Shown here: positions 1-64,000 of the stretch, in pieces
How the letters are laid out: each line of letters begins with the position of its first letter
Position numbering within the stretch: the first letter of the stretch is position 1
Source: Limnohabitans sp.
Lineage (GTDB): Bacteria; Pseudomonadota; Gammaproteobacteria; Burkholderiales; Burkholderiaceae_C
DNA: 64,000 nt
NCBI RefSeq assembly: GCF_044361645.1
Contig: NZ_JBIKIL010000003.1
Span: forward strand, 2,623 to 66,622
Reading direction: 5' to 3'
Notes under the pieces: model-generated
Told to the model about the DNA's origin: nothing
What the model saw: only the letters and a program-made list of their open reading frames with translations
Database searches by the model: none
Translations under genes and position numbers: made by a program

Positions 1-2
1 TG

Positions 3-1139
3 GGTGACTTCAGTTTTGAGCGCATCTTCAACGAGAAATACGATTTCTTTGCCGCGCTGTTTGAATACCTGATCAAGGACTACAACAAAGATAGCGGTGG
101 CAAATATGCCGAGTACTACACCCCGCACGCCGTAGCCAAGATCATGGCCGCCATCCTGGTCCCCCTTGCAGTGCGCGGCCAAGTCAGCAATGTCAGTTGC
201 TACGACCCCTCAGGGGGGTCAGGTACGTTGTTGATGAACATCGCACATGCCATTGGTGAACAGCGCTGCAGCATCTATTCGCAAGACATCTCGCAAAAGT
301 CCTCCAGCTTGCTGCGGCTGAATTTGATCTTGAACAACTTGGTTCACTCCATCCCCAACATCATTCAGGGCAACACCATGCTCCACCCGTACCACCGGGA
401 GGGCAAAGTTCTCAAGAAGTTTGATTTCATCGTTAGCAATCCGCCCTTCAAGATGGATTTCAGTGACTTTAGAAACGAGCTGGACACCAAAGAGCACCAC
501 GAGCGGTTCTTTGCCGGGGTACCCAACATTCCCAAACAGGCCTTCGACAAGATGGCCATTTACCAGCTCTTCTTGCAGCACATCATTTATTCGCTCAAAG
601 ACGGCGGCAAAGCGGCCGTGGTGGTACCCACTGGCTTCATTACTGCGCAAAGCGGCATCGACAAAGGTATTCGCCAATATTTGGTGGACAACAAAATGTT
701 GGCGGGTGTTGTTTCCATGCCCAGCAATATTTTTGCGACAACTGGCACCAACGTGTCCATCCTGTTCATTGATGCCAGCAACAAGGGTGATGTGGTGCTG
801 ATCGACGCATCGAACTTGGGCACCAAGGTCAAAGACGGAAAGAACCAGAAAACCCTACTGTCTGAGGCTGAAGAAGACCGCATCATCGCCACCTTCAACA
901 CCAAACAGGCTGTGGAAGATTTTTCGGTGGTGGTGAGTTACGCGCAAATTGCCGCCAAGAATTACAGCTTGAGTGCCGGACAATATTTCGACGTCAAGAT
1001 TGAATACACCGACCTGACACCCGCGCAGTTTGACGAAAAACTCCAAGGATTCACCACAAGGCTGGACGCTCTGTTTGAGGAATCTTCGGGGCTTGAGCAA
1101 GAAATCAAAAAACAGTTAGCGGGCTTGCGCTATGAGTAA
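3..1139 (+). CDS. hsdM: Type I restriction-modification methyltransferase subunit M (5'-truncated by window edge)
   Basis: Frame is open from position 3 (GDFSFERIFNEKYDFFAALFEYLIKDYNKDSGGKYAEYYTP...). SAM-binding motif DPSGGSG and catalytic motif IV NPPF are present; hsdS follows. Confidence 0.93.
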   Translation, partial: GDFSFERIFNEKYDFFAALFEYLIKDYNKDSGGKYAEYYTPHAVAKIMAAILVPLAVRGQVSNVSCYDPSGGSGTLLMNIAHAIGEQRCSIYSQDISQKSSSLLRLNLILNNLVHSIPNIIQGNTMLHPYHREGKVLKKFDFIVSNPPFKMDFSDFRNELDTKEHHERFFAGVPNIPKQAFDKMAIYQLFLQHIIYSLKDGGKAAVVVPTGFITAQSGIDKGIRQYLVDNKMLAGVVSMPSNIFATTGTNVSILFIDASNKGDVVLIDASNLGTKVKDGKNQKTLLSEAEEDRIIATFNTKQAVEDFSVVVSYAQIAAKNYSLSAGQYFDVKIEYTDLTPAQFDEKLQGFTTRLDALFEESSGLEQEIKKQLAGLRYE

Positions 1140-2553
1140 GTTTGGCCAAGAGAACAGCACCACCGAATTCAAACGCCAGCTCAACGATGCGCTGGAAAAA
1201 GAAGTGGTGGCTTTTCTCAATTCAGCCAAGGGCGGCGATCTGTACATCGGCGTGGATGACGACGGTGAAGTGCTGGGCGTCAGCGATGTGGATGCCCAGA
1301 TGCTGGCGATTTCTGACCGCATCCGGAACAATATCTTGCCCTCCTGCTTGGGGTTGTACGACGTGTATGCGCAGGAGCACGAGGGCAAGACCATCATTCA
1401 TGTGGTGGTGACACGCGGCACCGAAAAACCCTATTACCTCAAACGCTACGGTCAATCACCTGCAGGATGTTTCACCCGGGTAGGCAGCGGCGTGCAGCCC
1501 ATGACCACGGGCATGATTGACCAGCTCTACGCCGGGCGGGTTCGCCACTCGTTGCGCAACATCCCCGCGCCGACCACGCTCAAACTCACGTTCCAGCAGT
1601 TGAAGATTTATTACCAGGAAAAAGGCTTCGAGATCAACGACACCTTTTTGCACAACCTCGATCTTTACGTACCCGACAGCGAACGCCTGAATTACGCCGC
1701 CTACTTGCTGGCGGATACCAACAGCATTTCCATCAAGGTCGCCAAATATGCAGGCACCGACAAGTGCGACCTGATAGAAAACCAGGAATACGGCTACTGC
1801 TCACTGCTCAAGGCGACGCACCGTGTGCTCGACAAGCTCGAAATCGAAAACCGCACCCTGACGCGCATCACTGGCGCGGCAGAGCGAGAGCAACGCCGCT
1901 TGTTCAACGCTCGTGCCCTGCGCGAAGCGCTGATCAACGCGATCATCCACAACGACTACACGGCCGAGGTGCCACCGCTGGTTGAGATTTACGCCGATCG
2001 CCTCAGCATCACCTCTTATGGCGGGCTATTGAGCGGGTTGAGTCTGGAGGAATGCCTGAGTGGCCGATCCATGCCACGCAACCGTGAACTGATGCGGGTG
2101 TTTCGCGACATGGAACTGGTCGAGCACCTGGGCTCGGGCATGCGGCGCATCTTGAGCGCCTATGACAGCCACATCGTGCACATTAGCGAGCACTTTTTTG
2201 AACTGCGTTTTCCGATGGCGTCTGAAGCCCTGGCGCTTATCCCCGAAGTGGCAGAGTCAGGGGCAGAGTCAGGGGCAGAGTCAGGGGCAGAGTCGTTATC
2301 GCAAAAAATTCTGCCACTTCTTCGCGACGCCGCTTTATCCAAGTCCGAACTCTCAAGCCAATTGGGCCTTAAGTCGGTCACTGGCGCACTGAACCGCGCA
2401 GTCAACGTGCTGCTGGAAGCCCATTGGATTGAAAGAACCCTGCCCGATAAACCCCAAAGCCGCCTGCAAAAATACCGGCTGACGCAGGCGGGGTTGCAGT
2501 GGATGGATACATCTGGGAAACAAGATACGGCTGGTCGGGGTGAAAAATGCTGA
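1132..2553 (+). CDS. AlbA_2/Schlafen-domain protein with HATPase_c_4-like middle region and C-terminal winged-HTH (often annotated as RecG-like or transcriptional regulator)
   Basis: N-terminal ENSTTEFKR...EVVAFLNSAKGGDLYIGVDDDG; middle ALREALINAIIHNDY...VEIYADRLSITSYGGL and RNRELMRVFRDMELVEHLGSG; C-terminal PDKPQSRLQKYRLT. Overlaps the hsdM stop and the hsdS start. Confidence 0.82.
   Translation: MSKFGQENSTTEFKRQLNDALEKEVVAFLNSAKGGDLYIGVDDDGEVLGVSDVDAQMLAISDRIRNNILPSCLGLYDVYAQEHEGKTIIHVVVTRGTEKPYYLKRYGQSPAGCFTRVGSGVQPMTTGMIDQLYAGRVRHSLRNIPAPTTLKLTFQQLKIYYQEKGFEINDTFLHNLDLYVPDSERLNYAAYLLADTNSISIKVAKYAGTDKCDLIENQEYGYCSLLKATHRVLDKLEIENRTLTRITGAAEREQRRLFNARALREALINAIIHNDYTAEVPPLVEIYADRLSITSYGGLLSGLSLEECLSGRSMPRNRELMRVFRDMELVEHLGSGMRRILSAYDSHIVHISEHFFELRFPMASEALALIPEVAESGAESGAESGAESLSQKILPLLRDAALSKSELSSQLGLKSVTGALNRAVNVLLEAHWIERTLPDKPQSRLQKYRLTQAGLQWMDTSGKQDTAGRGEKC
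2251..2294 (+). repeat. 12-bp tandem repeat (GCAGAGTCAGGG)x3.7 encoding an AESG linker
   Basis: Copies at 2251, 2263 and 2275, plus a partial copy at 2287-2294; in frame. Confidence 0.95.
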
Positions 2554-3839
2554 GTAAGTCAATCTCGTCTCTTGCGAAGCGTGTCTCAAGCGGACTGACA
2601 CCATTGCGGAGCAACCCCGAGTTTTGGTTGGCCGGTACGATTCCTTGGTTAAAAACTGAACAGCTTGGTGAGAAGTTCATTTACAGCACAACCGAGAAAA
2701 TATCCAAGATCGCGCTCAAAAAAACCAGCATCAAGATATGTCGGCCAAACACCTTAACCATCGCCATGTATGGGGAGGGAAAGACGCGCGGGAATGTGTC
2801 AATCATCAAGAGCGAAATGGCGACGAATCAAGCGTGCTGCAACATCGAACTTGATCCGGAGCTGGCTGATTTTGAGTATGTTTACTATTTCCTGAAAACC
2901 CAGTACAACGAACTTAGGAGTCTTTCCTCTGGTGTTCGAAAGAACTTGAATTCGGAGGACATCAAAAATTTTGTTATCCGTCTTCCCCAAGAGCTGAAAG
3001 ACCAAAGGAAAGTCGCAGCCGTTCTATCTGCCCTCGATGCCAAAATTGACTGCAACAACCGCATCAACGCCGAGCTGGAGGCAATGGCCAAGGCGCTGTA
3101 CGACTACTGGTTTGTGCAGTTCGAATTTCCCGATGCCAACGGCAAACCCTATAAATCGTCCGGCGGCAAGATGGTCTACAACGACATGCTGGGGCGTGAA
3201 ATTCCGCAGGGGTGGGTTGTTGGAGCACTATCAGATTGGATTGCCAAGGATAAAACCGGGGACTGGGGAAAGGACATGGCCGAAGGCAACTACACATTAA
3301 GCGTGGATTGCATTCGAGGAACAGATATCAACGGGCTAAACGGCAAGGGTGCTGTCGCCGCACCCACTCGTTTCATCCTCGAAAAAAACAAAGGAAAAAT
3401 CCTCGCACCTTTTGACTTGGTTATCGAGATCTCAGGTGGCAGTCCCACCCAATCAACAGGTCGGCTTGCATTGATGACTTCCGAGTCAATCAAGCGGTTT
3501 TCCCGGCCAGTGATCTGTTCGAATTTTTGCAAAGCCATATCGTTGAAAAATAGCCCTTATGCATTCAACTTCGCGTATTTGTGGAAGTCAGCTTACGAAA
3601 ACAAGGTCTTATTCGGTTGGGAGGGTAAGACAAGTGGCATAAAGAATCTTTTGTTTGAAGCTTTCACAACAAAGTATGTGGTGTGCATGCCATCACAACA
3701 TTTGGCGCAAGGGTTTTTTGATTTTGTTTGCCCAATTGAAGACATGAAGCAAAAGCGCCTGAAAGAAAATGATGAGCTTGCATTATTGAGAGACTGGCTG
3801 CTGCCTCTGCTGATGAACGGCCAGGTGACGGTGGCATAA
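2547..3839 (+). CDS. hsdS: Type I R-M specificity subunit S
   Basis: Two TRDs separated by the conserved spacer DQRKVAAVLSALDAKIDCNNRINAELEAMAKALYDYWF...EIPQGW; C-terminal LRDWLLPLLMNGQV. Visibly more AT-rich than the core genes. Confidence 0.92.
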   Translation: MLSKSISSLAKRVSSGLTPLRSNPEFWLAGTIPWLKTEQLGEKFIYSTTEKISKIALKKTSIKICRPNTLTIAMYGEGKTRGNVSIIKSEMATNQACCNIELDPELADFEYVYYFLKTQYNELRSLSSGVRKNLNSEDIKNFVIRLPQELKDQRKVAAVLSALDAKIDCNNRINAELEAMAKALYDYWFVQFEFPDANGKPYKSSGGKMVYNDMLGREIPQGWVVGALSDWIAKDKTGDWGKDMAEGNYTLSVDCIRGTDINGLNGKGAVAAPTRFILEKNKGKILAPFDLVIEISGGSPTQSTGRLALMTSESIKRFSRPVICSNFCKAISLKNSPYAFNFAYLWKSAYENKVLFGWEGKTSGIKNLLFEAFTTKYVVCMPSQHLAQGFFDFVCPIEDMKQKRLKENDELALLRDWLLPLLMNGQVTVA

Positions 3840-3849
3840 GGGAGAAACC

Positions 3850-4944
3850 ATGACCAACCAACCTGCCTCTCTTGTCTCTGCCGATTACGCAGTTCTGCTC
3901 AGTGACATCAAGCAACGCGTGCGCCATGGGCAAACGCGGGCGATGCTGGCTGTCAATGCCGAGCTCATTCGTCTGTATTGGGACATCGGCTTGCTCATAC
4001 ACGCTCGCCAGCAGCAAGAAGGCTGGGGGGCTGGGGTGATTCCGCGTTTGGCGCGTGATTTACACAACGAATTGCCGGAGGAAAAGGGCTTTTCCGAGCG
4101 CAACATCAAGCGAATGCTGGCTTTTTACCGGGAATATCCGCACCTTGAATTTGTGCCACAAGCTGTGGCACAAATTGAGTCCGGGGAAAAAGTGCCACGG
4201 GTTGCGGCACTTTTCCCCATTGACCTGATTCAGTCCGTACCCTGGGGGCACCACACCGAGCTCATGACCAAGGTCAAGGACCTGGCTGCCCGCCTTTGGT
4301 ACATGCAGGCCTGCCTGGCCAATGGCTGGAGTCGCAGTATTTTGCTCATGCAGATCGAGGTTGCCGCCCATCTACGCCAAGGGCGTGCCACCACCAACTT
4401 TGCCAGTCGGATTCCGTTGCCCGATTCAGATCTGGTACAGCAAACCCTGAAAGACCCCTATCTGTTTGACTTTCTGACGCTGGCATCGGGCTTTCATGAG
4501 CGCGAACTCGAAACTGGCCTCATTGCGCATCTGGAAAAGTTTTTGCTTGAGCTGGGGCAGGGTTTTGCCTTCGTCGGACGGCAATACCATCTTGATGTCG
4601 GCGATCAGGATTTTTATGTCGACCTGCTTTTTTATCACTTGAAGCTGCGTTGCTATGTGGTGATTGACCTCAAGCGCGGTGATTTCAAGCCTGAATATGC
4701 GGGAAAGATGAATTTCTATTGCAGCGTGGTGGATGATCGACTGCGCCATGAAAGCGACAGACCCACCATCGGGCTGATTCTTTGCCAGCAACCCAACCGA
4801 GTGCTGGCGGAATATGCGCTGCGCGGCATGGACAAGCCCATAGGTGTTTCCAGTTTCGAGCTCACCCGAGCACTGCCCGAGAGTCTGGAAAGCAGCCTGC
4901 CGACCATCGAAGAAATCGAACGCGAATTGGAGGGGGACGCATGA
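3850..4944 (+). CDS. YhcG/DUF1016 PD-(D/E)XK nuclease family protein
   Basis: LYWDIG, GFSERN, KDPYLFDFL, LELGQGFAFVGRQ, DLLFYHLKLRCYVVIDLK, GKMNFY motifs. Confidence 0.9.
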   Translation: MTNQPASLVSADYAVLLSDIKQRVRHGQTRAMLAVNAELIRLYWDIGLLIHARQQQEGWGAGVIPRLARDLHNELPEEKGFSERNIKRMLAFYREYPHLEFVPQAVAQIESGEKVPRVAALFPIDLIQSVPWGHHTELMTKVKDLAARLWYMQACLANGWSRSILLMQIEVAAHLRQGRATTNFASRIPLPDSDLVQQTLKDPYLFDFLTLASGFHERELETGLIAHLEKFLLELGQGFAFVGRQYHLDVGDQDFYVDLLFYHLKLRCYVVIDLKRGDFKPEYAGKMNFYCSVVDDRLRHESDRPTIGLILCQQPNRVLAEYALRGMDKPIGVSSFELTRALPESLESSLPTIEEIERELEGDA

Positions 4945-5735
4945 GCGAGCGATTTTCCAGCCACGGCAAACCCGGGCGCAAAAAGACCGAAGTCTCTCTC
5001 GTCCGTTCCTCTGCAGCGGAATATCTGACCTTTGTTGCGGCCAGTGGGCAGGGCGGTGTGGAGGCCATTTACGCCGATGAGAGCATCTGGTTGACTCAGA
5101 AAATGATGGGACAGCTGTACGACGTAGAAACCCAAACGATCAACTATCACCTCAAAAAGGTGTTTTCTGACAATGAGTTGCAAGAGTCTTCAGTTATTCG
5201 AAAATTTCGAATAACTGCCGCCGATGGCAAGAGCTATGACACACAGCACTACCACTTGAGCGCCATCACAAAACAAGCTGCATTGGGCCATTCATGGGCA
5301 GACTGCTGCCGAAGTGGTCTACCACCGTGCCAATGCGAGCAAGGACCAGATGGGGCTGACCTCGTGGAAGGATGCGCCGCTGGGCAAGATTCAGAAATTT
5401 GATGTGGTGGTGGCCAAGAACGACCTGAGCGAGTCGGAAATGGCGCAGCTCTGCGCCTGGTCAACGCCTATCTGGATGTGGCCGAAGACATGGCTCAACG
5501 CAAAATACCCATGACCATGCAGGATTGGGAAACCCGACTCAACCGCTTCATAGAGGCGACTGATGGCGAAGTGCTCCAGGATGCTGGCAAGGTGACGTCG
5601 GAAATCGCCAAGGCGCATGACGAAAGCGAGTTTGAGAAATACCGCATCGTGCAGGACCGTTTGTTTGAAAGCGACTTTGACCGCTTGGTCAGGCAGATCG
5701 GGCAGGACGGTTCGGAAGCCGACGGCACTGACTGA
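4941..5735 (+). pseudogene. RhuM-family (virulence RhuM) pseudogene with an internal deletion and two frame disruptions
   Basis: Starts MSERF...SSAAEYLTFVAA...IWLTQKMMGQLYDV...HYHLSAI. It then jumps at ~5268 into another frame (QNKLHWAIHGQTAAEVVYHRANA...), shifts again at ~5452 (RLVNAYLDVAEDMAQRKIPMTMQDWETRL) and ends FESDFDR...TGA at 5735. Confidence 0.85.
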
Positions 5736-5770
5736 ATTTGGCTACTGTGCCAGCAGGCACAATCTCGCCC

Positions 5771-6322
5771 ATGACCGACATGACTTCCCCCGAAATCGCC
5801 GATACCGTGCGCTGGCTTGAACGCGCTGTCATCGGTTTGAACCTGTGCCCCTTTGCCAAAGCCCCGCATGTCAAGGGCCAGATCCATTACGTGTTGAGCG
5901 AGGCCAAAGGCCTCGAAGGCTTGCGTGACGAGCTGATCGAACAGCTGCAGGCCTTGGCCGACACGTCTGCCCAAGAGCGCGAGACCGTGCTCTTGGTCGT
6001 GCCGCAGATGCTGCAAGATTTTTTGGCGTTCAACGATTTTCTGGACGAGGCCGATGCCGTTCTGCAAGAGCTGGACATGGAAGGCGTGTTTCAGGTCGCG
6101 AGTTTTCATCCGCAGTTCCAGTTCGAAGGCACCGAGCCGGACGACATCGGCAATTTCACCAACCGCTCGCCTTACCCCACGCTGCACCTGCTGCGCGAGG
6201 ACAGCATCGACCGGGCGGTGGAGGCTTTCCCTAAAGCCGAGATGATTTACGAGACCAACATCGAGACCCTGGACAAGCTGGGGGCTGAGGGCTGGAAAAA
6301 GCTGGATGTGGGACCGCACTGA
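5771..6322 (+). CDS. DUF1415 family protein
   Basis: WLERAVIGLNLCPFA, FQVASFHPQFQF and NRSPYPTLHLLRE motifs. ATG at 5771 chosen over the TTG at 5738. Confidence 0.85.
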   Translation: MTDMTSPEIADTVRWLERAVIGLNLCPFAKAPHVKGQIHYVLSEAKGLEGLRDELIEQLQALADTSAQERETVLLVVPQMLQDFLAFNDFLDEADAVLQELDMEGVFQVASFHPQFQFEGTEPDDIGNFTNRSPYPTLHLLREDSIDRAVEAFPKAEMIYETNIETLDKLGAEGWKKLDVGPH

Positions 6323-6325
6323 GGC

Positions 6326-6344
6326 GTTGAGGGGCGCCCTCAAC
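6326..6344 (+). terminator. Hairpin GTTGAGGG-GCG-CCCTCAAC after the DUF1415 gene, possible terminator
   Basis: Perfect 8-bp stem 3 nt after the stop; no clear U-tract. Confidence 0.35.
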
Positions 6345-6416
6345 TGAAAACAGGTTTATGGGTCATTTAATTGAATTAACCATGTATTTATTCCATTGAT
6401 TGGATAAAATACATGG

Positions 6417-7610
6417 ATGTACCCCCGACAGCCCCAGCAGAAACTCCTTCGCCTGCTGCAGCAATTTCCTGCAGTGGGTTTGCTCGGGCCGCGCCAGGCG
6501 GGCAAAACCACTTTGGCCTTTGCGCAAAAGGCGCTGCACCCCACCGCCTTGTATCTGGACCTGGAGCTGCCCTCGGCGCAGAGACAGCTGGACGACCCCG
6601 AAGCCTTTTTGATGGCCCACGCACAGCAGTTGGTGATTCTGGACGAGGTGCAGCGCATGCCCGAGTTGTTTGGTATTTTGCGTGGGGTGATCGACCAGCG
6701 CCGTCGCATGAACCAAGCCAGCGGGCAGTTTTTGCTGTTGGGCTCGGCCACCGGGGTGTTGTTGCAGCAGTCCAGCGAAAGCCTGGCCGGGCGGGTGGCT
6801 TATGTCGAGTTGCCTGCGCTGCAGGCTGCAGAGGTTTTCGCCACCCAGGCCAGCGCGGCCGACTTGAACGCTTTGTGGCTGCGTGGGGGCTTTCCCTTGT
6901 CGTGGCTGGCGTCATCCGACGCCGACAGCATGACGTGGCGGGAGGTGTTCATCAGCACCTATTTGGAGAAAGACATCCCGGCGCTGGGTCCGCGCATCCC
7001 CGCCACCACCTTGCGGCGTTTGTGGACCATGCTGGCGCACCATCAGGGTGAACTGCTGGACCAATCCAAGTTGGCTTCGGCCTTGGCCATCAGTGGTCAG
7101 ACCGTGAGCCGCTACATCGACTTGTTGTGCGACTTGATGCTGGTGCGGCGCTTGCCCGCTTGGCATGGCAACGTGGGCAAGCGCTTGATTCGCTCGCCCA
7201 AGGTGTATGTGCGTGACAGCGGTTTGGTCCATGCCCTGTTGGGTTTGTCGAATCTGGACGCCGTGCTCGGCCACCCTGTGGCCGGATCGAGTTGGGAGGG
7301 CTTTGTGGTGGAGCAGTTGGTGAACGCAGCCCCCAACGCCCAAGCCAGTTTCTACCGCACCAGCAATGGCGCTGAGCTTGACTTGGTGCTGACATTTCGC
7401 CACCAAAAAACTTGGGCCATCGAGATCAAGCGATCCAGTGCGCCCACCGTGTCCAGAGGCTTCCACCAGGCGGCCGTCGATTTGGGGGCGGTGCGCAAGC
7501 TGTTGGTGGCACCCGTTGAACAAACCTACCCCATGCAAGAACACATCGAGGTGGTCGACGTGTTGACGGCCGTCCGATGGGTGACCGAACAGGATCAAAA
7601 CAATGGCTAA
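6417..7610 (+). CDS. AAA_14 ATPase with C-terminal DUF4143 domain
   Basis: Walker A GPRQAGKT, Walker B VILDEVQ, GGFP, SPKVYVRDSG, and a C-terminal nuclease-like ELDLV...AIEIK. Confidence 0.88.
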   Translation: MYPRQPQQKLLRLLQQFPAVGLLGPRQAGKTTLAFAQKALHPTALYLDLELPSAQRQLDDPEAFLMAHAQQLVILDEVQRMPELFGILRGVIDQRRRMNQASGQFLLLGSATGVLLQQSSESLAGRVAYVELPALQAAEVFATQASAADLNALWLRGGFPLSWLASSDADSMTWREVFISTYLEKDIPALGPRIPATTLRRLWTMLAHHQGELLDQSKLASALAISGQTVSRYIDLLCDLMLVRRLPAWHGNVGKRLIRSPKVYVRDSGLVHALLGLSNLDAVLGHPVAGSSWEGFVVEQLVNAAPNAQASFYRTSNGAELDLVLTFRHQKTWAIEIKRSSAPTVSRGFHQAAVDLGAVRKLLVAPVEQTYPMQEHIEVVDVLTAVRWVTEQDQNNG

Positions 7611-8508
7611 ACAATCCATGAGCGCGCACAAAACGGCTGCAACGCCCAAGCCGCTGGACCTGGATCTGCGCCCCGGCCAGTCCATCGAATTGCTCAAAGA
7701 ACTGCACATCCTGACCCGCGAGGGCAAGCTCAACCAGGACTCGAGGCGCAAGCTCAAACAGGTCTACCACCTGTACCAGTTCGTTGAGAAATTGCTCAAA
7801 GAATTGCCTGCCAGCGACACCGGCCCCACCTTGGCCGACCATGGCGCGGGCAAGTCCTATCTGGGCTTCATCATTTACGACCTGTTTTTCAAGGCCTTGG
7901 ACCAGGGCACGATCTACGGCATCGAGACCCGCAGCGAACTGGTAGCCTCATCCCAAGCCTTGGCCCAGCGGCTGGGCTTTGGGCGCATGCAGTTCCTCAA
8001 CCTGAGCGCGGCCGAGTCGGCGCACAGCGAGGCGCTGCCTGCGCAGATCGATGTGGTCACAGCCTTGCATGCCTGCGACAGCGCCACTGACGACGCCATC
8101 GCCTTTGGCCTGCAAAAAAAAGCCCAATGCATGGTGCTGGTGCCTTGCTGCCAGGCCGAGTTGGCCCGCGCGCTCAACCGTAACAAGGCGCTGAATTTGC
8201 AGCGCACGCCATTGGCAGAACTCTGGCGTCACCCCTTGCACACCCGTGAAATGGGCAGCCAACTGACCAATGTGCTGCGCTGTCTGTACTTGGAGTCTCA
8301 GGGCTACCAAGTGACCGTGACCGAGTTGGTGGGCTGGGAACACAGCATGAAAAACGAGCTGATCTTGGCCAAGTACACCGGCCAGAAAAAGCGTGCAGCG
8401 GGCGAGCGCCTGTTGGCGTTGCTCCGTGAGTTTGGCGTGACCCAGTGCATGCAGGCGCGCTTTGCGGGTGTTTTTTTGGGCGATGCGCCCGGGCAAGACG
8501 AGCGCTAA
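7603..8508 (+). CDS. Class I SAM-dependent methyltransferase (Methyltrans_32-like)
   Basis: DHGAGKSYLGF motif I, ALHACDSATD, VPCC. Confidence 0.8.
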   Translation: MAKQSMSAHKTAATPKPLDLDLRPGQSIELLKELHILTREGKLNQDSRRKLKQVYHLYQFVEKLLKELPASDTGPTLADHGAGKSYLGFIIYDLFFKALDQGTIYGIETRSELVASSQALAQRLGFGRMQFLNLSAAESAHSEALPAQIDVVTALHACDSATDDAIAFGLQKKAQCMVLVPCCQAELARALNRNKALNLQRTPLAELWRHPLHTREMGSQLTNVLRCLYLESQGYQVTVTELVGWEHSMKNELILAKYTGQKKRAAGERLLALLREFGVTQCMQARFAGVFLGDAPGQDER

Positions 8509-11078
8509 ATGCCCAGTTTCAGGCCGACTTTCAACCGTCGACCCCGGTAGTCGCCGTAGCGCGTGTCCGCAACGGGCAAGCTGCCCGCATTCGGGTGTTG
8601 GTAAGTGGGTGAGGGGTCTCGGTCCAGCAAATTGTCCACCCCAAAAAGCCAGGTGAGTTTGCTGCTGGCTTGGTAGCGGCCATTGAAATCGATGCGCCAA
8701 TTGCTGTTGACGTAGCGACGCACCGGATACCTCGACTCCTCATGGTTCAGCAAAAGCATGGCCGTCTCGCTGTGCCCTGTGATGTGGCGAAATACCAGGC
8801 TGTAGGCGTGTTGATCGCGTTCCAAGGACGCCGTCAAATTCAGTTGATTTTTGGGAATGAAGCTTTGGGTCTGGTCAAGGTATTGGCCCAGCTCGGACAC
8901 GGCAGGGCGTCCAGGGTAGGTGCTGCGTTGGGCGTGGAGGTAGCGCGTGCCATGCAGCGAAACCCGAACGCGACCCCAATCGGTGGGCAGTCTGTGCTGC
9001 AGGCGGTAGTCAAGCCCACTGCGCTGGAGTTGGCCCAGGTTCTGGTTTAAACCGGTGTACTGGGCCGGTACACCTGGCGATGATTCTTGGTAATAAAGGG
9101 CCTTGAACTCGGGGTTGTTGAGAATATCGTCTCTGCTCAAGGCGCCGAAAATATCGCTCACCGTAAAGCGCCAATAGTCCACGCCAAAGGACCACCGGGG
9201 CGAGGGCTCGTTGTGGTAACCCAGCCAAAATTGGCGGGAGCGCTCGGCTTGGAGTGCAGGGTTGCCCACAGCCACATAGCGCGAGCAAACGCTGCCCGGA
9301 TTGGCAGCGCAATTGACAGGATCGATTCTGCTCAAAGTGGTCCATGCCAGCGGCAGGCTTTGCATGGGGCTGGGTGCGCGAAAACCTGTGCCCAAAGAGC
9401 CACGCAAAAAGCCCTTGAGGCCCACGCGCTGTTTCAAGCCCACTTTGCCAGTCCAAGCGTTGCCACTGATGCCCAAGTCGTCAAACCTGAAAGAGACATT
9501 GGCCTCGGTTCTTTCCCTCAGGGGCAGGTTCAACTCAGAAAAAACAGCCCATTGCTGGCGCTGGACATCGACCGCATCGTCGGCTATGGCATTCCTGGCC
9601 AGGTTGCGGTACTGGTGGCGTTCTTGTTGCACCGACCAACCGGCCCCCCAGCGGGGTGTGCCCGCAGGCCAGTCGGCCCATTGGCCTGACAGCTGCGCCT
9701 GCAATGCTGCCAATTGGGTGCTGGAGCGGTCCAATGCAAGGCCTTGCGCCTGCAGTGGGGCCGCTGTGGCTGGGGGGCTGCTGGGCAGCGTGCTCAGATC
9801 GGGCTGCCAAGCGCGCTCTTCCATGCTGGCTTGGCCCAAGACCAGGCCCAGCCTGTATTCGGTGCCGGCCCATTGGCCCCGCAAACCCAAATTGCTGCGC
9901 CAGTTGCTCTTGTCGCGGGTCCTTTCTGGCGAGCCCGTGGGCAGCATGGCAGGTGCCCATGCTGCCCAATTGAAACCGTGAGCGGCCCAAGGTGCTCCGA
10001 CTTTAAACGCCTGCGCCTCTTGGTGCAGCAGTTGGTCAATGAACACGACGTGGTCTTTGTTCAGCGCGCGCTCGTAACTGGCAAACAGCGAGCGCCTTTG
10101 TTCACTGGGGTAGACCGACAGCCATTGGCTCAGGTCGTAGCGGCACGCACGGGTCGCCTCGACCGGGATGGTCGGCGGCGATGGGAAATAAGCCTCAGGG
10201 CAGGCCGAGCCGGGCGCGATGCTTGGGCCGGGCAATGAAAAAGGCAACACATACTGAGCCTGGCCTTGGGCATCGGTGCCCACCAGCTGTGGGGCGGTGT
10301 CTGTGGCGCGGCGATCACGGGCCAATTGCATGGCGTGCTCGCTCACACTGGCATGGATTTGAAAGGCTTGACCTTCGCTTTCCAAGCGACCCCGGCCCCA
10401 GCTGAACTGCACATCGCTCATGGCACCACCGCGGCCATCGGCTTGGGTGTGGTGCACGCTGATGTCAGCTTGCCGCGTGTGGTGACGGGTGATGATGTTG
10501 ACCACTCCGGCAATCGCGTCACTGCCGTAGCGGGCAGAAGCACCATCGACCAAAATATCAATGCGCTCCACCGCGTTCAGTGGGATCTGGCTGATTTCTG
10601 CCAAGGAAACATCTTTGTCGACCCGTTGTGCCGGAAAGGGTGCCAAGCGTTGCCCATTGAGCAGCACCAAGGTGCCAGCTTCGTAGCCGTGAATCGCAGC
10701 GCTGACCTGCCCTCCCAGACCTGACCAATTAAGTCCCCCCGACTCGCCAAAACCCAGCATCACCGACTGCCCATGCAGCAGCTCTGCCAAATTGCGCGCG
10801 CCACTGAGTTCAATGTCGCGGCGGCTCAAGACCGTGACGGGGAGTGCTTCGCGCGAGCGCGGGTTCAGGATGGCCGACCCGGTGATTTCGATGCCGCCAA
10901 ATTGCCGATAATCCGAAGCGCCGCCCAAAGCCTCATCAGCGGCTTGGGCCTCGCCTGCCAAGGCCTTCGAGGCGCTCGCCGCACACGCCAACGGCGGGAG
11001 CAGCGCCAGTACCAGCGCGCAGCTTGAAACCCCCTGACGGCAGCGGTCAATCGGTTCTGGGCGATGGCGCAGTGGCAT
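8505..11078 (-). CDS. TonB-dependent outer-membrane receptor
   Basis: Signal peptide; IEITGS TonB-box-like; plug PVTVLSRRDIELSG; GTLVLLNGQRL; ERIDILVDGASARYGSDAIAGVVNIITR; beta-barrel motifs GTGFRAPS and GVDNLLDRDP. Confidence 0.9.
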   Translation of the reverse strand: MPLRHRPEPIDRCRQGVSSCALVLALLPPLACAASASKALAGEAQAADEALGGASDYRQFGGIEITGSAILNPRSREALPVTVLSRRDIELSGARNLAELLHGQSVMLGFGESGGLNWSGLGGQVSAAIHGYEAGTLVLLNGQRLAPFPAQRVDKDVSLAEISQIPLNAVERIDILVDGASARYGSDAIAGVVNIITRHHTRQADISVHHTQADGRGGAMSDVQFSWGRGRLESEGQAFQIHASVSEHAMQLARDRRATDTAPQLVGTDAQGQAQYVLPFSLPGPSIAPGSACPEAYFPSPPTIPVEATRACRYDLSQWLSVYPSEQRRSLFASYERALNKDHVVFIDQLLHQEAQAFKVGAPWAAHGFNWAAWAPAMLPTGSPERTRDKSNWRSNLGLRGQWAGTEYRLGLVLGQASMEERAWQPDLSTLPSSPPATAAPLQAQGLALDRSSTQLAALQAQLSGQWADWPAGTPRWGAGWSVQQERHQYRNLARNAIADDAVDVQRQQWAVFSELNLPLRERTEANVSFRFDDLGISGNAWTGKVGLKQRVGLKGFLRGSLGTGFRAPSPMQSLPLAWTTLSRIDPVNCAANPGSVCSRYVAVGNPALQAERSRQFWLGYHNEPSPRWSFGVDYWRFTVSDIFGALSRDDILNNPEFKALYYQESSPGVPAQYTGLNQNLGQLQRSGLDYRLQHRLPTDWGRVRVSLHGTRYLHAQRSTYPGRPAVSELGQYLDQTQSFIPKNQLNLTASLERDQHAYSLVFRHITGHSETAMLLLNHEESRYPVRRYVNSNWRIDFNGRYQASSKLTWLFGVDNLLDRDPSPTYQHPNAGSLPVADTRYGDYRGRRLKVGLKLGI

Positions 11079-11219
11079 GGTGATCTTTCATGGCAAAGAG
11101 GCCCATTTCGGGCAGGCTCTCAAGGTGCATGGCACCCGGTCTAAAGGGTGACAGGCGCTGTGGGGCGCGCCATGTGTGGCTCTCAAAGTCCAAAGTGCGG
11201 ACAGGCAAAGGGTGCGCGT

Positions 11220-12047
11220 TCATCGCAGGGGTGCCCTGTGGCTCACGCTGGGCTTGCTCACATCGTAGCCGAACCAACGCTGGGATATGGCCTTGAATGA
11301 ACCGTCAGCGAGCATGCTTTGAACCGCACCAGAGAGCAGTTGCGCCATGGGTAAATTGCCTTTGTGTACCGCCCAACCCGCGGTCAAGGGGGCGGCGAAG
11401 GGCGCGGTCACCTTGATGGGCAATTGGTCGCGCTGGATGTAAAAGTCGGCAATCAAACTCTCTTCCAACACTGCATCGATTTTTTGCTGAGCCAGCGCCA
11501 GAAAAGCCAGATCAATCGATTTAAAACCCCGCACGGCTGGGCCCAAGGCCCCGCGCGCTTGCACCTCTACACCGGTGTTCGACAGCACGCCCAGCTTCTT
11601 ACCTAACAAGTCATCAAGGCTCAGAAAGTCGCGCTCATCGCTCTCGTGTTGAACACACACCAACTGGTTGAAGGCGTAAGCGCGCACAAAGTCAAATTGC
11701 CCACGGTTCTCTGGTGACTTGATCAATTGGTTGGCGATGGCGTCAAGGCCACCGCCTGCAAGTTTTTTTTGAAGGTCCGAGAAACTGCCTGCTTCGATCA
11801 CCAATTCAGCCCGCAAAATCATGGCGATGCGGCGTGCCACATCGACATCAAAGCCTTGCAAAAGGCCCTCGGTGAAACTGAATGGCTTGTATTGTTGGAG
11901 CACTCCTAAGCGCAATGTGCCCGGCTGAGCCCTTGTGCTTTGAGCCAAAGAAGGCCAAGTCAATGCAGCGCCCAGCAGGCCCCATGGGACAGACAAAATT
12001 TGCCGGCGGCGCAAACCACGCGCCACAGCCAAGCCACCCTCAGTCAT
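11220..12047 (-). CDS. Periplasmic substrate-binding protein family 3 (polar amino-acid type) with a twin-arginine-like signal
   Basis: RRRQIL in the leader; GFDVDVARRIA, FSDLQKKL...LDAI, LDDLLGKKLGV, DGSFKAISQRWFG. Start overlaps the stop of the upstream gene. Confidence 0.85.
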   Translation of the reverse strand: MTEGGLAVARGLRRRQILSVPWGLLGAALTWPSLAQSTRAQPGTLRLGVLQQYKPFSFTEGLLQGFDVDVARRIAMILRAELVIEAGSFSDLQKKLAGGGLDAIANQLIKSPENRGQFDFVRAYAFNQLVCVQHESDERDFLSLDDLLGKKLGVLSNTGVEVQARGALGPAVRGFKSIDLAFLALAQQKIDAVLEESLIADFYIQRDQLPIKVTAPFAAPLTAGWAVHKGNLPMAQLLSGAVQSMLADGSFKAISQRWFGYDVSKPSVSHRAPLR

Positions 12048-12432
12048 GAAATGCGCCTTCAAAGCAGTGCCGCAGTTCGTGACCAACGTAGTTGTAGCCG
12101 GTTTTCAGCGGCGTCACGATGGTGCATTCATTGCGCCTGACATTCCAAAAAGCGCAAGCCATCACCCGTGTGCCCAAACTCATAGGAATACCGGTGATGC
12201 GGGCACAAAACTCATACCCGTCTTGGCGCACCAAGTACTTGACTTTGGGCTTCACAATCACCCGCTGCGACTCGGGCAAAGGGCTAAAGCGCTGTTTGTC
12301 CACCAAGGGCGGGCTCATCAAGGTGGTGGTGTCGCAACTGGCGAGCAGCAACCAGCCGCTCAAAAGCCAAACCCAGTGCAGCCACTTGCGCTGAAAAGGG
12401 CGGGTTCTTGAGGAGGTTTGAGGCCCCATCAT
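12040..12432 (-). CDS. Small Cys-rich putative lipoprotein with C-terminal HExxH motif (GHELRHCFEGAFH)
   Basis: Lipobox-like LLASC after a hydrophobic stretch; ATGA overlap with the upstream gene at 12429-12432. Confidence 0.7.
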   Translation of the reverse strand: MMGPQTSSRTRPFQRKWLHWVWLLSGWLLLASCDTTTLMSPPLVDKQRFSPLPESQRVIVKPKVKYLVRQDGYEFCARITGIPMSLGTRVMACAFWNVRRNECTIVTPLKTGYNYVGHELRHCFEGAFHD

Positions 12433-12743
12433 TTCCCCTGCAAGCAGTGGATAAACAAATGCCCCAGCAAGGAGTGGGTGGTCTGACCGGTGGTCACGAT
12501 GGTGCACTGAGACGTGGACAGCTGCCAGTAAACACAACCTTCCTCGCGCCTGACGAAACCGTCTTTGGGTTCGGCCGATTGGCAGCGCTCACTCGCTTGC
12601 GGGTGAACCAGCCAGCTGACGGTCGGTTCGGGTAAGCGACGCTGCGCATAGTCTGGGGGGCTGAACACACTGAAGTCAAGCAAAGGGTCTGCTGCCGCAG
12701 GCCACGCCCAGCACATGGCCAAGACACAAAAGCCTATTTTCAT
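12429..12743 (-). CDS. Small secreted Cys-rich protein, apparent paralog of the downstream HExxH protein
   Basis: Signal peptide ending AAA; shares C..W......CTIVT...GH..HC..G with the neighbour but has HLFIH in place of HELRH. Confidence 0.65.
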   Translation of the reverse strand: MKIGFCVLAMCWAWPAAADPLLDFSVFSPPDYAQRRLPEPTVSWLVHPQASERCQSAEPKDGFVRREEGCVYWQLSTSQCTIVTTGQTTHSLLGHLFIHCLQGK

Positions 12744-12878
12744 GCGGCGTGTTTTCACTCGCGGGGGTTTGCCGACCATGCGGCACTGATAGCTCACGTT
12801 TCAAGGTCCTTGTCCGAGGGGGGCAGCAGAAATTCGGCACCTTTTTGCATTAAGCGTGGAGTATAAATAGTTCGTAAA

Positions 12879-12900
12879 AAGAAATTAATTTTTATTTCTT
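12879..12900. promoter_or_regulatory. AT-rich inverted repeat AAGAAAT-N8-ATTTCTT, candidate operator upstream of the TBDR/SBP cluster
   Basis: Perfect 7-bp arms in an AT-rich divergent intergenic region; regulator unknown. Confidence 0.3.
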
Positions 12901-12998
12901 CCTGACCGATCAACGCACCAAAACAAATCCGAAATCATTTTTGGCATCGAACAGGGCAAATGTGTGAACGCATGCGAGCCCCTGGGTTTAATTGGTTA

Positions 12999-13025
12999 TT
13001 TAATTGGGGTCAGATCCCAATTAAA
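12999..13025. repeat. REP-like hairpin TTTAATTGGG-GTCAGAT-CCCAATTAAA upstream of RAYT
   Basis: 10-bp perfect stem with a 7-nt loop; exact reverse complement of 13787-13813. Confidence 0.85.
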
Positions 13026-13051
13026 CTGAGCATCCCCGCTGGAAAGTCACC

Positions 13052-13747
13052 ATGGCCCGCCAACCCCGCCTCACCGTTGCCGCTTACCCGCACCACGTCA
13101 TCCAGCGCGGCAATGACCGCCAAGCCATCGTGCGTGACGATGCCGACCGGCGGCGTTTGTTGGCCTTGTGGCAAGAACACGCACAGACCTTCCAAGTGGC
13201 CATCCACGCTTACGTGATCATGGACAACCACTTCCATCTGCTGCTCACGCCATCGACCGATCAGGCTTTGCCGCAGATGATGCAAGCGGTGGGCCGCGCC
13301 TACGTGCGTTACTTCAATTTGCGCCACCAACGCACCGGCACCTTGTGGGAAGGGCGCTACCGCAGCAACCTGATTGAGAGTGAACGCTATCTTTTGGCCT
13401 GCATGGTCTACATCGACCTGAATCCGGTTCGCGCTGGCATGGTGGCCCAGGCTGGTGATCACCCATGGTCCAGCTACAGGCACTGTATTGGGCAGGAGAG
13501 TAGCCCATGGTTGACGCCGCATGCCCTTTTTTGGGGTTTGGGCAACACGCCGTTTGCGCGTGAGGCGGCCTATGCTGAGTTGGTGCAAACAGGCTTGTCG
13601 CTGCGCGAAAAGGCGCAACTCACCCAAAGCGCTTTGTCTGGATGGGCCCTGGGTTCGAGCGACTTTTTAGGTCAATTGCAGCACACCACGCCGCGCCGCT
13701 TGGTGCCGGGCAAGGCCGGACGACCCGTCAAAAAAGCGGCCGATTGA
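13052..13747 (+). mobile_element. REP-associated tyrosine transposase (RAYT, Y1 HUH family)
   Basis: MARQPRL...YPHHVIQRGNDRQ, HUH motif YVIMDNHFHLLL, LWEGRY, YIDLNPVRAG, WSSY; flanked by REP-like hairpins. Confidence 0.88.
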
Positions 13748-13764
13748 ATCTGTCCCCAATTAAA
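13748..13764. repeat. Partial REP copy ATCTGTCCCCAATTAAA immediately after the RAYT stop
   Basis: 16/17 match to the 3' part of 13787-13813. Confidence 0.7.
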
Positions 13765-13786
13765 TCAAAGCCAAGCAAAAAACAAA

Positions 13787-13813
13787 TTTAATTGGGATCT
13801 GACCCCAATTAAA
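13787..13813. repeat. REP-like hairpin TTTAATTGGG-ATCTGAC-CCCAATTAAA downstream of RAYT
   Basis: Inverted copy of 12999-13025. Confidence 0.85.
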
Positions 13814-13817
13814 AAGA

Positions 13818-13846
13818 TTGGCACAGTTGCTGCTGTGCACTACACT
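13818..13846 (+). promoter_or_regulatory. Putative sigma70 promoter of gltBD (TTGGCA-N17-TACACT) with an internal GCACAG-N6-CTGTGC palindrome
   Basis: Hexamers and 17-bp spacing read directly; GGAG RBS at 13871. Confidence 0.5.
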
Positions 13847-13879
13847 CTGCCCTCTGCGTAAAAACCCTTAGGAGTGCCC

Positions 13880-18613
<4,734 letters not shown>

Positions 18614-18643
18614 GCCCCACGTCAAAAAGTTTGAGGAAACATC

Positions 18644-20140
18644 ATGGGAAAAATCACCGGCTTCATGGAATTTGAGCGCATTGAAGAGGGCTACAAGCCC
18701 GTCACCGAGCGCCTCAAGAACTACGGCGAGTTCGTCATCGGCTTGACCGAAGCGCAGTCCAAAACCCAAGCGGCGCGTTGCATGGACTGCGGCACCCCGT
18801 TTTGCAACAGCGGCTGCCCGGTCAACAACATCATCCCGGACTTCAACAACCTGGTGTTTGAAGGCGACTGGAAAAACGCGATCGAGGTGCTGCACAGCAC
18901 CAACAACTTCCCCGAGTTCACCGGCCGCATCTGCCCCGCGCCTTGCGAAGCGGCCTGCGTGGTCAACTTCAACGACGACGCCGTGGGCATCAAGTCGATC
19001 GAGCACGCCATCATCGACCGCGCTTGGGCCGAGGGCTGGGTCACGCCGCGCCCTGCCAAAGTCAAGACCGGCAAAACCGTGGCCATCATCGGTGCAGGCC
19101 CTGCCGGTTTGGCCGCAGCCCAGCAACTGGCGCGCGCCGGCCACAACGTGAGCTTGTTCGAAAAGAACGACCGCGTGGGCGGCTTGCTGCGCTACGGCAT
19201 CCCTGACTTCAAGATGGAAAAGACCCACATCGACCGCCGCGTCCAGCAGCTCGAAGCCGAAGGCGTGAAGATCCGCACCAGCGTGCTGGTGGGCCCAACT
19301 TCGCTTGAGGGGTGGCCCAAGGATTCCAAAATCACCAACTGGGCCAAGGAAACCATCAGCGCCGAGCAACTCCAAAAAGACTTTGACGCGGTGCTGCTGA
19401 CCGGGGGCTCCGAGCAGTCGCGTGATTTGCCCGTGCCCGGCCGCGACCTGGATGGCATCCATTTCGCGATGGAGTTCTTGCCCCAGCAAAACAAGGTGAA
19501 TGCGGGCGACAAGCTCAAAGGGCAGCTGCGTGCAGACGGCAAAAACGTCATCGTGATTGGCGGGGGCGACACCGGCAGCGACTGCGTGGGCACCAGCACA
19601 CGCCACGGCGCTGTGAGCGTGACCCAGTTCGAGGTCATGCCCGAGCCACCCGAAAAAGAAAACAAGGCCATGGTCTGGCCCTATTGGCCCATGAAGCTGC
19701 GCACCAGCTCCAGCCACGAAGAAAGTGCCGAAAAAGGCCTGTTGCAACGCGAGTTCGCCATTTCCACCAAAGCCTTCATCGGTGAAAAGGGCAAAGTCAC
19801 TGGATTGACCACGGTGCATGTCGAATTCAAAGACGGCAAGATGGTTGAAGTGGCCGGCACCGAGAAGCATCACAAAGCCGACATGGTGCTGCTGGCCATG
19901 GGTTTCACCAACCCGGTGGCCACGGTGCTCGACGCCTTTGGCATCGACAAAGACGCCCGTGGCAACGCCAAGGCCAGCACCGACTTCACCGGCGGCTATG
20001 CCACCAATGTGCCCAAGGTGTTTGCGGCGGGCGACATGCGCCGTGGTCAGTCGCTGGTGGTGTGGGCCATTCGCGAAGGCCGGCAGGCGGCGCGATCGGT
20101 GGATGAGTTCTTGATGGGGGCCAGTGACCTGCCCCGCTGA
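18644..20140 (+). CDS. gltD: Glutamate synthase small subunit
   Basis: [55 protein letters not shown]. Confidence 0.97.
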
Positions 20141-20226
20141 GCCAGCCCCACTGAGCCAAGGGGTGCTTGGGTAAAATACAGGTGTTTGCCGGATTTACAA
20201 ATCATTTACTTTTATGTCTTAAGATC

Positions 20227-20257
20227 ACAAAAGCCGGACATCCCGGCTTTTGTTTTT
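20227..20257 (+). terminator. 11-bp stem hairpin ACAAAAGCCGG-ACATC-CCGGCTTTTGT plus T-tract between gltD and mlaF
   Basis: Perfect inverted repeat followed by TTTT; A/T tails on both sides suggest a bidirectional terminator. Confidence 0.6.
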
Positions 20258-20258
20258 C

Positions 20259-21077
20259 ATGAATACAACCGACTCACCCCCTCCTTTTGTTGAATTGCGC
20301 GACCTGACCTTCGGTTATGGCGAGCGCGTGATCTTGAAGAACCTCAGCTTCAAAGTGCCGCGCGGCCAAGTCACCGCATTGATGGGCATCTCGGGGGGCG
20401 GTAAAACCACGGTGCTGCGCCTGATTGGCGGCCAAATTCGTGCCAGCGCGGGACACGTGTTTTTTGATGGCCAAGACATCACGCCCATGCGCCAAACCGA
20501 GCTGTATGCTGCACGTCGCCGCATGGGCATGCTGTTCCAGTTTGGCGCGCTGTTCACCGACATGAGTGTGTTCGACAACGTGGCTTTTCCCTTGCGAGAG
20601 CACACCGGGCTGTCAGAAGACCTGGTCCGTGACATCGTGCTCATGAAACTCGACGCCGTGGGTTTGCGCGGGGCGCGAGATTTGAAACCCTCTGAAATTT
20701 CGGGTGGCATGAGTCGCCGCGTGGCGCTGGCCCGCGCCATCGCGCTCGACCCGCATCTCATCATGTACGACGAGCCCTTCGCTGGCCTGGACCCGATTTC
20801 GCTGGGCACGGCGGCCCGGTTGATTCGCCGCCTGAACGACAGCCTGGGCATCACCAGCATCGTGGTCTCGCACGATGTGACCGAAACCTTTGAGATCGCC
20901 GACCATGTGGTCATCTTGGCGCATGGCGGCGTGGCCGCACAAGGCACGCCGGCCCAGTTGCGTGTCAGCACCGACCCGCTCATTCACCAGTTTGTGCACG
21001 CCCTGAGCGATGGTCCCGTGCCATTTCATTACCCGGCCCCCACAGCGGCACAAGACTATGACCGGAGAACGGCATGA
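20259..21077 (+). CDS. mlaF: Phospholipid ABC transporter ATP-binding protein
   Basis: GISGGGKT, ISGGMSRRVALARAIALDP, YDEPFAGLDP; heads the mla operon. Confidence 0.92.
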   Translation: MNTTDSPPPFVELRDLTFGYGERVILKNLSFKVPRGQVTALMGISGGGKTTVLRLIGGQIRASAGHVFFDGQDITPMRQTELYAARRRMGMLFQFGALFTDMSVFDNVAFPLREHTGLSEDLVRDIVLMKLDAVGLRGARDLKPSEISGGMSRRVALARAIALDPHLIMYDEPFAGLDPISLGTAARLIRRLNDSLGITSIVVSHDVTETFEIADHVVILAHGGVAAQGTPAQLRVSTDPLIHQFVHALSDGPVPFHYPAPTAAQDYDRRTA

Positions 21078-21856
21078 TCACCCCCTTGCTGGCCGCCGTG
21101 GGTGCTTCGACGCGCCAGATGTTGGTCGATTGGGGCTTTGCCGCACGCTTGTTTTTCAAGCTGCTGGGCATGACGGGCCCCACACTCAAGCGCTTTGCTC
21201 TGGTGCGCGATCAGGTGCATTTTTTGGGCAATTATTCGCTGGCCATCATCACGGTGTCGGGCTTGTTTGTGGGCTTTGTGCTGGGCTTGCAGGGCTACTA
21301 CACGCTGCAACGCTATGGTTCAGCCGAGGCGCTGGGTTTGCTGGTTGCGCTCAGCTTGGTGCGCGAATTGGGCCCCGTGGTGGGGGCCTTGTTGTTTGCC
21401 GGGCGCGCCGGGGCATCGCTTACCGCTGAGATTGGTCTCATGCGTGCGGGTGAGCAGCTCACCGCCTTGGAGATGATGGCCGTGGATCCGGTGCAACGCA
21501 TTTTGGCGCCGCGTTTTTGGGGCGGCATCATTGCCTTGCCGGTGCTGGCCGCGGTGTTCAGTGCGGTGGGCATTTTGGGGGGCTATGTGGTGGGCGTCTT
21601 GCTGATCGGGGTCGACTCGGGTGCTTTTTGGAGTCAAATGCAAGGCGGCGTTGATGTGTTCAAGGACGTGGGCAATGGCATCATCAAAAGTGTGGTGTTT
21701 GCTGTGGCCGTGACCTTCATCGCCTTGCTGCAAGGCTATGTGGCCAAGCCCACACCCGAAGGTGTGGCCAGCGCCACCACACGCAGTGTGGTGGTGTCTT
21801 CCTTGTCGGTTTTAGGTTTGGATTTCATCCTCACCGCAATGATGTTCAGCATTTGA
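21074..21856 (+). CDS. mlaE: Phospholipid ABC transporter permease
   Basis: VRELGPV, AGRAGASLTAEIGLMRAGEQLTALEMMAVDP. Confidence 0.95.
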   Translation: MITPLLAAVGASTRQMLVDWGFAARLFFKLLGMTGPTLKRFALVRDQVHFLGNYSLAIITVSGLFVGFVLGLQGYYTLQRYGSAEALGLLVALSLVRELGPVVGALLFAGRAGASLTAEIGLMRAGEQLTALEMMAVDPVQRILAPRFWGGIIALPVLAAVFSAVGILGGYVVGVLLIGVDSGAFWSQMQGGVDVFKDVGNGIIKSVVFAVAVTFIALLQGYVAKPTPEGVASATTRSVVVSSLSVLGLDFILTAMMFSI

Positions 21857-21866
21857 GGAGGACGGC

Positions 21867-22346
21867 ATGCAAAGTTCAAAAAATGATGTTTGGGTGGGTT
21901 TGTTTGTGATGCTCGGCGCTGTGGCCGTGCTTTTTTTGGCACTCAAGGCGGCCAATTTGCTGACTTGGAGCTTCAGCAACGACTACGAGGTGACGGCCAA
22001 GTTTGACAACATCGGCGGGCTCAAGCCAGGCGCTGCGGTCAAGAGCGCTGGGGTGGTGGTGGGGCGTGTCAAAAAGATCGAATTTGATGGCCAATCCTTC
22101 CAAGCCCAGGTCACACTCGGCATGCAGACCCAGCACGCCTTTCCGCAAGACAGTTCGCTCAAGATCCTGACCAGCGGTTTGCTGGGCGAGCAATACTTGG
22201 ATGTGTCGCCCGGTGCCGATGAGAAAAACTTGGCCGCCGGAGACCGCATTGGTTCGACCCAATCGGCCGTCATCCTGGAGAACCTGATCAGCCAATTCCT
22301 GTTCAGCCAGGCCGAAAAACCCCCAGCTGAAAGTCAAAAACCATGA
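21867..22346 (+). CDS. mlaD: MCE-domain lipid asymmetry protein
   Basis: FDNIGGLKPGAAVKSAGVVVGRV, LTSGLLGEQY. Confidence 0.95.
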   Translation: MQSSKNDVWVGLFVMLGAVAVLFLALKAANLLTWSFSNDYEVTAKFDNIGGLKPGAAVKSAGVVVGRVKKIEFDGQSFQAQVTLGMQTQHAFPQDSSLKILTSGLLGEQYLDVSPGADEKNLAAGDRIGSTQSAVILENLISQFLFSQAEKPPAESQKP

Positions 22347-23080
22347 TCGATTGGATGCAACGCAGGGCCTCTCTGACCGTGCTGGCTTGTGTGCTGGCAT
22401 TGCAAGCTTGCGCCACGGTCAAAAGCGCCGATGCGCGTGACCCTTGGGAGTCCATGAACCGCAGCGTGTTCCAGTTCAACGATGCGGTGGACAAGGCGGC
22501 CATCAAACCTGCCGCACAACTTTATGCGGGTGTGTTGCCCAGTTTTGTGCGCACGGGTGTGGGCAACTTCTTGGGCAATTTGGCCGATGTTTGGACCATG
22601 GCCAACAGCGCCCTGCAGTTCAAGGGGCAGGCGACTGTCGAAACTTTCATGCGCATCAATGTGAACACCTTTTTGGGCCTAGGCGGCTTGCTGGATGTGG
22701 CCACCGAAATGCGCCTTGAAAAACGCAAGGAAGATTTCGGTCAAACCCTCGGTCACTGGGGTGTTCAGCCTGGGCCGTATGTGGTGCTGCCCTTGTTGGG
22801 CCCGTCCAGTTTGCGCGACACATTGGCTTTGCCGGTGGACATGCGGGCTGACGCAGCGCGCGAACTCCCTGACCAAGCCGTGCGCAACACCGTGGTGGTG
22901 ACCCGCGTCTTGGACATCCGATCGGGTTTGCTGCAAACCGTGGATGTGGTGATGGCCGCGTCGCTGGACCCTTATTCTTTCGTGCGGGACGCCTATTTGC
23001 AAAAGCGCCGCAATGACATTTACGATGGCAATCCGCCGTCAAATTTTGACTACGACGAAGCCGAGTCCGAAGCCAAGTAA
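22343..23080 (+). CDS. mlaA: VacJ/MlaA lipoprotein
   Basis: Lipobox LQAC, DPWESMNR, EDFGQTLGHWGV, GPYVVLPLLGPS. Confidence 0.95.
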   Translation: MIDWMQRRASLTVLACVLALQACATVKSADARDPWESMNRSVFQFNDAVDKAAIKPAAQLYAGVLPSFVRTGVGNFLGNLADVWTMANSALQFKGQATVETFMRINVNTFLGLGGLLDVATEMRLEKRKEDFGQTLGHWGVQPGPYVVLPLLGPSSLRDTLALPVDMRADAARELPDQAVRNTVVVTRVLDIRSGLLQTVDVVMAASLDPYSFVRDAYLQKRRNDIYDGNPPSNFDYDEAESEAK

Positions 23081-23132
23081 GCCCATTACAGTTGTTCACA
23101 CATTCTTTGGCCATAACCCCTACAGTGAATTG

Positions 23133-23789
23133 ATGATCAAAACCTCTACCCCCTATTTTTGGAGTCGCCGCCATCTGCTTGTGGCGGCATGTGCTGCGGG
23201 CCTCTTGGGGGCTTCGGGCTGGGCCAATGCCGCCGACGAAGCACCAGAGGCATTCATCCAGCGCATCACGAATGAAACGCTCAACACCATCAAGGCAGAC
23301 AAAGCTTTGCGTGGCGGTGATATTCCCAAAATCATGCAGTTGGTGGACACGCAGTTGATGCCGCATGTGAACTTTCGCCGCATGACCGCCTTGGCCACCG
23401 GCCCGGCTTGGCGCAAAGCCACGCCTGAGCAGCAAAAACGCCTGCAAGACGAGTTCAAGATTTTGCTCGTGCGCACCTATTCGGGGGCACTCAGCCAGAT
23501 CAACGACCAGCAAGTGGTGGTCAAGCCCTTGCGGGCGGGCCAAGAAGACAAAAACGTGGTTGTCAACACCGAGTTGCGCGGCAGAGGTGACCCAGTCCAG
23601 TTCGATTACCGCCTTGAAAAAACACCCGGTCAAGGGGCGGGCTGGTTGATTTTTGACATGAATGTGCTGGGCGTGTGGCTGATCGAAAACTACCGCAACC
23701 AGTTCACCAAGGAGATCAACGCCGGGGGCATTGATGCGCTGATCGCCAGTTTGACCGCACGCAACAAGTCCAACGCCAAAGCGTCTTGA
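23133..23789 (+). CDS. mlaC: Periplasmic phospholipid-binding protein MlaC/Ttg2D
   Basis: LALGPAWRKA-like ALATGPAWRKATPEQQ, LLVRTYS, DYRLEK, NYRNQF. Confidence 0.92.
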   Translation: MIKTSTPYFWSRRHLLVAACAAGLLGASGWANAADEAPEAFIQRITNETLNTIKADKALRGGDIPKIMQLVDTQLMPHVNFRRMTALATGPAWRKATPEQQKRLQDEFKILLVRTYSGALSQINDQQVVVKPLRAGQEDKNVVVNTELRGRGDPVQFDYRLEKTPGQGAGWLIFDMNVLGVWLIENYRNQFTKEINAGGIDALIASLTARNKSNAKAS

Positions 23790-23800
23790 GAGCGCTTGAC

Positions 23801-24076
23801 ATGAACCCACTGAAGATGCCTGCAAGCTTGTTGCACGGTCAAGCCGATGGCTGCTTGTCGCAGTGGCTGTCTTTGCTGCCAGCAGCGCTGCCCAAGGCGG
23901 TGTTGCTGGACGCATCTTCGCTGCGCGAATTTGATTCCTCTGCCTTGGCCGTGTTGCTGGGCTTGCGCCGGGTTTTGTCGCAAAAAGGCAGCACTTTGCA
24001 GGTTGAGGGCATGACGCCCCGTTTGCGTGAGTTGGCCAATTTGTACGGGGTCCTTGGACTGTTGGAAGAGGCTTGA
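23801..24076 (+). CDS. mlaB: STAS-domain protein MlaB
   Basis: DASSLREFDSSALAVLL, LANLYGV; operon position. Confidence 0.85.
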   Translation: MNPLKMPASLLHGQADGCLSQWLSLLPAALPKAVLLDASSLREFDSSALAVLLGLRRVLSQKGSTLQVEGMTPRLRELANLYGVLGLLEEA

Positions 24077-24160
24077 ATCGGCGCAACTGAGCCCATTTCT
24101 CACCGATCCCCCTGGTGCTTGCCGGAGTCTGCAGGCCAGCACCTAAAATAAGCCCTCTAA

Positions 24161-25096
24161 ATGTCTGCGCTCTCCTTCCAATCTGTTTCCAAAAGCTACC
24201 TGGCCAAACAGGCGGGAATGGCCACGTGTCATGCACTCGACCAGGTCAGTTTTGACGTACAAGAGGGCGAGTTTTTCGGTCTGCTGGGCCCCAACGGCGC
24301 GGGCAAAACCACCCTGATCAGCAATTTGGCGGGCCTGTGCCGCCCCACCACTGGCCGCGTGCTGGTGCATGGCCACGACGTGCAAACCGATTACGCCGCC
24401 GCGCGCCGCTTGTTGGGCGTGGTGCCGCAAGAGCTGGTGTTTGACCCTTTTTTCACTGTGCGCGAATCGCTGCGCATCCAGTCGGGCTATTTCGGCGTCA
24501 AAAACAACGAGGCTTGGATCGACGAGCTGCTGGACAGCCTGGGGCTGAGCGACAAGGCAGGCGCCAACATGCGCCAACTCTCGGGCGGCATGAAGCGGCG
24601 TGTGCTGGTGGCCCAGGCCTTGGTGCACAAGCCGCGCGTCATCGTGCTCGACGAGCCCACCGCTGGCGTCGATGTCGAACTGCGCCAAACCCTGTGGGCC
24701 TTCATCGTCAAACTCAACAAGCTAGGCCACACTGTTTTGCTCACCACCCATTACCTCGAAGAGGCCGAGGCCCTGTGCGGGCGCATTGCCATGCTCAAGC
24801 GTGGCCAGTTGCTGGCGCTGGAGCGCACCTCCGATTTGCTGCGCTCGGCCACCAGCCAGGTGCTGCGCTTCAAGCTCGACGGCGATTTGCCGCCCGCCTT
24901 GGCGGCCATGGCCCGCGTCACGGGGCGCATCGTGCAGTTGCCGGTGCACAACGCGGTGGAGATCGAAAGCCACCTGGCCGCCATCCGCACCGCCGGTTTG
25001 GTGGCCGAAGGCGTGGAGATTCGCCAGGCCGATCTGGAAGACGTGTTCTTGGAAGTCATGAACCGCAAACAATTGGCCTCTGGAGCGCTGGCATGA
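24161..25096 (+). CDS. ABC-2 transporter ATP-binding protein (YadG-like)
   Basis: GPNGAGKTT, LSGGMKRR, LDEPTAGVD. Confidence 0.92.
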   Translation: MSALSFQSVSKSYLAKQAGMATCHALDQVSFDVQEGEFFGLLGPNGAGKTTLISNLAGLCRPTTGRVLVHGHDVQTDYAAARRLLGVVPQELVFDPFFTVRESLRIQSGYFGVKNNEAWIDELLDSLGLSDKAGANMRQLSGGMKRRVLVAQALVHKPRVIVLDEPTAGVDVELRQTLWAFIVKLNKLGHTVLLTTHYLEEAEALCGRIAMLKRGQLLALERTSDLLRSATSQVLRFKLDGDLPPALAAMARVTGRIVQLPVHNAVEIESHLAAIRTAGLVAEGVEIRQADLEDVFLEVMNRKQLASGALA

Positions 25097-25848
25097 CGGG
25101 CTGGCAAACCCTGCTGTACAAAGAAGTGCTGCGCTTTTGGAAAGTCGGTTTTCAAACCGTGGCCGCACCGGTGCTGACCTCGGTGTTGTACATGCTGATT
25201 TTCGGCCACGTGCTGGAAGACCACGTCAAGGTCTACGACAACGTGGCCTACACCTCGTTTTTGCTGCCGGGCCTGATCATGATGGGCGTGCTGCAAAACG
25301 CGTTTGCCAACAGCTCGTCGAGCTTGGTGCAAAGCAAAATCATGGGCAGTTTGGTGTTTTTGTTGCTCACGCCCCTGTCGCACCGCAGCTGGTTTGTGGC
25401 CTATGTGGGCTCGTCGGTGGTGCGCGGTTTGGCGGTGGGTGTGGGCGTGTTTGTCATCACCGGCTGGATGGTCAACATCACCTTCGTCAACCCGCTGTGG
25501 ATTTTGGCCTTTGCCTTCATGGGGGCTGCCATGATGGGTGCCTTGGGCGTGATCGCCGGGCTGTGGGCCGAAAAGTTTGACCAAATGGCGGCCTTTCAGA
25601 ACTTCATCATCATGCCCATGACGTTTTTATCGGGTGTGTTTTATTCCATCCATTCCTTGCCGCCGTTTTGGCAAAAACTCAGCCACTTGAACCCGTTTTT
25701 CTACATGATTGACGGTTTTCGTTACGGCTTTTTTGGCCAAAGTGATGTCTCGCCTTGGCTCAGCCTGGCGGTGGTGGGCACCGCCCTGGCGGTCATCAGC
25801 GGCCTGACCCTTCAGCTTTTGCGCATCGGCTACAAAATACGGAGCTGA
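25093..25848 (+). CDS. ABC-2 transporter permease (YadH-like)
   Basis: LLYKEVLRFWKV, FLLPGLIMM, PMTFLSGVFYSI, NPFFYMIDGFRYGF. ATGA overlap at 25093-25096. Confidence 0.9.
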   Translation: MTGWQTLLYKEVLRFWKVGFQTVAAPVLTSVLYMLIFGHVLEDHVKVYDNVAYTSFLLPGLIMMGVLQNAFANSSSSLVQSKIMGSLVFLLLTPLSHRSWFVAYVGSSVVRGLAVGVGVFVITGWMVNITFVNPLWILAFAFMGAAMMGALGVIAGLWAEKFDQMAAFQNFIIMPMTFLSGVFYSIHSLPPFWQKLSHLNPFFYMIDGFRYGFFGQSDVSPWLSLAVVGTALAVISGLTLQLLRIGYKIRS

Positions 25849-25858
25849 GAGAAACCTC

Positions 25859-26101
25859 ATGAACGCACAACAACTTCAAAACATGATCGCTGCAGGCCTT
25901 GCCTGCACCCACCTCACGGTCGAGGGCGATGGCCGCCATTGGAGCGCCGTGGTCGTGTCCGAAGCCTTTGCGGGCCTGCGGCCGATTGCACGCCACCAGC
26001 GCGTGTACGCCACACTGGGCCAAAAAATGCACACCGACGAGGTGCACGCTTTGTCGATAAAAACCTACACGCCCGCCGAGTGGGCCGCGCAAGCCCCATG
26101 A
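25859..26101 (+). CDS. BolA/IbaG family protein
   Basis: VEGDGRHW.AVVVS..F.GL..IARHQRVY, VHALSIKTYTP; lies upstream of murA. Confidence 0.92.
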   Translation: MNAQQLQNMIAAGLACTHLTVEGDGRHWSAVVVSEAFAGLRPIARHQRVYATLGQKMHTDEVHALSIKTYTPAEWAAQAP

Positions 26102-26139
26102 TCCGAAGGCCTTCTGGCCGCAACGCACCAAACTGACCC

Positions 26140-27405
26140 ATGGACAAACTGATCATTCGCGGCGGTCGCCGCTTGCAAGGCACGCTGGACGTGTCGGGGG
26201 CCAAAAATGCCGCCTTGCCTGAGCTGTGCGCCGCCTTGCTCAGCGCCGAGCCCGTCACGCTGGCCAATGTGCCGCGCCTGCAAGACGTCTCGACCATGCT
26301 CAAGCTGATCCGCAACATGGGCGTGACGGCTGAGCACCACGAAGACGGCCGCGTCACCCTGGATGCGGGGGCCTTGAACAACCCCGAAGCGCCCTACGAG
26401 CTGGTCAAAACCATGCGCGCCTCGGTGCTGGCGCTGGGCCCCTTGTTGGCGCGCTTTGGCCACGCCAAGGTCTCGCTGCCCGGTGGCTGCGCCATTGGCT
26501 CGCGCCCGGTGGACCAGCACATCAAAGGCTTGCAGGCCATGGGCGCGGTGATCACGGTGGAGCACGGCTACATGCTGGCCAGCTTGCCCGCCGGTCGCAC
26601 ACGGCTGAAGGGCGCGCACATCACCACCGACATGGTCACCGTCACGGGCACCGAAAACCTCATGATGGCCGCCGCCTTGGCCGAGGGCGAGACGGTGCTG
26701 GAAAACGCCGCGCAAGAGCCCGAAATTCCTGACCTGGCCGAGATGCTGATCCAAATGGGTGCAAAGATCGAAGGCCACGGCACACGCCGCATCCGCATTC
26801 AGGGTGTGGAGCGTTTGCACGGCGCGCAGCACCAAGTGGTGGCCGACCGCATCGAGGCGGGCACCTTTTTGTGCGCGGTGGCGGCCACGGGTGGTGACGT
26901 GGTGTTGCGCCATGGCCGTGCCGACCACCTCGAAGTGGTCATCGAAAAACTGCGCGATGCCGGTGCCACCATCGAAGCCGGTGAGGGTTTCATTCGCATC
27001 GCATCCCTTGGTCGCCTGAAGGCGCAGAGTTTTCGCACCACCGAATACCCGGGCTTTCCGACCGACATGCAGGCGCAGTTCATGGCGCTCAACTGCATCT
27101 CGCACGGGGCCAGCAAAGTGACCGAAACCATTTTTGAAAACCGCTTCATGCACGTCAATGAGCTGGTGCGCCTGGGTGCGCACATCCAGATCGACGGCAA
27201 AGTCTCGGTGATCGAGGGTGTCGAAAAACTCTCCGGTGCCACGGTGATGGCCACCGATTTGCGGGCCTCGGCCAGCTTGGTGATTGCCGGCTTAGTGGCC
27301 GAGGGTGAAACCACCATCGAGCGCATTTACCACCTGGACCGGGGCTACGACCGCATGGAACTCAAACTGCGCGGCCTGGGGGCCGACATCGAACGCGTGA
27401 AGTGA
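26140..27405 (+). CDS. murA: UDP-N-acetylglucosamine 1-carboxyvinyltransferase
   Basis: [47 protein letters not shown]. Confidence 0.98.
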
Positions 27406-27411
27406 AATGAC

Positions 27412-28053
27412 ATGATCACACTGGCCCTGTCCAAAGGACGCATTTTTGACGAAACCCTGCCCCTGCTCAGTGCTGCGGGCATCGAGGTGCTGGAAGACCC
27501 CGAAAAATCGCGCAAGCTGATCTTGCCCACCAACCAACCCCATGTGCGCGTGGTGCTGGTGCGCGCCAGCGACGTGCCCACCTATGTGGAGTACGGCGGC
27601 GCAGACTTGGGCGTGACGGGCCTGGACACCTTGATCGAGCATGGCGGCCAAGGCCTGTACCAGCCGCTGGACCTGAACATCGCCAAATGCCGCATGAGCG
27701 TGGCGGTGCGCGCCGACTTTGATTACGCCCGCGCGGTGCGCTCGGGCTCGCGCTTGAAAGTGGCCACCAAATTCACAGCGATTGCGCGTGACTTCTTTGC
27801 CACCAAGGGCGTGCACGTGGACCTGATCAAACTCTACGGCAGCATGGAGTTGGCCCCGCTCACAGGTTTGGCCGATGCGATTGTGGATTTGGTCTCGACC
27901 GGCAACACCCTCAAGGCCAACCACCTGGTTGAAGTCGAACGCATCATGGACATCAGCTCGCGCTTGGTGGTGAACCAAGCCGCCCTCAAACTCAAACAAG
28001 CACCGATTCGCGCCATCATCGACGCCTTTGCCGGTGCGGTGAAGAAAGGCTGA
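27412..28053 (+). CDS. hisG: ATP phosphoribosyltransferase (short form)
   Basis: [38 protein letters not shown]. Confidence 0.96.
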
Positions 28054-28058
28054 ACAAC

Positions 28059-29411
28059 ATGGACTCGTTGGGCCTGCAAGCCAAACCCTTGCAACTGAAC
28101 ACGGCAGACGCCGGTTTTGAAGCGGCCTTTGCGGCCCGTCTGCATTGGTCAGCCGACACCGACGCCGCCATCGAGCAGCGGGTGGCCGACATCCTGGCCG
28201 ATGTGCAGCAGCGTGGCGACGCGGCGGTGCTGGAGTACACCCAGCGTTTTGACGGCCTGCAAGCGTTGGATGTGAAGGCGCTGGAGATCACCCAAGCCGA
28301 ACTGAAAGCGGCATTGGGCGGCCTGCCCGCCGTGCAGCGCGAAGCCTTGCAAGCCGCAGCAAGCCGTGTGCGCCAATACCACGAAGCGCAAAAGAAAGCC
28401 TCAGGCGAAAGTTGGAGCTACCGCGACGAAGACGGCACGCTGCTCGGCCAAAAAGTCACGCCGCTGGACCGCGTGGGCATTTACGTGCCCGGCGGCAAAG
28501 CCGCTTACCCCTCGTCGGTGTTGATGAACGCGATTCCCGCTCACGTGGCCGGTGTGCAAGAGATCATCATGGTGGTGCCCACGCCGAATGGCGTGCGCAA
28601 CCCGCTGGTGCTGGCCGCTGCCTGTGTGGCGGGCGTGAGCCGCGCCTTCACGGTGGGCGGCGCGCAAGCTGTGGCGGCGCTGGCCTATGGCACGGCCACC
28701 ATCCCCAAAGTGGACAAGATCACCGGCCCGGGCAACGCCTATGTGGCCAGCGCCAAAAAGCGCGTGTTTGGCACCGTGGGCATCGACATGATCGCAGGCC
28801 CCAGCGAAATTTTGGTCTTGGCCGACGGCACCACCCCGGCCGACTGGGTGGCGATGGACCTTTTTTCACAGGCCGAGCACGACGAACTGGCGCAAAGCAT
28901 TTTGCTGTGCCCCGATGCCGATTACATCGCCCAAGTGCAAGCCGCCATTGATCGCCTGCTGCCCTCCATGCCGAGGCGCGAAATCATCGCCAAGTCGCTC
29001 AACGACAGGGGCGCTTTGATCTTGACGCGCAGCATGGAAGAGGCCTGCGCCATCAGCAACCGCATCGCGCCCGAGCACCTGGAGGTGTCAAGCCGTGAGC
29101 CGCACCGCTGGGAGCCGCTGCTGCGCCACGCGGGGGCCATCTTTTTGGGCGCGTTCACCAGTGAGTCGTTGGGTGACTACTGCGCAGGCCCCAACCACGT
29201 CTTGCCCACCAGCGGCACGGCGCGTTTCTCGTCGCCGCTGGGCGTGTACGACTTTCAAAAACGCAGCAGCTTGATTGAGGTCAGCCAAGTCGGTGCCCAG
29301 ACGCTCGGCCGCATTGCCGCCGAGCTGGCCTACGGCGAAGGCCTGCAAGCCCACGCCCGCGCCGCCGAACTCCGTTTGAACCCTGTGCCCCCGATGCGAG
29401 ACCCGAAATGA
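28059..29411 (+). CDS. hisD: Histidinol dehydrogenase
   Basis: [49 protein letters not shown]. Confidence 0.97.
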
Positions 29412-30493
29412 GCACTGTCAGCCCCCAACTCATGCAACGCATCCGCCAAGACGTGCAGTCCATGCACGCCTATGCCATCCAGGATTCGGCGGGCATGGTC
29501 AAGCTCGACGCGATGGAGAACCCGCACAGACTGCCGGCTGATTTGCAAAAGGCTTTGGGCGAGCGCCTGGGCGCCTTGGCGCTCAACCGCTACCCCGGCG
29601 AACGGGTCAACGAGCTGCGCCACGCCCTGGCCAGCTATGCAGGCATGCCCGAAGGCTTTGACATCATGCTGGGCAACGGCTCAGACGAGTTGATCTCTTT
29701 GCTGGCCATGGCGTGCGATGTGCCCGGGGCCAGTATCCTGTCGCCTTTGCCGGGCTTTGTCATGTACGCCATGAGCGCCCAGCTGCAAGGCCTGGCCTTT
29801 CATGGTGTGCCGCTCACGGCCGACTTTGAGCTGGACGAAGCCGCCATGCTGGCCGCCATTAATCAGCACAAGCCGGCCATCGTCTACTTGGCTTACCCCA
29901 ACAACCCCACCGGCAACCTGTGGAACGACGACACGATCGAGAAGATCGTGTTGGCCCAGGGCGCGCAAGGCGGCTTGGTGGTGATGGACGAGGCCTACCA
30001 GCCCTTTGCCAGCCGCAGCTACGCAGGCCGCATCACGCGCCACTCGCATGTCTTGCTCATGCGCACGCTGTCCAAGTTTGGTTTGGCCGGTGTGCGTCTG
30101 GGCTACATGATTGGCCCCAAGGCCTTGGTGGCTGAGATCGACAAAGTGCGCCCGCCTTACAACATCAGTGTGCTCAATGCCGAGTGCGCCTTGTTTGCGC
30201 TGGCGCATGCCCAGGTGTTTGCTGCGCAGGCCCAAGACCTGCGCGAGCAGCGTACCCGTTTGCTGAGTGAGCTGGCTGCCTTGCCCGGCGTGCGCCCATT
30301 CCCCAGCGAAGCCAACATGATCCTGGCCCGCGTGCCCGATGCGGCCAAAACTTTTGACGGCCTGAAGGCCCACGGTGTGCTGATCAAGAACATTTCTAAA
30401 ATGCACCCATTGCTGGCCAACTGCCTGCGCCTGACGGTGGGCACCGCCGCAGAAAACGACCAACTCCTTGCCGCCTTGAAAGTCTCTCTATGA
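29408..30493 (+). CDS. hisC: Histidinol-phosphate aminotransferase
   Basis: [31 protein letters not shown]. Confidence 0.95.
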
Positions 30494-31092
30494 ACCGCAC
30501 CGCTGACCGTACAGCCAATGTGACCCGCAAGACGGCTGAGACGAACATCCGCGTGGCCATCAACCTGGACGGCACAGGTCAGGCCAAGCTGGCCAGCGGC
30601 ATTGGTTTTCTGGACCACATGCTCGACCAAATCGCCCGCCATGGTTTGATTGACCTGGACATCGCCTGCGAAGGCGACCTGCACATCGACGGCCACCACA
30701 CGGTCGAAGACATTGGCATCACCCTGGGCCAAGCCTTTGCGCAGGCCATGGGCGACAAAAAAGGCATTCGCCGTTATGGCCATGCTTATGTGCCGCTGGA
30801 CGAAGCCTTGAGCCGCGTGGTGGTGGACTTTTCGGGCCGCCCCGGTTTGCACATGGATGTGAAATTCACCTCGGGCTCCTTGGGCGCGCTCGACACGCAG
30901 TTGATTTACGAGTTCTTCCAAGGCTTTGTGAACCATGCCCTGTGCACCTTGCACATCGACAACCTCAAGGGCCACAACGCCCACCACCAGTGCGAAACCA
31001 TCTTCAAGGCCTTTGCCCGCGCCGTGCGTGCGGCGCTCGAACTTGATCCCCGCTCGGCGGGTGTCATCCCCTCTACGAAGGGTTCACTCTGA
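30490..31092 (+). CDS. hisB: Imidazoleglycerol-phosphate dehydratase
   Basis: [32 protein letters not shown]. Confidence 0.97.
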
Positions 31093-31093
31093 C

Positions 31094-31750
31094 ATGAGCG
31101 TCAACCGCGTTGCTGTGGTGGATTACGGCATGGGCAACCTGCGCAGCGTGGCGCAGGCCGTCATCCATGCGGCTTCCAGCGTGGACCATGCCGAAGTGAC
31201 CGTGACCTCAGACCCGCAAGTGGTGCGCAACGCGCACCGCGTGGTCTTGCCGGGGCAGGGCGCCATGCCCGACTGCATGCGCGAGCTGCGCGACTCGGGC
31301 CTGCTCGATGCCGTGCTCGAAGCCGCCGCAGCCAAGCCCCTGTTTGGCGTGTGTGTGGGCATGCAAATGCTGCTGGACCACAGCGCCGAGGGCGACACGC
31401 CCGGCCTGGGCCTGATTCCCGGCCGCGTGGTCAAGTTTGAGCTGGCGGGGCAAACGCAGCCCGATGGCACCCGCTACAAAGTCCCGCAAATGGGCTGGAA
31501 CCAGGTCTGGCAAGCCGCCAAGCCGCACGCTTTGTGGCATGGCATCGCAGACGGCAACTGGTACTATTTTGTGCACAGCTTTTATGCCCGCGTGGCCCAG
31601 GCTGAGCACAGCGCGGCCGAAACCGATTACGGTGGCCGCTTTGCCTGTGCCATCGCCCGTGACAATATTTTTGCCACCCAGTTTCACCCCGAAAAAAGCG
31701 CGGACCAAGGCTTGGCCTTGTTTCGCAATTTCCTCCACTGGCAGCCTTGA
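31094..31750 (+). CDS. hisH: Imidazole glycerol phosphate synthase glutaminase subunit
   Basis: [30 protein letters not shown]. Confidence 0.96.
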
Positions 31751-31797
31751 GAAGTTTTCACTGCCGCTTCTTTCTCTCCACTGCTTTTGAGCCCGCC

Positions 31798-32538
31798 ATG
31801 ATTCTGATCCCCGCCATTGACCTCAAAGACGGCCACTGCGTTCGCCTCAAACAGGGCGATATGGACCAAGCCACGACCTTTGGTGAAGACCCCGCCGCCA
31901 TGGCCCGCACCTGGCTCGAAAAAGGCGCACGCCGCCTGCACCTGGTGGATTTGAACGGCGCGTTCGCGGGCAAGCCGCAAAACTTCTCGGCCATCAAGTC
32001 CATCTTGAAAGCCGTGGGCGACGACATCCCGGTGCAGCTGGGCGGCGGCATCCGCGACCTGGACACGATTGAAAAATACATCGACAGCGGCCTGCGCTAC
32101 GTCATCATCGGCACCGCCGCCGTCAAGAACCCTGGCTTTTTGAAAGACGCCTGCACCGCCTTTGGCGGCCACATCATCGTCGGGCTGGACGCCAAAGACG
32201 GCAAAGTCGCCACCGACGGCTGGAGCAAACTCACCGGCCACGAAGTGGTGGACTTGGCCAAGAAGTTTGAAGACTGGGGCGTCGAATCCATCATTTACAC
32301 CGACATTGGCCGCGACGGGATGCTCAGCGGCATCAACATCGACGCCACCGTCAAGCTGGCCCAAGCCTTGACGATCCCCGTCATTGCCTCGGGCGGCCTG
32401 TCCAACATGGCCGACATCGAGCAACTGTGCGCAGTGGAGGATGAAGGGGTCGAAGGCGTGATCTGTGGCCGTGCGGTGTATTCGGGCGACCTGGACTTCG
32501 CGCTGGCGCAGCAACGCGCCGACGAACTCAACGGTTGA
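31798..32538 (+). CDS. hisA: Phosphoribosylformimino-5-aminoimidazole carboxamide ribotide isomerase
   Basis: [40 protein letters not shown]. Confidence 0.97.
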
Positions 32539-32561
32539 CACGATCTCCATCCCCATTCCAC

Positions 32562-33416
32562 ATGAGCCTTCAGGCCACTTGTCGCGACACCGAGTTCGCA
32601 GGCCTGCCCGCTTGTGAACTGCGTTTGCCGCAAGGCGACCGCCTGTTGGTCGCCCTGCACGGCGCGCATGTGCTGTCTTGGGTGTCGGGCGGCCAAGAGC
32701 GCCTGTACCTCAGCCCCCAAAGCGTCATGGACGGCCAAACCGCTATCCGGGGCGGCGTGCCGGTGTGCTTTCCGCAGTTCAACCAACGCGGCCCGATGGC
32801 CGATCGCCTGCCCAAACACGGCTTTGCCCGCAACCTGGCTTGGCAGGCCGATGCGCCTGTGCTGTCGGCCGACAGTGCCCAGCTATGTTTGCATCTGCAA
32901 GACAACGCCCGCACCCGCAAATGGTGGCCGCAGGCCTTTGCACTGCAACTGCACATCACCCTGCGCCCCGGCACCCTGCGCATCAGCCTGAACGTGCACA
33001 ACACCGACACTCAGCCGCTGGCGTTTTCGGGGGCGCTGCACACCTATTTGGCCGTGCCCGACGTGACGCAGGCCACGCTGCAAGGCCTGGGCGGTCAACC
33101 CGAGTGGGATTCAATCACCGACACCCACGCGCAAGCCGACGACACACTGCGCTTTGCCGCCGAATTTGACCGTGTGTACGAAGCCGGGCCACAGCCCATG
33201 ACGCTCAACCAGACCCTGCACATCAGCCAAAGCCCCAGTTGGGCCCACACCGTGGTTTGGAACCCCGCGCAAGACCTGTGCAAGCGCTTGGCCGACATGC
33301 CCGAGGGTGGCTGGCGACACATGCTGTGCGTCGAAGCGGCGCAAGTGTACGATCCCATCACCTTGCCTGCGGGCGGACGATGGGAAGGCTGGCAGCGCTT
33401 GGCTTTGTGTGCATGA
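32562..33416 (+). CDS. D-hexose-6-phosphate mutarotase (aldose 1-epimerase family, YeaD-like)
   Basis: GAHVLSW, AIRGGVPVCFPQF, HGFARN, ALHTY, FDRVY, VVWNP, MLCVEAA. Confidence 0.88.
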   Translation: MSLQATCRDTEFAGLPACELRLPQGDRLLVALHGAHVLSWVSGGQERLYLSPQSVMDGQTAIRGGVPVCFPQFNQRGPMADRLPKHGFARNLAWQADAPVLSADSAQLCLHLQDNARTRKWWPQAFALQLHITLRPGTLRISLNVHNTDTQPLAFSGALHTYLAVPDVTQATLQGLGGQPEWDSITDTHAQADDTLRFAAEFDRVYEAGPQPMTLNQTLHISQSPSWAHTVVWNPAQDLCKRLADMPEGGWRHMLCVEAAQVYDPITLPAGGRWEGWQRLALCA

Positions 33417-33444
33417 TGCAAGCAACTTTGGATTGGGTAAAAAA

Positions 33445-33666
33445 ATGAGTCAGATCATGTCGATTGAACAAGCGCGCAGCAGCAGTTTAAGAGGATCGGT
33501 GGCTGCCATGGCCAGAGCGGCCAATCAAGCCCGGCGAACGGCTGCGCAAACCCAAACCGCTTTGGTGGTCGAGCGCAATGGCGTTCTGGAGCATCTGTAC
33601 ATCACGGCCACACAAAGCGACATCAAGCCCAATACCGTCTCCATCGCACCACAAGAGGGTCACTGA
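33445..33666 (+). CDS. Small hypothetical protein (73 aa)
   Basis: Open frame between the mutarotase and hisF; helical pattern LRGSVAAMARAANQARRTAAQTQTALVVERNG. Confidence 0.55.
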   Translation: MSQIMSIEQARSSSLRGSVAAMARAANQARRTAAQTQTALVVERNGVLEHLYITATQSDIKPNTVSIAPQEGH

Positions 33667-33669
33667 AAC

Positions 33670-34470
<801 letters not shown>

Positions 34471-34487
34471 CGAGTTGACGAATCGGC

Positions 34488-35495
34488 CTAGACGCTGAGC
34501 AAAGCATCCAAAGGGCTGGCTGTGCCACCCGCGGCCACCTTCAGCACATGGGTGTAAATCATCGTTGTCGAGACGTCAGAATGACCCAGCAACTCTTGCA
34601 CCGTGCGAATGTCGGTGCCCGACTGCAGCAAATGCGTGGCAAACGAGTGGCGCAGCGTGTGAACGGATACGGGTTTGACAATGCCCGCAGCCGCAACGGC
34701 CTTTTTTAAGGCGCGTTGCAAGCGCTCTTCAAACAAGTGGTGGCGGCGCTCCACGCCACTGCGAGGGTCAACCGACAGCGTGGGCGAAGGAAACATCCAA
34801 AACCAGCCCCACGTATCACCTACCTTGGGGTATTTGCTAGCCAAAGCGTGGGGCACATCCACACCACCCCGTTGCACTTGCCGATCAGCCTCCCACTGCG
34901 CCCGTGCCGCCAACATTTGCAAACGCAAGGCCGGTGCCAGCGAGCGGGGCAGCATCACCACGCGGTCTTTGGACCCTTTGGCCTCGCGCACGATGATGGC
35001 CTGACGCTCAAAATCCACGTCTTTTATCCGCAAGCGCATCCCCTCCATCAGCCGCATGCCCGTGCCGTACAGCAGCCGAGCCAGCAGCGCAGTCACGCCG
35101 TCCATCTGTGCCAAAAGACCAGCCACTTCGTCTTTGGTCAGCACCGACGGAATGCGCTTGGTCTGCTGAGGTCGACCAATGTTATTGAGCCAAGGTAAAT
35201 CAATGCCCAGCACCTCCCGGTACAAAAACAGCAGAGCACTGAGCGCTTGGTTGTGAGTGGAGGCCGACACCTTGCGCTCATTGGCCAGCATGGACAAAAA
35301 AGCTTCGACATCGGCCACACCCAACTCGCGCGGGTGACGCATGCCGCCTGACTGCGTGGCGCTCCAGCGGATAAAAAAACGAATCCAATAAAGGTAAGCT
35401 TTCTCGGTTTTGAGGCTATAGTGCATATACCGAACCCGCTCGCGCACCTGATCAAGCAAGCGGGTGGACTGCAAGGAAGGGGCACCGGGTTTCAT
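34488..35495 (-). CDS. intI: Integron integrase (IntI1/IntI3-like clade)
   Basis: [22 protein letters not shown]; LLYGTGMR; KGSKDR; integron-specific insert LASKYP...W.WFWMFPS...[11 protein letters not shown]; [12 protein letters not shown]; [16 protein letters not shown]. All catalytic R-K-H-R-H-Y residues are present. Confidence 0.96.
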
Positions 35496-35508
35496 GGCAA
35501 ATTTATAC

Positions 35509-35524
35509 CTGTACAAAACCACAG
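35509..35524. promoter_or_regulatory. LexA (SOS) box CTGT-ACAAAACC-ACAG upstream of intI
   Basis: Matches CTGT-N8-ACAG and overlaps the intI -10, the arrangement established for SOS-regulated integrons. Confidence 0.85.
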
Positions 35525-35551
35525 TATACGAACCTGTAAGCCAAGGCGCAA
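35523..35551 (-). promoter_or_regulatory. PintI promoter TTGCGC-N17-TATACT
   Basis: Minus-strand hexamers at 35551-35546 and 35528-35523. Confidence 0.65.
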
Positions 35552-35577
35552 GCGGCTTGCGGCCATTTCATCCAAAA

Positions 35578-35636
35578 GATGTATCGACTGTGCCTGGATG
35601 TATCCACCGGGTTTTGCGGTCTACATCACGTTAGGC
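35578..35636 (+). other. attI recombination site
   Basis: Direct repeats GATGTATC at 35578 and 35597 (19-bp period), then core G/TTAGGC at 35630-35636 directly before the first cassette ORF. Confidence 0.8.
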
Positions 35637-35646
35637 CTCATATCAA

Positions 35647-36168
35647 ATGTTTCCTACTTCAATGAAGCTCAGTTTCTTCACCGCTGCACTGATCGCACTC
35701 TCTGTCATCACGGGTTGCGCAACTGCCCCTGCGGACGCTCCGAAGTTTTCAGCCGCTCCTGCGGCGCCTGAGGGCTTTGCCACCGTGTACGTTTTTCGGC
35801 TGAGTGCGCCCCCATTCTCAAGAGAAATTAAGTTGAGCATCGCGGGAAAGCCGTTGTTCGCCGCCACCGAACAGGCCTATACATGGGCGTACGTTCGTGC
35901 GGGCACTCACACGGTATATGCGGAGTGGCCGACTGAACTCTTCGGAAGCAAGCAATGGCCAGATGCATCCACGACGTTAGCCCTAGAAGCCGGTAAGTCT
36001 TACTTTGTCCGCGCCCTCGGAGATGTTGGAATTGTCTCGGGCGGGTTCCTGTCGGGCGGCTCTATTGTTCGGAGGAGCGGGCTCATCGTGCTTCCACAAG
36101 AGACAGGGCAAGCACAATTGATTGCCTGTTGTCGTTACATTAAGCCCGTCCTTAGCGTCGTCGAATGA
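35647..36168 (+). CDS. Gene cassette 1: DUF2846-like lipoprotein
   Basis: Lipobox VITGC, ATVYVFR, YTWAYVRAGTHTV; bounded by GTTAGGC (35630) and its complement GCCTAAC (36170). Confidence 0.7.
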   Translation: MFPTSMKLSFFTAALIALSVITGCATAPADAPKFSAAPAAPEGFATVYVFRLSAPPFSREIKLSIAGKPLFAATEQAYTWAYVRAGTHTVYAEWPTELFGSKQWPDASTTLALEAGKSYFVRALGDVGIVSGGFLSGGSIVRRSGLIVLPQETGQAQLIACCRYIKPVLSVVE

Positions 36169-36169
36169 G

Positions 36170-36224
36170 GCCTAACGAGTAAGGATAGGTCGCGCGAAGC
36201 CGCGACCTGATCCGTTTGTTGGAC
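36170..36224 (-). other. attC site in reverse orientation relative to attI
   Basis: Minus strand reads GTCCAAC-AAACG-GATCAGGTCGCG-GCTTCG-CGCGACCTATC-CTTACTC-GTTAGGC. The extra base (C on minus, G36209 on plus) marks the plus strand as the bottom strand. Confidence 0.75.
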
Positions 36225-36437
36225 GAGCCCGGTTCTGGGCGGTGGTTTGAGCCCTACAGAAAACATCTTTTTTGTCTTGCCTGTGCGATTGAGCATTCAC
36301 ATGGCTCAAGCGATCTGACGGCGTTGCGCCTTGTGCCATTGCGGCACTTTTGGGCCCTGTGTGGCTGTTTTTGGTCGCGCACATGCTCAGTGCTTTTGGG
36401 GCACTGTTGCGCAATCCTCAAGCTGAGATCGGGATTG

Positions 36438-36908
36438 TTACTGCTTCGTGGTGGCCTGACTGTGTTGCGGTGGCGGCGCATTGGTCGATGGCAAGATTCG
36501 GCGGCGCAGCACCCTCATGGCACCGGCGCAGCACGCGCACTTCCATTGCGCACGAGGCGTGGTCTGAGATGTCGCTGATGGGGTTGCGGTGCCACTTGGG
36601 CGCTTGAACACCAGCAACTTCAGCAAGGCGATCAGCCTTTTGCTGTTCGGATGCAAGAAACCAAAGTTGCGCGCCCTTCTAAAGCCTTTGGGCAAAACAT
36701 GCTGCATCACCAGACGCAGAAACTGCGCGCCACTCACGGTGCGCGTGGTCAGGCGTTTGGTTTTGCTGTCGCGCCAACGGTAGGTGACGTTGTTGCCGTC
36801 GCAGCGCAAGATGTCCTTCTCCTGAATGACGCCCCGGTACAAATAGCGGCCCAAGTAGATGATGGCCTTGTGACCACTGCCCACACTCTTGCAATCGACC
36901 ACCCACAC
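36438..36908 (-). pseudogene. IS91-family (Y2 HUH) transposase, C-terminal remnant
   Basis: WVVDCKSVGSGHKAIIYLGRYLYRG (YxxxY), VTYRWRD, FLRLVMQHVLPKGFRRARNFGFL, C-terminal CACC..M. The N-terminal Zn/HUH part is absent. Confidence 0.82.
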
Positions 36909-36997
36909 TGCGGTTCCTCCCCGATGACGTCAGGCTGCGATTGTGGACATGGCAAGATCATTTCGACCCAATAAAAAGCGAGCGCACATGACACGCT

Positions 36998-37054
36998 CGC
37001 TAACCCGTTGCTCCATCGAACGGCTTCGTAGCCCGCTGAGTGCCAACGCTAAAC
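36998..37054 (+). other. Degenerate attC (core GTT mutated to GCT)
   Basis: CGCTAAC-CCGTT-GCTCCA...GCTGAGT-GCCAAC-GCTAAAC. Restoring GTTAAAC gives the exact complement of the next cassette's inverse core GTTTAAC (37615). Confidence 0.6.
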
Positions 37055-37106
37055 CGCAGAAGAAATATTGGTTGTTGCCAATACGTTTTGTATATACACT
37101 TGCCGC

Positions 37107-37382
37107 ATGGAGTTCACTTGGTCTGAAACGAAGCGTGCAGCGAACATCAAAGCCCATGGGCTTGACTTCCTGGATGCCGCGAGCGTTTTTGAAGGCGTGA
37201 CATTTACGTTCGAGGATGACCGTTTTTCCTACGGCGAGCAACGCTTCGTTACGCTGGGCTTGCTCGCTGGCATCACTGTTTCAGTCGTACATACGGAGAA
37301 TGAACATGAAATCCGCGTCATCTCTTTCCGAAAAGCAACCAAGCGCGAGTCGCAAATCTACTTCGATGAAATCCAAAACTGA
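37107..37382 (+). CDS. brnT: BrnT family toxin (cassette)
   Basis: MEFTWSETKRAANIKAHGLDFLDA, YGEQRFVTLG, RVISFRKATKRE. Confidence 0.92.
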   Translation: MEFTWSETKRAANIKAHGLDFLDAASVFEGVTFTFEDDRFSYGEQRFVTLGLLAGITVSVVHTENEHEIRVISFRKATKRESQIYFDEIQN

Positions 37383-37620
37383 TTGGGCGCGCCTGAAGTC
37401 CGGTGCGGGCGAACAAAAGCCGGCCCCCGAGCACCCAGAGGCGAACGTAAAGCACATTGTTCGCGGTTTGGTTCGCAAGGGTTTGAAGCCGCTACCTGCC
37501 AAAGCATCCATTTCGCTGCGCGTGGATCAAGATGTGCTCGAATGGTTCAAGGCTCAAGGAGCGGGCTATCAGACGCGCATTAATACAGTTCTGAGGGCCT
37601 TCCGTGACGCTTCGGTTTAA
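37366..37620 (+). CDS. brnA: BrnA family antitoxin (cassette)
   Basis: TDWARL, ISLRVDQDVLEWFKAQGAGYQTRINTVLR; the stop TAA overlaps the attC inverse core. An upstream start at 37303 is possible. Confidence 0.9.
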   Translation: MKSKTDWARLKSGAGEQKPAPEHPEANVKHIVRGLVRKGLKPLPAKASISLRVDQDVLEWFKAQGAGYQTRINTVLRAFRDASV

Positions 37621-37701
37621 CAGGCTGCTCGTCACGTACACGCAGCAGCAGCTTGCCCCTGCGCGGCGCTTGTTGCGTGCCGGACAGCGCCAACTTTATG
37701 C
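37615..37701 (+). other. attC of the BrnTA cassette with dead core (GTT to TTT)
   Basis: GTTTAAC-AGGCT-GCT(C)GTC...GACAGC-GCCAAC-TTTATGC; canonical 5/6-nt spacers and extra C in L''. Confidence 0.72.
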
Positions 37702-37718
37702 GATACCAAAACCACCCC

Positions 37719-38105
37719 ATGCCGCAATCCACCGCAGTTGAAGTTGCAAAAGAGTTTTGGCGCCTTATGGCGAGCAATGACTTCCAAGCAGTCAGTGCTG
37801 TCCTGGCCCCCAACTTTGTACTCGAATGGCCTCAATCGAAGGAACGCATTCGCGGTGCCGAACGGTTCGCACAAATGAACCAGGAGTACCCGGCGCATGG
37901 CCACTGGAAGTTCACAGTCAATCGGCTTGTAGGCTCAGAGTCGGAGGCCGTGTCCGAGGTCGAAGTCACAGACGGAGTTCAAAAGGCCAGGGCCATCACC
38001 TTCTTTACCGTCCAGCAAGGCAAAGTCACACGGCTTGTCGAGTTTTGGCCCGAGCCTTATGCGCCTCCAGCCAATAGGGCGCACCTCGTAGAGGCAATGG
38101 AATGA
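37719..38105 (+). CDS. Gene cassette: SnoaL/NTF2-like protein
   Basis: VLAPNFVLEWPQSKERIRGAERFAQMNQEYP, FFTVQQGKVTRLVEFWPEP; followed by GCCTAAC. Confidence 0.8.
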   Translation: MPQSTAVEVAKEFWRLMASNDFQAVSAVLAPNFVLEWPQSKERIRGAERFAQMNQEYPAHGHWKFTVNRLVGSESEAVSEVEVTDGVQKARAITFFTVQQGKVTRLVEFWPEPYAPPANRAHLVEAME

Positions 38106-38121
38106 GCGTGCACGCAGAAGC

Positions 38122-38175
38122 GCCTAACGAGTAAGGACAGGTCGCACGTAGCCGCTTTTCTGTCCGTTTGTTGGC
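38122..38175 (-). other. Second reverse-oriented attC of the same family as 36170-36224
   Basis: 31/34 identity over the left part and an identical TCCGTTTGTTGG; GGACAG/CTGTCC arms; inner stem degenerate. Confidence 0.65.
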
Positions 38176-38776
38176 GTGCGCCCGGCATGGGCGCACACCT
38201 GTGGGTGCAAGTCCCGCCGCGAGCTGGTCACAGCGAGCTTGAGTGTTGCGCAACTGCATGAGGGTGACCGAGTGTGGGAAGGCAAGCGTGGCGCGTAAAC
38301 CGCGAGTCGATGAACAAAAATCGCATAGAAGGCGCTGCCAAGCAGGGCGAGCAAGCGCCAATTTGCAAAGCTCTTGTGACCAAGGCGAAGTGGCGTAGAT
38401 GCGGCGATTGTGCGGTGAAGGTGTGCGTTCTTACCCGGGGAGATCTCGCCCTACGGCTGAAAGGCCGACGGTGCAAGCCGCAAGCGAGAAGTCAGCAGAG
38501 ACCGTAGCAGTGGGCGTACGGGGTCGACGTGGCACAAAGAAATCCACGAAGGCCAAACGGTTGACGTCAATCAGGCGTTAGAGAGTGACTGAAGACATGC
38601 AAAGCCGCAAAGTCATGCGTCAGATGCTGGGGCAACCCGGGCTGGCAGGGAGGAAGCCCGGTGAAGCTGGGTGTGAGCCTGCCAGTGACGAAACTGGAGG
38701 GACGTTGCATGAGCACCCAGGCACAGGGTCAGCAAAGTCGATGGTCTTAACAGGTGGCCTGCTGGAGGCGGCGCTG
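38176..38776 (+). mobile_element. Group II intron, class C type, 5' fragment only (domains I to start of IV)
   Basis: Starts GTGCGCCCGGCATGGGCGC; GGGTGCAAGTCCCG; GTTCTTACCCGGGGAGATCT; GAGAAGTCAGCAGAGACCGTAG; IEP leader follows. No RT motifs or domain V seen. Confidence 0.8.
38597..38776 (+). pseudogene. N-terminal stub of the group II intron-encoded RT/maturase
   Basis: MQSRKVMRQMLGQPGLAG..GEAGCEPASDE...GTGS...LLEAAL, then unrelated sequence and a stop at 38812. Confidence 0.65.
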
Positions 38777-38952
38777 CTCATGCGCTGGGTAAGATGCGGT
38801 GATGACTGCTAAAAAGTTCTCAAATGCAGACACAAAGAGACTTTTGTAGGTATCCAGACAGACCATAATCTGCCTCTAACTTGGAACTTGAGAGTTGAAA
38901 GCATCAATCCCCTTTCTGAAGAAAGACTCACCACCGCCTTTGATGCGGTTTC

Positions 38953-39030
38953 GCTCAACATGGTTCATCAACCGCGAATGACGTCATCGCCGCTGGCGGG
39001 CCTTGCTGGCGCGGTGGATAAACGCTAGGT
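38953..39030 (+). other. Possible degenerate attC (core GCTAGGT)
   Basis: GCTCAAC...GTTCATCAACCGCG / CGCGGTGGATAAAC arms (12/14), then GCTAGGT just before the next ORF. Confidence 0.4.
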
Positions 39031-39065
39031 GTGAAACCACTTTTTGCGGCATTGAATCTATGCAT

Positions 39066-39461
39066 ATGCGATACGCACTCTGGCCCATTTTTCTCGTTGC
39101 CGCCGCGTCTGGTGCTGCCGCAGAAGAATCGTGCGGCATGCACGCCGTGAGTCTTCTTGCGGAAGGCAAGACTGAGGAACTGGCAGCCTTGTTCACAATC
39201 CAGTCCGAGGTTGTTGAGCCTTTGCAGCGCACGGTAGAAAGCCTCGGAAAAATTACGAACATCAAAGCAGCTTCGACTGCTCGCTTCGCTCAGCACAAGC
39301 GCATTTCAATTCAATCGAAAGATTTGCCGCCATCTTACAAATACCAGGGTTACTGGATCAACGCGCGCTCGGAGAGGCTCGGCGCGTTGCAATTTCATAT
39401 TGCTCGCGCACCTGAATCCGCCTGCAGACTGCTTGCGCTTCACATGGACACTGCGCCGTGA
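39066..39461 (+). CDS. Gene cassette: secreted hypothetical protein
   Basis: Signal peptide MRYALWPIFLVAAASGAAA; two Cys; flanked by attC-like remnants. Confidence 0.65.
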   Translation: MRYALWPIFLVAAASGAAAEESCGMHAVSLLAEGKTEELAALFTIQSEVVEPLQRTVESLGKITNIKAASTARFAQHKRISIQSKDLPPSYKYQGYWINARSERLGALQFHIARAPESACRLLALHMDTAP

Positions 39462-39489
39462 ATTTGATGCGATGCAAGCGACGGGCGTG

Positions 39490-39540
39490 GTTTAACCAGT
39501 TGCTGGTCACGGACAAGCAGCATCAGAATGCCGCCGCCGG
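39490..39540 (+). other. Left half of an attC similar to the 37615 site
   Basis: GTTTAAC-CAGTT-GCTGGTCACGGACAAGCAGCATCAG parallels GTTTAAC-AGGCT-GCTCGTCACGTACACGCAGCAGCAG; right arm and core not found. Confidence 0.5.
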
Positions 39541-39776
39541 AACGTGTCAATGACTTTGCTGCACCTTGCTTCATAAATTGACGCTGCAGGGCTGTTCTGT
39601 GATTGACGTCAACTGGCATCACGTCGAGGCGAAACCCGAATGAGCCTTCGCTGTTGAGGCCGTCCAAGCCCTCCAACTGAGCTTGGATGCTTGCGGATGA
39701 GATACCGCCGACGTATTGACAACAGCTACACCCGTGCCTGCCATTCGTAGCCACTGCATACACACGAAAGGTCACC

Positions 39777-40049
39777 ATGCGCGCCGCAGCCATCAATTTG
39801 CGTGCCTTGCCGGAACAGCGAGATCTCATTGATCACGCCGCCACCCTGCTGGGCAAGAACCGTTCTGACTTCATGCTGGAAGCCGCTTGTGAGCGTGCGC
39901 AATCGGTATTGCTCGACCAAGTGTTTTTTGGACTGGATGCGGAAAAGTTCCAGCAGTTCACCGCCCTGCTCGACGCGCCGCCCAGTGCCAATGCGGGTCT
40001 TGAGCGGCTGATGGCCGTCAAGGCCCCGTGGGACAGTCAAGCCACATGA
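39777..40049 (+). CDS. DUF1778 (RHH) antitoxin of a GNAT TA system
   Basis: AINLRA.PEQRDLIDHAATLLGKNRSDFMLEAACERAQSVLLDQ.FF.LD.EKF..F..LLD.PP. Confidence 0.92.
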   Translation: MRAAAINLRALPEQRDLIDHAATLLGKNRSDFMLEAACERAQSVLLDQVFFGLDAEKFQQFTALLDAPPSANAGLERLMAVKAPWDSQAT

Positions 40050-40540
40050 GCTTGAGCCTGTCAGCCCCGCAGCCACTGGCGGCTGCGCACCTGTTGGGCG
40101 ACTTCGAGTGCGGTGAGCCTGCGCTGGATGAGTGGCTGAAACGCCGGGCGCTGAACAACCATCTGAGCGGGGCCAGCAGGACCTTTGTGGTCGTTGACGA
40201 TGAACAGCGGGTGCGCGGTTTTTATGCCTTGGCCGCTGGCGCGGTCGTGCACCAGATGGCCACCCCTTCGGTGCGGCGCAACATGCCCGACCCGATTCCC
40301 GTCATGGTGCTGGGCAGGCTAGCGGTGGATCGTCGGTCACAAGGCATGCAACTGGGAGCGGCACTGTTGCAGGACGCGGTCCATCGCGCCATTGCCGTGT
40401 CGCAAAACACCGGCGTTCGCGCCTTGCTGGTTCATGCGCTGCACGAACAGGCCAAAGCGTTTTATAAGCACTACGGGTTTCAGGAATCGCCAACACACCC
40501 CATGACGCTGATGTTGCGCCTGAACAGCGTCAAGGCTTGA
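40046..40540 (+). CDS. GNAT acetyltransferase toxin (TacT/AtaT-like)
   Basis: FECGEPALDEWL, GFYAL, LGRLAVD...G..LG..LL, LLVHAL.E.AKAFY..YGF; ATGA overlap with the antitoxin. Confidence 0.92.
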   Translation: MSLSLSAPQPLAAAHLLGDFECGEPALDEWLKRRALNNHLSGASRTFVVVDDEQRVRGFYALAAGAVVHQMATPSVRRNMPDPIPVMVLGRLAVDRRSQGMQLGAALLQDAVHRAIAVSQNTGVRALLVHALHEQAKAFYKHYGFQESPTHPMTLMLRLNSVKA

Positions 40541-40554
40541 TTTTCCCCACAGGG

Positions 40555-40955
40555 CCGGCACCAGTCCTAGCCAGACGCAGAATGGGTGCCCGCCGGCAAA
40601 GTCTCGGCCTTTCTCCACTGTGGCCGCAGTGGCAGTGGCAGTGGCAGTGGCAGTGGCAGTGGTCGGGCCAATGCCTGCGAACTGCATCAGTTGGCGTGAT
40701 CACACATCTTCTTTGGTGGCTTGCTCAATGTGGTGGTCATACTGCTTGACACGTTCATCCCAGAGGCTCAACTCGCTCAGTGCATCGGCTGCGTCGGTGT
40801 TGCACCAGCCGGGCAAGTCTTCGCGGTGCATGTGCGCATGGCAGCGCACAGTGGCAGCTTTCAGAGGCAGCACAATGCCCAATTCAGACAACAGTCCTGA
40901 ATGCGATGGATCAGCGCAGTGCGTTGTTCCACATTCCACATAAGCTGGGCCCCTC
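40555..40955 (-). pseudogene. IS110/IS1111-family transposase internal fragment
   Basis: VEQRTALIHRI / GLLSELGIVLPLKAATVR...EDLPGW.N...D.RVKQYD.HI...D.*SRQLM...GIGPTTATA...WLGLVP; frameshift, in-frame TGA at 40700-40702, both ends missing. Confidence 0.8.
40626..40661. repeat. Hexamer microsatellite (GCAGTG)x6 inside the IS110 remnant
   Basis: Six exact copies; reads TATATATATAT in the transposase frame. Confidence 0.95.
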
Positions 40956-40977
40956 GTGCCACTTGGGCGCTCCCCAA

Positions 40978-41055
40978 GTGCCAGGCATGCGTGAGTCGAC
41001 CAAAGAAGGCATGGCCCAAGCACCGGACACATGCGCCAAGGCGCTCGACGGGTGA
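40978..41055 (+). pseudogene. C-terminal remnant of a YefM/Phd-type antitoxin
   Basis: VPGMRESTKEGMAQAPDTCAKALDG*; the stop overlaps the GTG of the YoeB-like toxin. Confidence 0.65.
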
Positions 41056-41315
41056 GCTGGAAAGTTTTTGATGCCAAGCACGCATAAAAAGAAGCGCAGA
41101 AACTGTCAGCCAGCGGGCTGAAGGGCAAAGCCCAAGAACTGCTGGCCATCATCCAAGAAAACCCATTTCAAAATCCACCCCCTTATGAAAAGCCCGTAGG
41201 CGATCTATCGGACGCCTGTTCATGGCGAATCAATATCCAGCATCGCCTTGTGTACGAAGTTCTCCAGGAGCAAAAAATCGTCAAAGTTCTTCGCATGTGG
41301 TCACACCATGAATAA
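41052..41315 (+). pseudogene. Txe/YoeB family toxin with a premature stop
   Basis: MSWKVFDAKHA*KEAQKLSASGLKGKAQELLAIIQENPFQNPPPYEKPVGDLSDACSWRINIQHRLVYEV...VLRMWSHHE; TAA at 41085-41087. Confidence 0.85.
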
Positions 41316-41393
41316 GCGGCGCAACGGTATGAATCGCACCGGATTTTGTGGAAGCAGCTTGGATGTTGCCGACGAATCCGCTAGAGTCGAAGG

Positions 41394-41633
41394 ATGGCAC
41401 CTACCGTTGTACGCGATGGACCTTACCGGTTGTTCTTCTTCTCCTGATAAGAGCCAAGCATCCACTTCCATGTCGCACATCCAGATGGAGAGGCCAAGTT
41501 CTGGCTGACCCCCGTTGTTCACTTGGCGACATCCACGGGCCTGTCACCCCGCCAGATCACTGACGCGCAAGGCGTTGTTCAAGCACACATGAAGGAAATT
41601 GAAGATGCATGGAACCATCACTTTGGCGGCTGA
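41394..41633 (+). pseudogene. DUF4160 family protein (toxin of the DUF4160-DUF2442 pair) with tandem stops
   Basis: MAPTVVRDGPYRLFFFS**EPSIHFHVAHPDGEAKFWL...EIEDAWNHHFGG; TGA-TAA at 41445-41450. Confidence 0.8.
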
Positions 41634-41856
41634 GGTCACCAACATCTCTCGCCATGGCTTCTGGATGCGCCTTGGCGACGAGGAGTTGCTGTTGTCCTAT
41701 GAACAATTCCCCTGGTTTAAACAAGCCACGGTGGCGCAAATCACCCACGTTGAGCGTCCTACTCCAGATCACCTTTATTGGCCGAGCCTGGACATAGACC
41801 TATCCGTTAGCGCTATTCGCAGGCCCCAAGATTTTCCGCTCATGTCGCGCAGCTGA
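41605..41856 (+). CDS. DUF2442 family protein (partner of DUF4160)
   Basis: EVTNISRHGFWMRLGDEELLLSYEQFPWFKQAT...HLYWPSLDIDLSV. Confidence 0.82.
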   Translation: MHGTITLAAEVTNISRHGFWMRLGDEELLLSYEQFPWFKQATVAQITHVERPTPDHLYWPSLDIDLSVSAIRRPQDFPLMSRS

Positions 41857-42044
41857 TTGTGCAACCGTTGCCGAAACCCGTTCCCCTCACGCAGGATGTG
41901 ATGGTCAGATCACTTTTGCCTGAGGATCAGCTGCAAATCGCCCAATTGAGGCTGCATTACTGAGGCATGCTGGTTGCTGGGTCAAAGAATTCAAAGTGAT
42001 GGCTGTTTTGATAAGATTCAATCCTACTCACTCAAAGGCCCGTC

Positions 42045-42314
42045 ATGCGAACCACTCAACAACTGAGCATCACATTGCCCAATGAGATGGCCGATGCCAT
42101 CAAGAGGAAAGTGCGTGCAGGCGAGTACGCGACAGAAAGCGAAGTCATTCGCGAAGGTCTTCGCGCACTTCTAAGCCGAGACCGCGCCATTGAGTCTTGG
42201 CTGACGCATCAAGTCGGTGCGGCTTACGATGCACTCAAGGCTGATCCAACGAGAGCTGTCACGGTGGATCAGGTGCGTGAGCGCCTTGCACAAGAGCACA
42301 CCAAGTTGCAATGA
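42045..42314 (+). CDS. ParD-like RHH antitoxin
   Basis: LSITLPNEMADAI..KV..GEYATESEVIREGLRAL. Confidence 0.85.
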   Translation: MRTTQQLSITLPNEMADAIKRKVRAGEYATESEVIREGLRALLSRDRAIESWLTHQVGAAYDALKADPTRAVTVDQVRERLAQEHTKLQ

Positions 42315-42637
42315 CACACCGGGTTGTCTTTTCGCCCGAGGCTTTGGAACAAATTGCTGACCTTTACCAGTACATCGCATCCGAGGCCTCGCCTAGTATT
42401 GCTTTGCGCTACACCGAAGCCATTGTGAGCTACTGCGAAAGCCTGAGCATTTTTCCTCAGCGCGGCATGAAACGCGACGATGTGCGGACTGGTTTGCGCA
42501 TCACACACTACAAAAAACGCGCAGTGATTGCTTTTGCAGTAGATGCAGGGTGGGTATCCATCTTGGGCATCTTTTACGGAGGGCAGGATTATGAGTCTTT
42601 GCTGGCCGACGATTCGGACGATGGCGTGCCCCATTGA
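42311..42637 (+). CDS. ParE/RelE family toxin
   Basis: RVVFSPEALEQIADLYQYIA, FPQRG..RDDVR.GLR, VIAF.V....V.ILGIFYGGQD; ATGA overlap with the antitoxin. Confidence 0.87.
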   Translation: MTHRVVFSPEALEQIADLYQYIASEASPSIALRYTEAIVSYCESLSIFPQRGMKRDDVRTGLRITHYKKRAVIAFAVDAGWVSILGIFYGGQDYESLLADDSDDGVPH

Positions 42638-42690
42638 GGGTTTGCAGGTTTATGAAAACGTCACAGTCAATCACTTAAGATCACCCCCCT

Positions 42691-43080
42691 ATGAATTGGC
42701 TCGACAACATCAAATGGGACGACAAAGGCTTGGTGCCTGTGATCGCCCAAGAAAAAGACACCGGCGATGTGATGATGTTCGCCTGGATGAACCGCGAGGC
42801 GCTGCAAAAGACGGCCGAGCTCAAGCGGGCGGTGTATTTCAGCCGCTCGCGCAACAAGCTGTGGTTCAAGGGCGAGGAGTCGGGCCATGTGCAGACGGTG
42901 CACGAGATCCGCATCGATTGCGACAACGATGTGGTCTTGCTGAAAATCACCCAGCTGGGGCACGAGCCGGGCATTGCCTGCCACACGGGTCGCCACAGCT
43001 GCTTTTTCCAGAGCTTGCAGCCAGACGGCTGGCAGGCTGTGGACCCGGTCCTGAAGGACCCTGAAACCATTTACAAGTGA
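42691..43080 (+). CDS. hisI: Phosphoribosyl-AMP cyclohydrolase
   Basis: [32 protein letters not shown]. Confidence 0.96.
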
Positions 43081-43085
43081 ACGCG

Positions 43086-43478
43086 ATGAGTTCTACCGAC
43101 ACCTTGGCCCCGTCCTCTGAAGACACGCTCGCGCGTCTGGCCGCCATCATCGAAAGCCGCAAAGCGGCCAACGGTGGCGACCCCGAGACCAGCTATGTGG
43201 CCCGCCTGCTGCACAAGGGGCCGGACGCTTTTTTGAAGAAAATCGGCGAAGAAGCCACCGAAACTGTGATGGCTGCCAAAGACGTGGAGCACGGCGGCGA
43301 TGCGTCCAAGCTGGTGTGCGAGGTGGCCGATTTGTGGTTTCACAGCATGATCGCGCTGGCGCACTATGGTCTGACGCCCGCCGACGTGGTCAACGAGTTG
43401 GCCCGCCGCGAAGGCCTGAGCGGCCTGGAAGAAAAAGCCCTGCGCAAAGTGCAAGAGCGCGAGCGCTTGGGCGAATAG
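43086..43478 (+). CDS. hisE: Phosphoribosyl-ATP pyrophosphatase
   Basis: [30 protein letters not shown]. Confidence 0.95.
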
Positions 43479-43505
43479 ATTGCACGCTTGGGCGAATAGA
43501 TTTCA
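43464..43505 (+). repeat. 21-bp tandem duplication spanning the hisE stop
   Basis: CGCTTGGGCGAATAGATTGCA / CGCTTGGGCGAATAGATTTCA (20/21), with a weaker third unit after. Confidence 0.85.
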
Positions 43506-43523
43506 CCTTGGAGCGAACAAACC

Positions 43524-43886
43524 ATGAACGACCAACCCGTCGATGACAGCACCCACACCACCAGCTGGGTCAGCTACATCTTGCACCTGATCGTGGCAGT
43601 CAGCGCCGTGATTCCGGGTGCCCAGATGGGCCCGGCCTTGCTGGTGGTGGCGCTGATCATCGATTTGGTCAAAAAAGGCGACACCGCAGGCTGGGAAGCC
43701 ACGCATTTCAGCTACCGCATCCGCACTGTGATTTGGGCCGCTTTGATGTACTTGATCACAGCACCTTTGTGGCTCTTGATGTTTTTCCCCGGCTGGCTGG
43801 CCTGGGTGGGCATTTCCATCTGGTTTTTGTACCGCATCGTGCTGGGCATGGTGCGCCTGAACGGGCAGCGACCGGTGACCGACTGA
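43524..43886 (+). CDS. Small inner-membrane protein (DUF4870-like)
   Basis: Three hydrophobic segments; THFSYRIRT..W, WFLYRIVLG; usual neighbour of hisE. Confidence 0.7.
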   Translation: MNDQPVDDSTHTTSWVSYILHLIVAVSAVIPGAQMGPALLVVALIIDLVKKGDTAGWEATHFSYRIRTVIWAALMYLITAPLWLLMFFPGWLAWVGISIWFLYRIVLGMVRLNGQRPVTD

Positions 43887-43912
43887 ACTCTTTTTCTCAA
43901 TCCAATCAAGCC

Positions 43913-44269
43913 ATGACCGACGCCAACTGCCTATTTTGCAAAATCATCGCGGGCAAGATTCCCTCTCGCAAGGTGTACGAAGACGAACACGTGTTCTCTT
44001 TTCACGACATTGCGCCTTGGGCGCCCATCCATTTTTTGATCATCCCGAAGCTGCACATCCCGTCCATGGCGCAGCTGGGGCCAGAGCACACGGCCTTGCT
44101 GGGGCACATGATGACGTTGGCCCCCAAGCTGGCCTTGCAAGAGGGTTGCAAGCCTTATCCCGAAGGCGGTTTCCGGATCGTGGTCAACAACGGTGCCGAG
44201 GGTGGCCAAGAGGTGCACCACTTGCACATGCACGTCATGGGCGGCCCACGACCTTGGCTGCGGGCCTGA
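43913..44269 (+). CDS. Histidine triad nucleotide-binding protein (HinT-like)
   Basis: CLFCKII, HFLIIPK, QEVHHLHMHVMGG. Confidence 0.93.
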   Translation: MTDANCLFCKIIAGKIPSRKVYEDEHVFSFHDIAPWAPIHFLIIPKLHIPSMAQLGPEHTALLGHMMTLAPKLALQEGCKPYPEGGFRIVVNNGAEGGQEVHHLHMHVMGGPRPWLRA

Positions 44270-44376
44270 TGGGGATTAAAAACCGGGGGTTTCTCTGCCA
44301 AATCCTTCTCCCATGAGGGCCGATCCAGTGTCGGGTGACGATCCCCTTAGAATCAGTCGATTAACAGGAGATTTTC

Positions 44377-44619
44377 ATGGGTGCTTTATCAATTTGGCAT
44401 TGGTTGATCGTGCTTTTGATTGTGGTCATGGTGTTTGGCACCAAAAAACTCAAAAACATGGGTTCTGACTTGGGCGGTGCCGTCAAAGGTTTCAAGGATG
44501 GCATGAAAGAAGGCGCAAACAAAGCCGAAGATGAGACCCCTGTGGCTGCGGCTCAGGTCGCATCATCGGTCCAGGCCGAGAAGACCACCATCGACGTCGA
44601 AGCCAAGACCAAGTCTTGA
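44377..44619 (+). CDS. tatA: Twin-arginine translocase subunit A
   Basis: [20 protein letters not shown]...G.DLG.AVKGFK. Confidence 0.96.
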
Positions 44620-44646
44620 TTTTTTCGAGCCACTGAACGCAACACC

Positions 44647-45114
44647 GTGCTGGATCTGAGTTTTTCAAAAATGGCCCTGATTGGGGTGGTGGCGTTGATC
44701 GTCATCGGCCCTGAGAAGCTGCCCAAGGTGGCCCGAACCCTGGGTGCTTTGCTTGGCAAGGCGCAGCGTTATGTGTCAGATGTCAAGGCCGAGGTCAATC
44801 GGTCTATGGACTTGGAAGAGCTCAAAAAAATGAAAGAAACCATGGAGTCGGCGGCGCGCGATGTCGAGCAGTCGGTGCAAACCACGGCTTCTGATTTTGA
44901 AAAAGACTGGGCAGAAACCACAGCGGGTTTGACGGGCGATCTGCCCTCCATCGAGCCTTTGGCTCCGGTATACAAACATCCTGAGAAGAATTGGCGTTTG
45001 AAGCGGGGTGCCATGCCCCAGTGGTACAAGGCCCGCTCCGGGGTGCGCACCAAAGCGCTTTCGGGTGCCGCACGCGTGGCCCGTTACCGGCCCAAGCCCT
45101 TCAATTCTGTGTGA
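44647..45114 (+). CDS. tatB: Twin-arginine translocase subunit B
   Basis: DLSFS...[19 protein letters not shown]. Confidence 0.95.
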
Positions 45115-45156
45115 CGATGGCGCACCTGCAGTGCGCACCGTCCAACCGACCTCCAA

Positions 45157-45945
45157 ATGTCCGATACCCCTTCCCAACCCGACGACGAACTCAAAGGTTC
45201 AGAGCAGCCATTTGTGGCGCATTTGATCGAGTTGCGTGACCGATTGATTTGGGCCGTTGCCGCAGTGGCCCTGGCTGCTGTGGCCTTGGCCATTTACCCC
45301 GGGCCTGGCAACTTGTATGACATTTTGGCGGCCCCCTTGGTGGTGCATTTGCCCAAAGGGGCCACTTTGATCGCCACCTCGGTCATCTCGCCTTTCATGG
45401 TGCCGCTCAAAATTTTGTTGATGAGCGCCTTTCTTATCGCACTGCCAGTGGTGTTGTACCAAGTGTGGGCCTTCATTGCGCCAGGCCTGTACAACCATGA
45501 GAAAAAATTGGTCATGCCCTTGGTGGTGTCCAGCACCTTGCTGTTTTTTGTGGGCGTGGCTTTTTGTTATTTCTTTGTGTTTGGCCAAGTTTTCAGTTTC
45601 ATTCAGAGCTTTGCACCCAAAAGCATCACCGCAGCGCCTGACATCGAAGCCTATTTGAGCTTTGTTTTGTCCATGTTTTTGGCTTTTGGTCTGGCGTTTG
45701 AGGTGCCGGTGGCCGTGGTGGTGCTGGCCCGCATGGGTGTGGTCAGCATTCAAAAGCTGAAAGACTTCAGGGGCTATTTTGTGGTGTTGGCTTTTGTCAT
45801 CGCCGCCATTGTCACGCCGCCCGATGTGGTTTCTCAGTTGGCCTTGGCCATTCCCATGTGCTTGCTCTACGAATTGGGCATCTGGGCCGCGCAAATCTTC
45901 ATCAAAAACACGCAAGCTCCAAAATCCGAGTCTGAAACCACTTGA
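45157..45945 (+). CDS. tatC: Twin-arginine translocase subunit C
   Basis: HLIELRDRL, YQVWAFIAPGLY, FGLAFEVP, TPPDVVSQ. Confidence 0.96.
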   Translation: MSDTPSQPDDELKGSEQPFVAHLIELRDRLIWAVAAVALAAVALAIYPGPGNLYDILAAPLVVHLPKGATLIATSVISPFMVPLKILLMSAFLIALPVVLYQVWAFIAPGLYNHEKKLVMPLVVSSTLLFFVGVAFCYFFVFGQVFSFIQSFAPKSITAAPDIEAYLSFVLSMFLAFGLAFEVPVAVVVLARMGVVSIQKLKDFRGYFVVLAFVIAAIVTPPDVVSQLALAIPMCLLYELGIWAAQIFIKNTQAPKSESETT

Positions 45946-46134
45946 TCGAGCGCTGCAATGAAGTGCTTGACACCAGCAACTCGCTGAACCGAGCTTTAGA
46001 GACGCTTGAAAAACAGCTTGTGTAGCCATTGACGGGCCTGAGCCCGCGAGGTTTGCAGCTGCAGCCGTCGGCCCACTTCAGCGGGTGCTGCTTTCACTTT
46101 TCATCATCAGCGGGCCAAATCTTTGATGCGAGCG

Positions 46135-47295
46135 TCAGCGTTGCCTGTTTTTAGGCAATGGTCTTTCATCGGGGGTCAACCTCAAAGACAACTCAGCCTG
46201 CTGACGCCAAACCATCACATCGGCTGGTTGACCGGGTTTGAGCTTGGCCACCTCGTTGAGCAGATCGGAGACATTGCCAACCGGCTGTTTGGCGACCTGG
46301 GTGATCACATCCCCCGGTCGAATGCCCGCTCTGGCCGCCGGTCCATTTTGTAAGACACCGGTGATCACCACGCCAGAGGCTTTGATATCGTTGCCTATCG
46401 GCTTGAGTTGAAAGGTCTCGGCCAACTCGGCTGAAAGGTTTTGGGGTTCCACCCCGATCCAACCTCGAACAACCTTGCCTTTTTCAAGCAAATCTTGCAT
46501 CACTTGTTGGGCTGTCGAAATTGGGATAGCAAACCCAATGCCCATGCTGCCGCCCGAGCGCGAAAAAATGGCGGTGTTGATGCCCATCAGGTGCCCGTTC
46601 ACGTCAACCAGTGCGCCTCCAGAGTTGCCAGGGTTGATGGCGGCGTCGGTTTGGATGAAGTTTTCAAATGTGTTGATGCCCAATTGGCTTCGGCCTAAAG
46701 CACTGACGATGCCTGATGTCACGGTTTGACCCACGCCAAAAGGGTTGCCAATGGCCAAAACCACATCGCCCACTTGCAGGTCGTTCAATTGGCCCAAGAC
46801 GATTGCAGGCAGTTTGTCAAAAGGCACTTGCAGCAGGGCCAGATCGGTGTCCGGGTCGGTCCCGATCACTTTGGCCAATGCTTTGCGGCCATCGCTGAGC
46901 ACCACCTCAATGTCGTCGGCGTCTTCGATCACGTGGTTATTGGTCAGGATGTGCCCCTCTGGGCTGACAATCACACCGCTGCCTAAGCCTGCTGGGTTTT
47001 GCTCTTCTTGCTCACCGTAAAAGAAACGGAACCAAGGGTCTTGGTCGTGCGGCCTGCGGCCTGTGCCTTTGCTGGTGTTGATGCTGACCACCGCTGGCGA
47101 GGCCCTTTGGGCGGGCGCGCTCAAGCTGCCAGCAGAACGGTCACCATGGTTGGCGGCAGGCGCTTGCAGCAAAGTCATGCCCTTGGCTTGTTGCTGTGCG
47201 CCGCGCAACCATTCGGGCTGCAAAGTGGCCACAACAAACCACACGGCGAAAAGCACGGTGACCCACTGAGAAAATAAAAGCCAATAACGTTTCAT
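46135..47295 (-). CDS. HtrA/DegQ-DegS family serine protease with one PDZ domain
   Basis: GLGSGVI, TNNHVI, DLALL, QTDAAINPGNSGGAL; C-terminal PDZ. Confidence 0.93.
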   Translation of the reverse strand: MKRYWLLFSQWVTVLFAVWFVVATLQPEWLRGAQQQAKGMTLLQAPAANHGDRSAGSLSAPAQRASPAVVSINTSKGTGRRPHDQDPWFRFFYGEQEEQNPAGLGSGVIVSPEGHILTNNHVIEDADDIEVVLSDGRKALAKVIGTDPDTDLALLQVPFDKLPAIVLGQLNDLQVGDVVLAIGNPFGVGQTVTSGIVSALGRSQLGINTFENFIQTDAAINPGNSGGALVDVNGHLMGINTAIFSRSGGSMGIGFAIPISTAQQVMQDLLEKGKVVRGWIGVEPQNLSAELAETFQLKPIGNDIKASGVVITGVLQNGPAARAGIRPGDVITQVAKQPVGNVSDLLNEVAKLKPGQPADVMVWRQQAELSLRLTPDERPLPKNRQR

Positions 47296-47442
47296 GGAGT
47301 CTGATTGTCCTCCATTCAGCAGCCAGGCATGGCCGTTTGAATTGGATTGCCCCAATTTGGAGGCAAGGTGCATGGGACGAGATGCCCGTGGCCATTTTCA
47401 ACCTGCGCCACAATCGACAGACCAACACATTTGAGATGCAAC

Positions 47443-48195
47443 ATGACCGATGGCAAAACCTTGGGCGAGGCCTTTGATGCCTTGCTTGAGCCCCAAAAAT
47501 TTCGTGACTACGGCCCCAATGGGCTGCAAGTCGAGGGTGATCGTGCCGTGAAGTTGCTGGTCAGCGGTGTCACGGCCAGCCGTGCTTTGATAGAAGCGGC
47601 CATTGAAGCCCAAGCCGATGCCATTTTTGTGCACCACGGTTTGTTTTGGCGTGGACAAGATGGCCGCATCACGGGCTGGATGCGTGAGCGCATTCGCTTG
47701 CTGTTAACGCATGGCGTGCATTTGTTCGCGTACCACCTGCCTTTGGACGCGCACCCCGAACTGGGCAACAACGCCCAGTTGGCCCGGTTGTTGGGGCTGC
47801 GCGCCGACGGACGCTTTGGCGAACAGGACTTGGGCTTTATCGGTGCGGGTGCGCAAAGTTGGGCCAGCCCTCAGTTTTTGGCCGACCATGTGGCCCGGGT
47901 GCTGGGCCGCTCGGTGACATGCGTTGCCCAGGCCCCGGGCCCGGTGCGGCGGGTGGCATGGTGCACGGGTGGGGCGCAAAGTTATTTCGAATCGGCCATT
48001 GCCGCCGGTGCCGATGTGTTCATCACGGGTGAAATTTCGGAACCCCAAGCCCATCTGGCACGTGAAACAGGGGTGGCCTTTTTGGCTTGTGGGCACCACG
48101 CCTCAGAGCGTTATGGCGCCCCAGCGGTGGCGGGCCACATTGCAAAGGCCTTGGGTATTGCGCACCGTTTCATTGAAATCGACAACCCGGCTTGA
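47443..48195 (+). CDS. Nif3-like dinuclear metal centre protein (YbgI)
   Basis: DYGPNGLQVEG, FVHHGLFW, YHLPLDAHP..GNN, GHHASERYG. Confidence 0.93.
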   Translation: MTDGKTLGEAFDALLEPQKFRDYGPNGLQVEGDRAVKLLVSGVTASRALIEAAIEAQADAIFVHHGLFWRGQDGRITGWMRERIRLLLTHGVHLFAYHLPLDAHPELGNNAQLARLLGLRADGRFGEQDLGFIGAGAQSWASPQFLADHVARVLGRSVTCVAQAPGPVRRVAWCTGGAQSYFESAIAAGADVFITGEISEPQAHLARETGVAFLACGHHASERYGAPAVAGHIAKALGIAHRFIEIDNPA

Positions 48196-48213
48196 CTGGG
48201 TGGATGTGCCAAG

Positions 48214-49263
48214 ATGAATAAGCTGCCAACGAATCTGCCCATCGCCATCACGCTAGGCGACCCCTGCGGGATTGGGCCAGAAATCATCGCCCGGGCATGG
48301 CGCGATGCCCCCGAAATAAGCCAGGGCTGTTTTGTCGCGGGCGATGTGGGCGTGATGCGCCGTGCCATGGGTTTGTTGTCGTCTGGGCCACGCTTTCCGG
48401 TGTGTGAAATTGACACGCCAGCACAAGCCCTTGGTGTGCCGCCCAGGTGCTTACCCGTGCTTCAAGTGCTGGCTGTGGCACCTGTGTTGCCTTGGGGGCA
48501 GGTGGACGCGCGCGCGGGGCGCTTGGCCGGTGAGGCCGTGCTGTGGGCCACTCGAGCGGCCTTGCGTGGCGAGGTGGCCGCTTTGGTTACGGCCCCGTTA
48601 CACAAGGAAGCGCTGCATGCTGCAGGCGCACCCTATGACCAATACCCAGGACATACCGAGTTGTTACAAGCCGAGGCAGCCCTGCACCTTGGCGTGCCGA
48701 TCGAGCGCATGCCTGTTCGCATGATGCTGGCCAACGACGAGTTGCGCACGGTGTTGGTGAGCATCCATGTGTCTTTGCGTGACGCTTTGAATGCCATCAC
48801 CTTCGATGCCGTGTTGCAAACATTGCGCATCACCGATGCTGCGTTGTCAAGCCTGTTGGGCCGCAGGCCGCGCATGGCTGTGGCGGGTGTCAACCCCCAT
48901 GCAGGTGAGGGGGGGCTGTTTGGCCGCGAAGAAATCGATGTGTTGCAACCGTGTTTGGCCGTGGCGCGTCAAGAGGGGCTTGATGTCCACGGTCCTTTGG
49001 CACCCGATACCGTGTTCATGCGGGCGCGCAGGCGAGCCAATGGCGAGCGCGAGTTTGATGTGGTGATCGCCATGTACCACGACCAAGGCTTGATTCCCGT
49101 GAAGTATCTTGGCGTGGAGCAAGGCGTGAATGTCACTTTGGGTTTGCCGCTGGTCAGGACCAGCCCGGACCATGGCACCGCCATGGATTTGGCGGGCAAA
49201 GGTCAAGCAGACGCCAGCAGCATGATCCAAGCCATTCGCATGGCGCGCCAGATGCTCGCCTAG
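48214..49263 (+). CDS. pdxA: 4-hydroxythreonine-4-phosphate dehydrogenase
   Basis: TLGDPCGIGPE, GHTE, NPHAGEGG, AMYHDQGLIP, RTSPDHGTA. Confidence 0.93.
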   Translation: MNKLPTNLPIAITLGDPCGIGPEIIARAWRDAPEISQGCFVAGDVGVMRRAMGLLSSGPRFPVCEIDTPAQALGVPPRCLPVLQVLAVAPVLPWGQVDARAGRLAGEAVLWATRAALRGEVAALVTAPLHKEALHAAGAPYDQYPGHTELLQAEAALHLGVPIERMPVRMMLANDELRTVLVSIHVSLRDALNAITFDAVLQTLRITDAALSSLLGRRPRMAVAGVNPHAGEGGLFGREEIDVLQPCLAVARQEGLDVHGPLAPDTVFMRARRRANGEREFDVVIAMYHDQGLIPVKYLGVEQGVNVTLGLPLVRTSPDHGTAMDLAGKGQADASSMIQAIRMARQMLA

Positions 49264-49279
49264 CGCTGGCTCGACCAGT

Positions 49280-49711
49280 TTAGGCCTTGGGTTTGAGGCT
49301 GTCGCGGATTTCGCGCAGCAGCAACACATCTTCAGGGGTCACCACCGGGGCCTCAACGGGCGGTGTGGCAACTTGTTCAGATTTGAGGCGGTTGATTTGG
49401 CGCACCATGATGAAAATCATGAAGGCCAAGATGAAGAAGTTGATCGCCACGGTGATGAAGTTGCCGTAGGCAAAAACTGCCCCCAGCTTTTTGGCCTCAA
49501 GCAAAGGCAAGCCCGCTGCTTGCCCTGACAAAGCCCAGTAATAGTTGGCGAAATCAAGACCACCAAAGACCAAACTGACCACGGGCATGATGAGGTCATC
49601 GACCAATGAGCTGACAATTTTGCCAAATGCCGCGCCAATGATCACACCCACGGCCAAGTCGATGACATTGCCCTTCAGTGCAAAAGATTTGAATTCTTGA
49701 GAAAAAGACAT
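49280..49711 (-). CDS. mscL: Large-conductance mechanosensitive channel
   Basis: [35 protein letters not shown]. Confidence 0.97.
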
Positions 49712-49847
49712 CTTAGAGCCTCATTAATAAAAGAGATGTCTATTGTGACCTATTCCAATCCACGCTTATTGTTTTGTAAGTCTTTGACTTCACTCACTCC
49801 GCTACAATCCCGGGTTGACCCTGATAACGTCTCGCTAGAGGAATCCC

Positions 49848-50444
49848 ATGAGTGACACCCCAGTCGATAACAGCAAGCGGACTTGGCTTATCGCCTCCAC
49901 TTGCGCTGGTGCTGTAGGCGCTGGCTTTGTGGCCGTGCCCTTCGTCAGCAGCTTTCAACCTTCCGAACGTGCCAAAGCGGCGGGTGCGGCTGTTGAGGTA
50001 GACATCTCCGCCCTCAACCCGGGTGAAAAACTCACCGTCGAATGGCGCGGCAAACCCGTTTGGATCATGAAGCGCTCGCCAGAGCAGCTCGAATCCCTCC
50101 AAAAAGTCGAGGCACAACTGGCCGATCCAGCCTCGGACCGTACCGCTTACCCCACGCCTGAATACGCCAAGAACAGCCATCGCTCGATCAAGCCCGAAAT
50201 CTTGGTGGCCGTGGGCATTTGTACGCATTTGGGTTGCTCGCCCGCTGACAAGTTTGCGCCCGGCCCTCAGCCTTCGCTGCCAGACGACTGGAACGGAGGC
50301 TTTTTGTGCGCATGCCACGGGTCTACATTTGACTTTGCTGGACGCGTGTTCAAAAACAAGCCAGCACCCGACAACCTCGAAGTGCCGCCTCACATGTACC
50401 TGTCGGATACCAAGCTGCTCATTGGCGAAGACAAAAAGGCCTGA
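49848..50444 (+). CDS. petA: Ubiquinol-cytochrome c reductase Rieske subunit
   Basis: CTHLGC and CACHGS Rieske motifs. Confidence 0.96.
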   Translation: MSDTPVDNSKRTWLIASTCAGAVGAGFVAVPFVSSFQPSERAKAAGAAVEVDISALNPGEKLTVEWRGKPVWIMKRSPEQLESLQKVEAQLADPASDRTAYPTPEYAKNSHRSIKPEILVAVGICTHLGCSPADKFAPGPQPSLPDDWNGGFLCACHGSTFDFAGRVFKNKPAPDNLEVPPHMYLSDTKLLIGEDKKA

Positions 50445-50455
50445 TGGAGAACAAC

Positions 50456-51889
50456 ATGGCTGAATTCAAAGAAATTTCTCCAAACGCGCCTGCAGGCGAG
50501 AAGCTGCTCAACTGGGTAGACAACCGCTTTCCTGCATCCAAGCTCTACAAAGACCACCTTTCTGAGTATTACGCTTCCAAAAATCTGAATTTTTGGTATG
50601 TTTTCGGCGCACTCTCGCTGTTGGTTTTGGTCATTCAGATTGTGACCGGCATTTTCTTGACCATGCACTACAAGCCGGATGCCGATTTGGCTTTCGCCTC
50701 GGTTGAGTACATCATGCGCGATGTGTCTTGGGGTTGGTTGATTCGATACATGCACTCGACAGGCGCATCGGCTTTCTTTGTGGTGGTGTACCTGCACATG
50801 TTCCGAGGCTTGATCTACGGCTCCTACCGCAAACCACGCGAATTGGTCTGGATCTTCGGCTGCGCCATTTTCTTGGTGCTCATGGCCGAAGCCTTCATGG
50901 GTTACTTGCTGCCTTGGGGCCAAATGTCCTACTGGGGAGCGCAGGTGATCGTGAATTTGTTCTCAGCAGTTCCCATCATCGGCCCTGATTTGGCCTTGCT
51001 CATTCGCGGTGACTTTGTGGTGGGCGATGCCACCCTGAACCGCTTCTTCAGCTTCCATGTCATTGCTGTACCTTTGGTGTTGTTGGGCTTGGTGGTGGCG
51101 CACATCATTGCGTTGCACGAAGTGGGCTCAAACAACCCTGACGGCATCGAGATCAAGGCCGCGGATGCGCCCAAAGACGCCAACGGCAATCCTTTGGATG
51201 GTATTCCCTTCCACCCTTACTACACGGTTCACGACATTTTCTCGGTGGGCGTTTTCTTGCTGGCATTCACGGCCATCGTGTTTTTCGCTCCCGAGATGGG
51301 CGGCTATTTTCTGGAATACAACAACTTCATTCCAGCCGACCCCTTGACCACACCTTTGCACATTGCTCCGGTTTGGTACTTCACGCCTTACTACTCCATG
51401 TTGCGCGCCATCACCAACGAGATGATGTTTGTGTTGGTGGCTTGCGTGGTCATCGGTGCCGTGTTGGCTGTGGCCAAAGGCAAACTGCCCTCATTTCTCA
51501 AAGCGGCTGTGGTGGGCGCTGCGGTCTTGATCTGTGCCCTGATGTTGTCCATTGACGCCAAGTTTTGGGGCGTCGTGGTCATGGGCGGTGCTGTGATCAT
51601 CATGTTCTTCTTGCCATGGCTCGACTACAGCCCTGTCCGGTCGATTCGCTACCGTCCGGGCTGGCACAAGTACATCTATGCCGCCTTTGTCCTCATGTTT
51701 GTGGTGCTCGGCTACTTGGGTGTGAAGGCGCCAGGTGTCTGGGGTCACATCGCTGGACAAGACATCGCAGAACGTGTTTCACAGATGTTCACGCTGGGCT
51801 ATTTCGGTTTCTTCCTCTTGATGCCATGGTGGAGCAAGTTGGGTACTTTTAAAACAGTGCCCGACCGTGTGACCTTCACGCCTCACTGA
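50456..51889 (+). CDS. petB: Cytochrome b
   Basis: RYMHSTGAS, LPWGQMS, RFFSFH, PVWYF. Confidence 0.97.
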   Translation: MAEFKEISPNAPAGEKLLNWVDNRFPASKLYKDHLSEYYASKNLNFWYVFGALSLLVLVIQIVTGIFLTMHYKPDADLAFASVEYIMRDVSWGWLIRYMHSTGASAFFVVVYLHMFRGLIYGSYRKPRELVWIFGCAIFLVLMAEAFMGYLLPWGQMSYWGAQVIVNLFSAVPIIGPDLALLIRGDFVVGDATLNRFFSFHVIAVPLVLLGLVVAHIIALHEVGSNNPDGIEIKAADAPKDANGNPLDGIPFHPYYTVHDIFSVGVFLLAFTAIVFFAPEMGGYFLEYNNFIPADPLTTPLHIAPVWYFTPYYSMLRAITNEMMFVLVACVVIGAVLAVAKGKLPSFLKAAVVGAAVLICALMLSIDAKFWGVVVMGGAVIIMFFLPWLDYSPVRSIRYRPGWHKYIYAAFVLMFVVLGYLGVKAPGVWGHIAGQDIAERVSQMFTLGYFGFFLLMPWWSKLGTFKTVPDRVTFTPH

Positions 51890-51909
51890 GATCTTGGAGA
51901 ATCTAGAAC

Positions 51910-52674
51910 ATGAAAAACTTTAAAAAACTGGCCTTGGGCTTTGTGATGGCGCTGGGCTTCTTGGCCGGTGCCCAAGCGGCTGGTGGCGGTATTGCCTTGG
52001 ACCAAGCGCCGCACAAAACCAATGATTTGGCGGCTTTGCAAAATGGCGCCAAGCTGTTTGCCAACTACTGCTTGAATTGCCACTCGGCGTCCTACATGCG
52101 TTACAACCGCCTGACCGACATTGGTTTGACAGAGCAGCAAATCAAAGACAATTTGATGTTTTCAACCGATCGTGTGGGTGACACCATGAAGGTCGCGATG
52201 AACCCGGTTCAAGCCAAAGACTGGTTTGGCAAAAATCCGCCCGACCTGACCCTGATGGCGCGTTCCCGTTCTGGTCCAGCAGGCCCGGGCGTGGACTACC
52301 TCTACACCTACCTGCGCACGTATTACCGTGATGAGACCAAGCCCACGGGCTGGAACAACTTGGCTTATCCCAATGTGGGAATGCCCAACCCTTTCTGGGA
52401 ACTGCAAGGAGAGCGAGAGCCCATCTTTGAAGAACAAATGGAGCGCGGGCAAAAAGTTCAGGTCTTCAAAGGCTGGAATACCGTCAAAGCCGGCACCATG
52501 ACACCTCTGGAATTTGACCAGTCCATGGGTGATTTGGCTGGGTACATGCAGTGGATGGCTGAGCCCGGTCAAAACGACCGTGTCCGCATTGGTGTGTGGG
52601 TGTTGATTTTCTTGTCGGTCTTCACCTTTATCGCTTGGCGTTTGAATGCCGCGTATTGGAAAGATATCAAGTAA
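51910..52674 (+). CDS. petC: Cytochrome c1
   Basis: CLNCH heme motif, PPDLTL, C-terminal anchor. Confidence 0.96.
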   Translation: MKNFKKLALGFVMALGFLAGAQAAGGGIALDQAPHKTNDLAALQNGAKLFANYCLNCHSASYMRYNRLTDIGLTEQQIKDNLMFSTDRVGDTMKVAMNPVQAKDWFGKNPPDLTLMARSRSGPAGPGVDYLYTYLRTYYRDETKPTGWNNLAYPNVGMPNPFWELQGEREPIFEEQMERGQKVQVFKGWNTVKAGTMTPLEFDQSMGDLAGYMQWMAEPGQNDRVRIGVWVLIFLSVFTFIAWRLNAAYWKDIK

Positions 52675-52710
52675 ATGATCTTTCACCTGGCTACAAGGTC
52701 AGGTTCTCTG

Positions 52711-52744
52711 GAGTGGCAGGCCCTTGCGGCCTCCCACTCTTTTT
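52711..52744 (+). terminator. Rho-independent terminator after petC
   Basis: GAGTGG-C-AGGCC/GGCCT-C-CCACTC stem followed by TTTTT. Confidence 0.7.
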
Positions 52745-52766
52745 AATTTTTTGAGGAGCCTCCACC

Positions 52767-53378
52767 ATGATGGTGCTTTATTCTGGTACGACTTGCCCCT
52801 TTTCTCACCGCTGCCGCTTTGTGCTGTTTGAAAAAGGCATGGATTTTGAAATCCGTGACGTGGACCTCTACAACAAGCCGGAAGACATCAATGTCATGAA
52901 CCCCTATGGGCAAGTGCCCATTTTGGTGGAACGCGACTTGATTTTGTACGAGTCCAACATCATCAACGAGTACATTGACGAGCGTTTTCCGCATCCCCAA
53001 TTGATGCCCGGCGACCCGGTGGACCGGGCCCGTGTGCGCCTGTTCTTGCTCAACTTTGAAAAAGAACTCTTCACCCATGTGTTGACCCTGGAAAACCGTT
53101 CGCTCAAAGGCAACGACAAAGCACTTGAAAAAGCGCGCTCGCACATCCGTGATCGCCTGACCCAGTTGGCACCCGTGTTTTTGAAAAACAAATTCATGCT
53201 GGGGGACAATTTTTCAATGTTGGACGTAGCCATTGCCCCATTGTTGTGGCGTCTGGATTACTACGGCATTGAACTGAGCAAAAATGCAGCGCCCTTGCTC
53301 AAATATGCTGAGCGGATTTTTTCACGCCCCGCTTACATCGAAGCGCTGACCCCATCGGAAAAAGTGATGCGCAAATAA
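52767..53378 (+). CDS. sspA: Stringent starvation protein A
   Basis: CPFSHRCRFVL.EKG, NPYGQVP, EYIDERFPHP. Confidence 0.95.
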   Translation: MMVLYSGTTCPFSHRCRFVLFEKGMDFEIRDVDLYNKPEDINVMNPYGQVPILVERDLILYESNIINEYIDERFPHPQLMPGDPVDRARVRLFLLNFEKELFTHVLTLENRSLKGNDKALEKARSHIRDRLTQLAPVFLKNKFMLGDNFSMLDVAIAPLLWRLDYYGIELSKNAAPLLKYAERIFSRPAYIEALTPSEKVMRK

Positions 53379-53421
53379 AATTTGGCGCTTTCGGGTGAAT
53401 AATGGAGCCGAAGGAGACCGC

Positions 53422-53871
53422 ATGATCAGCAAAACCGAATTGCCATCGACCCGCCCTTATTTGATTCGCGCTCTTTACGATTGGTGCTCTGAAAATGGCT
53501 TCACACCTTACGTGGCTGTGAAGGTCGACCACTCAGTACAGGTGCCGCGCGAGTACGTGCAAGGTGGTGAGATTGTGCTGAACGTCAGCATGGACGCCAC
53601 CAGCTCGCTGAAGTTGGGCAATGACTTCATTGAGTTCAAGGCACGCTTTGGCGGCAAACCACGCGAGATCATGGTGCCTATCCACCGCGTCATGGCCATT
53701 TATGCCCGAGAAAATGGCCAGGGCATGGCTTTTCCAGTCAATGACGACGAGCTTGCCCCTGCATCTTTGACAAGCGTTGAAAACCCCAGCCCCCTGAAGG
53801 AGGGCGACGACGACAAACCAACCCCCAACGCGGCCACGCCAGTGCGGCCTGCGCTCAAGCGGGTGAAATAA
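53422..53871 (+). CDS. sspB: ClpXP adaptor SspB
   Basis: RPYLIRALYDWC.ENGFTPY, ARFGG, YARENGQGMAF, C-terminal LKRVK. Confidence 0.95.
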   Translation: MISKTELPSTRPYLIRALYDWCSENGFTPYVAVKVDHSVQVPREYVQGGEIVLNVSMDATSSLKLGNDFIEFKARFGGKPREIMVPIHRVMAIYARENGQGMAFPVNDDELAPASLTSVENPSPLKEGDDDKPTPNAATPVRPALKRVK

Positions 53872-53925
53872 AAAATTGGTGACCCGAGCCAAGTCTGAGC
53901 ACAGGCGCGTTAGAATTCAGGCCTT

Positions 53926-54001
53926 GCCGCTTTAGCTCAGTTGGTAGAGCACCCGCCTTGTAAGCGGTAGGTCGTCAGTTCGAATCCGACAAGCGGCACC
54001 A
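53926..54001 (+). tRNA. tRNA-Thr(TGT)
   Basis: 76 nt; acceptor GCCGCTT/AAGCGGC, anticodon loop CTTGTAA, TTCGAAT T-loop, encoded CCA. Confidence 0.95.
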
Positions 54002-54008
54002 TCAAACC

Positions 54009-54040
54009 AGCCTCGGTCTCTCAGAGTCCGGGGCTTTTTT
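54009..54040 (+). terminator. Terminator after tRNA-Thr
   Basis: AGCCTCGG...CCGGGGCT stem followed by a T-run. Confidence 0.65.
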
Positions 54041-54085
54041 GTCCCTGAAGACCAAGACTGCAAGTGGCCAAAGCAAGCAGGGCAG

Positions 54086-54388
54086 TCATTTGTTTTGAAC
54101 TTTGATGCGGATCGAGACAACGCCCAATTGCTGTGATTGCAGGTGCGCCTGAAAGGCCGGTAGAAGTTGACGCAATTTCGCTGCTACAGCGTTTGAGCTG
54201 CACAACAGGCACCATGTGCCGTCTTCGAACGGCCCCGCCTGAACGCTGGACCGCAAAGGGACAGGCAGCAAGCCGTGGATGGCTTGAAGGCGTGCGCAGG
54301 AGTCACGCACACGGCCCATCAAGACAGACAGCGCGGGCGCCTCTTGGGCCGCTTGCTGCAGGGGGATGGCATGGTGGCGTCTTGGCAT
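54086..54388 (-). CDS. DUF721/DciA-like protein divergent from secA
   Basis: LLCSSNAVAAKLRQLLP...LQS..L.V.SIRIKV; position upstream of secA. Confidence 0.65.
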   Translation of the reverse strand: MPRRHHAIPLQQAAQEAPALSVLMGRVRDSCARLQAIHGLLPVPLRSSVQAGPFEDGTWCLLCSSNAVAAKLRQLLPAFQAHLQSQQLGVVSIRIKVQNK

Positions 54389-54627
54389 GGTGGGCGGTGA
54401 GATCGGATTATCTGGCCATGCCCGTGGAACGGGAAAAGTGCCTTGAAAAGGGTTAAGAATTGGGCGTGTCAAGCGGCTAAAATCACCCGATTGAGCTGCC
54501 TGTGCGAGGGTGGTCTGCGAGGGCGATAGGGCACTGTGCCAGAAAAGCCCAGATTTCATAACACTTTTAACCTGACAGGATAGACGGTCTGTATTTTGGC
54601 CCAGTGCTGAAGGTAGATCTCATAGAC

Positions 54628-57375
54628 ATGGCCATCCCATTCCTTACCCAAATTTTTGGCAGTCGCAATGACCGCTTGCTCAAGCAATACCGCAAAACCG
54701 TTGAACGCATCAATGCGTTGGAGGCCGGTCTTGAAAGTTTGAGCGACAACGAGTTGAAGGCCAAAACGCAAAACTTCAGGGACCGTGCAGCAGCGGGCGA
54801 GAGCCTAGATGCACTGCTGCCCGAAGCTTTTGCCGTGGTGCGCGAAGGCTCCAAGCGTGTCATGAAAATGCGCCACTTTGATGTGCAGTTGGCGGGAGGC
54901 ATTGCCCTGCACAACGGCAAAATTGCCGAAATGCGAACGGGTGAGGGCAAGACGCTGACCTCGACATTGCCCGCTTATTTGAATGCCATTTCGGGCAAAG
55001 GCGTGCATGTCGTGACGGTCAATGATTACCTCGCCAGTCGCGACGCGCGGTGGATGGGCAAGCTGTATGAGTTTCTGGGTCTGTCGGTGGGCATCAATTT
55101 GCCGCAAATGCCCAGAGAAGAAAAACAAAGCGCGTACAACTCGGACATCACCTACGGCACGAACAACGAATACGGCTTTGATTATTTGCGTGACAACATG
55201 GTCTATGAAGCCCATGACCGCGTGCAACGCCCTTTGAATTACGCCATCATCGATGAAGTCGATTCGATCTTGATTGACGAGGCGCGCACACCTTTGATCA
55301 TCAGCGGGCAAGCTGAAGACCACACAGCCACCTACATGCAGATGCAGCAAGTCGTGCCCTTGCTGACTCGTCAAGAGGGGGAGGCAGACCCGCGTACGGG
55401 CGAAGGCGTCATCACCCCTGGCGATTTCACTTTGGATGAAAAAGCCCATCAGATCTTTTTGACCGAACAGGGCCACGAAAAGGCCGAAACAGTGCTGGCG
55501 CAAATGGGCTTGATTCCAGAGGGTGCAAGCCTCTACGACCCTGCCAACATCACACTGATGCACCATTTGAATGCGGCTTTGCGTGCGCAGCATTTGTATC
55601 ACCGTGACCAGCACTACGTGGTCCAAGAGGGTGAAATCATCATCGTCGACGAGTTCACGGGCCGCTTGATGACGGGACGCCGATGGAGTGATGGCCTGCA
55701 CCAAGCCGTCGAGGCCAAAGAGGGCGTTCAAATTCAGGCCGAAAACCAGACACTGGCCTCCATCACATTTCAAAACTACTTCAGGCTGTACAGCAAGATC
55801 GGCGGCATGACAGGCACGGCCGATACCGAAGCCTACGAATTTCAAGAAATTTACAGCTTAGAGACCGTGGTCATTCCGCCGCACCGCAAAAGCCAGCGCA
55901 CCGACCAACTTGACCGCGTGTACAAGACATCAAAAGAGCGCTACAACGCTGCGATTGACGACATCCGTGAATGCCACACGCGCGGTCAACCTGTGCTCGT
56001 GGGCACCACGTCGATCGAAAACTCGGAGTTGATTGCCAACTTGCTGACCCAGGCGCAGCTGCCGCATCAAGTGCTCAACGCCAAGCAACATGCCCGCGAG
56101 GCCGACATCGTGGCCCAAGCGGGTCGTCCCGGCATGATCACCATTGCCACCAACATGGCGGGCCGGGGTACCGACATCGTTTTAGGGGGCAACATCGAAA
56201 AAGACGTGCAAGCCGCAGAAGCCGATGAGAGTTTGACCGAACAAGCACGGCATGACAAAGTGCTTGAGTTGCGCGAGGCTTGGAAAGCCGTGCACGAGCA
56301 GGTCAAAGCCTTGGGCGGTCTGCGCATCATCGCTACCGAGCGGCACGAATCTCGGCGCATTGACAATCAATTGCGTGGCCGCTCAGGCCGCCAAGGCGAC
56401 CCGGGTTCATCGCGTTTTTACCTGAGCTTGGACGACCCGCTGATGCGCATCTTTGCGGGTGACCGTGTGCGATCCATCATGGACCGGTTGAAAATGCCCG
56501 AGGGCGAAGCCATCGAAGCAGGCATGGTCACGCGCAGCATTGAAAGTGCGCAGCGCAAAGTGGAGGCCCGTAATTTTGATATTCGCAAACAACTGCTCGA
56601 ATACGACGACGTGTCGAATGATCAGCGCAAAGTGATTTACCAACAGCGCAACGATATTTTGGATGCCCAAGGCATGGACGGCCAGATCAACGCCTTGCGC
56701 GAGGGGTGTTTCAACGATCTGGTGCGCCAGTACGTGCCAGTGGAGTCGGTGGAGGAGCAGTGGGACTTGCCCGGCTTGGAAAAGGTCTTGTTGGAAGAGT
56801 GGGACATGGCTTTGGACATTCAAAGCCAGGTTCAGGCAGCCAGTGCCATCACGGACGAAGACATTGTGACCACGGTGCTGAACGCTGCCAACGCGAAGTT
56901 TCAAAGCAAGCTGGATCAAGTCGGTGCGGAGAGCTTTGTTTCATTCGAGCGCATGATTTTGTTGCAAAGCATAGACACGCATTGGCGCGATCACTTGAGT
57001 GCATTGGATTATTTGCGCCAAGGGATCCATTTGCGTGGTTATGCGCAAAAGCAACCCAAACAAGAATACAAGCGCGAGGCGTTTGAGTTGTTTGGCCAAT
57101 TGCTCGATGCCGTCAAAAACGATGTGACCCGCAGCCTCATGAAGGTTCGCATCGATTCGGGCGATCAGATGCAATTGGCAGCGCAATCCATCGAAGAGCG
57201 TGCCGAGAGAATCAGCAATGTGACTTACAGTGCCCCCGACGAGACCGGGGAGCCGCAAACGGTGTCGGCCAACTTGGCGGGCTTGCAACAAGCCGTTGGC
57301 CAAGTCGGACGCAACGAGCCTTGTCCCTGTGGCAGCGGCAAAAAGTACAAGCACTGCCACGGCAAACTCGCCTGA
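54628..57375 (+). CDS. secA: Preprotein translocase ATPase
   Basis: [56 protein letters not shown] motif [13 protein letters not shown]. Confidence 0.98.
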
Positions 57376-57453
57376 AGGCGCGATGCGAATGGCGCGGGCT
57401 TTGGCCCCTTGTGTCCGTGTGAAGCCTCAAACGTATTTCCCCAAGGATGCCCC

Positions 57454-58683
57454 ATGCCGGTGAATTTGCCTCCCCTGGACCCCGCCCAACTCAGCCCCAT
57501 CGCTGGGGTGCGCATCGGCGTTACCGAGGCCGGTGTGCGCAAGGCCCATCGCAAAGACCTCACGGTGTTTTTGCTGGACGCAGGCACCAGTGTGGCGGGC
57601 GTGTTCACCCGCAACCGGTTTTGCGCTGCCCCTGTGCAAGTCTGCCGCGAGCACCTGGCCGCAGGCAGTGGCGTGCGGGCTTTGGTCATCAACACCGGCA
57701 ATGCGAATGCGGGCACGGGTGCGCCTGGCCTGGCGCATGCCCGCCAGACTTGCGAAGCGCTGGCCAGCTTGCTGCAATGCGCGCCTGAGCAAATTTTGCC
57801 GTTCTCAACGGGTGTGATCATGGAGCCGCTGCCGGTGGCGCGTATCGTGGCTGGCATGCCTGGCGCGCTGGCCGACGCGCAAGCCGCGCATTGGGCACAA
57901 GCGGCCCAAGGCATCATGACCACCGACACCGTGCCCAAGGCGGCCAGCGTGCAGCTGAGCGTGGGCGGCAAGACCGTCAGCATCACCGGCATCAGCAAAG
58001 GAGCGGGCATGATCCGACCCAACATGGCCACCATGCTGGGCTTTGTGGCCACCGACGCTTGCATTGATCCGGCCTTGTTGCCTGCGCTGGCCAAGCGGCT
58101 GGCCGATGGCTCTTTCAACCGCATCACCATCGACGGCGACACCTCGACCAACGATTCATTCATGCTGATCGCCACGCACCAGGCCGGTCACATGCCCATC
58201 ACCTCTTGGGACAGCGCTGACGGCCAAGCTTTGGTCCAAGGTCTGATGCAAGTGGCACGCCAGCTGGCACACGCCATCGTGCGCGATGGCGAGGGCGCGA
58301 CCAAGTTCATCACCGTGCAAGTGCAGGGCGGCCGCACGGCCGAGGAGTGCCGCCTGGTGGCTTATGCCATTGCACATTCGCCCTTGGTCAAAACCGCTTT
58401 TTTTGCCAGCGACCCCAACCTGGGTCGCATCTTGGCCGCCGTGGGCTATGCAGGCATTGAGGACCTGGACCAGGGCCTGATCGACTTGCACTTGGACGAT
58501 GTGCATGTGGTCTCGCAAGGCGGTCGCCGCGCCGAGTACCGCGAAGAAGACGGCCAGCGCGTCATGAAGGGCAGCGAGATCACCGTGCGCGTGGGCCTGG
58601 GCCGGGGCACGGCCAGCGACACCGTATGGACTTGCGACCTGAGCCACGACTACGTCACCATCAACGCGGATTACCGTTCATGA
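57454..58683 (+). CDS. argJ: Bifunctional ornithine acetyltransferase
   Basis: [50 protein letters not shown]. Confidence 0.96.
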
Positions 58684-59570
58684 ATTCACCCGCCACCTCC
58701 GCCCTGGACCAACTGCTGGCCAAAGTCAGCCAGTTGGTGGACCGCATCGAGTCGGTTTTGCCCCAGCCCCTGTCAGCGCCCGACTGGACGCAGGCCATTG
58801 CCTGGCGTTACCGCAAGCGTTCGTCGGGCCATGGTGTGCTGGAGCCGGTGCGCCATGTGGCGGCCATGGCGCTGGCCGATCTGAAAGAAATCGACGACCA
58901 AAAAGAAAAACTGCAACGCAACACCGAGCAGTTTGTGCAAGGCCGTCCGGCCAACAACGTGCTGCTCACCGGTGCCCGTGGCACCGGCAAGTCCTCGCTC
59001 ATCAAGGCCTGCCTGAACACTTACGCGCCCCGAGGCCTGCGCCTGATTGAGGTGGACAAGGAAGACCTGACCGACCTGCCCGACATCATTGAGGTGGTGG
59101 CCAGTCGCCCCGAAAAGTTCATGGTCTATTGCGACGATTTGAGCTTTGAGGACGGCGAGCCCGGCTACAAAGCGCTCAAGTCGATTTTGGATGGTACGGT
59201 GGCGGCTTCCACCCCCAATGTGCTGGTGTACGCGACCAGCAACCGCCGCCACTTGTTGCCCGAGTACATGAGCGAAAACCTCAGCTACAAACACACCGAA
59301 GACGGCGAAGTGCATCCGGGCGAGGGTGTGGAGGAAAAAATCTCCTTGTCTGAACGCTTTGGCCTGTGGATCAGCTTTTACCCCTTCTCGCAAGACGAGT
59401 ACCTGACGATTGCCGGGCAGTGGCTCAGTGCCCTGGGTGCGACGCCCGCACAAATAGCCGCTGCCCGCCCTGACGCCCTGCTCTGGGCTTTGGAGCGCGG
59501 TTCGCGCAGCGGCCGCGTGGCTTACCAGTTCGCGCGCGACATGATGGGCCGCCAAGCGGCTCAGGCCTGA
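58680..59570 (+). CDS. DUF815-family AAA+ ATPase
   Basis: [41 protein letters not shown]. Confidence 0.88.
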
Positions 59571-59577
59571 ACCCCAC

Positions 59578-60096
59578 ATGAGCCAAGCCCTGCTGGTGGC
59601 CGATGGCGAACGCGCACGCGAAGACCTGAGTACAGGCTTGGCAGCGCGTGCCGTGGTCGATGTGGCGGTGGGTGTGCTGCTGCAGGCCAATGGCCTGTTT
59701 TTGCTGACCTCGCGCCCCGAGGGCAAGGTGTATGCGGGCTATTGGGAATTCCCAGGCGGCAAATTGGAGCCCGGCGAGACGGTCGAACAAGCCTTGCGCC
59801 GTGAGTTGCAAGAAGAGCTGGGCATCACCATTGGCGCAGCGCAAGTCTGGAAAACCCAGATGGTCGATTACCCGCATGCCTTGGTGCGTTTGCACTTCTG
59901 CAAAGTCTGGGATTGGCGGGGTGATTTGCAGATGCGCGAAGCGCAATCCCATGCGTGGCAGACTTTGCCGGTGGCGGTGGTGCCGGTGTTGCCGGGCACC
60001 CTACCGGTGTTGGCTTGCTTGGCAGAGGAACGCCAATTTACCGGTAAAACCCATGAGGCCACCCACGTTGTGGGCACGCATGAGCGCAAGACTTAA
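59578..60096 (+). CDS. mutT: NUDIX hydrolase, 8-oxo-dGTP diphosphatase
   Basis: WEFPGGKLEPGETVEQALRRELQEELG Nudix box. Confidence 0.88.
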   Translation: MSQALLVADGERAREDLSTGLAARAVVDVAVGVLLQANGLFLLTSRPEGKVYAGYWEFPGGKLEPGETVEQALRRELQEELGITIGAAQVWKTQMVDYPHALVRLHFCKVWDWRGDLQMREAQSHAWQTLPVAVVPVLPGTLPVLACLAEERQFTGKTHEATHVVGTHERKT

Positions 60097-60130
60097 AGCA
60101 CACCCAAGTGCAAGTCGGCCGCCGACCAAG

Positions 60131-60346
60131 TCACTGTAGACGCGGATCGCCAGAGGGCGGGTCGGGTGGGGTGTCGTCGGGCAATTTGAAATCTTCGCTG
60201 GCCCAAGCCCCCAAGTCGACGCCCTTGCAGCGCGCGCTGCAAAACGGTCGGTAGGCGTTGTTGGGGCTGTAAATGCTGGTTCCAGCGCAGGCAGGGCAGC
60301 GAACCTTGCGGGACGCAAAGTCTTCAGGCGGGTTCGAATGGCTCAT
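60131..60346 (-). CDS. yacG: DNA gyrase inhibitor YacG
   Basis: CPAC...RPFCSARC..DLGAWASE. Confidence 0.92.
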   Translation of the reverse strand: MSHSNPPEDFASRKVRCPACAGTSIYSPNNAYRPFCSARCKGVDLGAWASEDFKLPDDTPPDPPSGDPRLQ

Positions 60347-61098
60347 GCGCACAAAGACATTTCAAAAGGCACGTCTTCGGCGCTGGGCACCAATTTGCCA
60401 TCGGCTTGTTGGCGCATCAAGCGGATCACCACCAGCAAGCGGTTGCAGCTGATTTCAGGGGTGATGCCCAAGCCGGGGTCGATTTTCAGGCGCAAAAGTT
60501 GAAATGTGCGGCCCTGAGGCAAATTCTGTTGCATCAAGCCCGCTGTGGCCATGACCTTTTGACTGGAGCCTGTTTCGCGGAGCATTTGCAACAGCAGCTC
60601 GATGGCTTGGGACAAAGGCACAAAGGCGGCAAACCACTGCTGCAAATCGGCTTGACGGCTGTGCGCATCGTGGTGTTGCCAAGCGTGGTAGGCCGGCAGG
60701 TCAAACTCGCATGTGCCGCCCGGAATGACAGCCCGGCTTCTGAGGGCCATCAGAAAATCGTTGTCGTTCAGGCTTTGACCGATTTTGCCGTTCACTTGGT
60801 TGAGGGCTTCAAAGTGCCGATCCAATTGCGTTATCAGGCCATCCAGTGCCTTTTCAGAAATGGCAGGATTGCCTCTGTAGGCCATGTAAATTTGTTTTTG
60901 TCGCTCCAAATCCTTGAGCACTTCGGATTTGAGTTCTGAGCGGGTACCCACTTCCATGATTTCAAACAAGGTGGTGAAGGCAAAATGGTGGTCCAACGCG
61001 GTTTCGCGCTGAACCAATAGATGCAAGCGATTGAACAGTTGTTGCAGTCGCAAATAAGTGCGAACGCGTTCGTTAAAAGGGAATTCGTACAGTATCAC
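60343..61098 (-). CDS. zapD: Cell division protein ZapD
   Basis: YEFPFNERVRTYLRL, IPGGTCEFDLP..H.W, PEIS.NR. Confidence 0.93.
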   Translation of the reverse strand: MILYEFPFNERVRTYLRLQQLFNRLHLLVQRETALDHHFAFTTLFEIMEVGTRSELKSEVLKDLERQKQIYMAYRGNPAISEKALDGLITQLDRHFEALNQVNGKIGQSLNDNDFLMALRSRAVIPGGTCEFDLPAYHAWQHHDAHSRQADLQQWFAAFVPLSQAIELLLQMLRETGSSQKVMATAGLMQQNLPQGRTFQLLRLKIDPGLGITPEISCNRLLVVIRLMRQQADGKLVPSAEDVPFEMSLCA

Positions 61099-61120
61099 GC
61101 GGCAGTTTCCAGTGCCGCCA

Positions 61121-61735
61121 TCATAGCCCGAAGTCTGTGGCCGCCAGACCCACGAGGTGGTCTAATTCGTCAAAACTGAGGTGTTGATTGAGAATGACCA
61201 AATCGGCGCAAGCCAAGCGTTGCGCACGTGTGGCTTGTTGCGCCATGATGCGGTCGGTGTCTTCAGGGCTGAGCCCACTGCGCAGCTGAACGCGATGGCG
61301 CTGGGTCTGGGCATCGCAATCGACCACCCATACCCGGTCCAGTTGCTTTCGCCAGCGCGCACCTGACTCAACCAGCAAGGGCACGTCAAAAACCAAAACC
61401 CGGTGACCCTGGAGTGCCGCTGTTTGGGCTTGCGCATCAAGGGTCAAGCTCACCAAAGGGTGGATGATGTTTTCAAGCACCTGTTTGGCTTGAGGGTCTT
61501 GGAAGACCAAGGTCCTCATGGCTTGGCGGTCCATAGAGCCATCGGGGGCCTGCATTTGAGGTCCGAAGCTTGTCACTATCGCGGGCATGGCCAAGCCTTG
61601 GGGGGCGGTCAGTTGGCGGGAAATGGCATCGGCATCGATCACAAACGCCCCCCGCTTTGCCAAAAAACCAGCCACAGTGCTTTTGCCGCTGCCGATGCCG
61701 CCGGTCAAGCCAATGCGCCAAATACGTTCAGACAT
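61121..61735 (-). CDS. coaE: Dephospho-CoA kinase
   Basis: IGLTGGIGSGKST, IDAD, LE.IIHP, DVPLLVE. Confidence 0.95.
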   Translation of the reverse strand: MSERIWRIGLTGGIGSGKSTVAGFLAKRGAFVIDADAISRQLTAPQGLAMPAIVTSFGPQMQAPDGSMDRQAMRTLVFQDPQAKQVLENIIHPLVSLTLDAQAQTAALQGHRVLVFDVPLLVESGARWRKQLDRVWVVDCDAQTQRHRVQLRSGLSPEDTDRIMAQQATRAQRLACADLVILNQHLSFDELDHLVGLAATDFGL

Positions 61736-61746
61736 AGGGGTTGAAA

Positions 61747-62565
61747 TCAAAAAATCACCTGGGGCAGTGGGCCCCACACCATGACCCACAAACCAGCAAG
61801 AACCAAGCAAGGGCCAAAAGCCATTTCACCACCTTGGGCCAATTGACCGCGCAGCTTCAACACCATGGCAGCCAGGATGCCGGTCAATGAGGCGATCAAG
61901 ACCAGAGACAGCAGCGCGGGCCAACCCAGCCAAGCCCCCAATGCAGCCAAAAGTTTGAAGTCACCTTGCCCCATGCCATCTTTGCCCGTGAGGCCTTTGA
62001 AAAGCCAAAAAACCGACCACAAAAAAAGATAACCGGCCGCAGCACCCCAAAGCGCATCTGAAAGCAGCACGCCCGACAGCCCCAAGCTGGCCGCTAACAA
62101 GCCGGACCAAACCAAGGGTTGGGTTATGGCATCGGGCAACAAGCGCGTGTCGGCATCGATGGCGGCCAAGGCCACCAAGGCCGCCGCGAAACCGGCCCAG
62201 ACCCAGGCCTGAAAGCCCCAGCCGTGTTGTGCAAAGACCCAAACAAACAGACCGGCCGTGACCAGCTCAATGATCGGGTAACGCCAGGAGATAGAGGTCT
62301 TGCAGTGCGCGCAGCGCCCCCGCAAATGCAAAAAACCCAGCACGGGTATTTGGTGGTGCCACTTCAGGGTTTGCAAACATTCGGGGCAGTGAGAACGCGG
62401 CACAAGCAAGTTGTATGACGGTTCCGCAGGGCTTGGGGCACTGGGTAAAGCCTCCCACTGAGCCTGCAGCATGCGTGGCAGGCGGTGGATCAGCCGATTC
62501 AGAAAACTTCCCGTGAGCAGGCCCAGCAAGCCGGCCCATGTCAATGCCCAAGCTGTGTCGTTCAT
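61747..62565 (-). CDS. pilD: Prepilin peptidase / N-methyltransferase
   Basis: PRSHCPEC, GRCAHC...IS.RYP, AIDAD..LLPD, GMGQGDFKL, FGP.L. Confidence 0.93.
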   Translation of the reverse strand: MNDTAWALTWAGLLGLLTGSFLNRLIHRLPRMLQAQWEALPSAPSPAEPSYNLLVPRSHCPECLQTLKWHHQIPVLGFLHLRGRCAHCKTSISWRYPIIELVTAGLFVWVFAQHGWGFQAWVWAGFAAALVALAAIDADTRLLPDAITQPLVWSGLLAASLGLSGVLLSDALWGAAAGYLFLWSVFWLFKGLTGKDGMGQGDFKLLAALGAWLGWPALLSLVLIASLTGILAAMVLKLRGQLAQGGEMAFGPCLVLAGLWVMVWGPLPQVIF

Positions 62566-62566
62566 G

Positions 62567-63781
62567 TCAAAAAACTTGTCCCAAATGAAAAATAGGGAGA
62601 TACATGGCCACCAAAATGGCCCCAATAAAGCCGCCCAAAACCACAATGATCAAAGGCTCCAACAAACTGGTCAGGCCATTGACTTGGTCGTTGAGCTCCG
62701 TTTCCATCAGGCCGCTGGCACGGGCCAGCAAGTTGCTGAGTGCGCCGGTTTCTTCGCCTGTGGCGCACAACTGGACGATCATCGCAGGAAAGCGCCCGGT
62801 TTGGCCCATGGCCTCGCTCAAGCCGCTGCCTTGCGCCACTTTGCGTTGCAGCGTCAGGGTACAACGGGCATAAACCGAATGATCGCACGCTTGCGCTGTG
62901 GGCCCCAAAGCTTCCGCCAAGGGCACCCCAGCAGACAACAAGGCGGACAAGGTTTGCGCCCAGCGCGCGAGCACCGCGGTGCTCACCAGTGGCCCCAGCA
63001 CCGGCCAAGACAGCACCTGCTCAGCCAGCGATTGTTTGACACGCAATGCGGCGGCGCTGGGCTGTTGTGCAGCCCACCAGCCCAGCAAAACCATTGCAAT
63101 GATGAGGGGCCAAGCCTGTGCCAAGCCATCGCTCAAACCCACGACAAGCCGTGTGGGCCACGGCAGTTCAGCACCAAATGAGCTGAACACGTCTTCAAAA
63201 ACTGGCACAACCAGGGTCAAAATCAGCAGCAAAATACCAACGGCCAGCGCAAACACCGTCACGGGGTACATCAGTGCCGACCGAATTTTGGACCGCAAAG
63301 CATGGTTTTTTTCGAGTGCTTGGGACAGCCGCTCCATCATGACTTCCAAGATGCCTGCGGCTTCTCCTGCTTGCACCATGTGCACATACAGGCCGCTGAA
63401 ATGCAAGGGGTGTTTGGCCAAGGCTTGGTGCAGTGCAACACCTGCATGAACGTCCTTGCGCACAGCTTGCAGCTTCTCGCTCAAGACCTGTGAATTGGCG
63501 CTGCGGCAAAGCATGTCCAGAGCTTGCACCACGGGCACCCCGGCCTGAAGCATGGTGGCCCATTGCCGCGTCATGACAGACAAATCCTTGGCTTTGATGA
63601 GCTCGGGTTTGGACCACCAAAGACGCTGAACGCGCACACTGTGCAGGCCCAATCTGCGCAATTGCGCCCGAGCCAAGTCGGCGTTCAAGGCCTGGATTTG
63701 CCCTTTTTGTCGAATGCCTTGGCTGTCTTGCCCCGTCCACCGAAATGCCGGCATTTGTCCAGATTCGGTGCGTGAGCTCAT
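62567..63781 (-). CDS. pilC: Type IV pilus inner-membrane platform protein (T2SS F family)
   Basis: TRQWATMLQAGVP, AGEAAG.L, KIRSALMYP, GEETG.L, LLEP.I, YLPIF.LG. Confidence 0.92.
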   Translation of the reverse strand: MSSRTESGQMPAFRWTGQDSQGIRQKGQIQALNADLARAQLRRLGLHSVRVQRLWWSKPELIKAKDLSVMTRQWATMLQAGVPVVQALDMLCRSANSQVLSEKLQAVRKDVHAGVALHQALAKHPLHFSGLYVHMVQAGEAAGILEVMMERLSQALEKNHALRSKIRSALMYPVTVFALAVGILLLILTLVVPVFEDVFSSFGAELPWPTRLVVGLSDGLAQAWPLIIAMVLLGWWAAQQPSAAALRVKQSLAEQVLSWPVLGPLVSTAVLARWAQTLSALLSAGVPLAEALGPTAQACDHSVYARCTLTLQRKVAQGSGLSEAMGQTGRFPAMIVQLCATGEETGALSNLLARASGLMETELNDQVNGLTSLLEPLIIVVLGGFIGAILVAMYLPIFHLGQVF

Positions 63782-63999
63782 GCTGACTCTCGGGTGGCGG
63801 CCATCACCTCGTCCAGTGATGTGATGCCTTGCAGGACTTTGCGCAAACCCGCTTGACGCAGGCTTTGCACCCCCTCGGATTTGGCTTGTTGCGCTATGTC
63901 TTGCAGGCCCGCCTCTTGCAGCACGAGTTGTTGCATCTTGGCGCTGATGGGCATGACTTGAAAGATGCCCGTGCGCCCGACAAAGCCTTTGTGGCATTG
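63778..63999 (-). CDS. pilB: Type IV pilus assembly ATPase, C-terminal end (5' part outside the window)
   Basis: QCHKGFVGRTGIFQVMPIS...SLRQAGLRKVLQGITSLDEV...*; ATGA overlap with pilC. Confidence 0.85.
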   Translation of the reverse strand, partial: QCHKGFVGRTGIFQVMPISAKMQQLVLQEAGLQDIAQQAKSEGVQSLRQAGLRKVLQGITSLDEVMAATRESA

Positions 64000-64000
64000 C

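Follow-up and report, generated by a model that had tools for sequence, protein, structure and literature searches.

The clinically important mobile integrons are believed to have arisen from chromosomal ones as their reservoir, and to our knowledge the gain, upkeep and loss of environmental integrons are known from few genera only. The sedentary chromosomal integrons of Vibrio carry arrays of hundreds of genes that are stabilised by toxin-antitoxin cassettes. Work with IntegronFinder is said to have described CALINs and integrons with decayed integrases, and Xanthomonas reportedly has a chromosomal integron downstream of ilvD. A preprint on the Xanthomonas integron describes ancestral acquisition in the genus, repeated intI inactivation in separate lineages, variable cassettes and occasional interspecies transfer of arrays (Colombi et al. 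2025, 10.1101/2025.06.18.660453). In group IIC-attC introns, the intron sense strand is the strand with the attC bottom-strand features (Leon and Roy; PMC3001079).

The spacer between hisF and hisI in Limnohabitans sp. contains a chromosomal integron with an intact recombinase. The locus joins this known kind and most resembles the ilvD-linked integron of Xanthomonas. The two have in common one conserved chromosomal site beside an amino-acid biosynthesis gene, ancestral acquisition, repeated inactivation of intI, variable cassettes and occasional interspecies array transfer. Unlike in Xanthomonas, the integron here separates two members of a single biosynthetic cluster, many genomes have a perfectly empty site, and few attCs can be recognised in the short arrays. 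Further differences are the apparently recent exchange of the intact intI itself and the host, a freshwater planktonic betaproteobacterium. The likenesses to the Vibrio integrons are the chromosomal position, SOS-type control of intI (here a candidate LexA box), several toxin-antitoxin modules in the array and retention in relics of the module nearest the distal end; here, however, there are only about 10 genes, the attCs do not form one homogeneous functional family and the locus is not genus-universal. Most members of the genus resemble CALINs in that cassette-type genes, some with attC and some lacking it, accompany an intI that is deleted or missing. Many of these relics have no detectable attC and would therefore not be called CALINs, while the window (the whole stretch of 64,000 nucleotides that was analysed) contains a complete integrase and attI. 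A search of the literature on Limnohabitans integrons and on integrons associated with hisF or histidine did not find this locus described.

Position and integrity of the integrase platform

The features of the locus are listed in Table 1. The end of hisF and the minus-strand stop codon of intI are separated by 17 bp (34471-34487), about 7 kb of foreign DNA extend beyond attI, and the array stops 53 bp short of the hisI ATG (42691); tatA/B/C are located downstream of hisE. The first-pass annotation had placed a chromosomal integron between hisF and hisI with these two gaps, and the coordinates, the profile matches and the presence of an intact IntI with attI confirm it. No target duplication was seen flanking the integron at hisF-hisI.

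Table 1 Features of the hisF-hisI region in the window.
Feature	Position	Strand	Evidence and remarks
hisF, left anchor	33670-34470	+	Pfam His_biosynth, 281.7 bits; HisF protein 95-97% identical across the clade
intI, intact integron integrase	34488-35495	-	Likely start ATG 35495; ORF open to GTG at 35522
LexA-box-like palindrome CTGTACAAAACCACAG	35509-35524		14-29 nt upstream of intI ATG; read from sequence
attI crossover core G/TTAGGC	35630-35636	+	135 bp upstream of intI ATG
First cassette gene, DUF2846 lipoprotein-like	35647-36168	+	Pfam DUF2846, 34.9 bits, barely above 34.3 cut-off
attC hairpin (a), reversed relative to attI	36170-36224	-	Hairpin scan
IS91-family (Y2_Tnp) transposase fragment	36438-36908	-	PF04986, 90.4 bits, profile 92-179 of 183 only
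brnT-brnA toxin-antitoxin pair	37107-37620	+	BrnT_toxin, 83.9 bits; BrnA_antitoxin, 65.1 bits
attC, normal orientation, degenerate R' core (TTTATGC for GTTAGGC)	37615-37701	+	By-eye alignment with G089 attC
SnoaL-like cassette gene	37653-38105	+	Pfam SnoaL_2, 47.8 bits
attC hairpin (b), reversed, homologous to (a), hosts intron	38122-38176	-	Read from sequence; hairpin scan
Group II intron, 5' part	38177-38800	+	Rfam RF02001, 100.5 bits at 38258-38429
ORF, signal-peptide-like N-terminus (by eye, from ATG near 39063)	39003-39461	+	No Pfam or NCBIfam match
tacA-like antitoxin and GNAT toxin	39777-40540	+	TacA1, 90.7 bits; GNAT families
Decayed yefM-yoeB pair	40960-41325	+	Translation; weak YoeB_toxin match; intact homologue in G080
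Small ORF and DUF2442 gene	41348-41856	+	DUF2442, 56 bits; 89% identity to L128
parD-parE toxin-antitoxin pair, last genes before hisI	42045-42637	+	RHH/ParD and ParE_toxin matches; parE at 42311-42637
TAAGAT, putative -10-like hexamer	42676-42681	+	9 nt before hisI ATG; inside the 16-24 bp common to all occupied alleles
hisI and hisE, right anchor	42691-43478	+	PRA-CH, 115 bits; PRA-PH, 52.1 bits

The genome is in 225 contigs and the arrays of relatives often lie at contig ends, as would fit junctions that are assembly or binning artefacts of a metagenome-assembled genome. Against this, the hisF-intI junction was found again in G013 (L090, L001) and G089 (L137), and one 2.58-Mb contig of G089 spans hisF, the deleted intI, its array and hisI. 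At the other end, the parD-parE pair and its junction with hisI recur at the equivalent position in G062 and G084 with 95.7% identity. These recurrent junctions rule out the misassembly that had been named as a possible refutation, and we give an artefact next to no credence.

IntI matched two profiles over the full model length (TIGR02249, 448 bits with a cut-off of 265; NF011946, 460 bits with a cut-off of 435) and could be aligned over its entire length with VchIntIA (2a3v), an alignment that takes in the integron-specific insert as well as the catalytic residues R, K, HxxR, H and Y. It is an IntI-type recombinase with the extra domain and catalytic residues, and attI is found, by sequence, beside its gene. 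Assignment to class 1 was rejected because the protein is only 62% identical to plasmid IntI1 and not near-identical to it. The palindrome halves CTGT and ACAG upstream of intI are conserved in G013, G089 and G023, and from the published consensus we take the palindrome to be an SOS operator. Homology to G013, G023, G089, G064, G080 and G102 stops at 35632-35639, with different DNA beyond that point in each, and the cassettes are wholly different even from those of relatives with 96-99% identical IntI, to which homology breaks off at 35635-35639. With a full-length enzyme, its catalytic residues, a LexA-type box over the promoter and attI at the point of divergence, the integrase platform looks alive as read from its sequence.

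Contents of the cassette array

The attC sites were detected by a home-made, uncalibrated hairpin scan, of which the first threshold gave nothing; Rfam has no attC family. In about 7 kb, the scan indicated only two clean attC-like sites, both reversed, and the normally oriented ones (37615 and ~39484) have degenerate cores. The plus-strand 3' arm of attC (a) carries the extra-helical G and the shorter spacer, and the minus-strand reading gives R'' = GTCCAAC and R' = GTTAGGC, both of which fit the consensus. The unit of this reversed site is also present in G089. By eye, the site at 37615-37701 matches an intact 87-bp attC of G089 (gap coordinates 2601-2687) along its length, and BLAST gave 80% identity over 71 bp (window 37618-37688). 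The other degenerate site, GTTTAAC... at ~39484, follows the ORF at 39003-39461, for which no Pfam or NCBIfam match was obtained.

The plus strand of attC (b) finishes ...GTTTGTTGGC and is followed by GTGCG, the 5' end of the group II intron. This abutment and the strand relation are as published for group IIC-attC introns (PMC3001079). Unlike in those introns, the host attC faces the opposite way from attI, which makes the intron point along the array. The intron also differs in being truncated: it is cut off ~20 codons into the reverse-transcriptase ORF, where the IEP frame ends ...LLEAALLMRWVRCGDDC at a stop codon, and therefore cannot be mobile.

The array contains four to five toxin-antitoxin pairs. 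The yefM-yoeB pair is decayed, with a truncated antitoxin and an in-frame stop in the toxin. The small ORF and DUF2442 module is common to G067, where it adjoins hisI. Over most of its ~7 kb the insert is no regular attC array, and this length with ~10 genes and two similar attCs does not correspond to the long homogeneous array of the sedentary type. To judge from these contents, the array is largely fossil, with one apparently intact first cassette followed by debris.

Occupied and empty sites across the genus

Among the 81 genomes of the genus sampled, a whole intI is present in three (the window, G013 and G023). DNA of intI/attI lies beside hisF in 13 further genomes, complete in G013 and G023 and as 5' remnants in 11; the remnants (about 11 genomes) keep attI. 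The location is accordingly shared by 14 genomes including the window, with losses and probable interspecies exchange. The hisF-hisI gap measures 5-12, 40, 83, 604 or 981 bp in some genomes and more in others, the longest being 7947 and 8223 bp. In the clade bearing the locus, 19 genomes are empty or near-empty and 33-34 are occupied, mostly by remnants. The junction comparison proposed in the first-pass annotation has thus yielded both empty and occupied sites with variable cassette content. Its description of the locus as fixed and lineage-specific holds in the second part only: whole intI genes are too few (3 of 81) and the gaps too diverse (5 bp to 8.2 kb) for a fixed locus. In other genera, 79 related IntI loci (68-91% identity) have diverse neighbours and never hisF nearby. 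No conserved neighbour of these integrases was found, the largest cluster comprising 5 of 74 loci. The hisF-adjacent location is genus-specific.

The intI of G089 has a 326-bp internal deletion, and its array has five clean, normally oriented attCs. Canonical attC-like hairpins also occur in the gaps of G073 and G036, and the loci of G075, G080 and G102 have possible ones. The relics have mosaic modules in common at 86-95% identity, namely VOC/glyoxalase, DUF1272 and GNAT genes and ParE-like/ParD-like and RelE/HTH pairs. In many relic gaps, neither a trace of intI (by similarity) nor attC sites (by the hairpin scan) were detected. The gaps of G032 and G064 contain a 613-aa gene and a methyltransferase-like ORF of ~260-290 aa; these genes do not look cassette-like, so some occupants may have come by other routes. 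Such gaps, together with incongruent flank trees, would suit a general swap-prone spot between hisF and hisI that takes in any foreign DNA and exchanges it through its flanks, with the integron as one of several unrelated occupants and not the founder. We consider this unlikely, because the homologous intI/attI DNA in the 13 further genomes, spread across the clade, always abuts hisF, the relics contain small cassette-type genes and toxin-antitoxin pairs, and canonical attCs are kept in G089, G073 and G036. The right boundary also argues against it, being identical in all occupied alleles, which share 16-24 bp before the hisI ATG. This boundary, ...(T)TAAGATC, was considered as a relic attC/attI core and rejected, since the preceding base is C or A and never G. 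Relatives without an integron do have hisF and hisI separated, an observation that had been named beforehand as refuting the integron account; yet about 11 such sites in the genus hold relics of the same integron, which enlarges the finding instead of removing it.

The trees of the hisF and hisI+hisE flanks were too poorly resolved to polarise the alleles, and rpoB, the single gene underlying the species tree, was therefore used. According to this rpoB tree, the site is empty in the outgroup and in the lineages that branch off basally. Most members of the crown clade are occupied, and eight empties nest among them; at least seven changes of state are required. A single clade for all empties was rejected (p-AU 3e-59, for a group chosen after the tree was seen). 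The integron is an old occupant of the hisF-hisI site in this genus that has been gained and lost and is mostly decaying.

A probable hisI promoter and the proposed history of the site

Of 66 genomes of the genus, 51 have a -10-like hexamer 6-9 nt upstream of the hisI ATG. It lies 6-7 nt upstream in 20 of 26 other genera, including those in which hisI does not adjoin hisF. Such hexamers are almost absent elsewhere in the 60 nt upstream of hisI. A strict consensus sigma-70 scan of 33600-43600 gave no promoter anywhere, neither Pc nor one for hisI, so that the case for the latter rests on the conservation of the hexamer. From this conservation, hisIE probably has its own promoter, and the junction would then be permissive to insertion.

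In compact alleles, hisI comes straight after hisF (TGAAC/ATG), and hisF-hisI co-transcription hence exists in the genus. This, and an integron that is real and genus-specific, would agree with a fixed lineage integron whose insertion interrupted a formerly continuous his operon and deprived hisIE-tatABC of the his promoter. Such a split is distinctly unlikely in view of the scarcity of whole intI, the 19 empty or near-empty genomes in the clade and the fixed position of the hexamer in occupied alleles and family-wide. Moreover, the contiguity of hisF, hisI and hisE assumed in the first-pass annotation is only partial, as no hisF lies within 1.5 kb of hisI in 10 of 29 other genera of the family. 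The uncoupling that it deduced is probably moot, the hexamer being present with or without hisF upstream.

Between species, nucleotide identity is ~90% in hisF, rises to 97-99% at the hisF stop codon and falls to 81% past ~35560. For intI, the comparison with G013 gives a dS of 0.094 and that with G089 one of 0.063; the values are 0.23-1.08 for flanking genes and 0.55 for rpoB (G013 comparison only). A hisA value was left out because of faulty threading. The synonymous divergence of the intact intI is 4-10 times below that of its neighbours, which points to recent exchange of intI between species. A low dS might also reflect constraint on the DNA itself, through overlapping signals or codon bias; the comparison covers three genomes only, and the intI regions of class 1 integrons contain an embedded Pc promoter. 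We regard such constraint as very improbable, since the drop in divergence spans the whole 1-kb gene and sets in almost at the hisF stop codon, a few bases away at most. In addition, the G023 intI is only 89% identical and the pseudogene remnants 72-83%, so intI is free to diverge.

The reading that we favour, with a probability of roughly 0.75, is an old polymorphic integron in the spacer between the hisF stop codon and the hisI promoter, with a live-looking platform, a fossil array, swapping of alleles and a promoter belonging to hisI. The ancestral state would be an uninterrupted hisF-hisI junction. One clade would have gained the integron, probably in an allele already having the hisI promoter, and in most descendants intI would since have disappeared, either entirely or at its hisF-proximal end. 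What remains in the relic alleles would be cassette-type genes (0.6-4 kb) and, beside hisI, a toxin-antitoxin pair, and some lineages would have gone back to a clean compact junction. Homologous recombination in the conserved his genes may have carried alleles of all three states, empty, relic and complete, from one species to another. The intact intI of the window and of G013/G089 would have been shared recently, in a tract of intI and its promoter only. Transcribed from its own promoter, the hisIE mRNA would be leaderless or near-leaderless, and insertion would cause no histidine auxotrophy. The same promoter would also fix the sharp right boundary.

Beyond this, we suggest tentatively, at somewhat less than even odds, that the platform is not simply sedentary. 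Together with its SOS-controlled promoter, an intact intI may be re-supplied across species to the same his site, repeatedly reviving decaying arrays, with the leaderless hisI promoter providing a safe harbour. Such an intI could arrive through recombination in the flanks or by conversion from a mobile copy in circulation, on a tract ending exactly at the gene edges.

An abundant freshwater genus shows all stages of an integron (empty, complete, integrase-deleted and almost erased) at one site between essential genes, and the locus hints at an integrase gene passing between species. For operon organisation, it suggests that a biosynthetic cluster tolerates a 'split' at a point that already has an internal promoter. 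Should intI indeed be re-supplied in this way, the birth, decay, loss and rescue of an integron could be followed at one locus in Limnohabitans, as a natural time series.

An integron platform with a short array between hisF and hisI

The first-pass annotation placed a chromosomal integron between hisF and hisI, and this observation was confirmed, with its coordinates and gap sizes exact. The upstream flank comprises the plus-strand genes hisC, hisB, hisH, hisA, an aldose-1-epimerase-family gene and hisF; hisI is followed by hisE, a 120-aa ORF and tatA/B/C, in that order. The epimerase-family gene occupies the same position in every genus genome in which the region was recovered and is much more divergent (43–86% identity) than its his neighbours. 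The 120-aa ORF is without a Pfam or NCBIfam match and is kept in G013 and G089, two other genomes of the genus (90–92% identity).

Features of the hisF–hisI region (window coordinates).
Feature	Position	Strand	Remarks
Aldose-1-epimerase-family gene	32535–33416	+	between hisA and hisF
hisF	33670–34470	+
intI (integron integrase)	34488–35522	−	probable ATG 35495; ends 17 bases past hisF stop codon
CTGT-N8-ACAG palindrome	35509–35524		just upstream of intI start
attI crossover core, G/TTAGGC	35630–35636		placed where similarity to six relatives ends
attC site (a)	36170–36224		reversed
IS91-family (Y2_Tnp) transposase	36438–36908	−	C-terminal fragment
attC, normal orientation	37615–37701		TTTATGC in place of GTTAGGC core
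attC site (b)	38122–38176		reversed
Group II intron, 5' fragment	38177–38800		Rfam RF02001, 100.5 bits
GGCAGT repeats, about eight	40618–40665		non-coding debris between GNAT toxin gene and yefM-yoeB pseudogenes
parE	end 42637		53 bp before hisI
TAAGAT, −10-like hexamer	42676–42681		9 nt before hisI ATG, inside conserved right boundary
hisI	ATG 42691
120-aa ORF	43524–43886		between hisE and tatA

In profile searches, the intI ORF matched TIGR02249 (448 bits, cut-off 265) and NF011946 (460 bits, cut-off 435) across the full extent of both models. Its product, which is 62% identical to IntI1, aligns residue by residue with the integron integrase of Vibrio cholerae (structure 2a3v), both at the catalytic R, K, HxxR, H and Y and in the integron-specific insert. 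The similarity between the window and the six relatives ends at 35632–35639, with different DNA beyond in each. Judged from its sequence, the integron platform (integrase and attI) appears to be functional.

Most of the array appears to be fossil, and toxin-antitoxin modules are numerous in it. A hairpin scan of the insert detected only two clean attC-like sites, (a) and (b), which are mutually homologous. In the plus-strand reading of each site, the 3' arm is the one with the extra-helical G and the shorter spacer, and the R'' and R' cores of site (a) equal the consensus in the minus-strand reading; the two sites are therefore reversed relative to attI. The site in normal orientation matches an intact 87-bp attC of G089 by eye (BLAST, 80% over 71 bp). 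The group II intron starts with GTGCG directly after the ...TTGTTGGC of site (b), and its reverse-transcriptase reading frame breaks off at about 20 codons. The insertion target of group IIC-attC introns is the attC bottom strand (PMC3001079), which agrees with the assignment of the plus strand as bottom strand at site (b). The remaining genes of the insert are a DUF2846 gene, brnTA, a SnoaL gene, an unassigned ORF, a tacA/GNAT pair, a decayed yefM-yoeB pair, a DUF2442 module and parDE.

The reversed attC family also occurs in G089 (locus L137), about 940–1240 bp upstream of hisI. Three different ORFs on the plus strand (DUF2846 and SnoaL in the window, and a 381-aa ORF in G089) each have a reversed hairpin directly after the stop codon. 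Approximately 300 bp at the attC side of the IS91 fragment (36166–36465) are common to G089 with 92% identity, and this stretch overlaps the fragment's ORF by its last 28 bp only.

Occupancy of the junction within the genus and integron location across genera

The insert had been interpreted as a fixed locus. This does not hold, since a whole intI was present in only 3 of the 81 genomes in an even sample of the genus and the hisF–hisI distance varies from 5 bp to 8.2 kb. In the 69 near-complete genomes with a recovered hisI, the distance was 5–12 bp in 17, 22–56 bp in 16 belonging to one basal clade, and 604 bp to 8.2 kb in 21; distances of 40 and 83 bp also occur. A further 12–13 contigs end within foreign DNA upstream of hisI. 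The comparison across relatives that the first-pass annotation had called for revealed empty, complete, integrase-deleted and relic sites with varying contents.

DNA homologous to intI/attI adjoins hisF in 13 genomes besides the window. The intI copies at hisF are complete in G013, G023 and, as the third, the window, and the attI-proximal 5' end is kept in 10 of the eleven intI remnants. In G089, 326 bp are missing from within intI, yet this genome carries five clean, normally oriented attCs. Mosaics of recurrent modules with 86–95% identity fill the relic gaps: a VOC/glyoxalase gene, DUF1272, a GNAT gene and, adjoining hisI, ParE-like/ParD-like or RelE/HTH pairs. The final 16–24 bp before hisI, (T)TAAGATCAC(T/C)CCCCT, are common to all occupied alleles (those with foreign DNA at the junction).

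The gaps of G032 (locus L124) and G064 (L148) contain a 613-aa minus-strand ORF and a methyltransferase-like ORF (~260–290 aa), not small cassettes, and that of G064 retains a remnant of the attI region. In G071 (L159), the uninterrupted 83-bp spacer contains an older TAGTTAATTCATACCC element and, downstream of it, the TCTTAAGATCACCCCT motif of occupied alleles. This allele may represent the kind that received the integron, or else what an almost complete excision left behind.

The lineage-specific location that had been proposed is borne out. Among 80 loci with related IntI genes (68–98% identity), hisF was located downstream in only one, from a MAG of Limnohabitans, the window's own genus; the other 79 are from Polaromonas, Rhodoferax, Hydrogenophaga, Ramlibacter and others. 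The gene after intI in other genera was almost never the same, with the largest cluster comprising 5 of 74 loci.

Probable exchange of alleles and of the integrase gene

In a single-marker tree built from rpoB of 51 genomes, uninterrupted junctions characterised the outgroup clade and the basal ingroup lineages. The crown clade was mostly occupied, with eight nested genomes having the compact junction TGAAC/ATG. Occupancy on this tree requires at least seven state changes, and a tree uniting all uninterrupted genomes, a group named after the tree was seen, was rejected (p-AU 3e-59). Trees of the flanking his genes were poorly resolved and did not follow rpoB. Because an identical 5-bp junction is not expected from repeated deletions, we infer that homologous recombination in the conserved his genes exchanges whole alleles among species.

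The nucleotide identity of the window genome to G013 or G089 is ~90% across hisF, rises to 97–99% a few bases from the hisF stop codon, remains so through intI and its promoter, and drops to ~81% from roughly 35560. Synonymous divergence (dS, Nei-Gojobori) of intI was 0.094 against G013 and 0.063 against G089, compared with 0.23–1.08 for the flanking genes and 0.55 for rpoB (G013 only). The intI of G023 is only 89% identical, and the pseudogene remnants are 72–83% identical. The low dS and high identity of intI indicate, at the level of sequence divergence, that the intact integrase has been shared between these species far more recently than their genomes diverged. The gene-limited tract would fit conversion from a differently flanked copy, such as one in a mobile integron; the donor was not found.

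A predicted hisI promoter and comparison with known integrons

The short hisF–hisI spacer of basal genus members has TGGTAGATTCAACCC/ATG at its end, which places an extended −10-like element 6 nt before the start codon. A −10-like hexamer (GACAAT, TACACT or TAGATT) is located 6–7 nt before the hisI ATG in 20 of 26 other genera of the family, where the same hexamers occurred only twice elsewhere in the 60 nt upstream. Within the genus, 51 of 66 genomes have such a hexamer 6–9 nt upstream of the ATG, and those without it are the compact alleles (by eye). A strict sigma-70 consensus scan of 33600–43600 in the window detected no promoter. The hexamer is present with or without hisF upstream, and in 10 of 29 genera no hisF lies within 1.5 kb of hisI. 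This fixed position irrespective of hisF, together with the separation of the two genes, makes it probable that hisIE is transcribed from a promoter of its own, as an mRNA with little or no leader. Location of the predicted promoter inside the right boundary would explain why the insertion is viable and its right edge sharp. The suggested uncoupling of hisIE from the his promoter is then probably largely moot. Overall, the earlier interpretation is supported in part.

CALINs and decayed integrases are well known. Literature searches turned up no account of an integron in Limnohabitans or at hisF/hisI. The nearest analogue is found in Xanthomonas, downstream of ilvD; this integron is reported to be an ancestral acquisition with repeated intI inactivation and with variable arrays that are now and then transferred between species (10.1101/2025.06.18.660453). 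Unlike known systems, the Limnohabitans integron is sited between two genes of one biosynthetic cluster, clean empty alleles are frequent, the arrays are very short and attC-poor, and the evidence points to re-supply of the integrase gene itself. The genomes compared at the hisF–hisI junction form a natural series in which an integron is gained, decays, is lost and is possibly rescued at a single site.

Follow-up and report, generated by a model that had tools for sequence, protein, structure and literature searches.

The window, a stretch of 64,000 nucleotides from Limnohabitans sp., carries an integron array whose direction is plus, as given by the attI core GTTAGGC. The first cassette gene of this array is followed by a hairpin resembling an attC in reverse and by part of a transposase gene on the minus strand. 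The features of the locus, as we read them, are the following:

34488-35522, minus strand: intI, integrase of the host array (NF011946, 460 bits, cut-off 435; TIGR02249, 448 bits; Pfam Phage_integrase)
35630-35636, plus strand: attI core GTTAGGC (sequence)
35647-36168, plus strand: cassette 1 ORF, DUF2846 lipoprotein-like (Pfam PF11008, E = 1.7e-8)
36170-36176, plus strand: GCCTAAC, the probable inverse core (R'') of the attC that belongs to cassette 1 (flanks of the copies differ up to this box and agree beyond it)
36177-36913, minus strand: probable truncated copy of the element described below, with its 5' 1.7 kb lost
36177-36224, minus strand: oriIS-side end with the attC-like hairpin (fold, covariance model R1, stem covariation in relatives)
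36225-36437, minus strand: the element's 3' untranslated region (identity with C4, both C172 copies and C88:1090, 92-97%)
36438-36908, minus strand: Y2 HUH (IS91-family) transposase, C-terminal 156 aa (PF04986 positions 92-179)
36910-36913, no strand: truncation point, where homology to the full copy stops (BLAST against C4)
36998-37054, plus strand: normally oriented attC that belongs to the remnant of a neighbouring cassette; its R' core, GCTAAAC, is degenerate (sequence)
38122-38177, plus strand: second R'' box and element hairpin with a degenerate stem, then an intron (pattern match)
38178-38790 (end approximate), plus strand: class C group II intron, 5' part (Rfam RF02001, 38258-38429, 100.5 bits)

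The attI core is complementary to the GCCTAAC at 36170, as expected of the two ends of cassette 1. The boxes that enclose the imperfect palindrome of an attC, RYYYAAC and GTTRRRY, are present here as GCCTAAC and GTTGGAC, and the plus strand from 36170 to 36224 reads GCCTAAC GAGTAA GGATAGGTCGCG CGAAGC CGCGACCT[G]ATCC GTTT GTTGGAC. DNA folding of the plus strand from 36166 to 36228 paired GGATAGGTCGCG with CGCGACCT-ATCC and the AAC and GTT ends with each other, leaving G36209 unpaired on the 3' arm. The loop CGAAGC occupies 36195-36200 and TTGTT lies at 36216-36220. Fold and letters thus reproduce the structure given in the preliminary description (GGAT stem, AAC/GTT ends, G36209 on the 3' arm, CGAAGC loop, TTGTT). 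The hairpin folds with -12.7 kcal/mol (z = -2.6), and an equally good fold was obtained in 1 of 200 shuffles. Its single bulged G stands at the canonical eight bases before GTT, the same as in the attC of aadA1. In the bottom strand of class 1 attCs, one arm bears two extrahelical bases spaced T-N6-G (PMC3053210), and the second of these, the bulged T, is absent here. A T in the spacer was considered for this role and dropped; in the alignment with the attC of aadA1 the canonical T is inside the stem, 5' of the G, and is missing from the hairpin.

Both strands were scanned with R1, a home-made covariance model of the attC bottom strand trained on four class 1 and seven environmental attCs, with none of these element hairpins in the training set. 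The hairpin scored 24.5 bits (E = 4.5e-5) on the plus strand versus 6.5 bits on the minus strand, whereas the attC at 37615-37701 was matched on the minus strand with 15.7 bits. The attC at 36998-37054 also scored on the minus strand, at a non-significant 6.5 bits (E 3.4), and its orientation is therefore taken from the box order in the sequence together with the clearer match at 37615-37701. For 36170-36224 it is thus the plus strand that scores best, in agreement with the earlier suggestion that features of an attC bottom strand lie there on the plus strand, opposite to the normal attCs. The hairpin is not oriented like attI and the other attCs, and it joins at R'', not at R' (G|TT).

The ORF at 36438-36908 matched Pfam Y2_Tnp (PF04986) with E = 1.8e-25 at model positions 92-179 only, which indicates a C-terminal fragment; the N-terminal ~217 aa are missing. 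Its DNA is 95% identical to the C-terminal part of a full copy on C4, which encodes a protein of 373 aa. The adjoining 3' region contains a second palindrome, GCCC-GGTTCT-GGGC at 36227-36240, and the motifs AAAAGATATTTTC and CCGGGCTYGTYCAAC, which are kept in distant relatives; besides its closest matches listed above, it is ~81-85% identical in the second C88 copy and both C191 copies. On the element's sense strand, the oriIS-side end reads GTCCAAC AAAC GGAT[C]AGGTCGCG GCTTCG CGCGACCTATCC TTACTC.

Hairpin, 3' region and tnpA occur together at eight places in the genome; the upstream flanks all differ and agreement begins at GCCTAAC. One copy is full-length (C4:2040-4468), and at least six more besides the window copy are truncated. 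All eight insertions are antisense and at R''. The hairpin itself was found at 11 places, followed eight times by the element, twice by an intron and once by neither. This last hairpin (C1:24098), which continues into unrelated sequence beyond the stem, is an unexplained copy. We consider it likely that the feature at 36170-36908 is the junction of the R'' of cassette 1 (GCCTAAC) with the oriIS-side end of a truncated ~2.42-kb IS91-family element. The GCCTAAC at 36170 would then be the target half-site left beside the ori end, and in relatives the flank that follows the element's GTT obeys the RRRY logo. No DNA homologous to cassette 1 was present among 80 related genomes, so no empty site was found.

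The complete element measures ~2.42 kb, and the full copy scored 358 bits on NF033538 (cut-off 125), which bears out the assignment of the Y2 transposase to the IS91 family. Its sense strand starts with GGAC GAAGCCGC-TAC-GCGG, a small palindrome of terIS type, and the form CCGC-N3-4-GCGG is conserved on the ter side of 30 copies. Then follow the genes of a Xer/IntI-like tyrosine recombinase and of the Y2 HUH transposase, in this order, and a 3' region of ~215 bases; the element finishes with GTCCAAC AAAC, a hairpin in which a single C is bulged, TTAYTC and GTT. Seen antisense, this end is arranged like an attC bottom strand: RYYYAAC, six bases, a stem and a bulged G eight bases before GTTRRRY. 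The palindromes of the ori side are the hairpin (36183-36213 in the window) and GCCC/GGGC (36227-36240). The two ends of the element covary, GGAC being paired with GTCCAAC in 20 cases and GAAC with GTTCAAC in two, with one mismatch. An end-to-end junction, TTAATC GTT GGACGAAGCC, was found in one MAG contig (L057), and no circle junction in the contigs of four lake metagenomes.

The recombinase gene lies upstream of tnpA in full copies, and its product is closest to IntI and Xer models. It scored 78 to 146 bits on TIGR02249, below the cut-off of 265, and an alignment with the window IntI revealed that ~31 residues of the IntI insertion (alpha-I2 region) are absent; by these measures the protein does not appear to be an integron integrase. 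Its conservation in every full copy seen suggests that it is unlikely to be idle. The lost partner recombinase postulated earlier for the window copy can be recognized in this enzyme, which is present in full copies and gone from the window.

A search for full-length copies yielded the one in this genome and others in relatives, with the hairpin linked to them. Transposase relatives in other orders (51-80% identity) and on an E. coli plasmid (37%) end in the same hairpin, and a pattern scan detected more than 120 loci in Pseudomonadota, Desulfobacterota, Planctomycetota, Bacteroidota and others. In total, 126 distinct copies spread over many phyla have the hairpin; its bulge is conserved and compensatory changes occur. 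Among 104 unique hairpins, the 12 stem pairs were 96.7% paired, versus 38% and 34% in shifted registers, four stem pairs showed double compensatory changes, and the bulged base was C in 97. An xAAC beside the ori end (sense GTTRRRY) was present in 102 of 104 copies. In PLSDB we found one full copy and one 3' remnant, the latter carried by a plasmid of Shewanella ANA-3, and 5,426 complete E. coli genomes searched by megablast with the plasmid copy gave no match. These data demonstrate that the attC-like hairpin is part of the element, and the expectation that the same attC travels at the 3' end of the transposase was confirmed by covariation and in every relative examined, down to 37% identity. 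The idea that the hairpin is the host's own attC family was dropped, as other orders show the same hairpin and different host attCs.

The 5' flanks of the element are attC bottom strands ending in TTGTT. When the flanks were rejoined, mostly complete attC bottom strands were obtained, cut at the GTT of R'', and the rejoined sites were intact with a single GTT, indicating that no target-site duplication is made. One target, the attC of aadA1, belongs to a class 1 integron of an IncC plasmid from E. coli (intI1-aac(6')-Ib3-aadA2-cmlA1-aadA1-[element]-qacEdelta1-sul1), and the cut there lies between GAATTGTT and AGAC. The flanks demonstrate that the element lies in a single orientation, in which its sense strand falls on the bottom strand of the attC, and exactly at the GTT/AAC of R'', by which the resident attC is split into an ORF-R'' half and a body without R''. 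Antisense entry into a resident attC at its inverse core (R''), as claimed in the preliminary description, is thus seen in this genome and in relatives, the E. coli plasmid included. Its main proposal, a rolling-circle element that carries an attC-like end and enters arrays reversed at R'', holds. The further claim that the element replaces the cassette's site is not supported: intact copies (C172, C43, L013, L015, L141 and L145) keep the resident attC body beyond the far end. Outside attCs, a TGTT with a hairpin or without one precedes some insertions (L011, L039, L045, L113 and L120), and these fit a transposase with a short target.

The absence of the resident attC body from the window is attributed to a later deletion of the 5' 1.7 kb of the element and the DNA beyond. 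This deletion would have taken the recombinase gene, the transposase N-terminus and the attC body together. The 84 bases after the truncation point (36914-36997) match nothing else in the genome. The window copy is dead, and cassette 1 is now without a forward attC. Premature rolling-circle termination was considered for the six truncation junctions and rejected, as neither a pseudo-ter AAC nor an attC body was present at any of them. With the element joined to unrelated cassette DNA, these junctions are best read as plain deletions.

We hypothesize that the element is inserted by its transposase in the manner of IS91. In that family, a tetranucleotide target lies beside oriIS and the ter cleavage tetranucleotide resembles it, subterminal palindromes are found at oriIS (one or two) and at terIS (one, beside the cleavage site), and a single-stranded circle of the bottom strand is functional and is inserted by the transposase alone (PMC13181058). 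By analogy, a single-stranded circle of the antisense strand would be produced from the ori end and joined on the 3' side of a tetranucleotide xAAC, which in this case contains the AAC of R''; ter itself closes in CAAC. The attC-like hairpin and the GTTGGAC box would form the ori palindrome and may help to choose hairpin-flanked AAC sites, and the recombinase may be an accessory or alternative integration factor. An HUH cut at AAC| and a tyrosine-recombinase cut at AA|C leave the same junctions, since the C is on both partners. Element and target hairpins are mirror images on any one strand, so their recognition as the same site does not explain the strict orientation. Further points against the IS91 scheme are the target xAAC, unlike the CTTG/GTTC of the studied IS91 members, the hairpin with just one of the two class 1 extrahelical bases (T-N6-G), and the recombinase, which is kept in every full copy seen and hence unlikely to be idle.

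A different division of labour can be envisaged, in which the HUH enzyme makes the circle, the joined ends fold into an attC bottom strand and the element's own recombinase joins this site to R'', as in a cassette working in reverse. At the predicted circle junction, the hairpin would be enclosed by an R box complementary at 7/7 positions (GTCCAAC/GTTGGAC), in keeping with the covarying ends. All full copies have the recombinase, which is nearest to IntI/Xer models and which, within a limited set of ~20 full-length relatives and two plasmid matches, co-occurs with the hairpin and attC targeting. Its gene has a conserved frameshift site, which suggests regulated expression. However, an IS91 transposase needs no helper for circle insertion (PMC13181058), and insertions after a bare TGTT outside attCs resemble a tetranucleotide target. 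The recombinase is also without the IntI insertion that reads extrahelical bases, and a resident attC top strand as substrate would be unprecedented for this enzyme class. We judge this route doubtful, with some chance of being correct. It is similarly unlikely, though conceivable, that the recombinase-plus-IS91 subgroup as a whole is a self-mobilising reverse cassette that couples two single-strand systems, its own recombinase or the host IntI integrating the folded circle. If so, either folded-site integron recombination has been recruited by a transposon, or cassettes and the element have a common origin.

That the element is an ordinary integron cassette, moved by the host IntI in a rare inverted insertion, appears very improbable. 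It does start with TTGGAC and has its own R'' GTCCAAC, the hallmark of a cassette, and R1, whose training set consists of real attCs, recognises its site as an attC. Bottom x bottom recombination would, however, put the element sense-on-top at R' (G|TT), whereas the insertions in this genome (8/8) and in every relative with flanks read are antisense and at R''. The odds of an inverted IntI insertion are low because only a non-canonical pairing, of the resident top strand with the element bottom strand, gives the observed layout; the element has moreover inserted in genomes and sites without an attC (L011, L045) and carries one extrahelical base only. Almost no weight can be given to a resident attC family beside which an IS91 element and an intron insert, or to a chance deletion junction. 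An IS91-like element and a group II intron do both follow the hairpin in this genome, and the hairpin stands directly after cassette ORFs, but it is conserved with the transposase across phyla while the host attCs differ. The E. coli plasmid has the known aadA1 attC as its resident site, with the hairpin inside the inserted segment, and 10 of the 11 genome hairpins are followed by either the element or an intron.

As an IS91-type transposon, the element shares with IS91, IS801, IS1294, IS1294b and the ISCR relatives a Y2 HUH transposase, the lack of target duplication, an ori end downstream of tnpA with two palindromes, a ter end with one beside the cleavage site, and a short target near ori that resembles the last bases of ter (here xAAC and CAAC). 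A functional antisense-strand circle, as in this family, is plausible here (PMC13181058). It differs in its target (the AAC/GTT of an attC inverse core versus CTTG/GTTC), in an ori palindrome laid out as an attC bottom strand, in its strict orientation to the attC, and in the Xer/IntI-like recombinase where IS91 has orf121. Closest within the family are two-ORF members with an upstream gene of phage-integrase type, among which we count ISAzo26, ISSod25, ISShvi3 and ISWz1 of the ISfinder listing. Group IIC-attC introns such as S.ma.I2 use the attC bottom strand as their target and enter it behind the hairpin, at the TTGT/T of R'' and antisense to the cassettes (PMC7923331, PMC3001079). They likewise part the cassette ORF from the attC body and also use other hairpins; unlike the element, they are retroelements (ribozyme and reverse transcriptase) without an attC mimic. 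IS1111-attC elements of the IS110 family target attCs at a fixed position and orientation (cited in PMC9229058), but have a DEDD transposase and other ends, and neither an HUH enzyme nor a tyrosine recombinase. With IS200/IS605 the element has in common HUH single-strand transposition, hairpins near the ends and a short target, recognised via its own DNA, on whose 3' side it inserts, whereas that group uses a Y1 transposase, differs in family and size and has no attC link. Integron cassettes resemble it in the TTGGAC start, the R'' GTCCAAC at the end, the hairpin (24.5 bits with R1) and the G|TT; in contrast to them, the element lies antisense at R'' instead of R', has one extrahelical base instead of two, also occurs outside integrons and brings two mobility enzymes.

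No paper stating the target rule was found, and the mentions that were found are passing ones: a Shewanella study interpreted ISShvi3 with the attC beside it as 'a new gene cassette structure' (PMC9229058), and attC sites were reported at the end of ISCR28 (PMC12772301). The earlier remark that such an element had not been described accordingly stands for the target rule but not for an IS91-like element beside an attC. It would add a third kind to the attC-homing mobile elements, next to IS1111-attC and the group IIC-attC introns, and would be the first to use a rolling-circle transposase as well as the first to carry an attC imitation of its own. By parting a cassette gene from its attC, the element should fix the cassette in place, stop Pc transcription and seed deletions; here, dead ori-end remnants are scattered through arrays. 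Such sites are easily mistaken for new cassettes or reversed attCs, and the relative that sits in a clinical class 1 integron, within the attC of aadA1, matters for reading and annotating resistance arrays. The element also offers a natural system for the recognition of folded single-stranded DNA by HUH and Xer/IntI-like enzymes.

The second hairpin of the window, at 38122-38177, starts with 24/24 identity to the site at 36170 (0 such matches expected by chance). Going by the hit to RF02001, a model of domains I-IV, a class C group II intron has apparently inserted directly after this element hairpin at 38178, and the hairpin-intron junction recurs at C148. The 3' side of the intron is cut off, and neither domain V (RF00029) nor a reverse-transcriptase ORF was found in the assembly. 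The junction here is TTGGC|GTGCG, not TTGT|T, and follows a hairpin that is like an attC bottom strand. A sister variant of the intron in this genome sits after rho-independent terminators.

The chromosomal integron of the window sits within the his operon, between hisF and hisI (34470-34488; 42637-42691), and has the following features:

end at 34470: hisA and hisF
34488-35522 (-): intI (NF011946, 460 bits)
35630: attI core, GTTAGGC
from the attI core to about 42680 (+): cassette array, then hisI, hisE and tatABC
array order: cassette 1 (DUF2846), the feature under study, BrnT/BrnA, a SnoaL-like gene, an intron fragment, several toxin-antitoxin cassettes

The intI gene is convergent with hisF, 17 bases separating the two. 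Forward attCs of the array have degenerate cores (R'), with GCTAAAC at 37048-37054, TTTATGC at 37695-37701 and GCTAGGT at 39024-39030 in place of GTTRRRY, and the array may be largely frozen despite an intI that looks intact. The spacer that follows the GNAT toxin (TacT-like) cassette contains a perfect (GGCAGT)n microsatellite of ~7 units (40617-40665).

The feature after cassette 1 begins with a hairpin at 36170-36224, GCCTAAC GAGTAA GGATAGGTCGCG CGAAGC CGCGACCT[G]ATCC GTTT GTTGGAC. Its stem is the one drawn in the preliminary description: as single-stranded DNA, the plus strand pairs its AAC/GTT ends and leaves G36209 as a bulge in the 3' arm (-12.7 kcal/mol, z = -2.6; 1 of 200 shuffles folds equally well). 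A covariance model of attC bottom strands was trained on the attCs of aadA1, aadA2, cmlA1 and aac(6')-Ib3 (class 1 integron) and on seven environmental attCs, with all hairpins under test excluded. Its top match over 34000-44000 was the plus strand of 36170-36224 (24.5 bits, E = 4.5e-5; minus strand of this site, 6.5 bits), which makes the site a reversed, attC-like one; the proposed orientation thus withstands the strand comparison that the preliminary description had itself set against it. The array attCs at 37615-37701 and 36998-37054 gave minus-strand matches, as expected of forward sites, the latter without significance (6.5 bits, E 3.4). The reversed site and the attC of aadA1 have in common a 6-base spacer after RYYYAAC and 8 bases from the bulged G to GTT; unlike attCs with the T-N6-G pattern of extrahelical bases (PMC3053210), the site has no second extrahelical T.

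The ORF at 36438-36908 (-) matches PF04986 at positions 92-179 (E = 1.8e-25) and encodes a Y2 HUH transposase reduced to its C-terminal half. Together with the hairpin and the next 215 bases, this fragment recurs on other contigs of the assembly (C4:2033, C172:5833, C172:7653, C88:1090, C88:2061 and twice on C191). The upstream flanks differ among all copies in the genome, usually ending a plus-strand ORF, and agreement starts exactly at GCCTAAC. A full copy on the minus strand of C4 consists of a tyrosine recombinase gene, a gene for a 373-aa IS91-family transposase (NF033538, 358 bits; cut-off 125), a 3' region and the hairpin, and its far end, ...GAAGCCGCTACGCGGAG..., adjoins GTCCAAC at C4:4468. 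An internally deleted copy on C172 keeps both ends. Its transposase and end architecture place the element in the IS91 family, for which ISfinder lists two-ORF members with a phage-integrase-type gene.

Homology of the window copy to the full copy stops at 36913. Lost are the recombinase gene and the end opposite the hairpin (ter end), together with 217 N-terminal transposase residues and the attC body of cassette 1, and this copy is incapable of moving. The 84 bases 3' of 36913 are unmatched in the rest of the genome, and the forward attC of another cassette remnant (36998-37054) follows. Six remnants in the genome retain the hairpin side (ori end), with varying breakpoints. The ter end by itself survives in just one remnant, on C43. 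No AAC or attC body was found at the breakpoints of the six, and for this reason they are plain deletions.

The terminus CCGGGCTYGTYCAAC AAAC, hairpin, TTAYTC GTT is shared by all transposase relatives at 51-80% identity (other Burkholderiales, Moraxellaceae and Desulfobulbaceae), with a recombinase gene upstream in all full copies. The lost partner recombinase suggested earlier is thus real, present in every full copy and gone from that of the window. Scanning one genome per species for GGGCTYGTYCAACAAACGG gave at least 120 loci, and the taxa among the matches listed were Beta-, Gamma- and Zetaproteobacteria, Desulfobacterota, Planctomycetota, Bacteroidota, Verrucomicrobiota and others. Across 104 unique hairpins, the 12 stem pairs were 96.7% paired (38% and 34% in shifted registers), double compensatory changes were seen at four of them (T-A/A-T 83:15, A-T/G-C 93:5, C-G/T-A 54:44, T-A/C-G 78:18), and the bulged base was C in 97. 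This conservation and covariation mark the hairpin as a structure under selection that belongs to the element, and not as a host-array site.

The 5' flanks of most full copies are attC bottom strands, with TTGTT immediately before GGACGAAGCC, and both flanks rejoined give complete attC hairpins. The clearest case is a relative with 37% transposase identity on the E. coli conjugative IncC plasmid NZ_LT985243.1 (locus L145, record 10929-13309), in the array intI1-aac(6')-Ib3-aadA2-cmlA1-aadA1-[recombinase + IS91 transposase, antisense]-qacEdelta1-sul1. Its left flank is ATCTAAC GCTTGA GTTAAGCCGCGCCGC GAAG CGGCGTCGGCTT[G]AAC GAATT GTT and, on the right, AGAC precedes the aadA1 stop in reverse complement; the insert thus lies inside the GTT of the inverse core (R'') in the attC of aadA1, with no duplication. 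A 254-bp 3'-end remnant 95% identical to this copy is present on a Shewanella sp. ANA-3 plasmid.

On C172 and C43, a resident attC body in forward orientation, ending in GTTAGGC or GTTAGCC, directly follows the GTCCAAC of the element. The layout on the top strand of the array is therefore ORF - R'' (AAC) / reversed hairpin - GTTGGAC - element antisense - GTCCAAC / resident attC body - R', slashes marking the junctions. Judged by these junctions, the resident attC is split, not replaced, by the element. Replacement of the site, as first proposed, fails as the mechanism, since both contigs retain the body beyond the far end; the central idea of a rolling-circle element with an attC-like end, docked backwards at an inverse core, is borne out by the hairpins of relatives, the rejoined flanks and the orientation model. 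The bases after the terminal GTT on the element's sense strand vary (A/G, G/T, G, C/T in the 104 unique hairpins) and correspond to the RRRY of a core site. A minority of insertions lies outside attCs, after TGTT, with a hairpin present or absent (loci L011, L039, L045, L113 and L120). At L011 (1640-1680 and 4085-4180), a full copy follows a CCCTCTCCC/GGGAGAGGG-type palindrome plus GTT, not an attC, and the target may be "hairpin plus GTT" instead of attC itself.

Canonical IntI recombination was excluded as the source of the insertions, because its products would lie at R' and face forward. In the published IS91 scheme, a tetranucleotide target adjoins oriIS, the last bases of the ter cleavage site resemble the target, ter has one small palindrome and ori has one or two, and a bottom-strand single-stranded circle is functional (PMC13181058). 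The anatomy of the element fits this scheme. Its antisense strand reads 5'-xAAC / GAGTAA-hairpin-GTTT-GTTGGAC ... tnpA, int ... CCGC-GTA-GCGG-CTTC-GTCCAAC / -3', with xAAC as the target and CAAC as the ter end. The two ends covary (GGAC with GTCCAAC 20 times, GAAC with GTTCAAC twice, one mismatch). A 2.7-kb MAG contig of an uncultured betaproteobacterium (L057, 738-830) has the 3' end joined straight to the 5' end, …CCTTAATC GTT GGACGAAGCCGC…, from either two copies in tandem or a circle junction captured by the assembly. The IS91-like anatomy, the likeness of xAAC and CAAC, the covarying ends and this junction therefore favour transposase-driven insertion.

Under such insertion, the transposase would place the element on the 3' side of the AAC in R'', with the attC-like hairpin as the ori palindrome, and the GTTGGAC box would pair with the ter end and afterwards with the target RYYYAAC. 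The strict orientation is left unexplained by this scheme because RYYYAAC is present on both attC strands. A two-enzyme route, by transposase and recombinase, stays a serious rival, since the recombinase is conserved in all full copies. This recombinase has 27% identity to the IntI of the window, is without ~31 residues of the IntI-specific insertion and scores 78-146 bits on TIGR02249 (cut-off 265). A -1 frame change interrupts its gene at C4:3625-3640 and at L011, L013, L015, L016, L045, L049, L088, L100 and L141, within a run of A that is conserved: CTAAAAAAAAGAT (A8) in most copies and A7 or A9 in some, while a few copies are in frame (L020, L039, L080, L145). From its sequence, the frame change looks like programmed frameshifting or transcriptional slippage, in which case the products would be an N-terminal DNA-binding protein or the full recombinase.

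In a full-text literature search, no paper was found to state how the target is chosen, that the orientation is fixed or that the attC-like end is conserved. The closest functional parallels are IS1111-attC elements and group IIC-attC introns, the latter sharing both strand and TTGT/T region with the element (PMC7923331). In the window, a second R'' box with a hairpin of decayed stem occupies 38122-38177. Directly behind it, from 38178, come GTGCG and a group II intron represented by its 5' part (RF02001, 100.5 bits), and the same hairpin-intron junction was found on C148. A sister variant (~84-86% identity over the first ~115 bases) lies after rho-independent terminators at seven contig ends, a placement that is class C behaviour. 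These sites (C69, C208, C24, C132, C27, C116 and C215) have the order hairpin, T run, GTGCG; two of the seven are behind tRNA genes, and the assembly is broken there. No domain V/VI or reverse-transcriptase part of the intron was found in the genome assembly. With the intron after the element's hairpin and its sister after terminators, a hairpin-seeking intron thus treated the end of the element, on the antisense strand, like an attC bottom strand or a terminator.

With the C4 copy as reference, the element was present in at least 20 lake-water metagenome runs from 2020-2025, and an internally deleted form (C4 2719 joined to 3886) in three of the four runs compared. In four lake-water metagenomes, the hairpin and 3' region had ~5-20x the assembler depth of the rest of the element, an excess that is only suggestive because such depths are not copy numbers but sums over all contigs at least 90% alike, with those of other organisms among them. 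Many distinct flanks in these four metagenomes start at the TAAC boundary.

Follow-up and report, generated by a model that had tools for sequence, protein, structure and literature searches.

A truncated class C group II intron behind an attC-like hairpin in a Limnohabitans chromosomal integron, probably the relic of a lineage specialised for an IS91-family transposon end

The window analysed here, a stretch of 64,000 nucleotides from Limnohabitans sp. (NZ_JBIKIL010000003.1:2623-66622), carries a chromosomal integron between hisF (33670-34470) and the hisI, HIT and tatABC genes. The integron integrase gene is located on the minus strand (34488-35522) and matched NF011946 with 460 bits (cut-off 435) and TIGR02249 with 448 bits. 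An attI core GTTAGGC, split as G/TTAGGC (in motifs, a slash outside brackets marks the point of division), was found at 35630-35636 on the plus strand, and the cassette ORFs (DUF2846, BrnT/BrnA, SnoaL, TacA/GNAT, and ParD/ParE) are all on the plus strand; the attI core and these ORFs therefore define the plus strand as the top strand of the array. The attC sites in normal orientation (36985-37054, 37615-37701, 38953-39030, and from 39490 onward) have the imperfect R' cores GCTAAAC, TTTATGC, and GCTAGGT. A strict scan of the array for RYYYAAC...GTTRRRY found a site at 36170 alone, and the normal attCs could not be defined by this pattern. Downstream of the TacA/GNAT toxin-antitoxin cassette, the hexanucleotide CAGTGG is repeated about six times (40622-40660).

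Two copies of an attC-like hairpin are found on the plus strand of the array. The first (36170-36224) is free of an intron (GTTGGA/C GAGCCCGG) and well folded, with a folding z of -3.0, while the second (38122-38175) is a decayed variant with a z of -0.09, in which a 6-bp stem (GGACAG/CUGUCC) and the AAC/GTT boxes are kept. The sequence-only reading of this DNA had described the latter as a second copy of the former, and the alignment confirmed this: 31 of its first 34 positions match 36170-36224, TCCGTTTGTTGG is common to both, and the 16-mer GCCTAACGAGTAAGGA occurs only twice in the window, once in each hairpin copy. The 5' exon ends at 38175 with GTTTGTTGGC, and directly behind it stands GTGCG (38176-38180), which had been correctly recognised as the 5' end of a group II intron.

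The GUGYG 5' end and the domain I fold assign this intron to class C. Its domain I segment (38258-38429, plus strand) matched Rfam RF02001 (group II D1-D4-3) with 100.5 bits over model positions 1-170, and a match to RF01998 in the window was weak (29 bits). A full-length relative of 1,879 nt was found on a metagenome contig (L179); its protein of 467 aa contains the domains RVT_1 and GIIM, and D5 and D6 are recognisable. The window intron is 90% identical to it over positions 1-581 with nothing alignable beyond, and the 3' two-thirds of the L179 intron had no match on the window's contig. What is left on the plus strand (38176-38776) are positions 1-581 of an intron of about 1,880 nt, a 5' fragment in which D1-D3 are followed by the beginning of D4. 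A remnant of the gene for the intron-encoded protein lies at 38597-38812 (plus strand); it has the N-terminal leader as far as ...GGLLEAAL and loses homology at about 38776, and no Pfam domain was found in this ORF. D5, D6, and nearly all of the protein gene, with the reverse transcriptase (RT), are absent from the window copy.

The Rfam model of domains V and VI (RF00029) had no match in the window or in the genome. In L179, D5 and D6 are evident (locus 2290-2370, minus strand) and were missed by this model as well, and across the introns compared it detected the IIC-attC introns (46-47 bits) and not the Comamonadaceae class C clade, so that its negative results for this clade are unreliable. 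Since the model misses L179, its negative result was set aside, and the truncation was read from the L179 alignment. The earlier claim of a class C group II intron stood, by RF02001 and GTGCG; that only a 5' fragment is present had not been mentioned there. Through L179 the lineage can be placed in class C, with the window copy as a dead fragment of it, able neither to splice nor to move.

The EBS1 loop GCGCCAAU has eight nucleotides (38355-38362, plus strand), which are unpaired in the consensus structure line of RF02001, and is closed by the stem GCAA (38351-54)/UUGC (38363-66). Within it, EBS1 GCCAAU (38357-38362, plus strand) pairs with IBS1 GTTGGC (38170-38175, plus strand) through five Watson-Crick pairs and one G-U pair. 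The complementarity of GCCAA (38357-38361) to TTGGC had been noticed before, and EBS1 had been assigned to this loop by position only; the RF02001 structure check now puts GCCAA in an unpaired loop, and the placement is borne out by a comparison of 31 introns. The related introns were collected from this genome and from its bacterial family, in which 35 out of 301 genomes contain them. The closing stem covaries among them (GCAA/UUGC, GCGG/CCGC, GUGG/CCAC, and GCAG/CUGC). The results showed that, of the 186 cells formed by loop positions 3-8 and exon positions -1 to -6, 154 are paired, compared to 105 +/- 6 after shuffling of the exons among the 31 introns (0 of 20000 shuffles reached 154), and that register 0 scored 128 versus at most 72 for the shifted registers. 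Examples of such EBS1/IBS1 pairs are CAUGAA/UUCAUG, AUGAAA/UUUCAU, AAGGAA/UUCCUU, and CAUAAA/UUUAUG.

As references for the IIC-attC introns, whose insertion rule is TTGT/T (PMC7923331), we used three introns from class 1 integron attCs (blaIMP-4, arr-2, and aadA2; L193, L194, and L203). Their ribozymes were compared with the window intron by Rfam alignment; blastn gave no alignment. All three have the loop GCACAAGA and an exon ending in ...TTGT/, in the same register as here. Because the register is shared, the arithmetic of the sequence-only reading, in which this intron inserts 4 nt further out than TTGT/T, is correct: the site is GTTGG(A/C)/ here and ...TTGT/ in the three references. The hairpin ends 10 nt before the site, compared to 8-10 nt in the terminator-type relatives and 7 nt in the IIC-attC references. 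The exact site and its recognition by a stem-loop together with a 6-bp EBS1-IBS1 helix can thus be read from the aligned sequences.

The same junction was found in relatives of the window intron. In L179, the 5' exon ends in ...GTTGGA and the 3' exon begins with CGAGCCCGGTTCGACGG..., running into an IS91 transposase gene on the opposite strand; the two exons, when joined, give the unoccupied junction GTTGGA/CGAGCCCGG of L053, so that the first base of the 3' exon is C. A Rhodoferax MAG (L083) has the same hairpin-intron junction. It was the only relevant hit among the matches listed for a genome-wide pattern (TTGTT, 0-8 nt, intron start), which were mostly terminator sites. Seven metagenome contigs with diverged hairpins also have the hairpin followed by GTTGGA/GTGCG. 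The loop is GCUCCAAU in all of the six that are long enough, and its EBS1, UCCAAU, pairs perfectly with GUUGGA. In total, the junction recurs on at least 8 further contigs.

These contigs bear on a reading in which an ordinary terminator-targeting intron landed once by chance behind the hairpin, the GCCAA/TTGGC match being fortuitous or acquired later. Relatives with 80-86% identity do sit behind seven ordinary terminators in the same genome, and class C introns tolerate mismatches (L015, L021, and L035). A chance landing is nevertheless extremely improbable in our judgement, given a junction that recurs on at least 8 further contigs behind diverged hairpins and with matching EBS1, a window loop that is present in none of about 25 terminator-type relatives, and covariation between exon position -1 and loop position 3. 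The distinct specificity that had been proposed is real and recurrent, as these contigs show.

The covariation concerns the window itself. The usual pair of the lineage is exon A with loop U, and the window has exon -1 C with loop G; the changes from A to C and from U to G together form a natural compensatory pair. A second copy in this genome, split over contigs C148 and C43, has GCCAAU facing GUUGGA, with a mismatch at -1, and is apparently intermediate between the usual state and that of the window. An IS3-like insertion interrupts this copy within the stem of EBS1; the intron is truncated, with a degenerate RT gene. The IS3-like element (C148:1-115/C43:1-291) has the inverted repeat TGAAGTGGACCCC and a 3-bp duplication AAG, and adds a fourth layer of nesting. 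The two genome copies are 99% identical in the hairpin and the first 180 nt and 88% identical further on, and recombination between them may blur the order of the exon and loop changes. That exon C and loop G are two independent drift mutations in a dead copy, restoring the same pair by chance, is of low probability.

We compared the intron-encoded proteins with those of known class C introns. With the proteins of terminator-targeting introns from the same bacterial family, those of L179 and of a further relative, L185, share 76-79% identity; with the three IIC-attC proteins the figure is 43-45%. In the maximum-likelihood tree, L179 and L185 nest in the terminator-type Comamonadaceae clade (100/99), and the IIC-attC references form a separate clade (100/100; three references only). 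The cassette ORFs and the intron lie on the same strand in the window and in L179, L181, L185, L186, L188, and L192. The lineage thus falls outside the three-reference IIC-attC clade, does not use TTGT/T, and is not oriented opposite to the cassette genes. The label of an IIC-attC lineage had to be abandoned, and the lineage appears, as measured against three references, to be an independent retargeting of ordinary class C introns and not a branch of the IIC-attC introns.

The lineage shares with the IIC-attC introns (S.ma.I2 type) the class C ribozyme, the position of the EBS1 loop, RT and X domains without an endonuclease, insertion behind a bulged DNA stem-loop on the attC-bottom-like strand, and residence in cassette arrays. 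It differs from them in the site, which is TTGT/T at 7 nt behind the stem with EBS1 ACAA in the IIC-attC introns and GTTGGA/C at 10 nt with EBS1 (U/G)CCAAU here. Moreover, unlike in the IIC-attC introns, the stem-loop here is owned by an IS91-family element, and the intron runs with the neighbouring cassette genes and against the transposase. The nearest relatives are terminator-targeting class C introns (ribozyme 75-88% nucleotide identity, protein 76-79% amino acid identity), which follow the same rule: a stem-loop, then 8-10 nt of which the last 4-6 pair with EBS1. Their IBS1 is U-rich (UUUCAU, UUCCUU, and similar) and they use many terminators, whereas the present lineage uses one IBS1 that contains G/C and one conserved hairpin. 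An unusual Enterobacter cloacae group IIC intron (Rodriguez-Martinez et al. 2012) is cited in PMC7923331; by that citation it is class C, non-IIC-attC, integron-borne, and co-directional with the cassette genes, as here. It differs in its reported insertion site, a true attC entered on the top strand.

At least 7 terminator-targeting class C copies in this genome break the assembly at contig ends (5' ends on C69, C208, C24, C132, C27, C116, and C215; 3' ends on C205, C114, C86, C70, C50, C119, C77, and C73). These copies have EBS1 AAGAAA and exons ending in TTTCTT or TTTTTT, and two of them lie directly behind a tRNA-like sequence and terminator. Elsewhere (Polaromonas sp. JS666 plasmid 2, L196, as well as L025 and L026), class C introns with EBS1 AUCGAU are inserted immediately behind a first class C intron, whose 3' end reads ...GCCGAU. 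The D6 hairpin of that first intron appears to serve them as stem-loop, which would give tandem introns.

The hairpin itself has the boxes GCCTAAC...GTTGGAC, which fit RYYYAAC/GTTRRRY, an unpaired spacer, and an extrahelical G. Its plus strand follows the plan of the bottom strand of the aadA2 attC: RYYYAAC, spacer, stem, bulged G, short stem, spacer, and GTTRRRY. The second extrahelical base of the classical attC is absent. Among 15 aligned hairpin copies, 95.8% of the cells are paired, and with slid partners the share is 49% or less. Compensatory changes occur at three stem pairs, and all copies have the bulged G in the 3' arm of the plus strand. Of the two boxes, GTTGGAC is invariant and the other, which the resident cassette shares, varies; the box at the left flank has the consensus TG(A/C)nGCCT.

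The genome of this Limnohabitans contains at least 8 hairpin copies, of which 6 are intron-free and 2 bear an intron. In each of the former, the hairpin is followed by GAGCCCGGTTCTGGG... and then by an IS91-family transposase gene on the opposite strand, reached at its 3' end; these IS91 remnants break off at variable points, 100-750 nt in. In about 15 copies from other genera, the hairpin is followed by (G/A)AGCCCGG and again by the 3' end of an opposite-strand transposase gene. The linkage was counted for copies that are neither occupied by an intron nor degenerate, and all of these have IS91 sequence behind them; in intron-occupied full-length copies, the 3' exon is the sequence that otherwise lies directly behind the hairpin. 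On four contigs with four different left flanks, units of hairpin, intron, and transposon are 99.7-100% identical, and the identity starts at GCCTAAC.

The paralogous hairpin of the window is followed by the remnant of such an element on the minus strand (36225-36913), which consists of the oriIS-side spacer and the C-terminus of a Y2 transposase, of which 156 codons are kept (36438-36908). The transposases matched Pfam Y2_Tnp and Zn_Tnp_IS91 and the IS91 equivalog model NF033538 (252-326 bits, cut-off 125). The element also has a tyrosine recombinase gene upstream of the transposase gene, and its constant hairpin end lies 210-300 nt downstream of that gene. In elements that are intact or internally deleted, the far end is a terIS-like palindrome, CCGC(G/A)TAGCGGCTT(C/T)GTCC/AAC, followed by the remainder of a normal attC that ends in GTTAGGC. 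This form, CCGC(G/A)TAGCGG-CTT(C/T)GTCC/AAC, fits the IS91 paradigm, according to which oriIS lies downstream of the gene, the ends have subterminal palindromes, a tetranucleotide stands beside each cleavage site, and the bottom strand is transferred (PMC13181058, PMC6218425). The element was seen at 36170-36913 of the window, in L204 and L205, and on contigs C4, C172, and C43 of this genome (G000), where all copies are truncated. The G055 integron repeats the layout of the window, from intI through cassette 1 and the hairpin to the transposase and tyrosine recombinase genes.

Cassette 1 of the window is bracketed by a 12-nt perfect inverted repeat (GTTAGGCCTCAT, 35630-35641, and ATGAGGCCTAAC, 36165-36176), and that of G055 by a like repeat of other sequence (GTTAGGCGGCAC and GTGCCGCCTAAC). 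The repeat to the left of the hairpin is the signature of the upstream cassette's own R''. From comparison of the copies and the IS91 paradigm, the ends of the element were placed, with cleavage points deduced in this way, at RYYY/AAC and GTCC/AAC, and the element appears to enter the R'' box of attCs in normal orientation, splitting it into RYYY and AAC. The constant linkage, the identical units behind different flanks, the far-end structure, and the R'' repeats assign the hairpin to the transposon. The hairpin, including the decayed one at 38122-38175, is on this comparison the constant oriIS-side terminal hairpin of an IS91-family element, and the hairpin, intron, and transposon travel together.

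The element resembles IS91/ISCR elements, especially ISCR28, in its transposase, in a constant palindromic end downstream of the gene, as for oriIS, in the variable truncation of the other end, and in a far-end palindrome plus tetranucleotide. It is unlike them in that the oriIS-side palindrome mimics an attC bottom strand, that the apparent target is the attC R'' box, and that it has an upstream tyrosine recombinase gene and a dedicated group II intron. In the literature searched, we found none of the four (attC-mimicking palindrome, R'' target, tyrosine recombinase, and resident intron) for IS91/ISCR, nor any description of group II introns in IS91/ISCR ends. HattCI-predicted attC sites directly behind ISCR28 genes are reported in the sul4 paper, which raised passive shuffling as cassettes (PMC12772301), so that a resemblance to attC has already been seen for a related element.

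The sequence-only reading took the hairpin for a reversed integron attC. Developed fully, this would make it a bona fide attC, the intron a member or offshoot of the IIC-attC introns, and the IS91-like gene a cassette cargo. The attC-like anatomy with the bulged G on the intron strand, the location in integron arrays, an intron on the bottom-like strand like that of IIC-attC introns (PMC3001079, PMC7923331), and the attC predicted behind ISCR28 (PMC12772301) all speak for it. Against it, the hairpin puts its bottom-like strand on the array's top strand in all contexts examined, which a cassette inserted by IntI cannot do. Further, GTTGGAC is the invariant box and the one in common with the resident cassette varies, what remains of a resident attC comes behind a terIS-like palindrome at the far end, and the intron's protein and site are not those of the IIC-attC references. 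We consider this reading improbable. The claim of an independent, reversed integron attC did not survive, as IS91 sequence stands behind every non-occupied, non-degenerate copy and the hairpin moves with the element. The intron orientation does fit the attC-bottom rule, by the bulged G on the intron-bearing strand. Of the proposed attC-targeting specificity, the specific recurrent site was upheld, and its target is an IS91 end hairpin instead of an integron attC.

Two further candidates were rejected. The hairpin is not the attC of the upstream cassette, with the plus strand as top strand: the same hairpin lies behind unrelated ORFs, with IS91 sequence following at all sites that are neither intron-occupied nor degenerate, it is conserved across genera, and its bulge is on the wrong arm. 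Insertion by IntI using the wrong strand was rejected, since it would put the variable box on the other side.

Behind the intron stump of the window, we looked for a remnant of the IS91 body and found none. A possible terIS-like end lies on the plus strand at 38934-38959 (CCGC..GCGG, TTTCGCTC/AAC, then a normal attC), an assignment made on its weak likeness to the far end of intact elements. The region 38895-38982 has 75-78% identical relatives in other arrays of this genome. The 830-bp unit 38122-38959 could then be a non-autonomous, internally deleted IS91 derivative, still mobilisable in trans, with the intron stump as a passenger and not the outcome of a deletion in place. The hairpin-led units of this genome are all short (100-800 nt) whatever their content, the C148/C43 copy keeps a clear terIS motif behind its truncated intron, and a similar palindrome with AAC stands at 38934-38959. 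On the other side, the terIS-like motif in the window matches weakly, no further copy identical to this unit was found, and simple decay accounts for the same facts. We regard such a derivative as possible but doubtful; it is compatible with the explanation preferred below and would refine it.

Taken together, we consider it likely that the window holds a relic of a class C intron lineage specialised for an attC-like IS91-end hairpin, in an element lodged in an attC R'' box. The fragment at 38176-38776 would be what remains of retrohoming by a bacterial class C group II intron, whose lineage targets GTTGGA, followed by C as the first base of the 3' exon, behind the conserved attC-like stem-loop. 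By inserting at RYYY/AAC of the R'' box, the IS91 element would bring its own hairpin directly behind a cassette ORF, which accounts for the attC-bottom-like strand on the array's top strand. Recognition would proceed as in ordinary class C introns, through the upstream DNA stem-loop and a short EBS1-IBS1 helix that reaches the insertion point. The intron strand, antisense to the transposase, would be the displaced single strand of the IS91 rolling-circle model, exposing the folded hairpin to the intron RNP, and the intron would ride the transposon into attC sites. In the window, a G-type EBS1 variant may have homed to a GTTGGC variant site, or the pair may have arisen in place; everything beyond intron position about 581 and the body of the transposon would have been lost later.

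The target choice of class C group II introns is the least understood among group II introns at the DNA level; they read a stem-loop and a few base pairs. The present lineage, derived from terminator-targeting introns and fixed on one attC-like transposon hairpin, offers sites with and without the intron, full-length as well as dead copies, and a natural compensatory change at -1. With the IIC-attC introns as the first case, it would be a second and independent one in which an intron homes to an attC-shaped structure, with three nested mobile layers: an intron in an IS91-type element in an integron attC. Because the window copy is inert, the consequence for the window itself is small. An IS91 element that targets R'' would part cassette genes from their recombination sites and so would bear on the stability of cassette arrays. 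A more tentative idea, which we regard as possible but doubtful, is that the hairpin is a working dual-purpose site, both the origin-side hairpin of IS91 and a substrate of the integron integrase. If so, the IS91 element and its intron could shuttle among rolling-circle transposition, integron recombination, and retrohoming, and the lineage would be a second, independently evolved group of group II introns that target attC structures and a natural system for asking which features of a bulged DNA stem-loop are recognised by class C introns.
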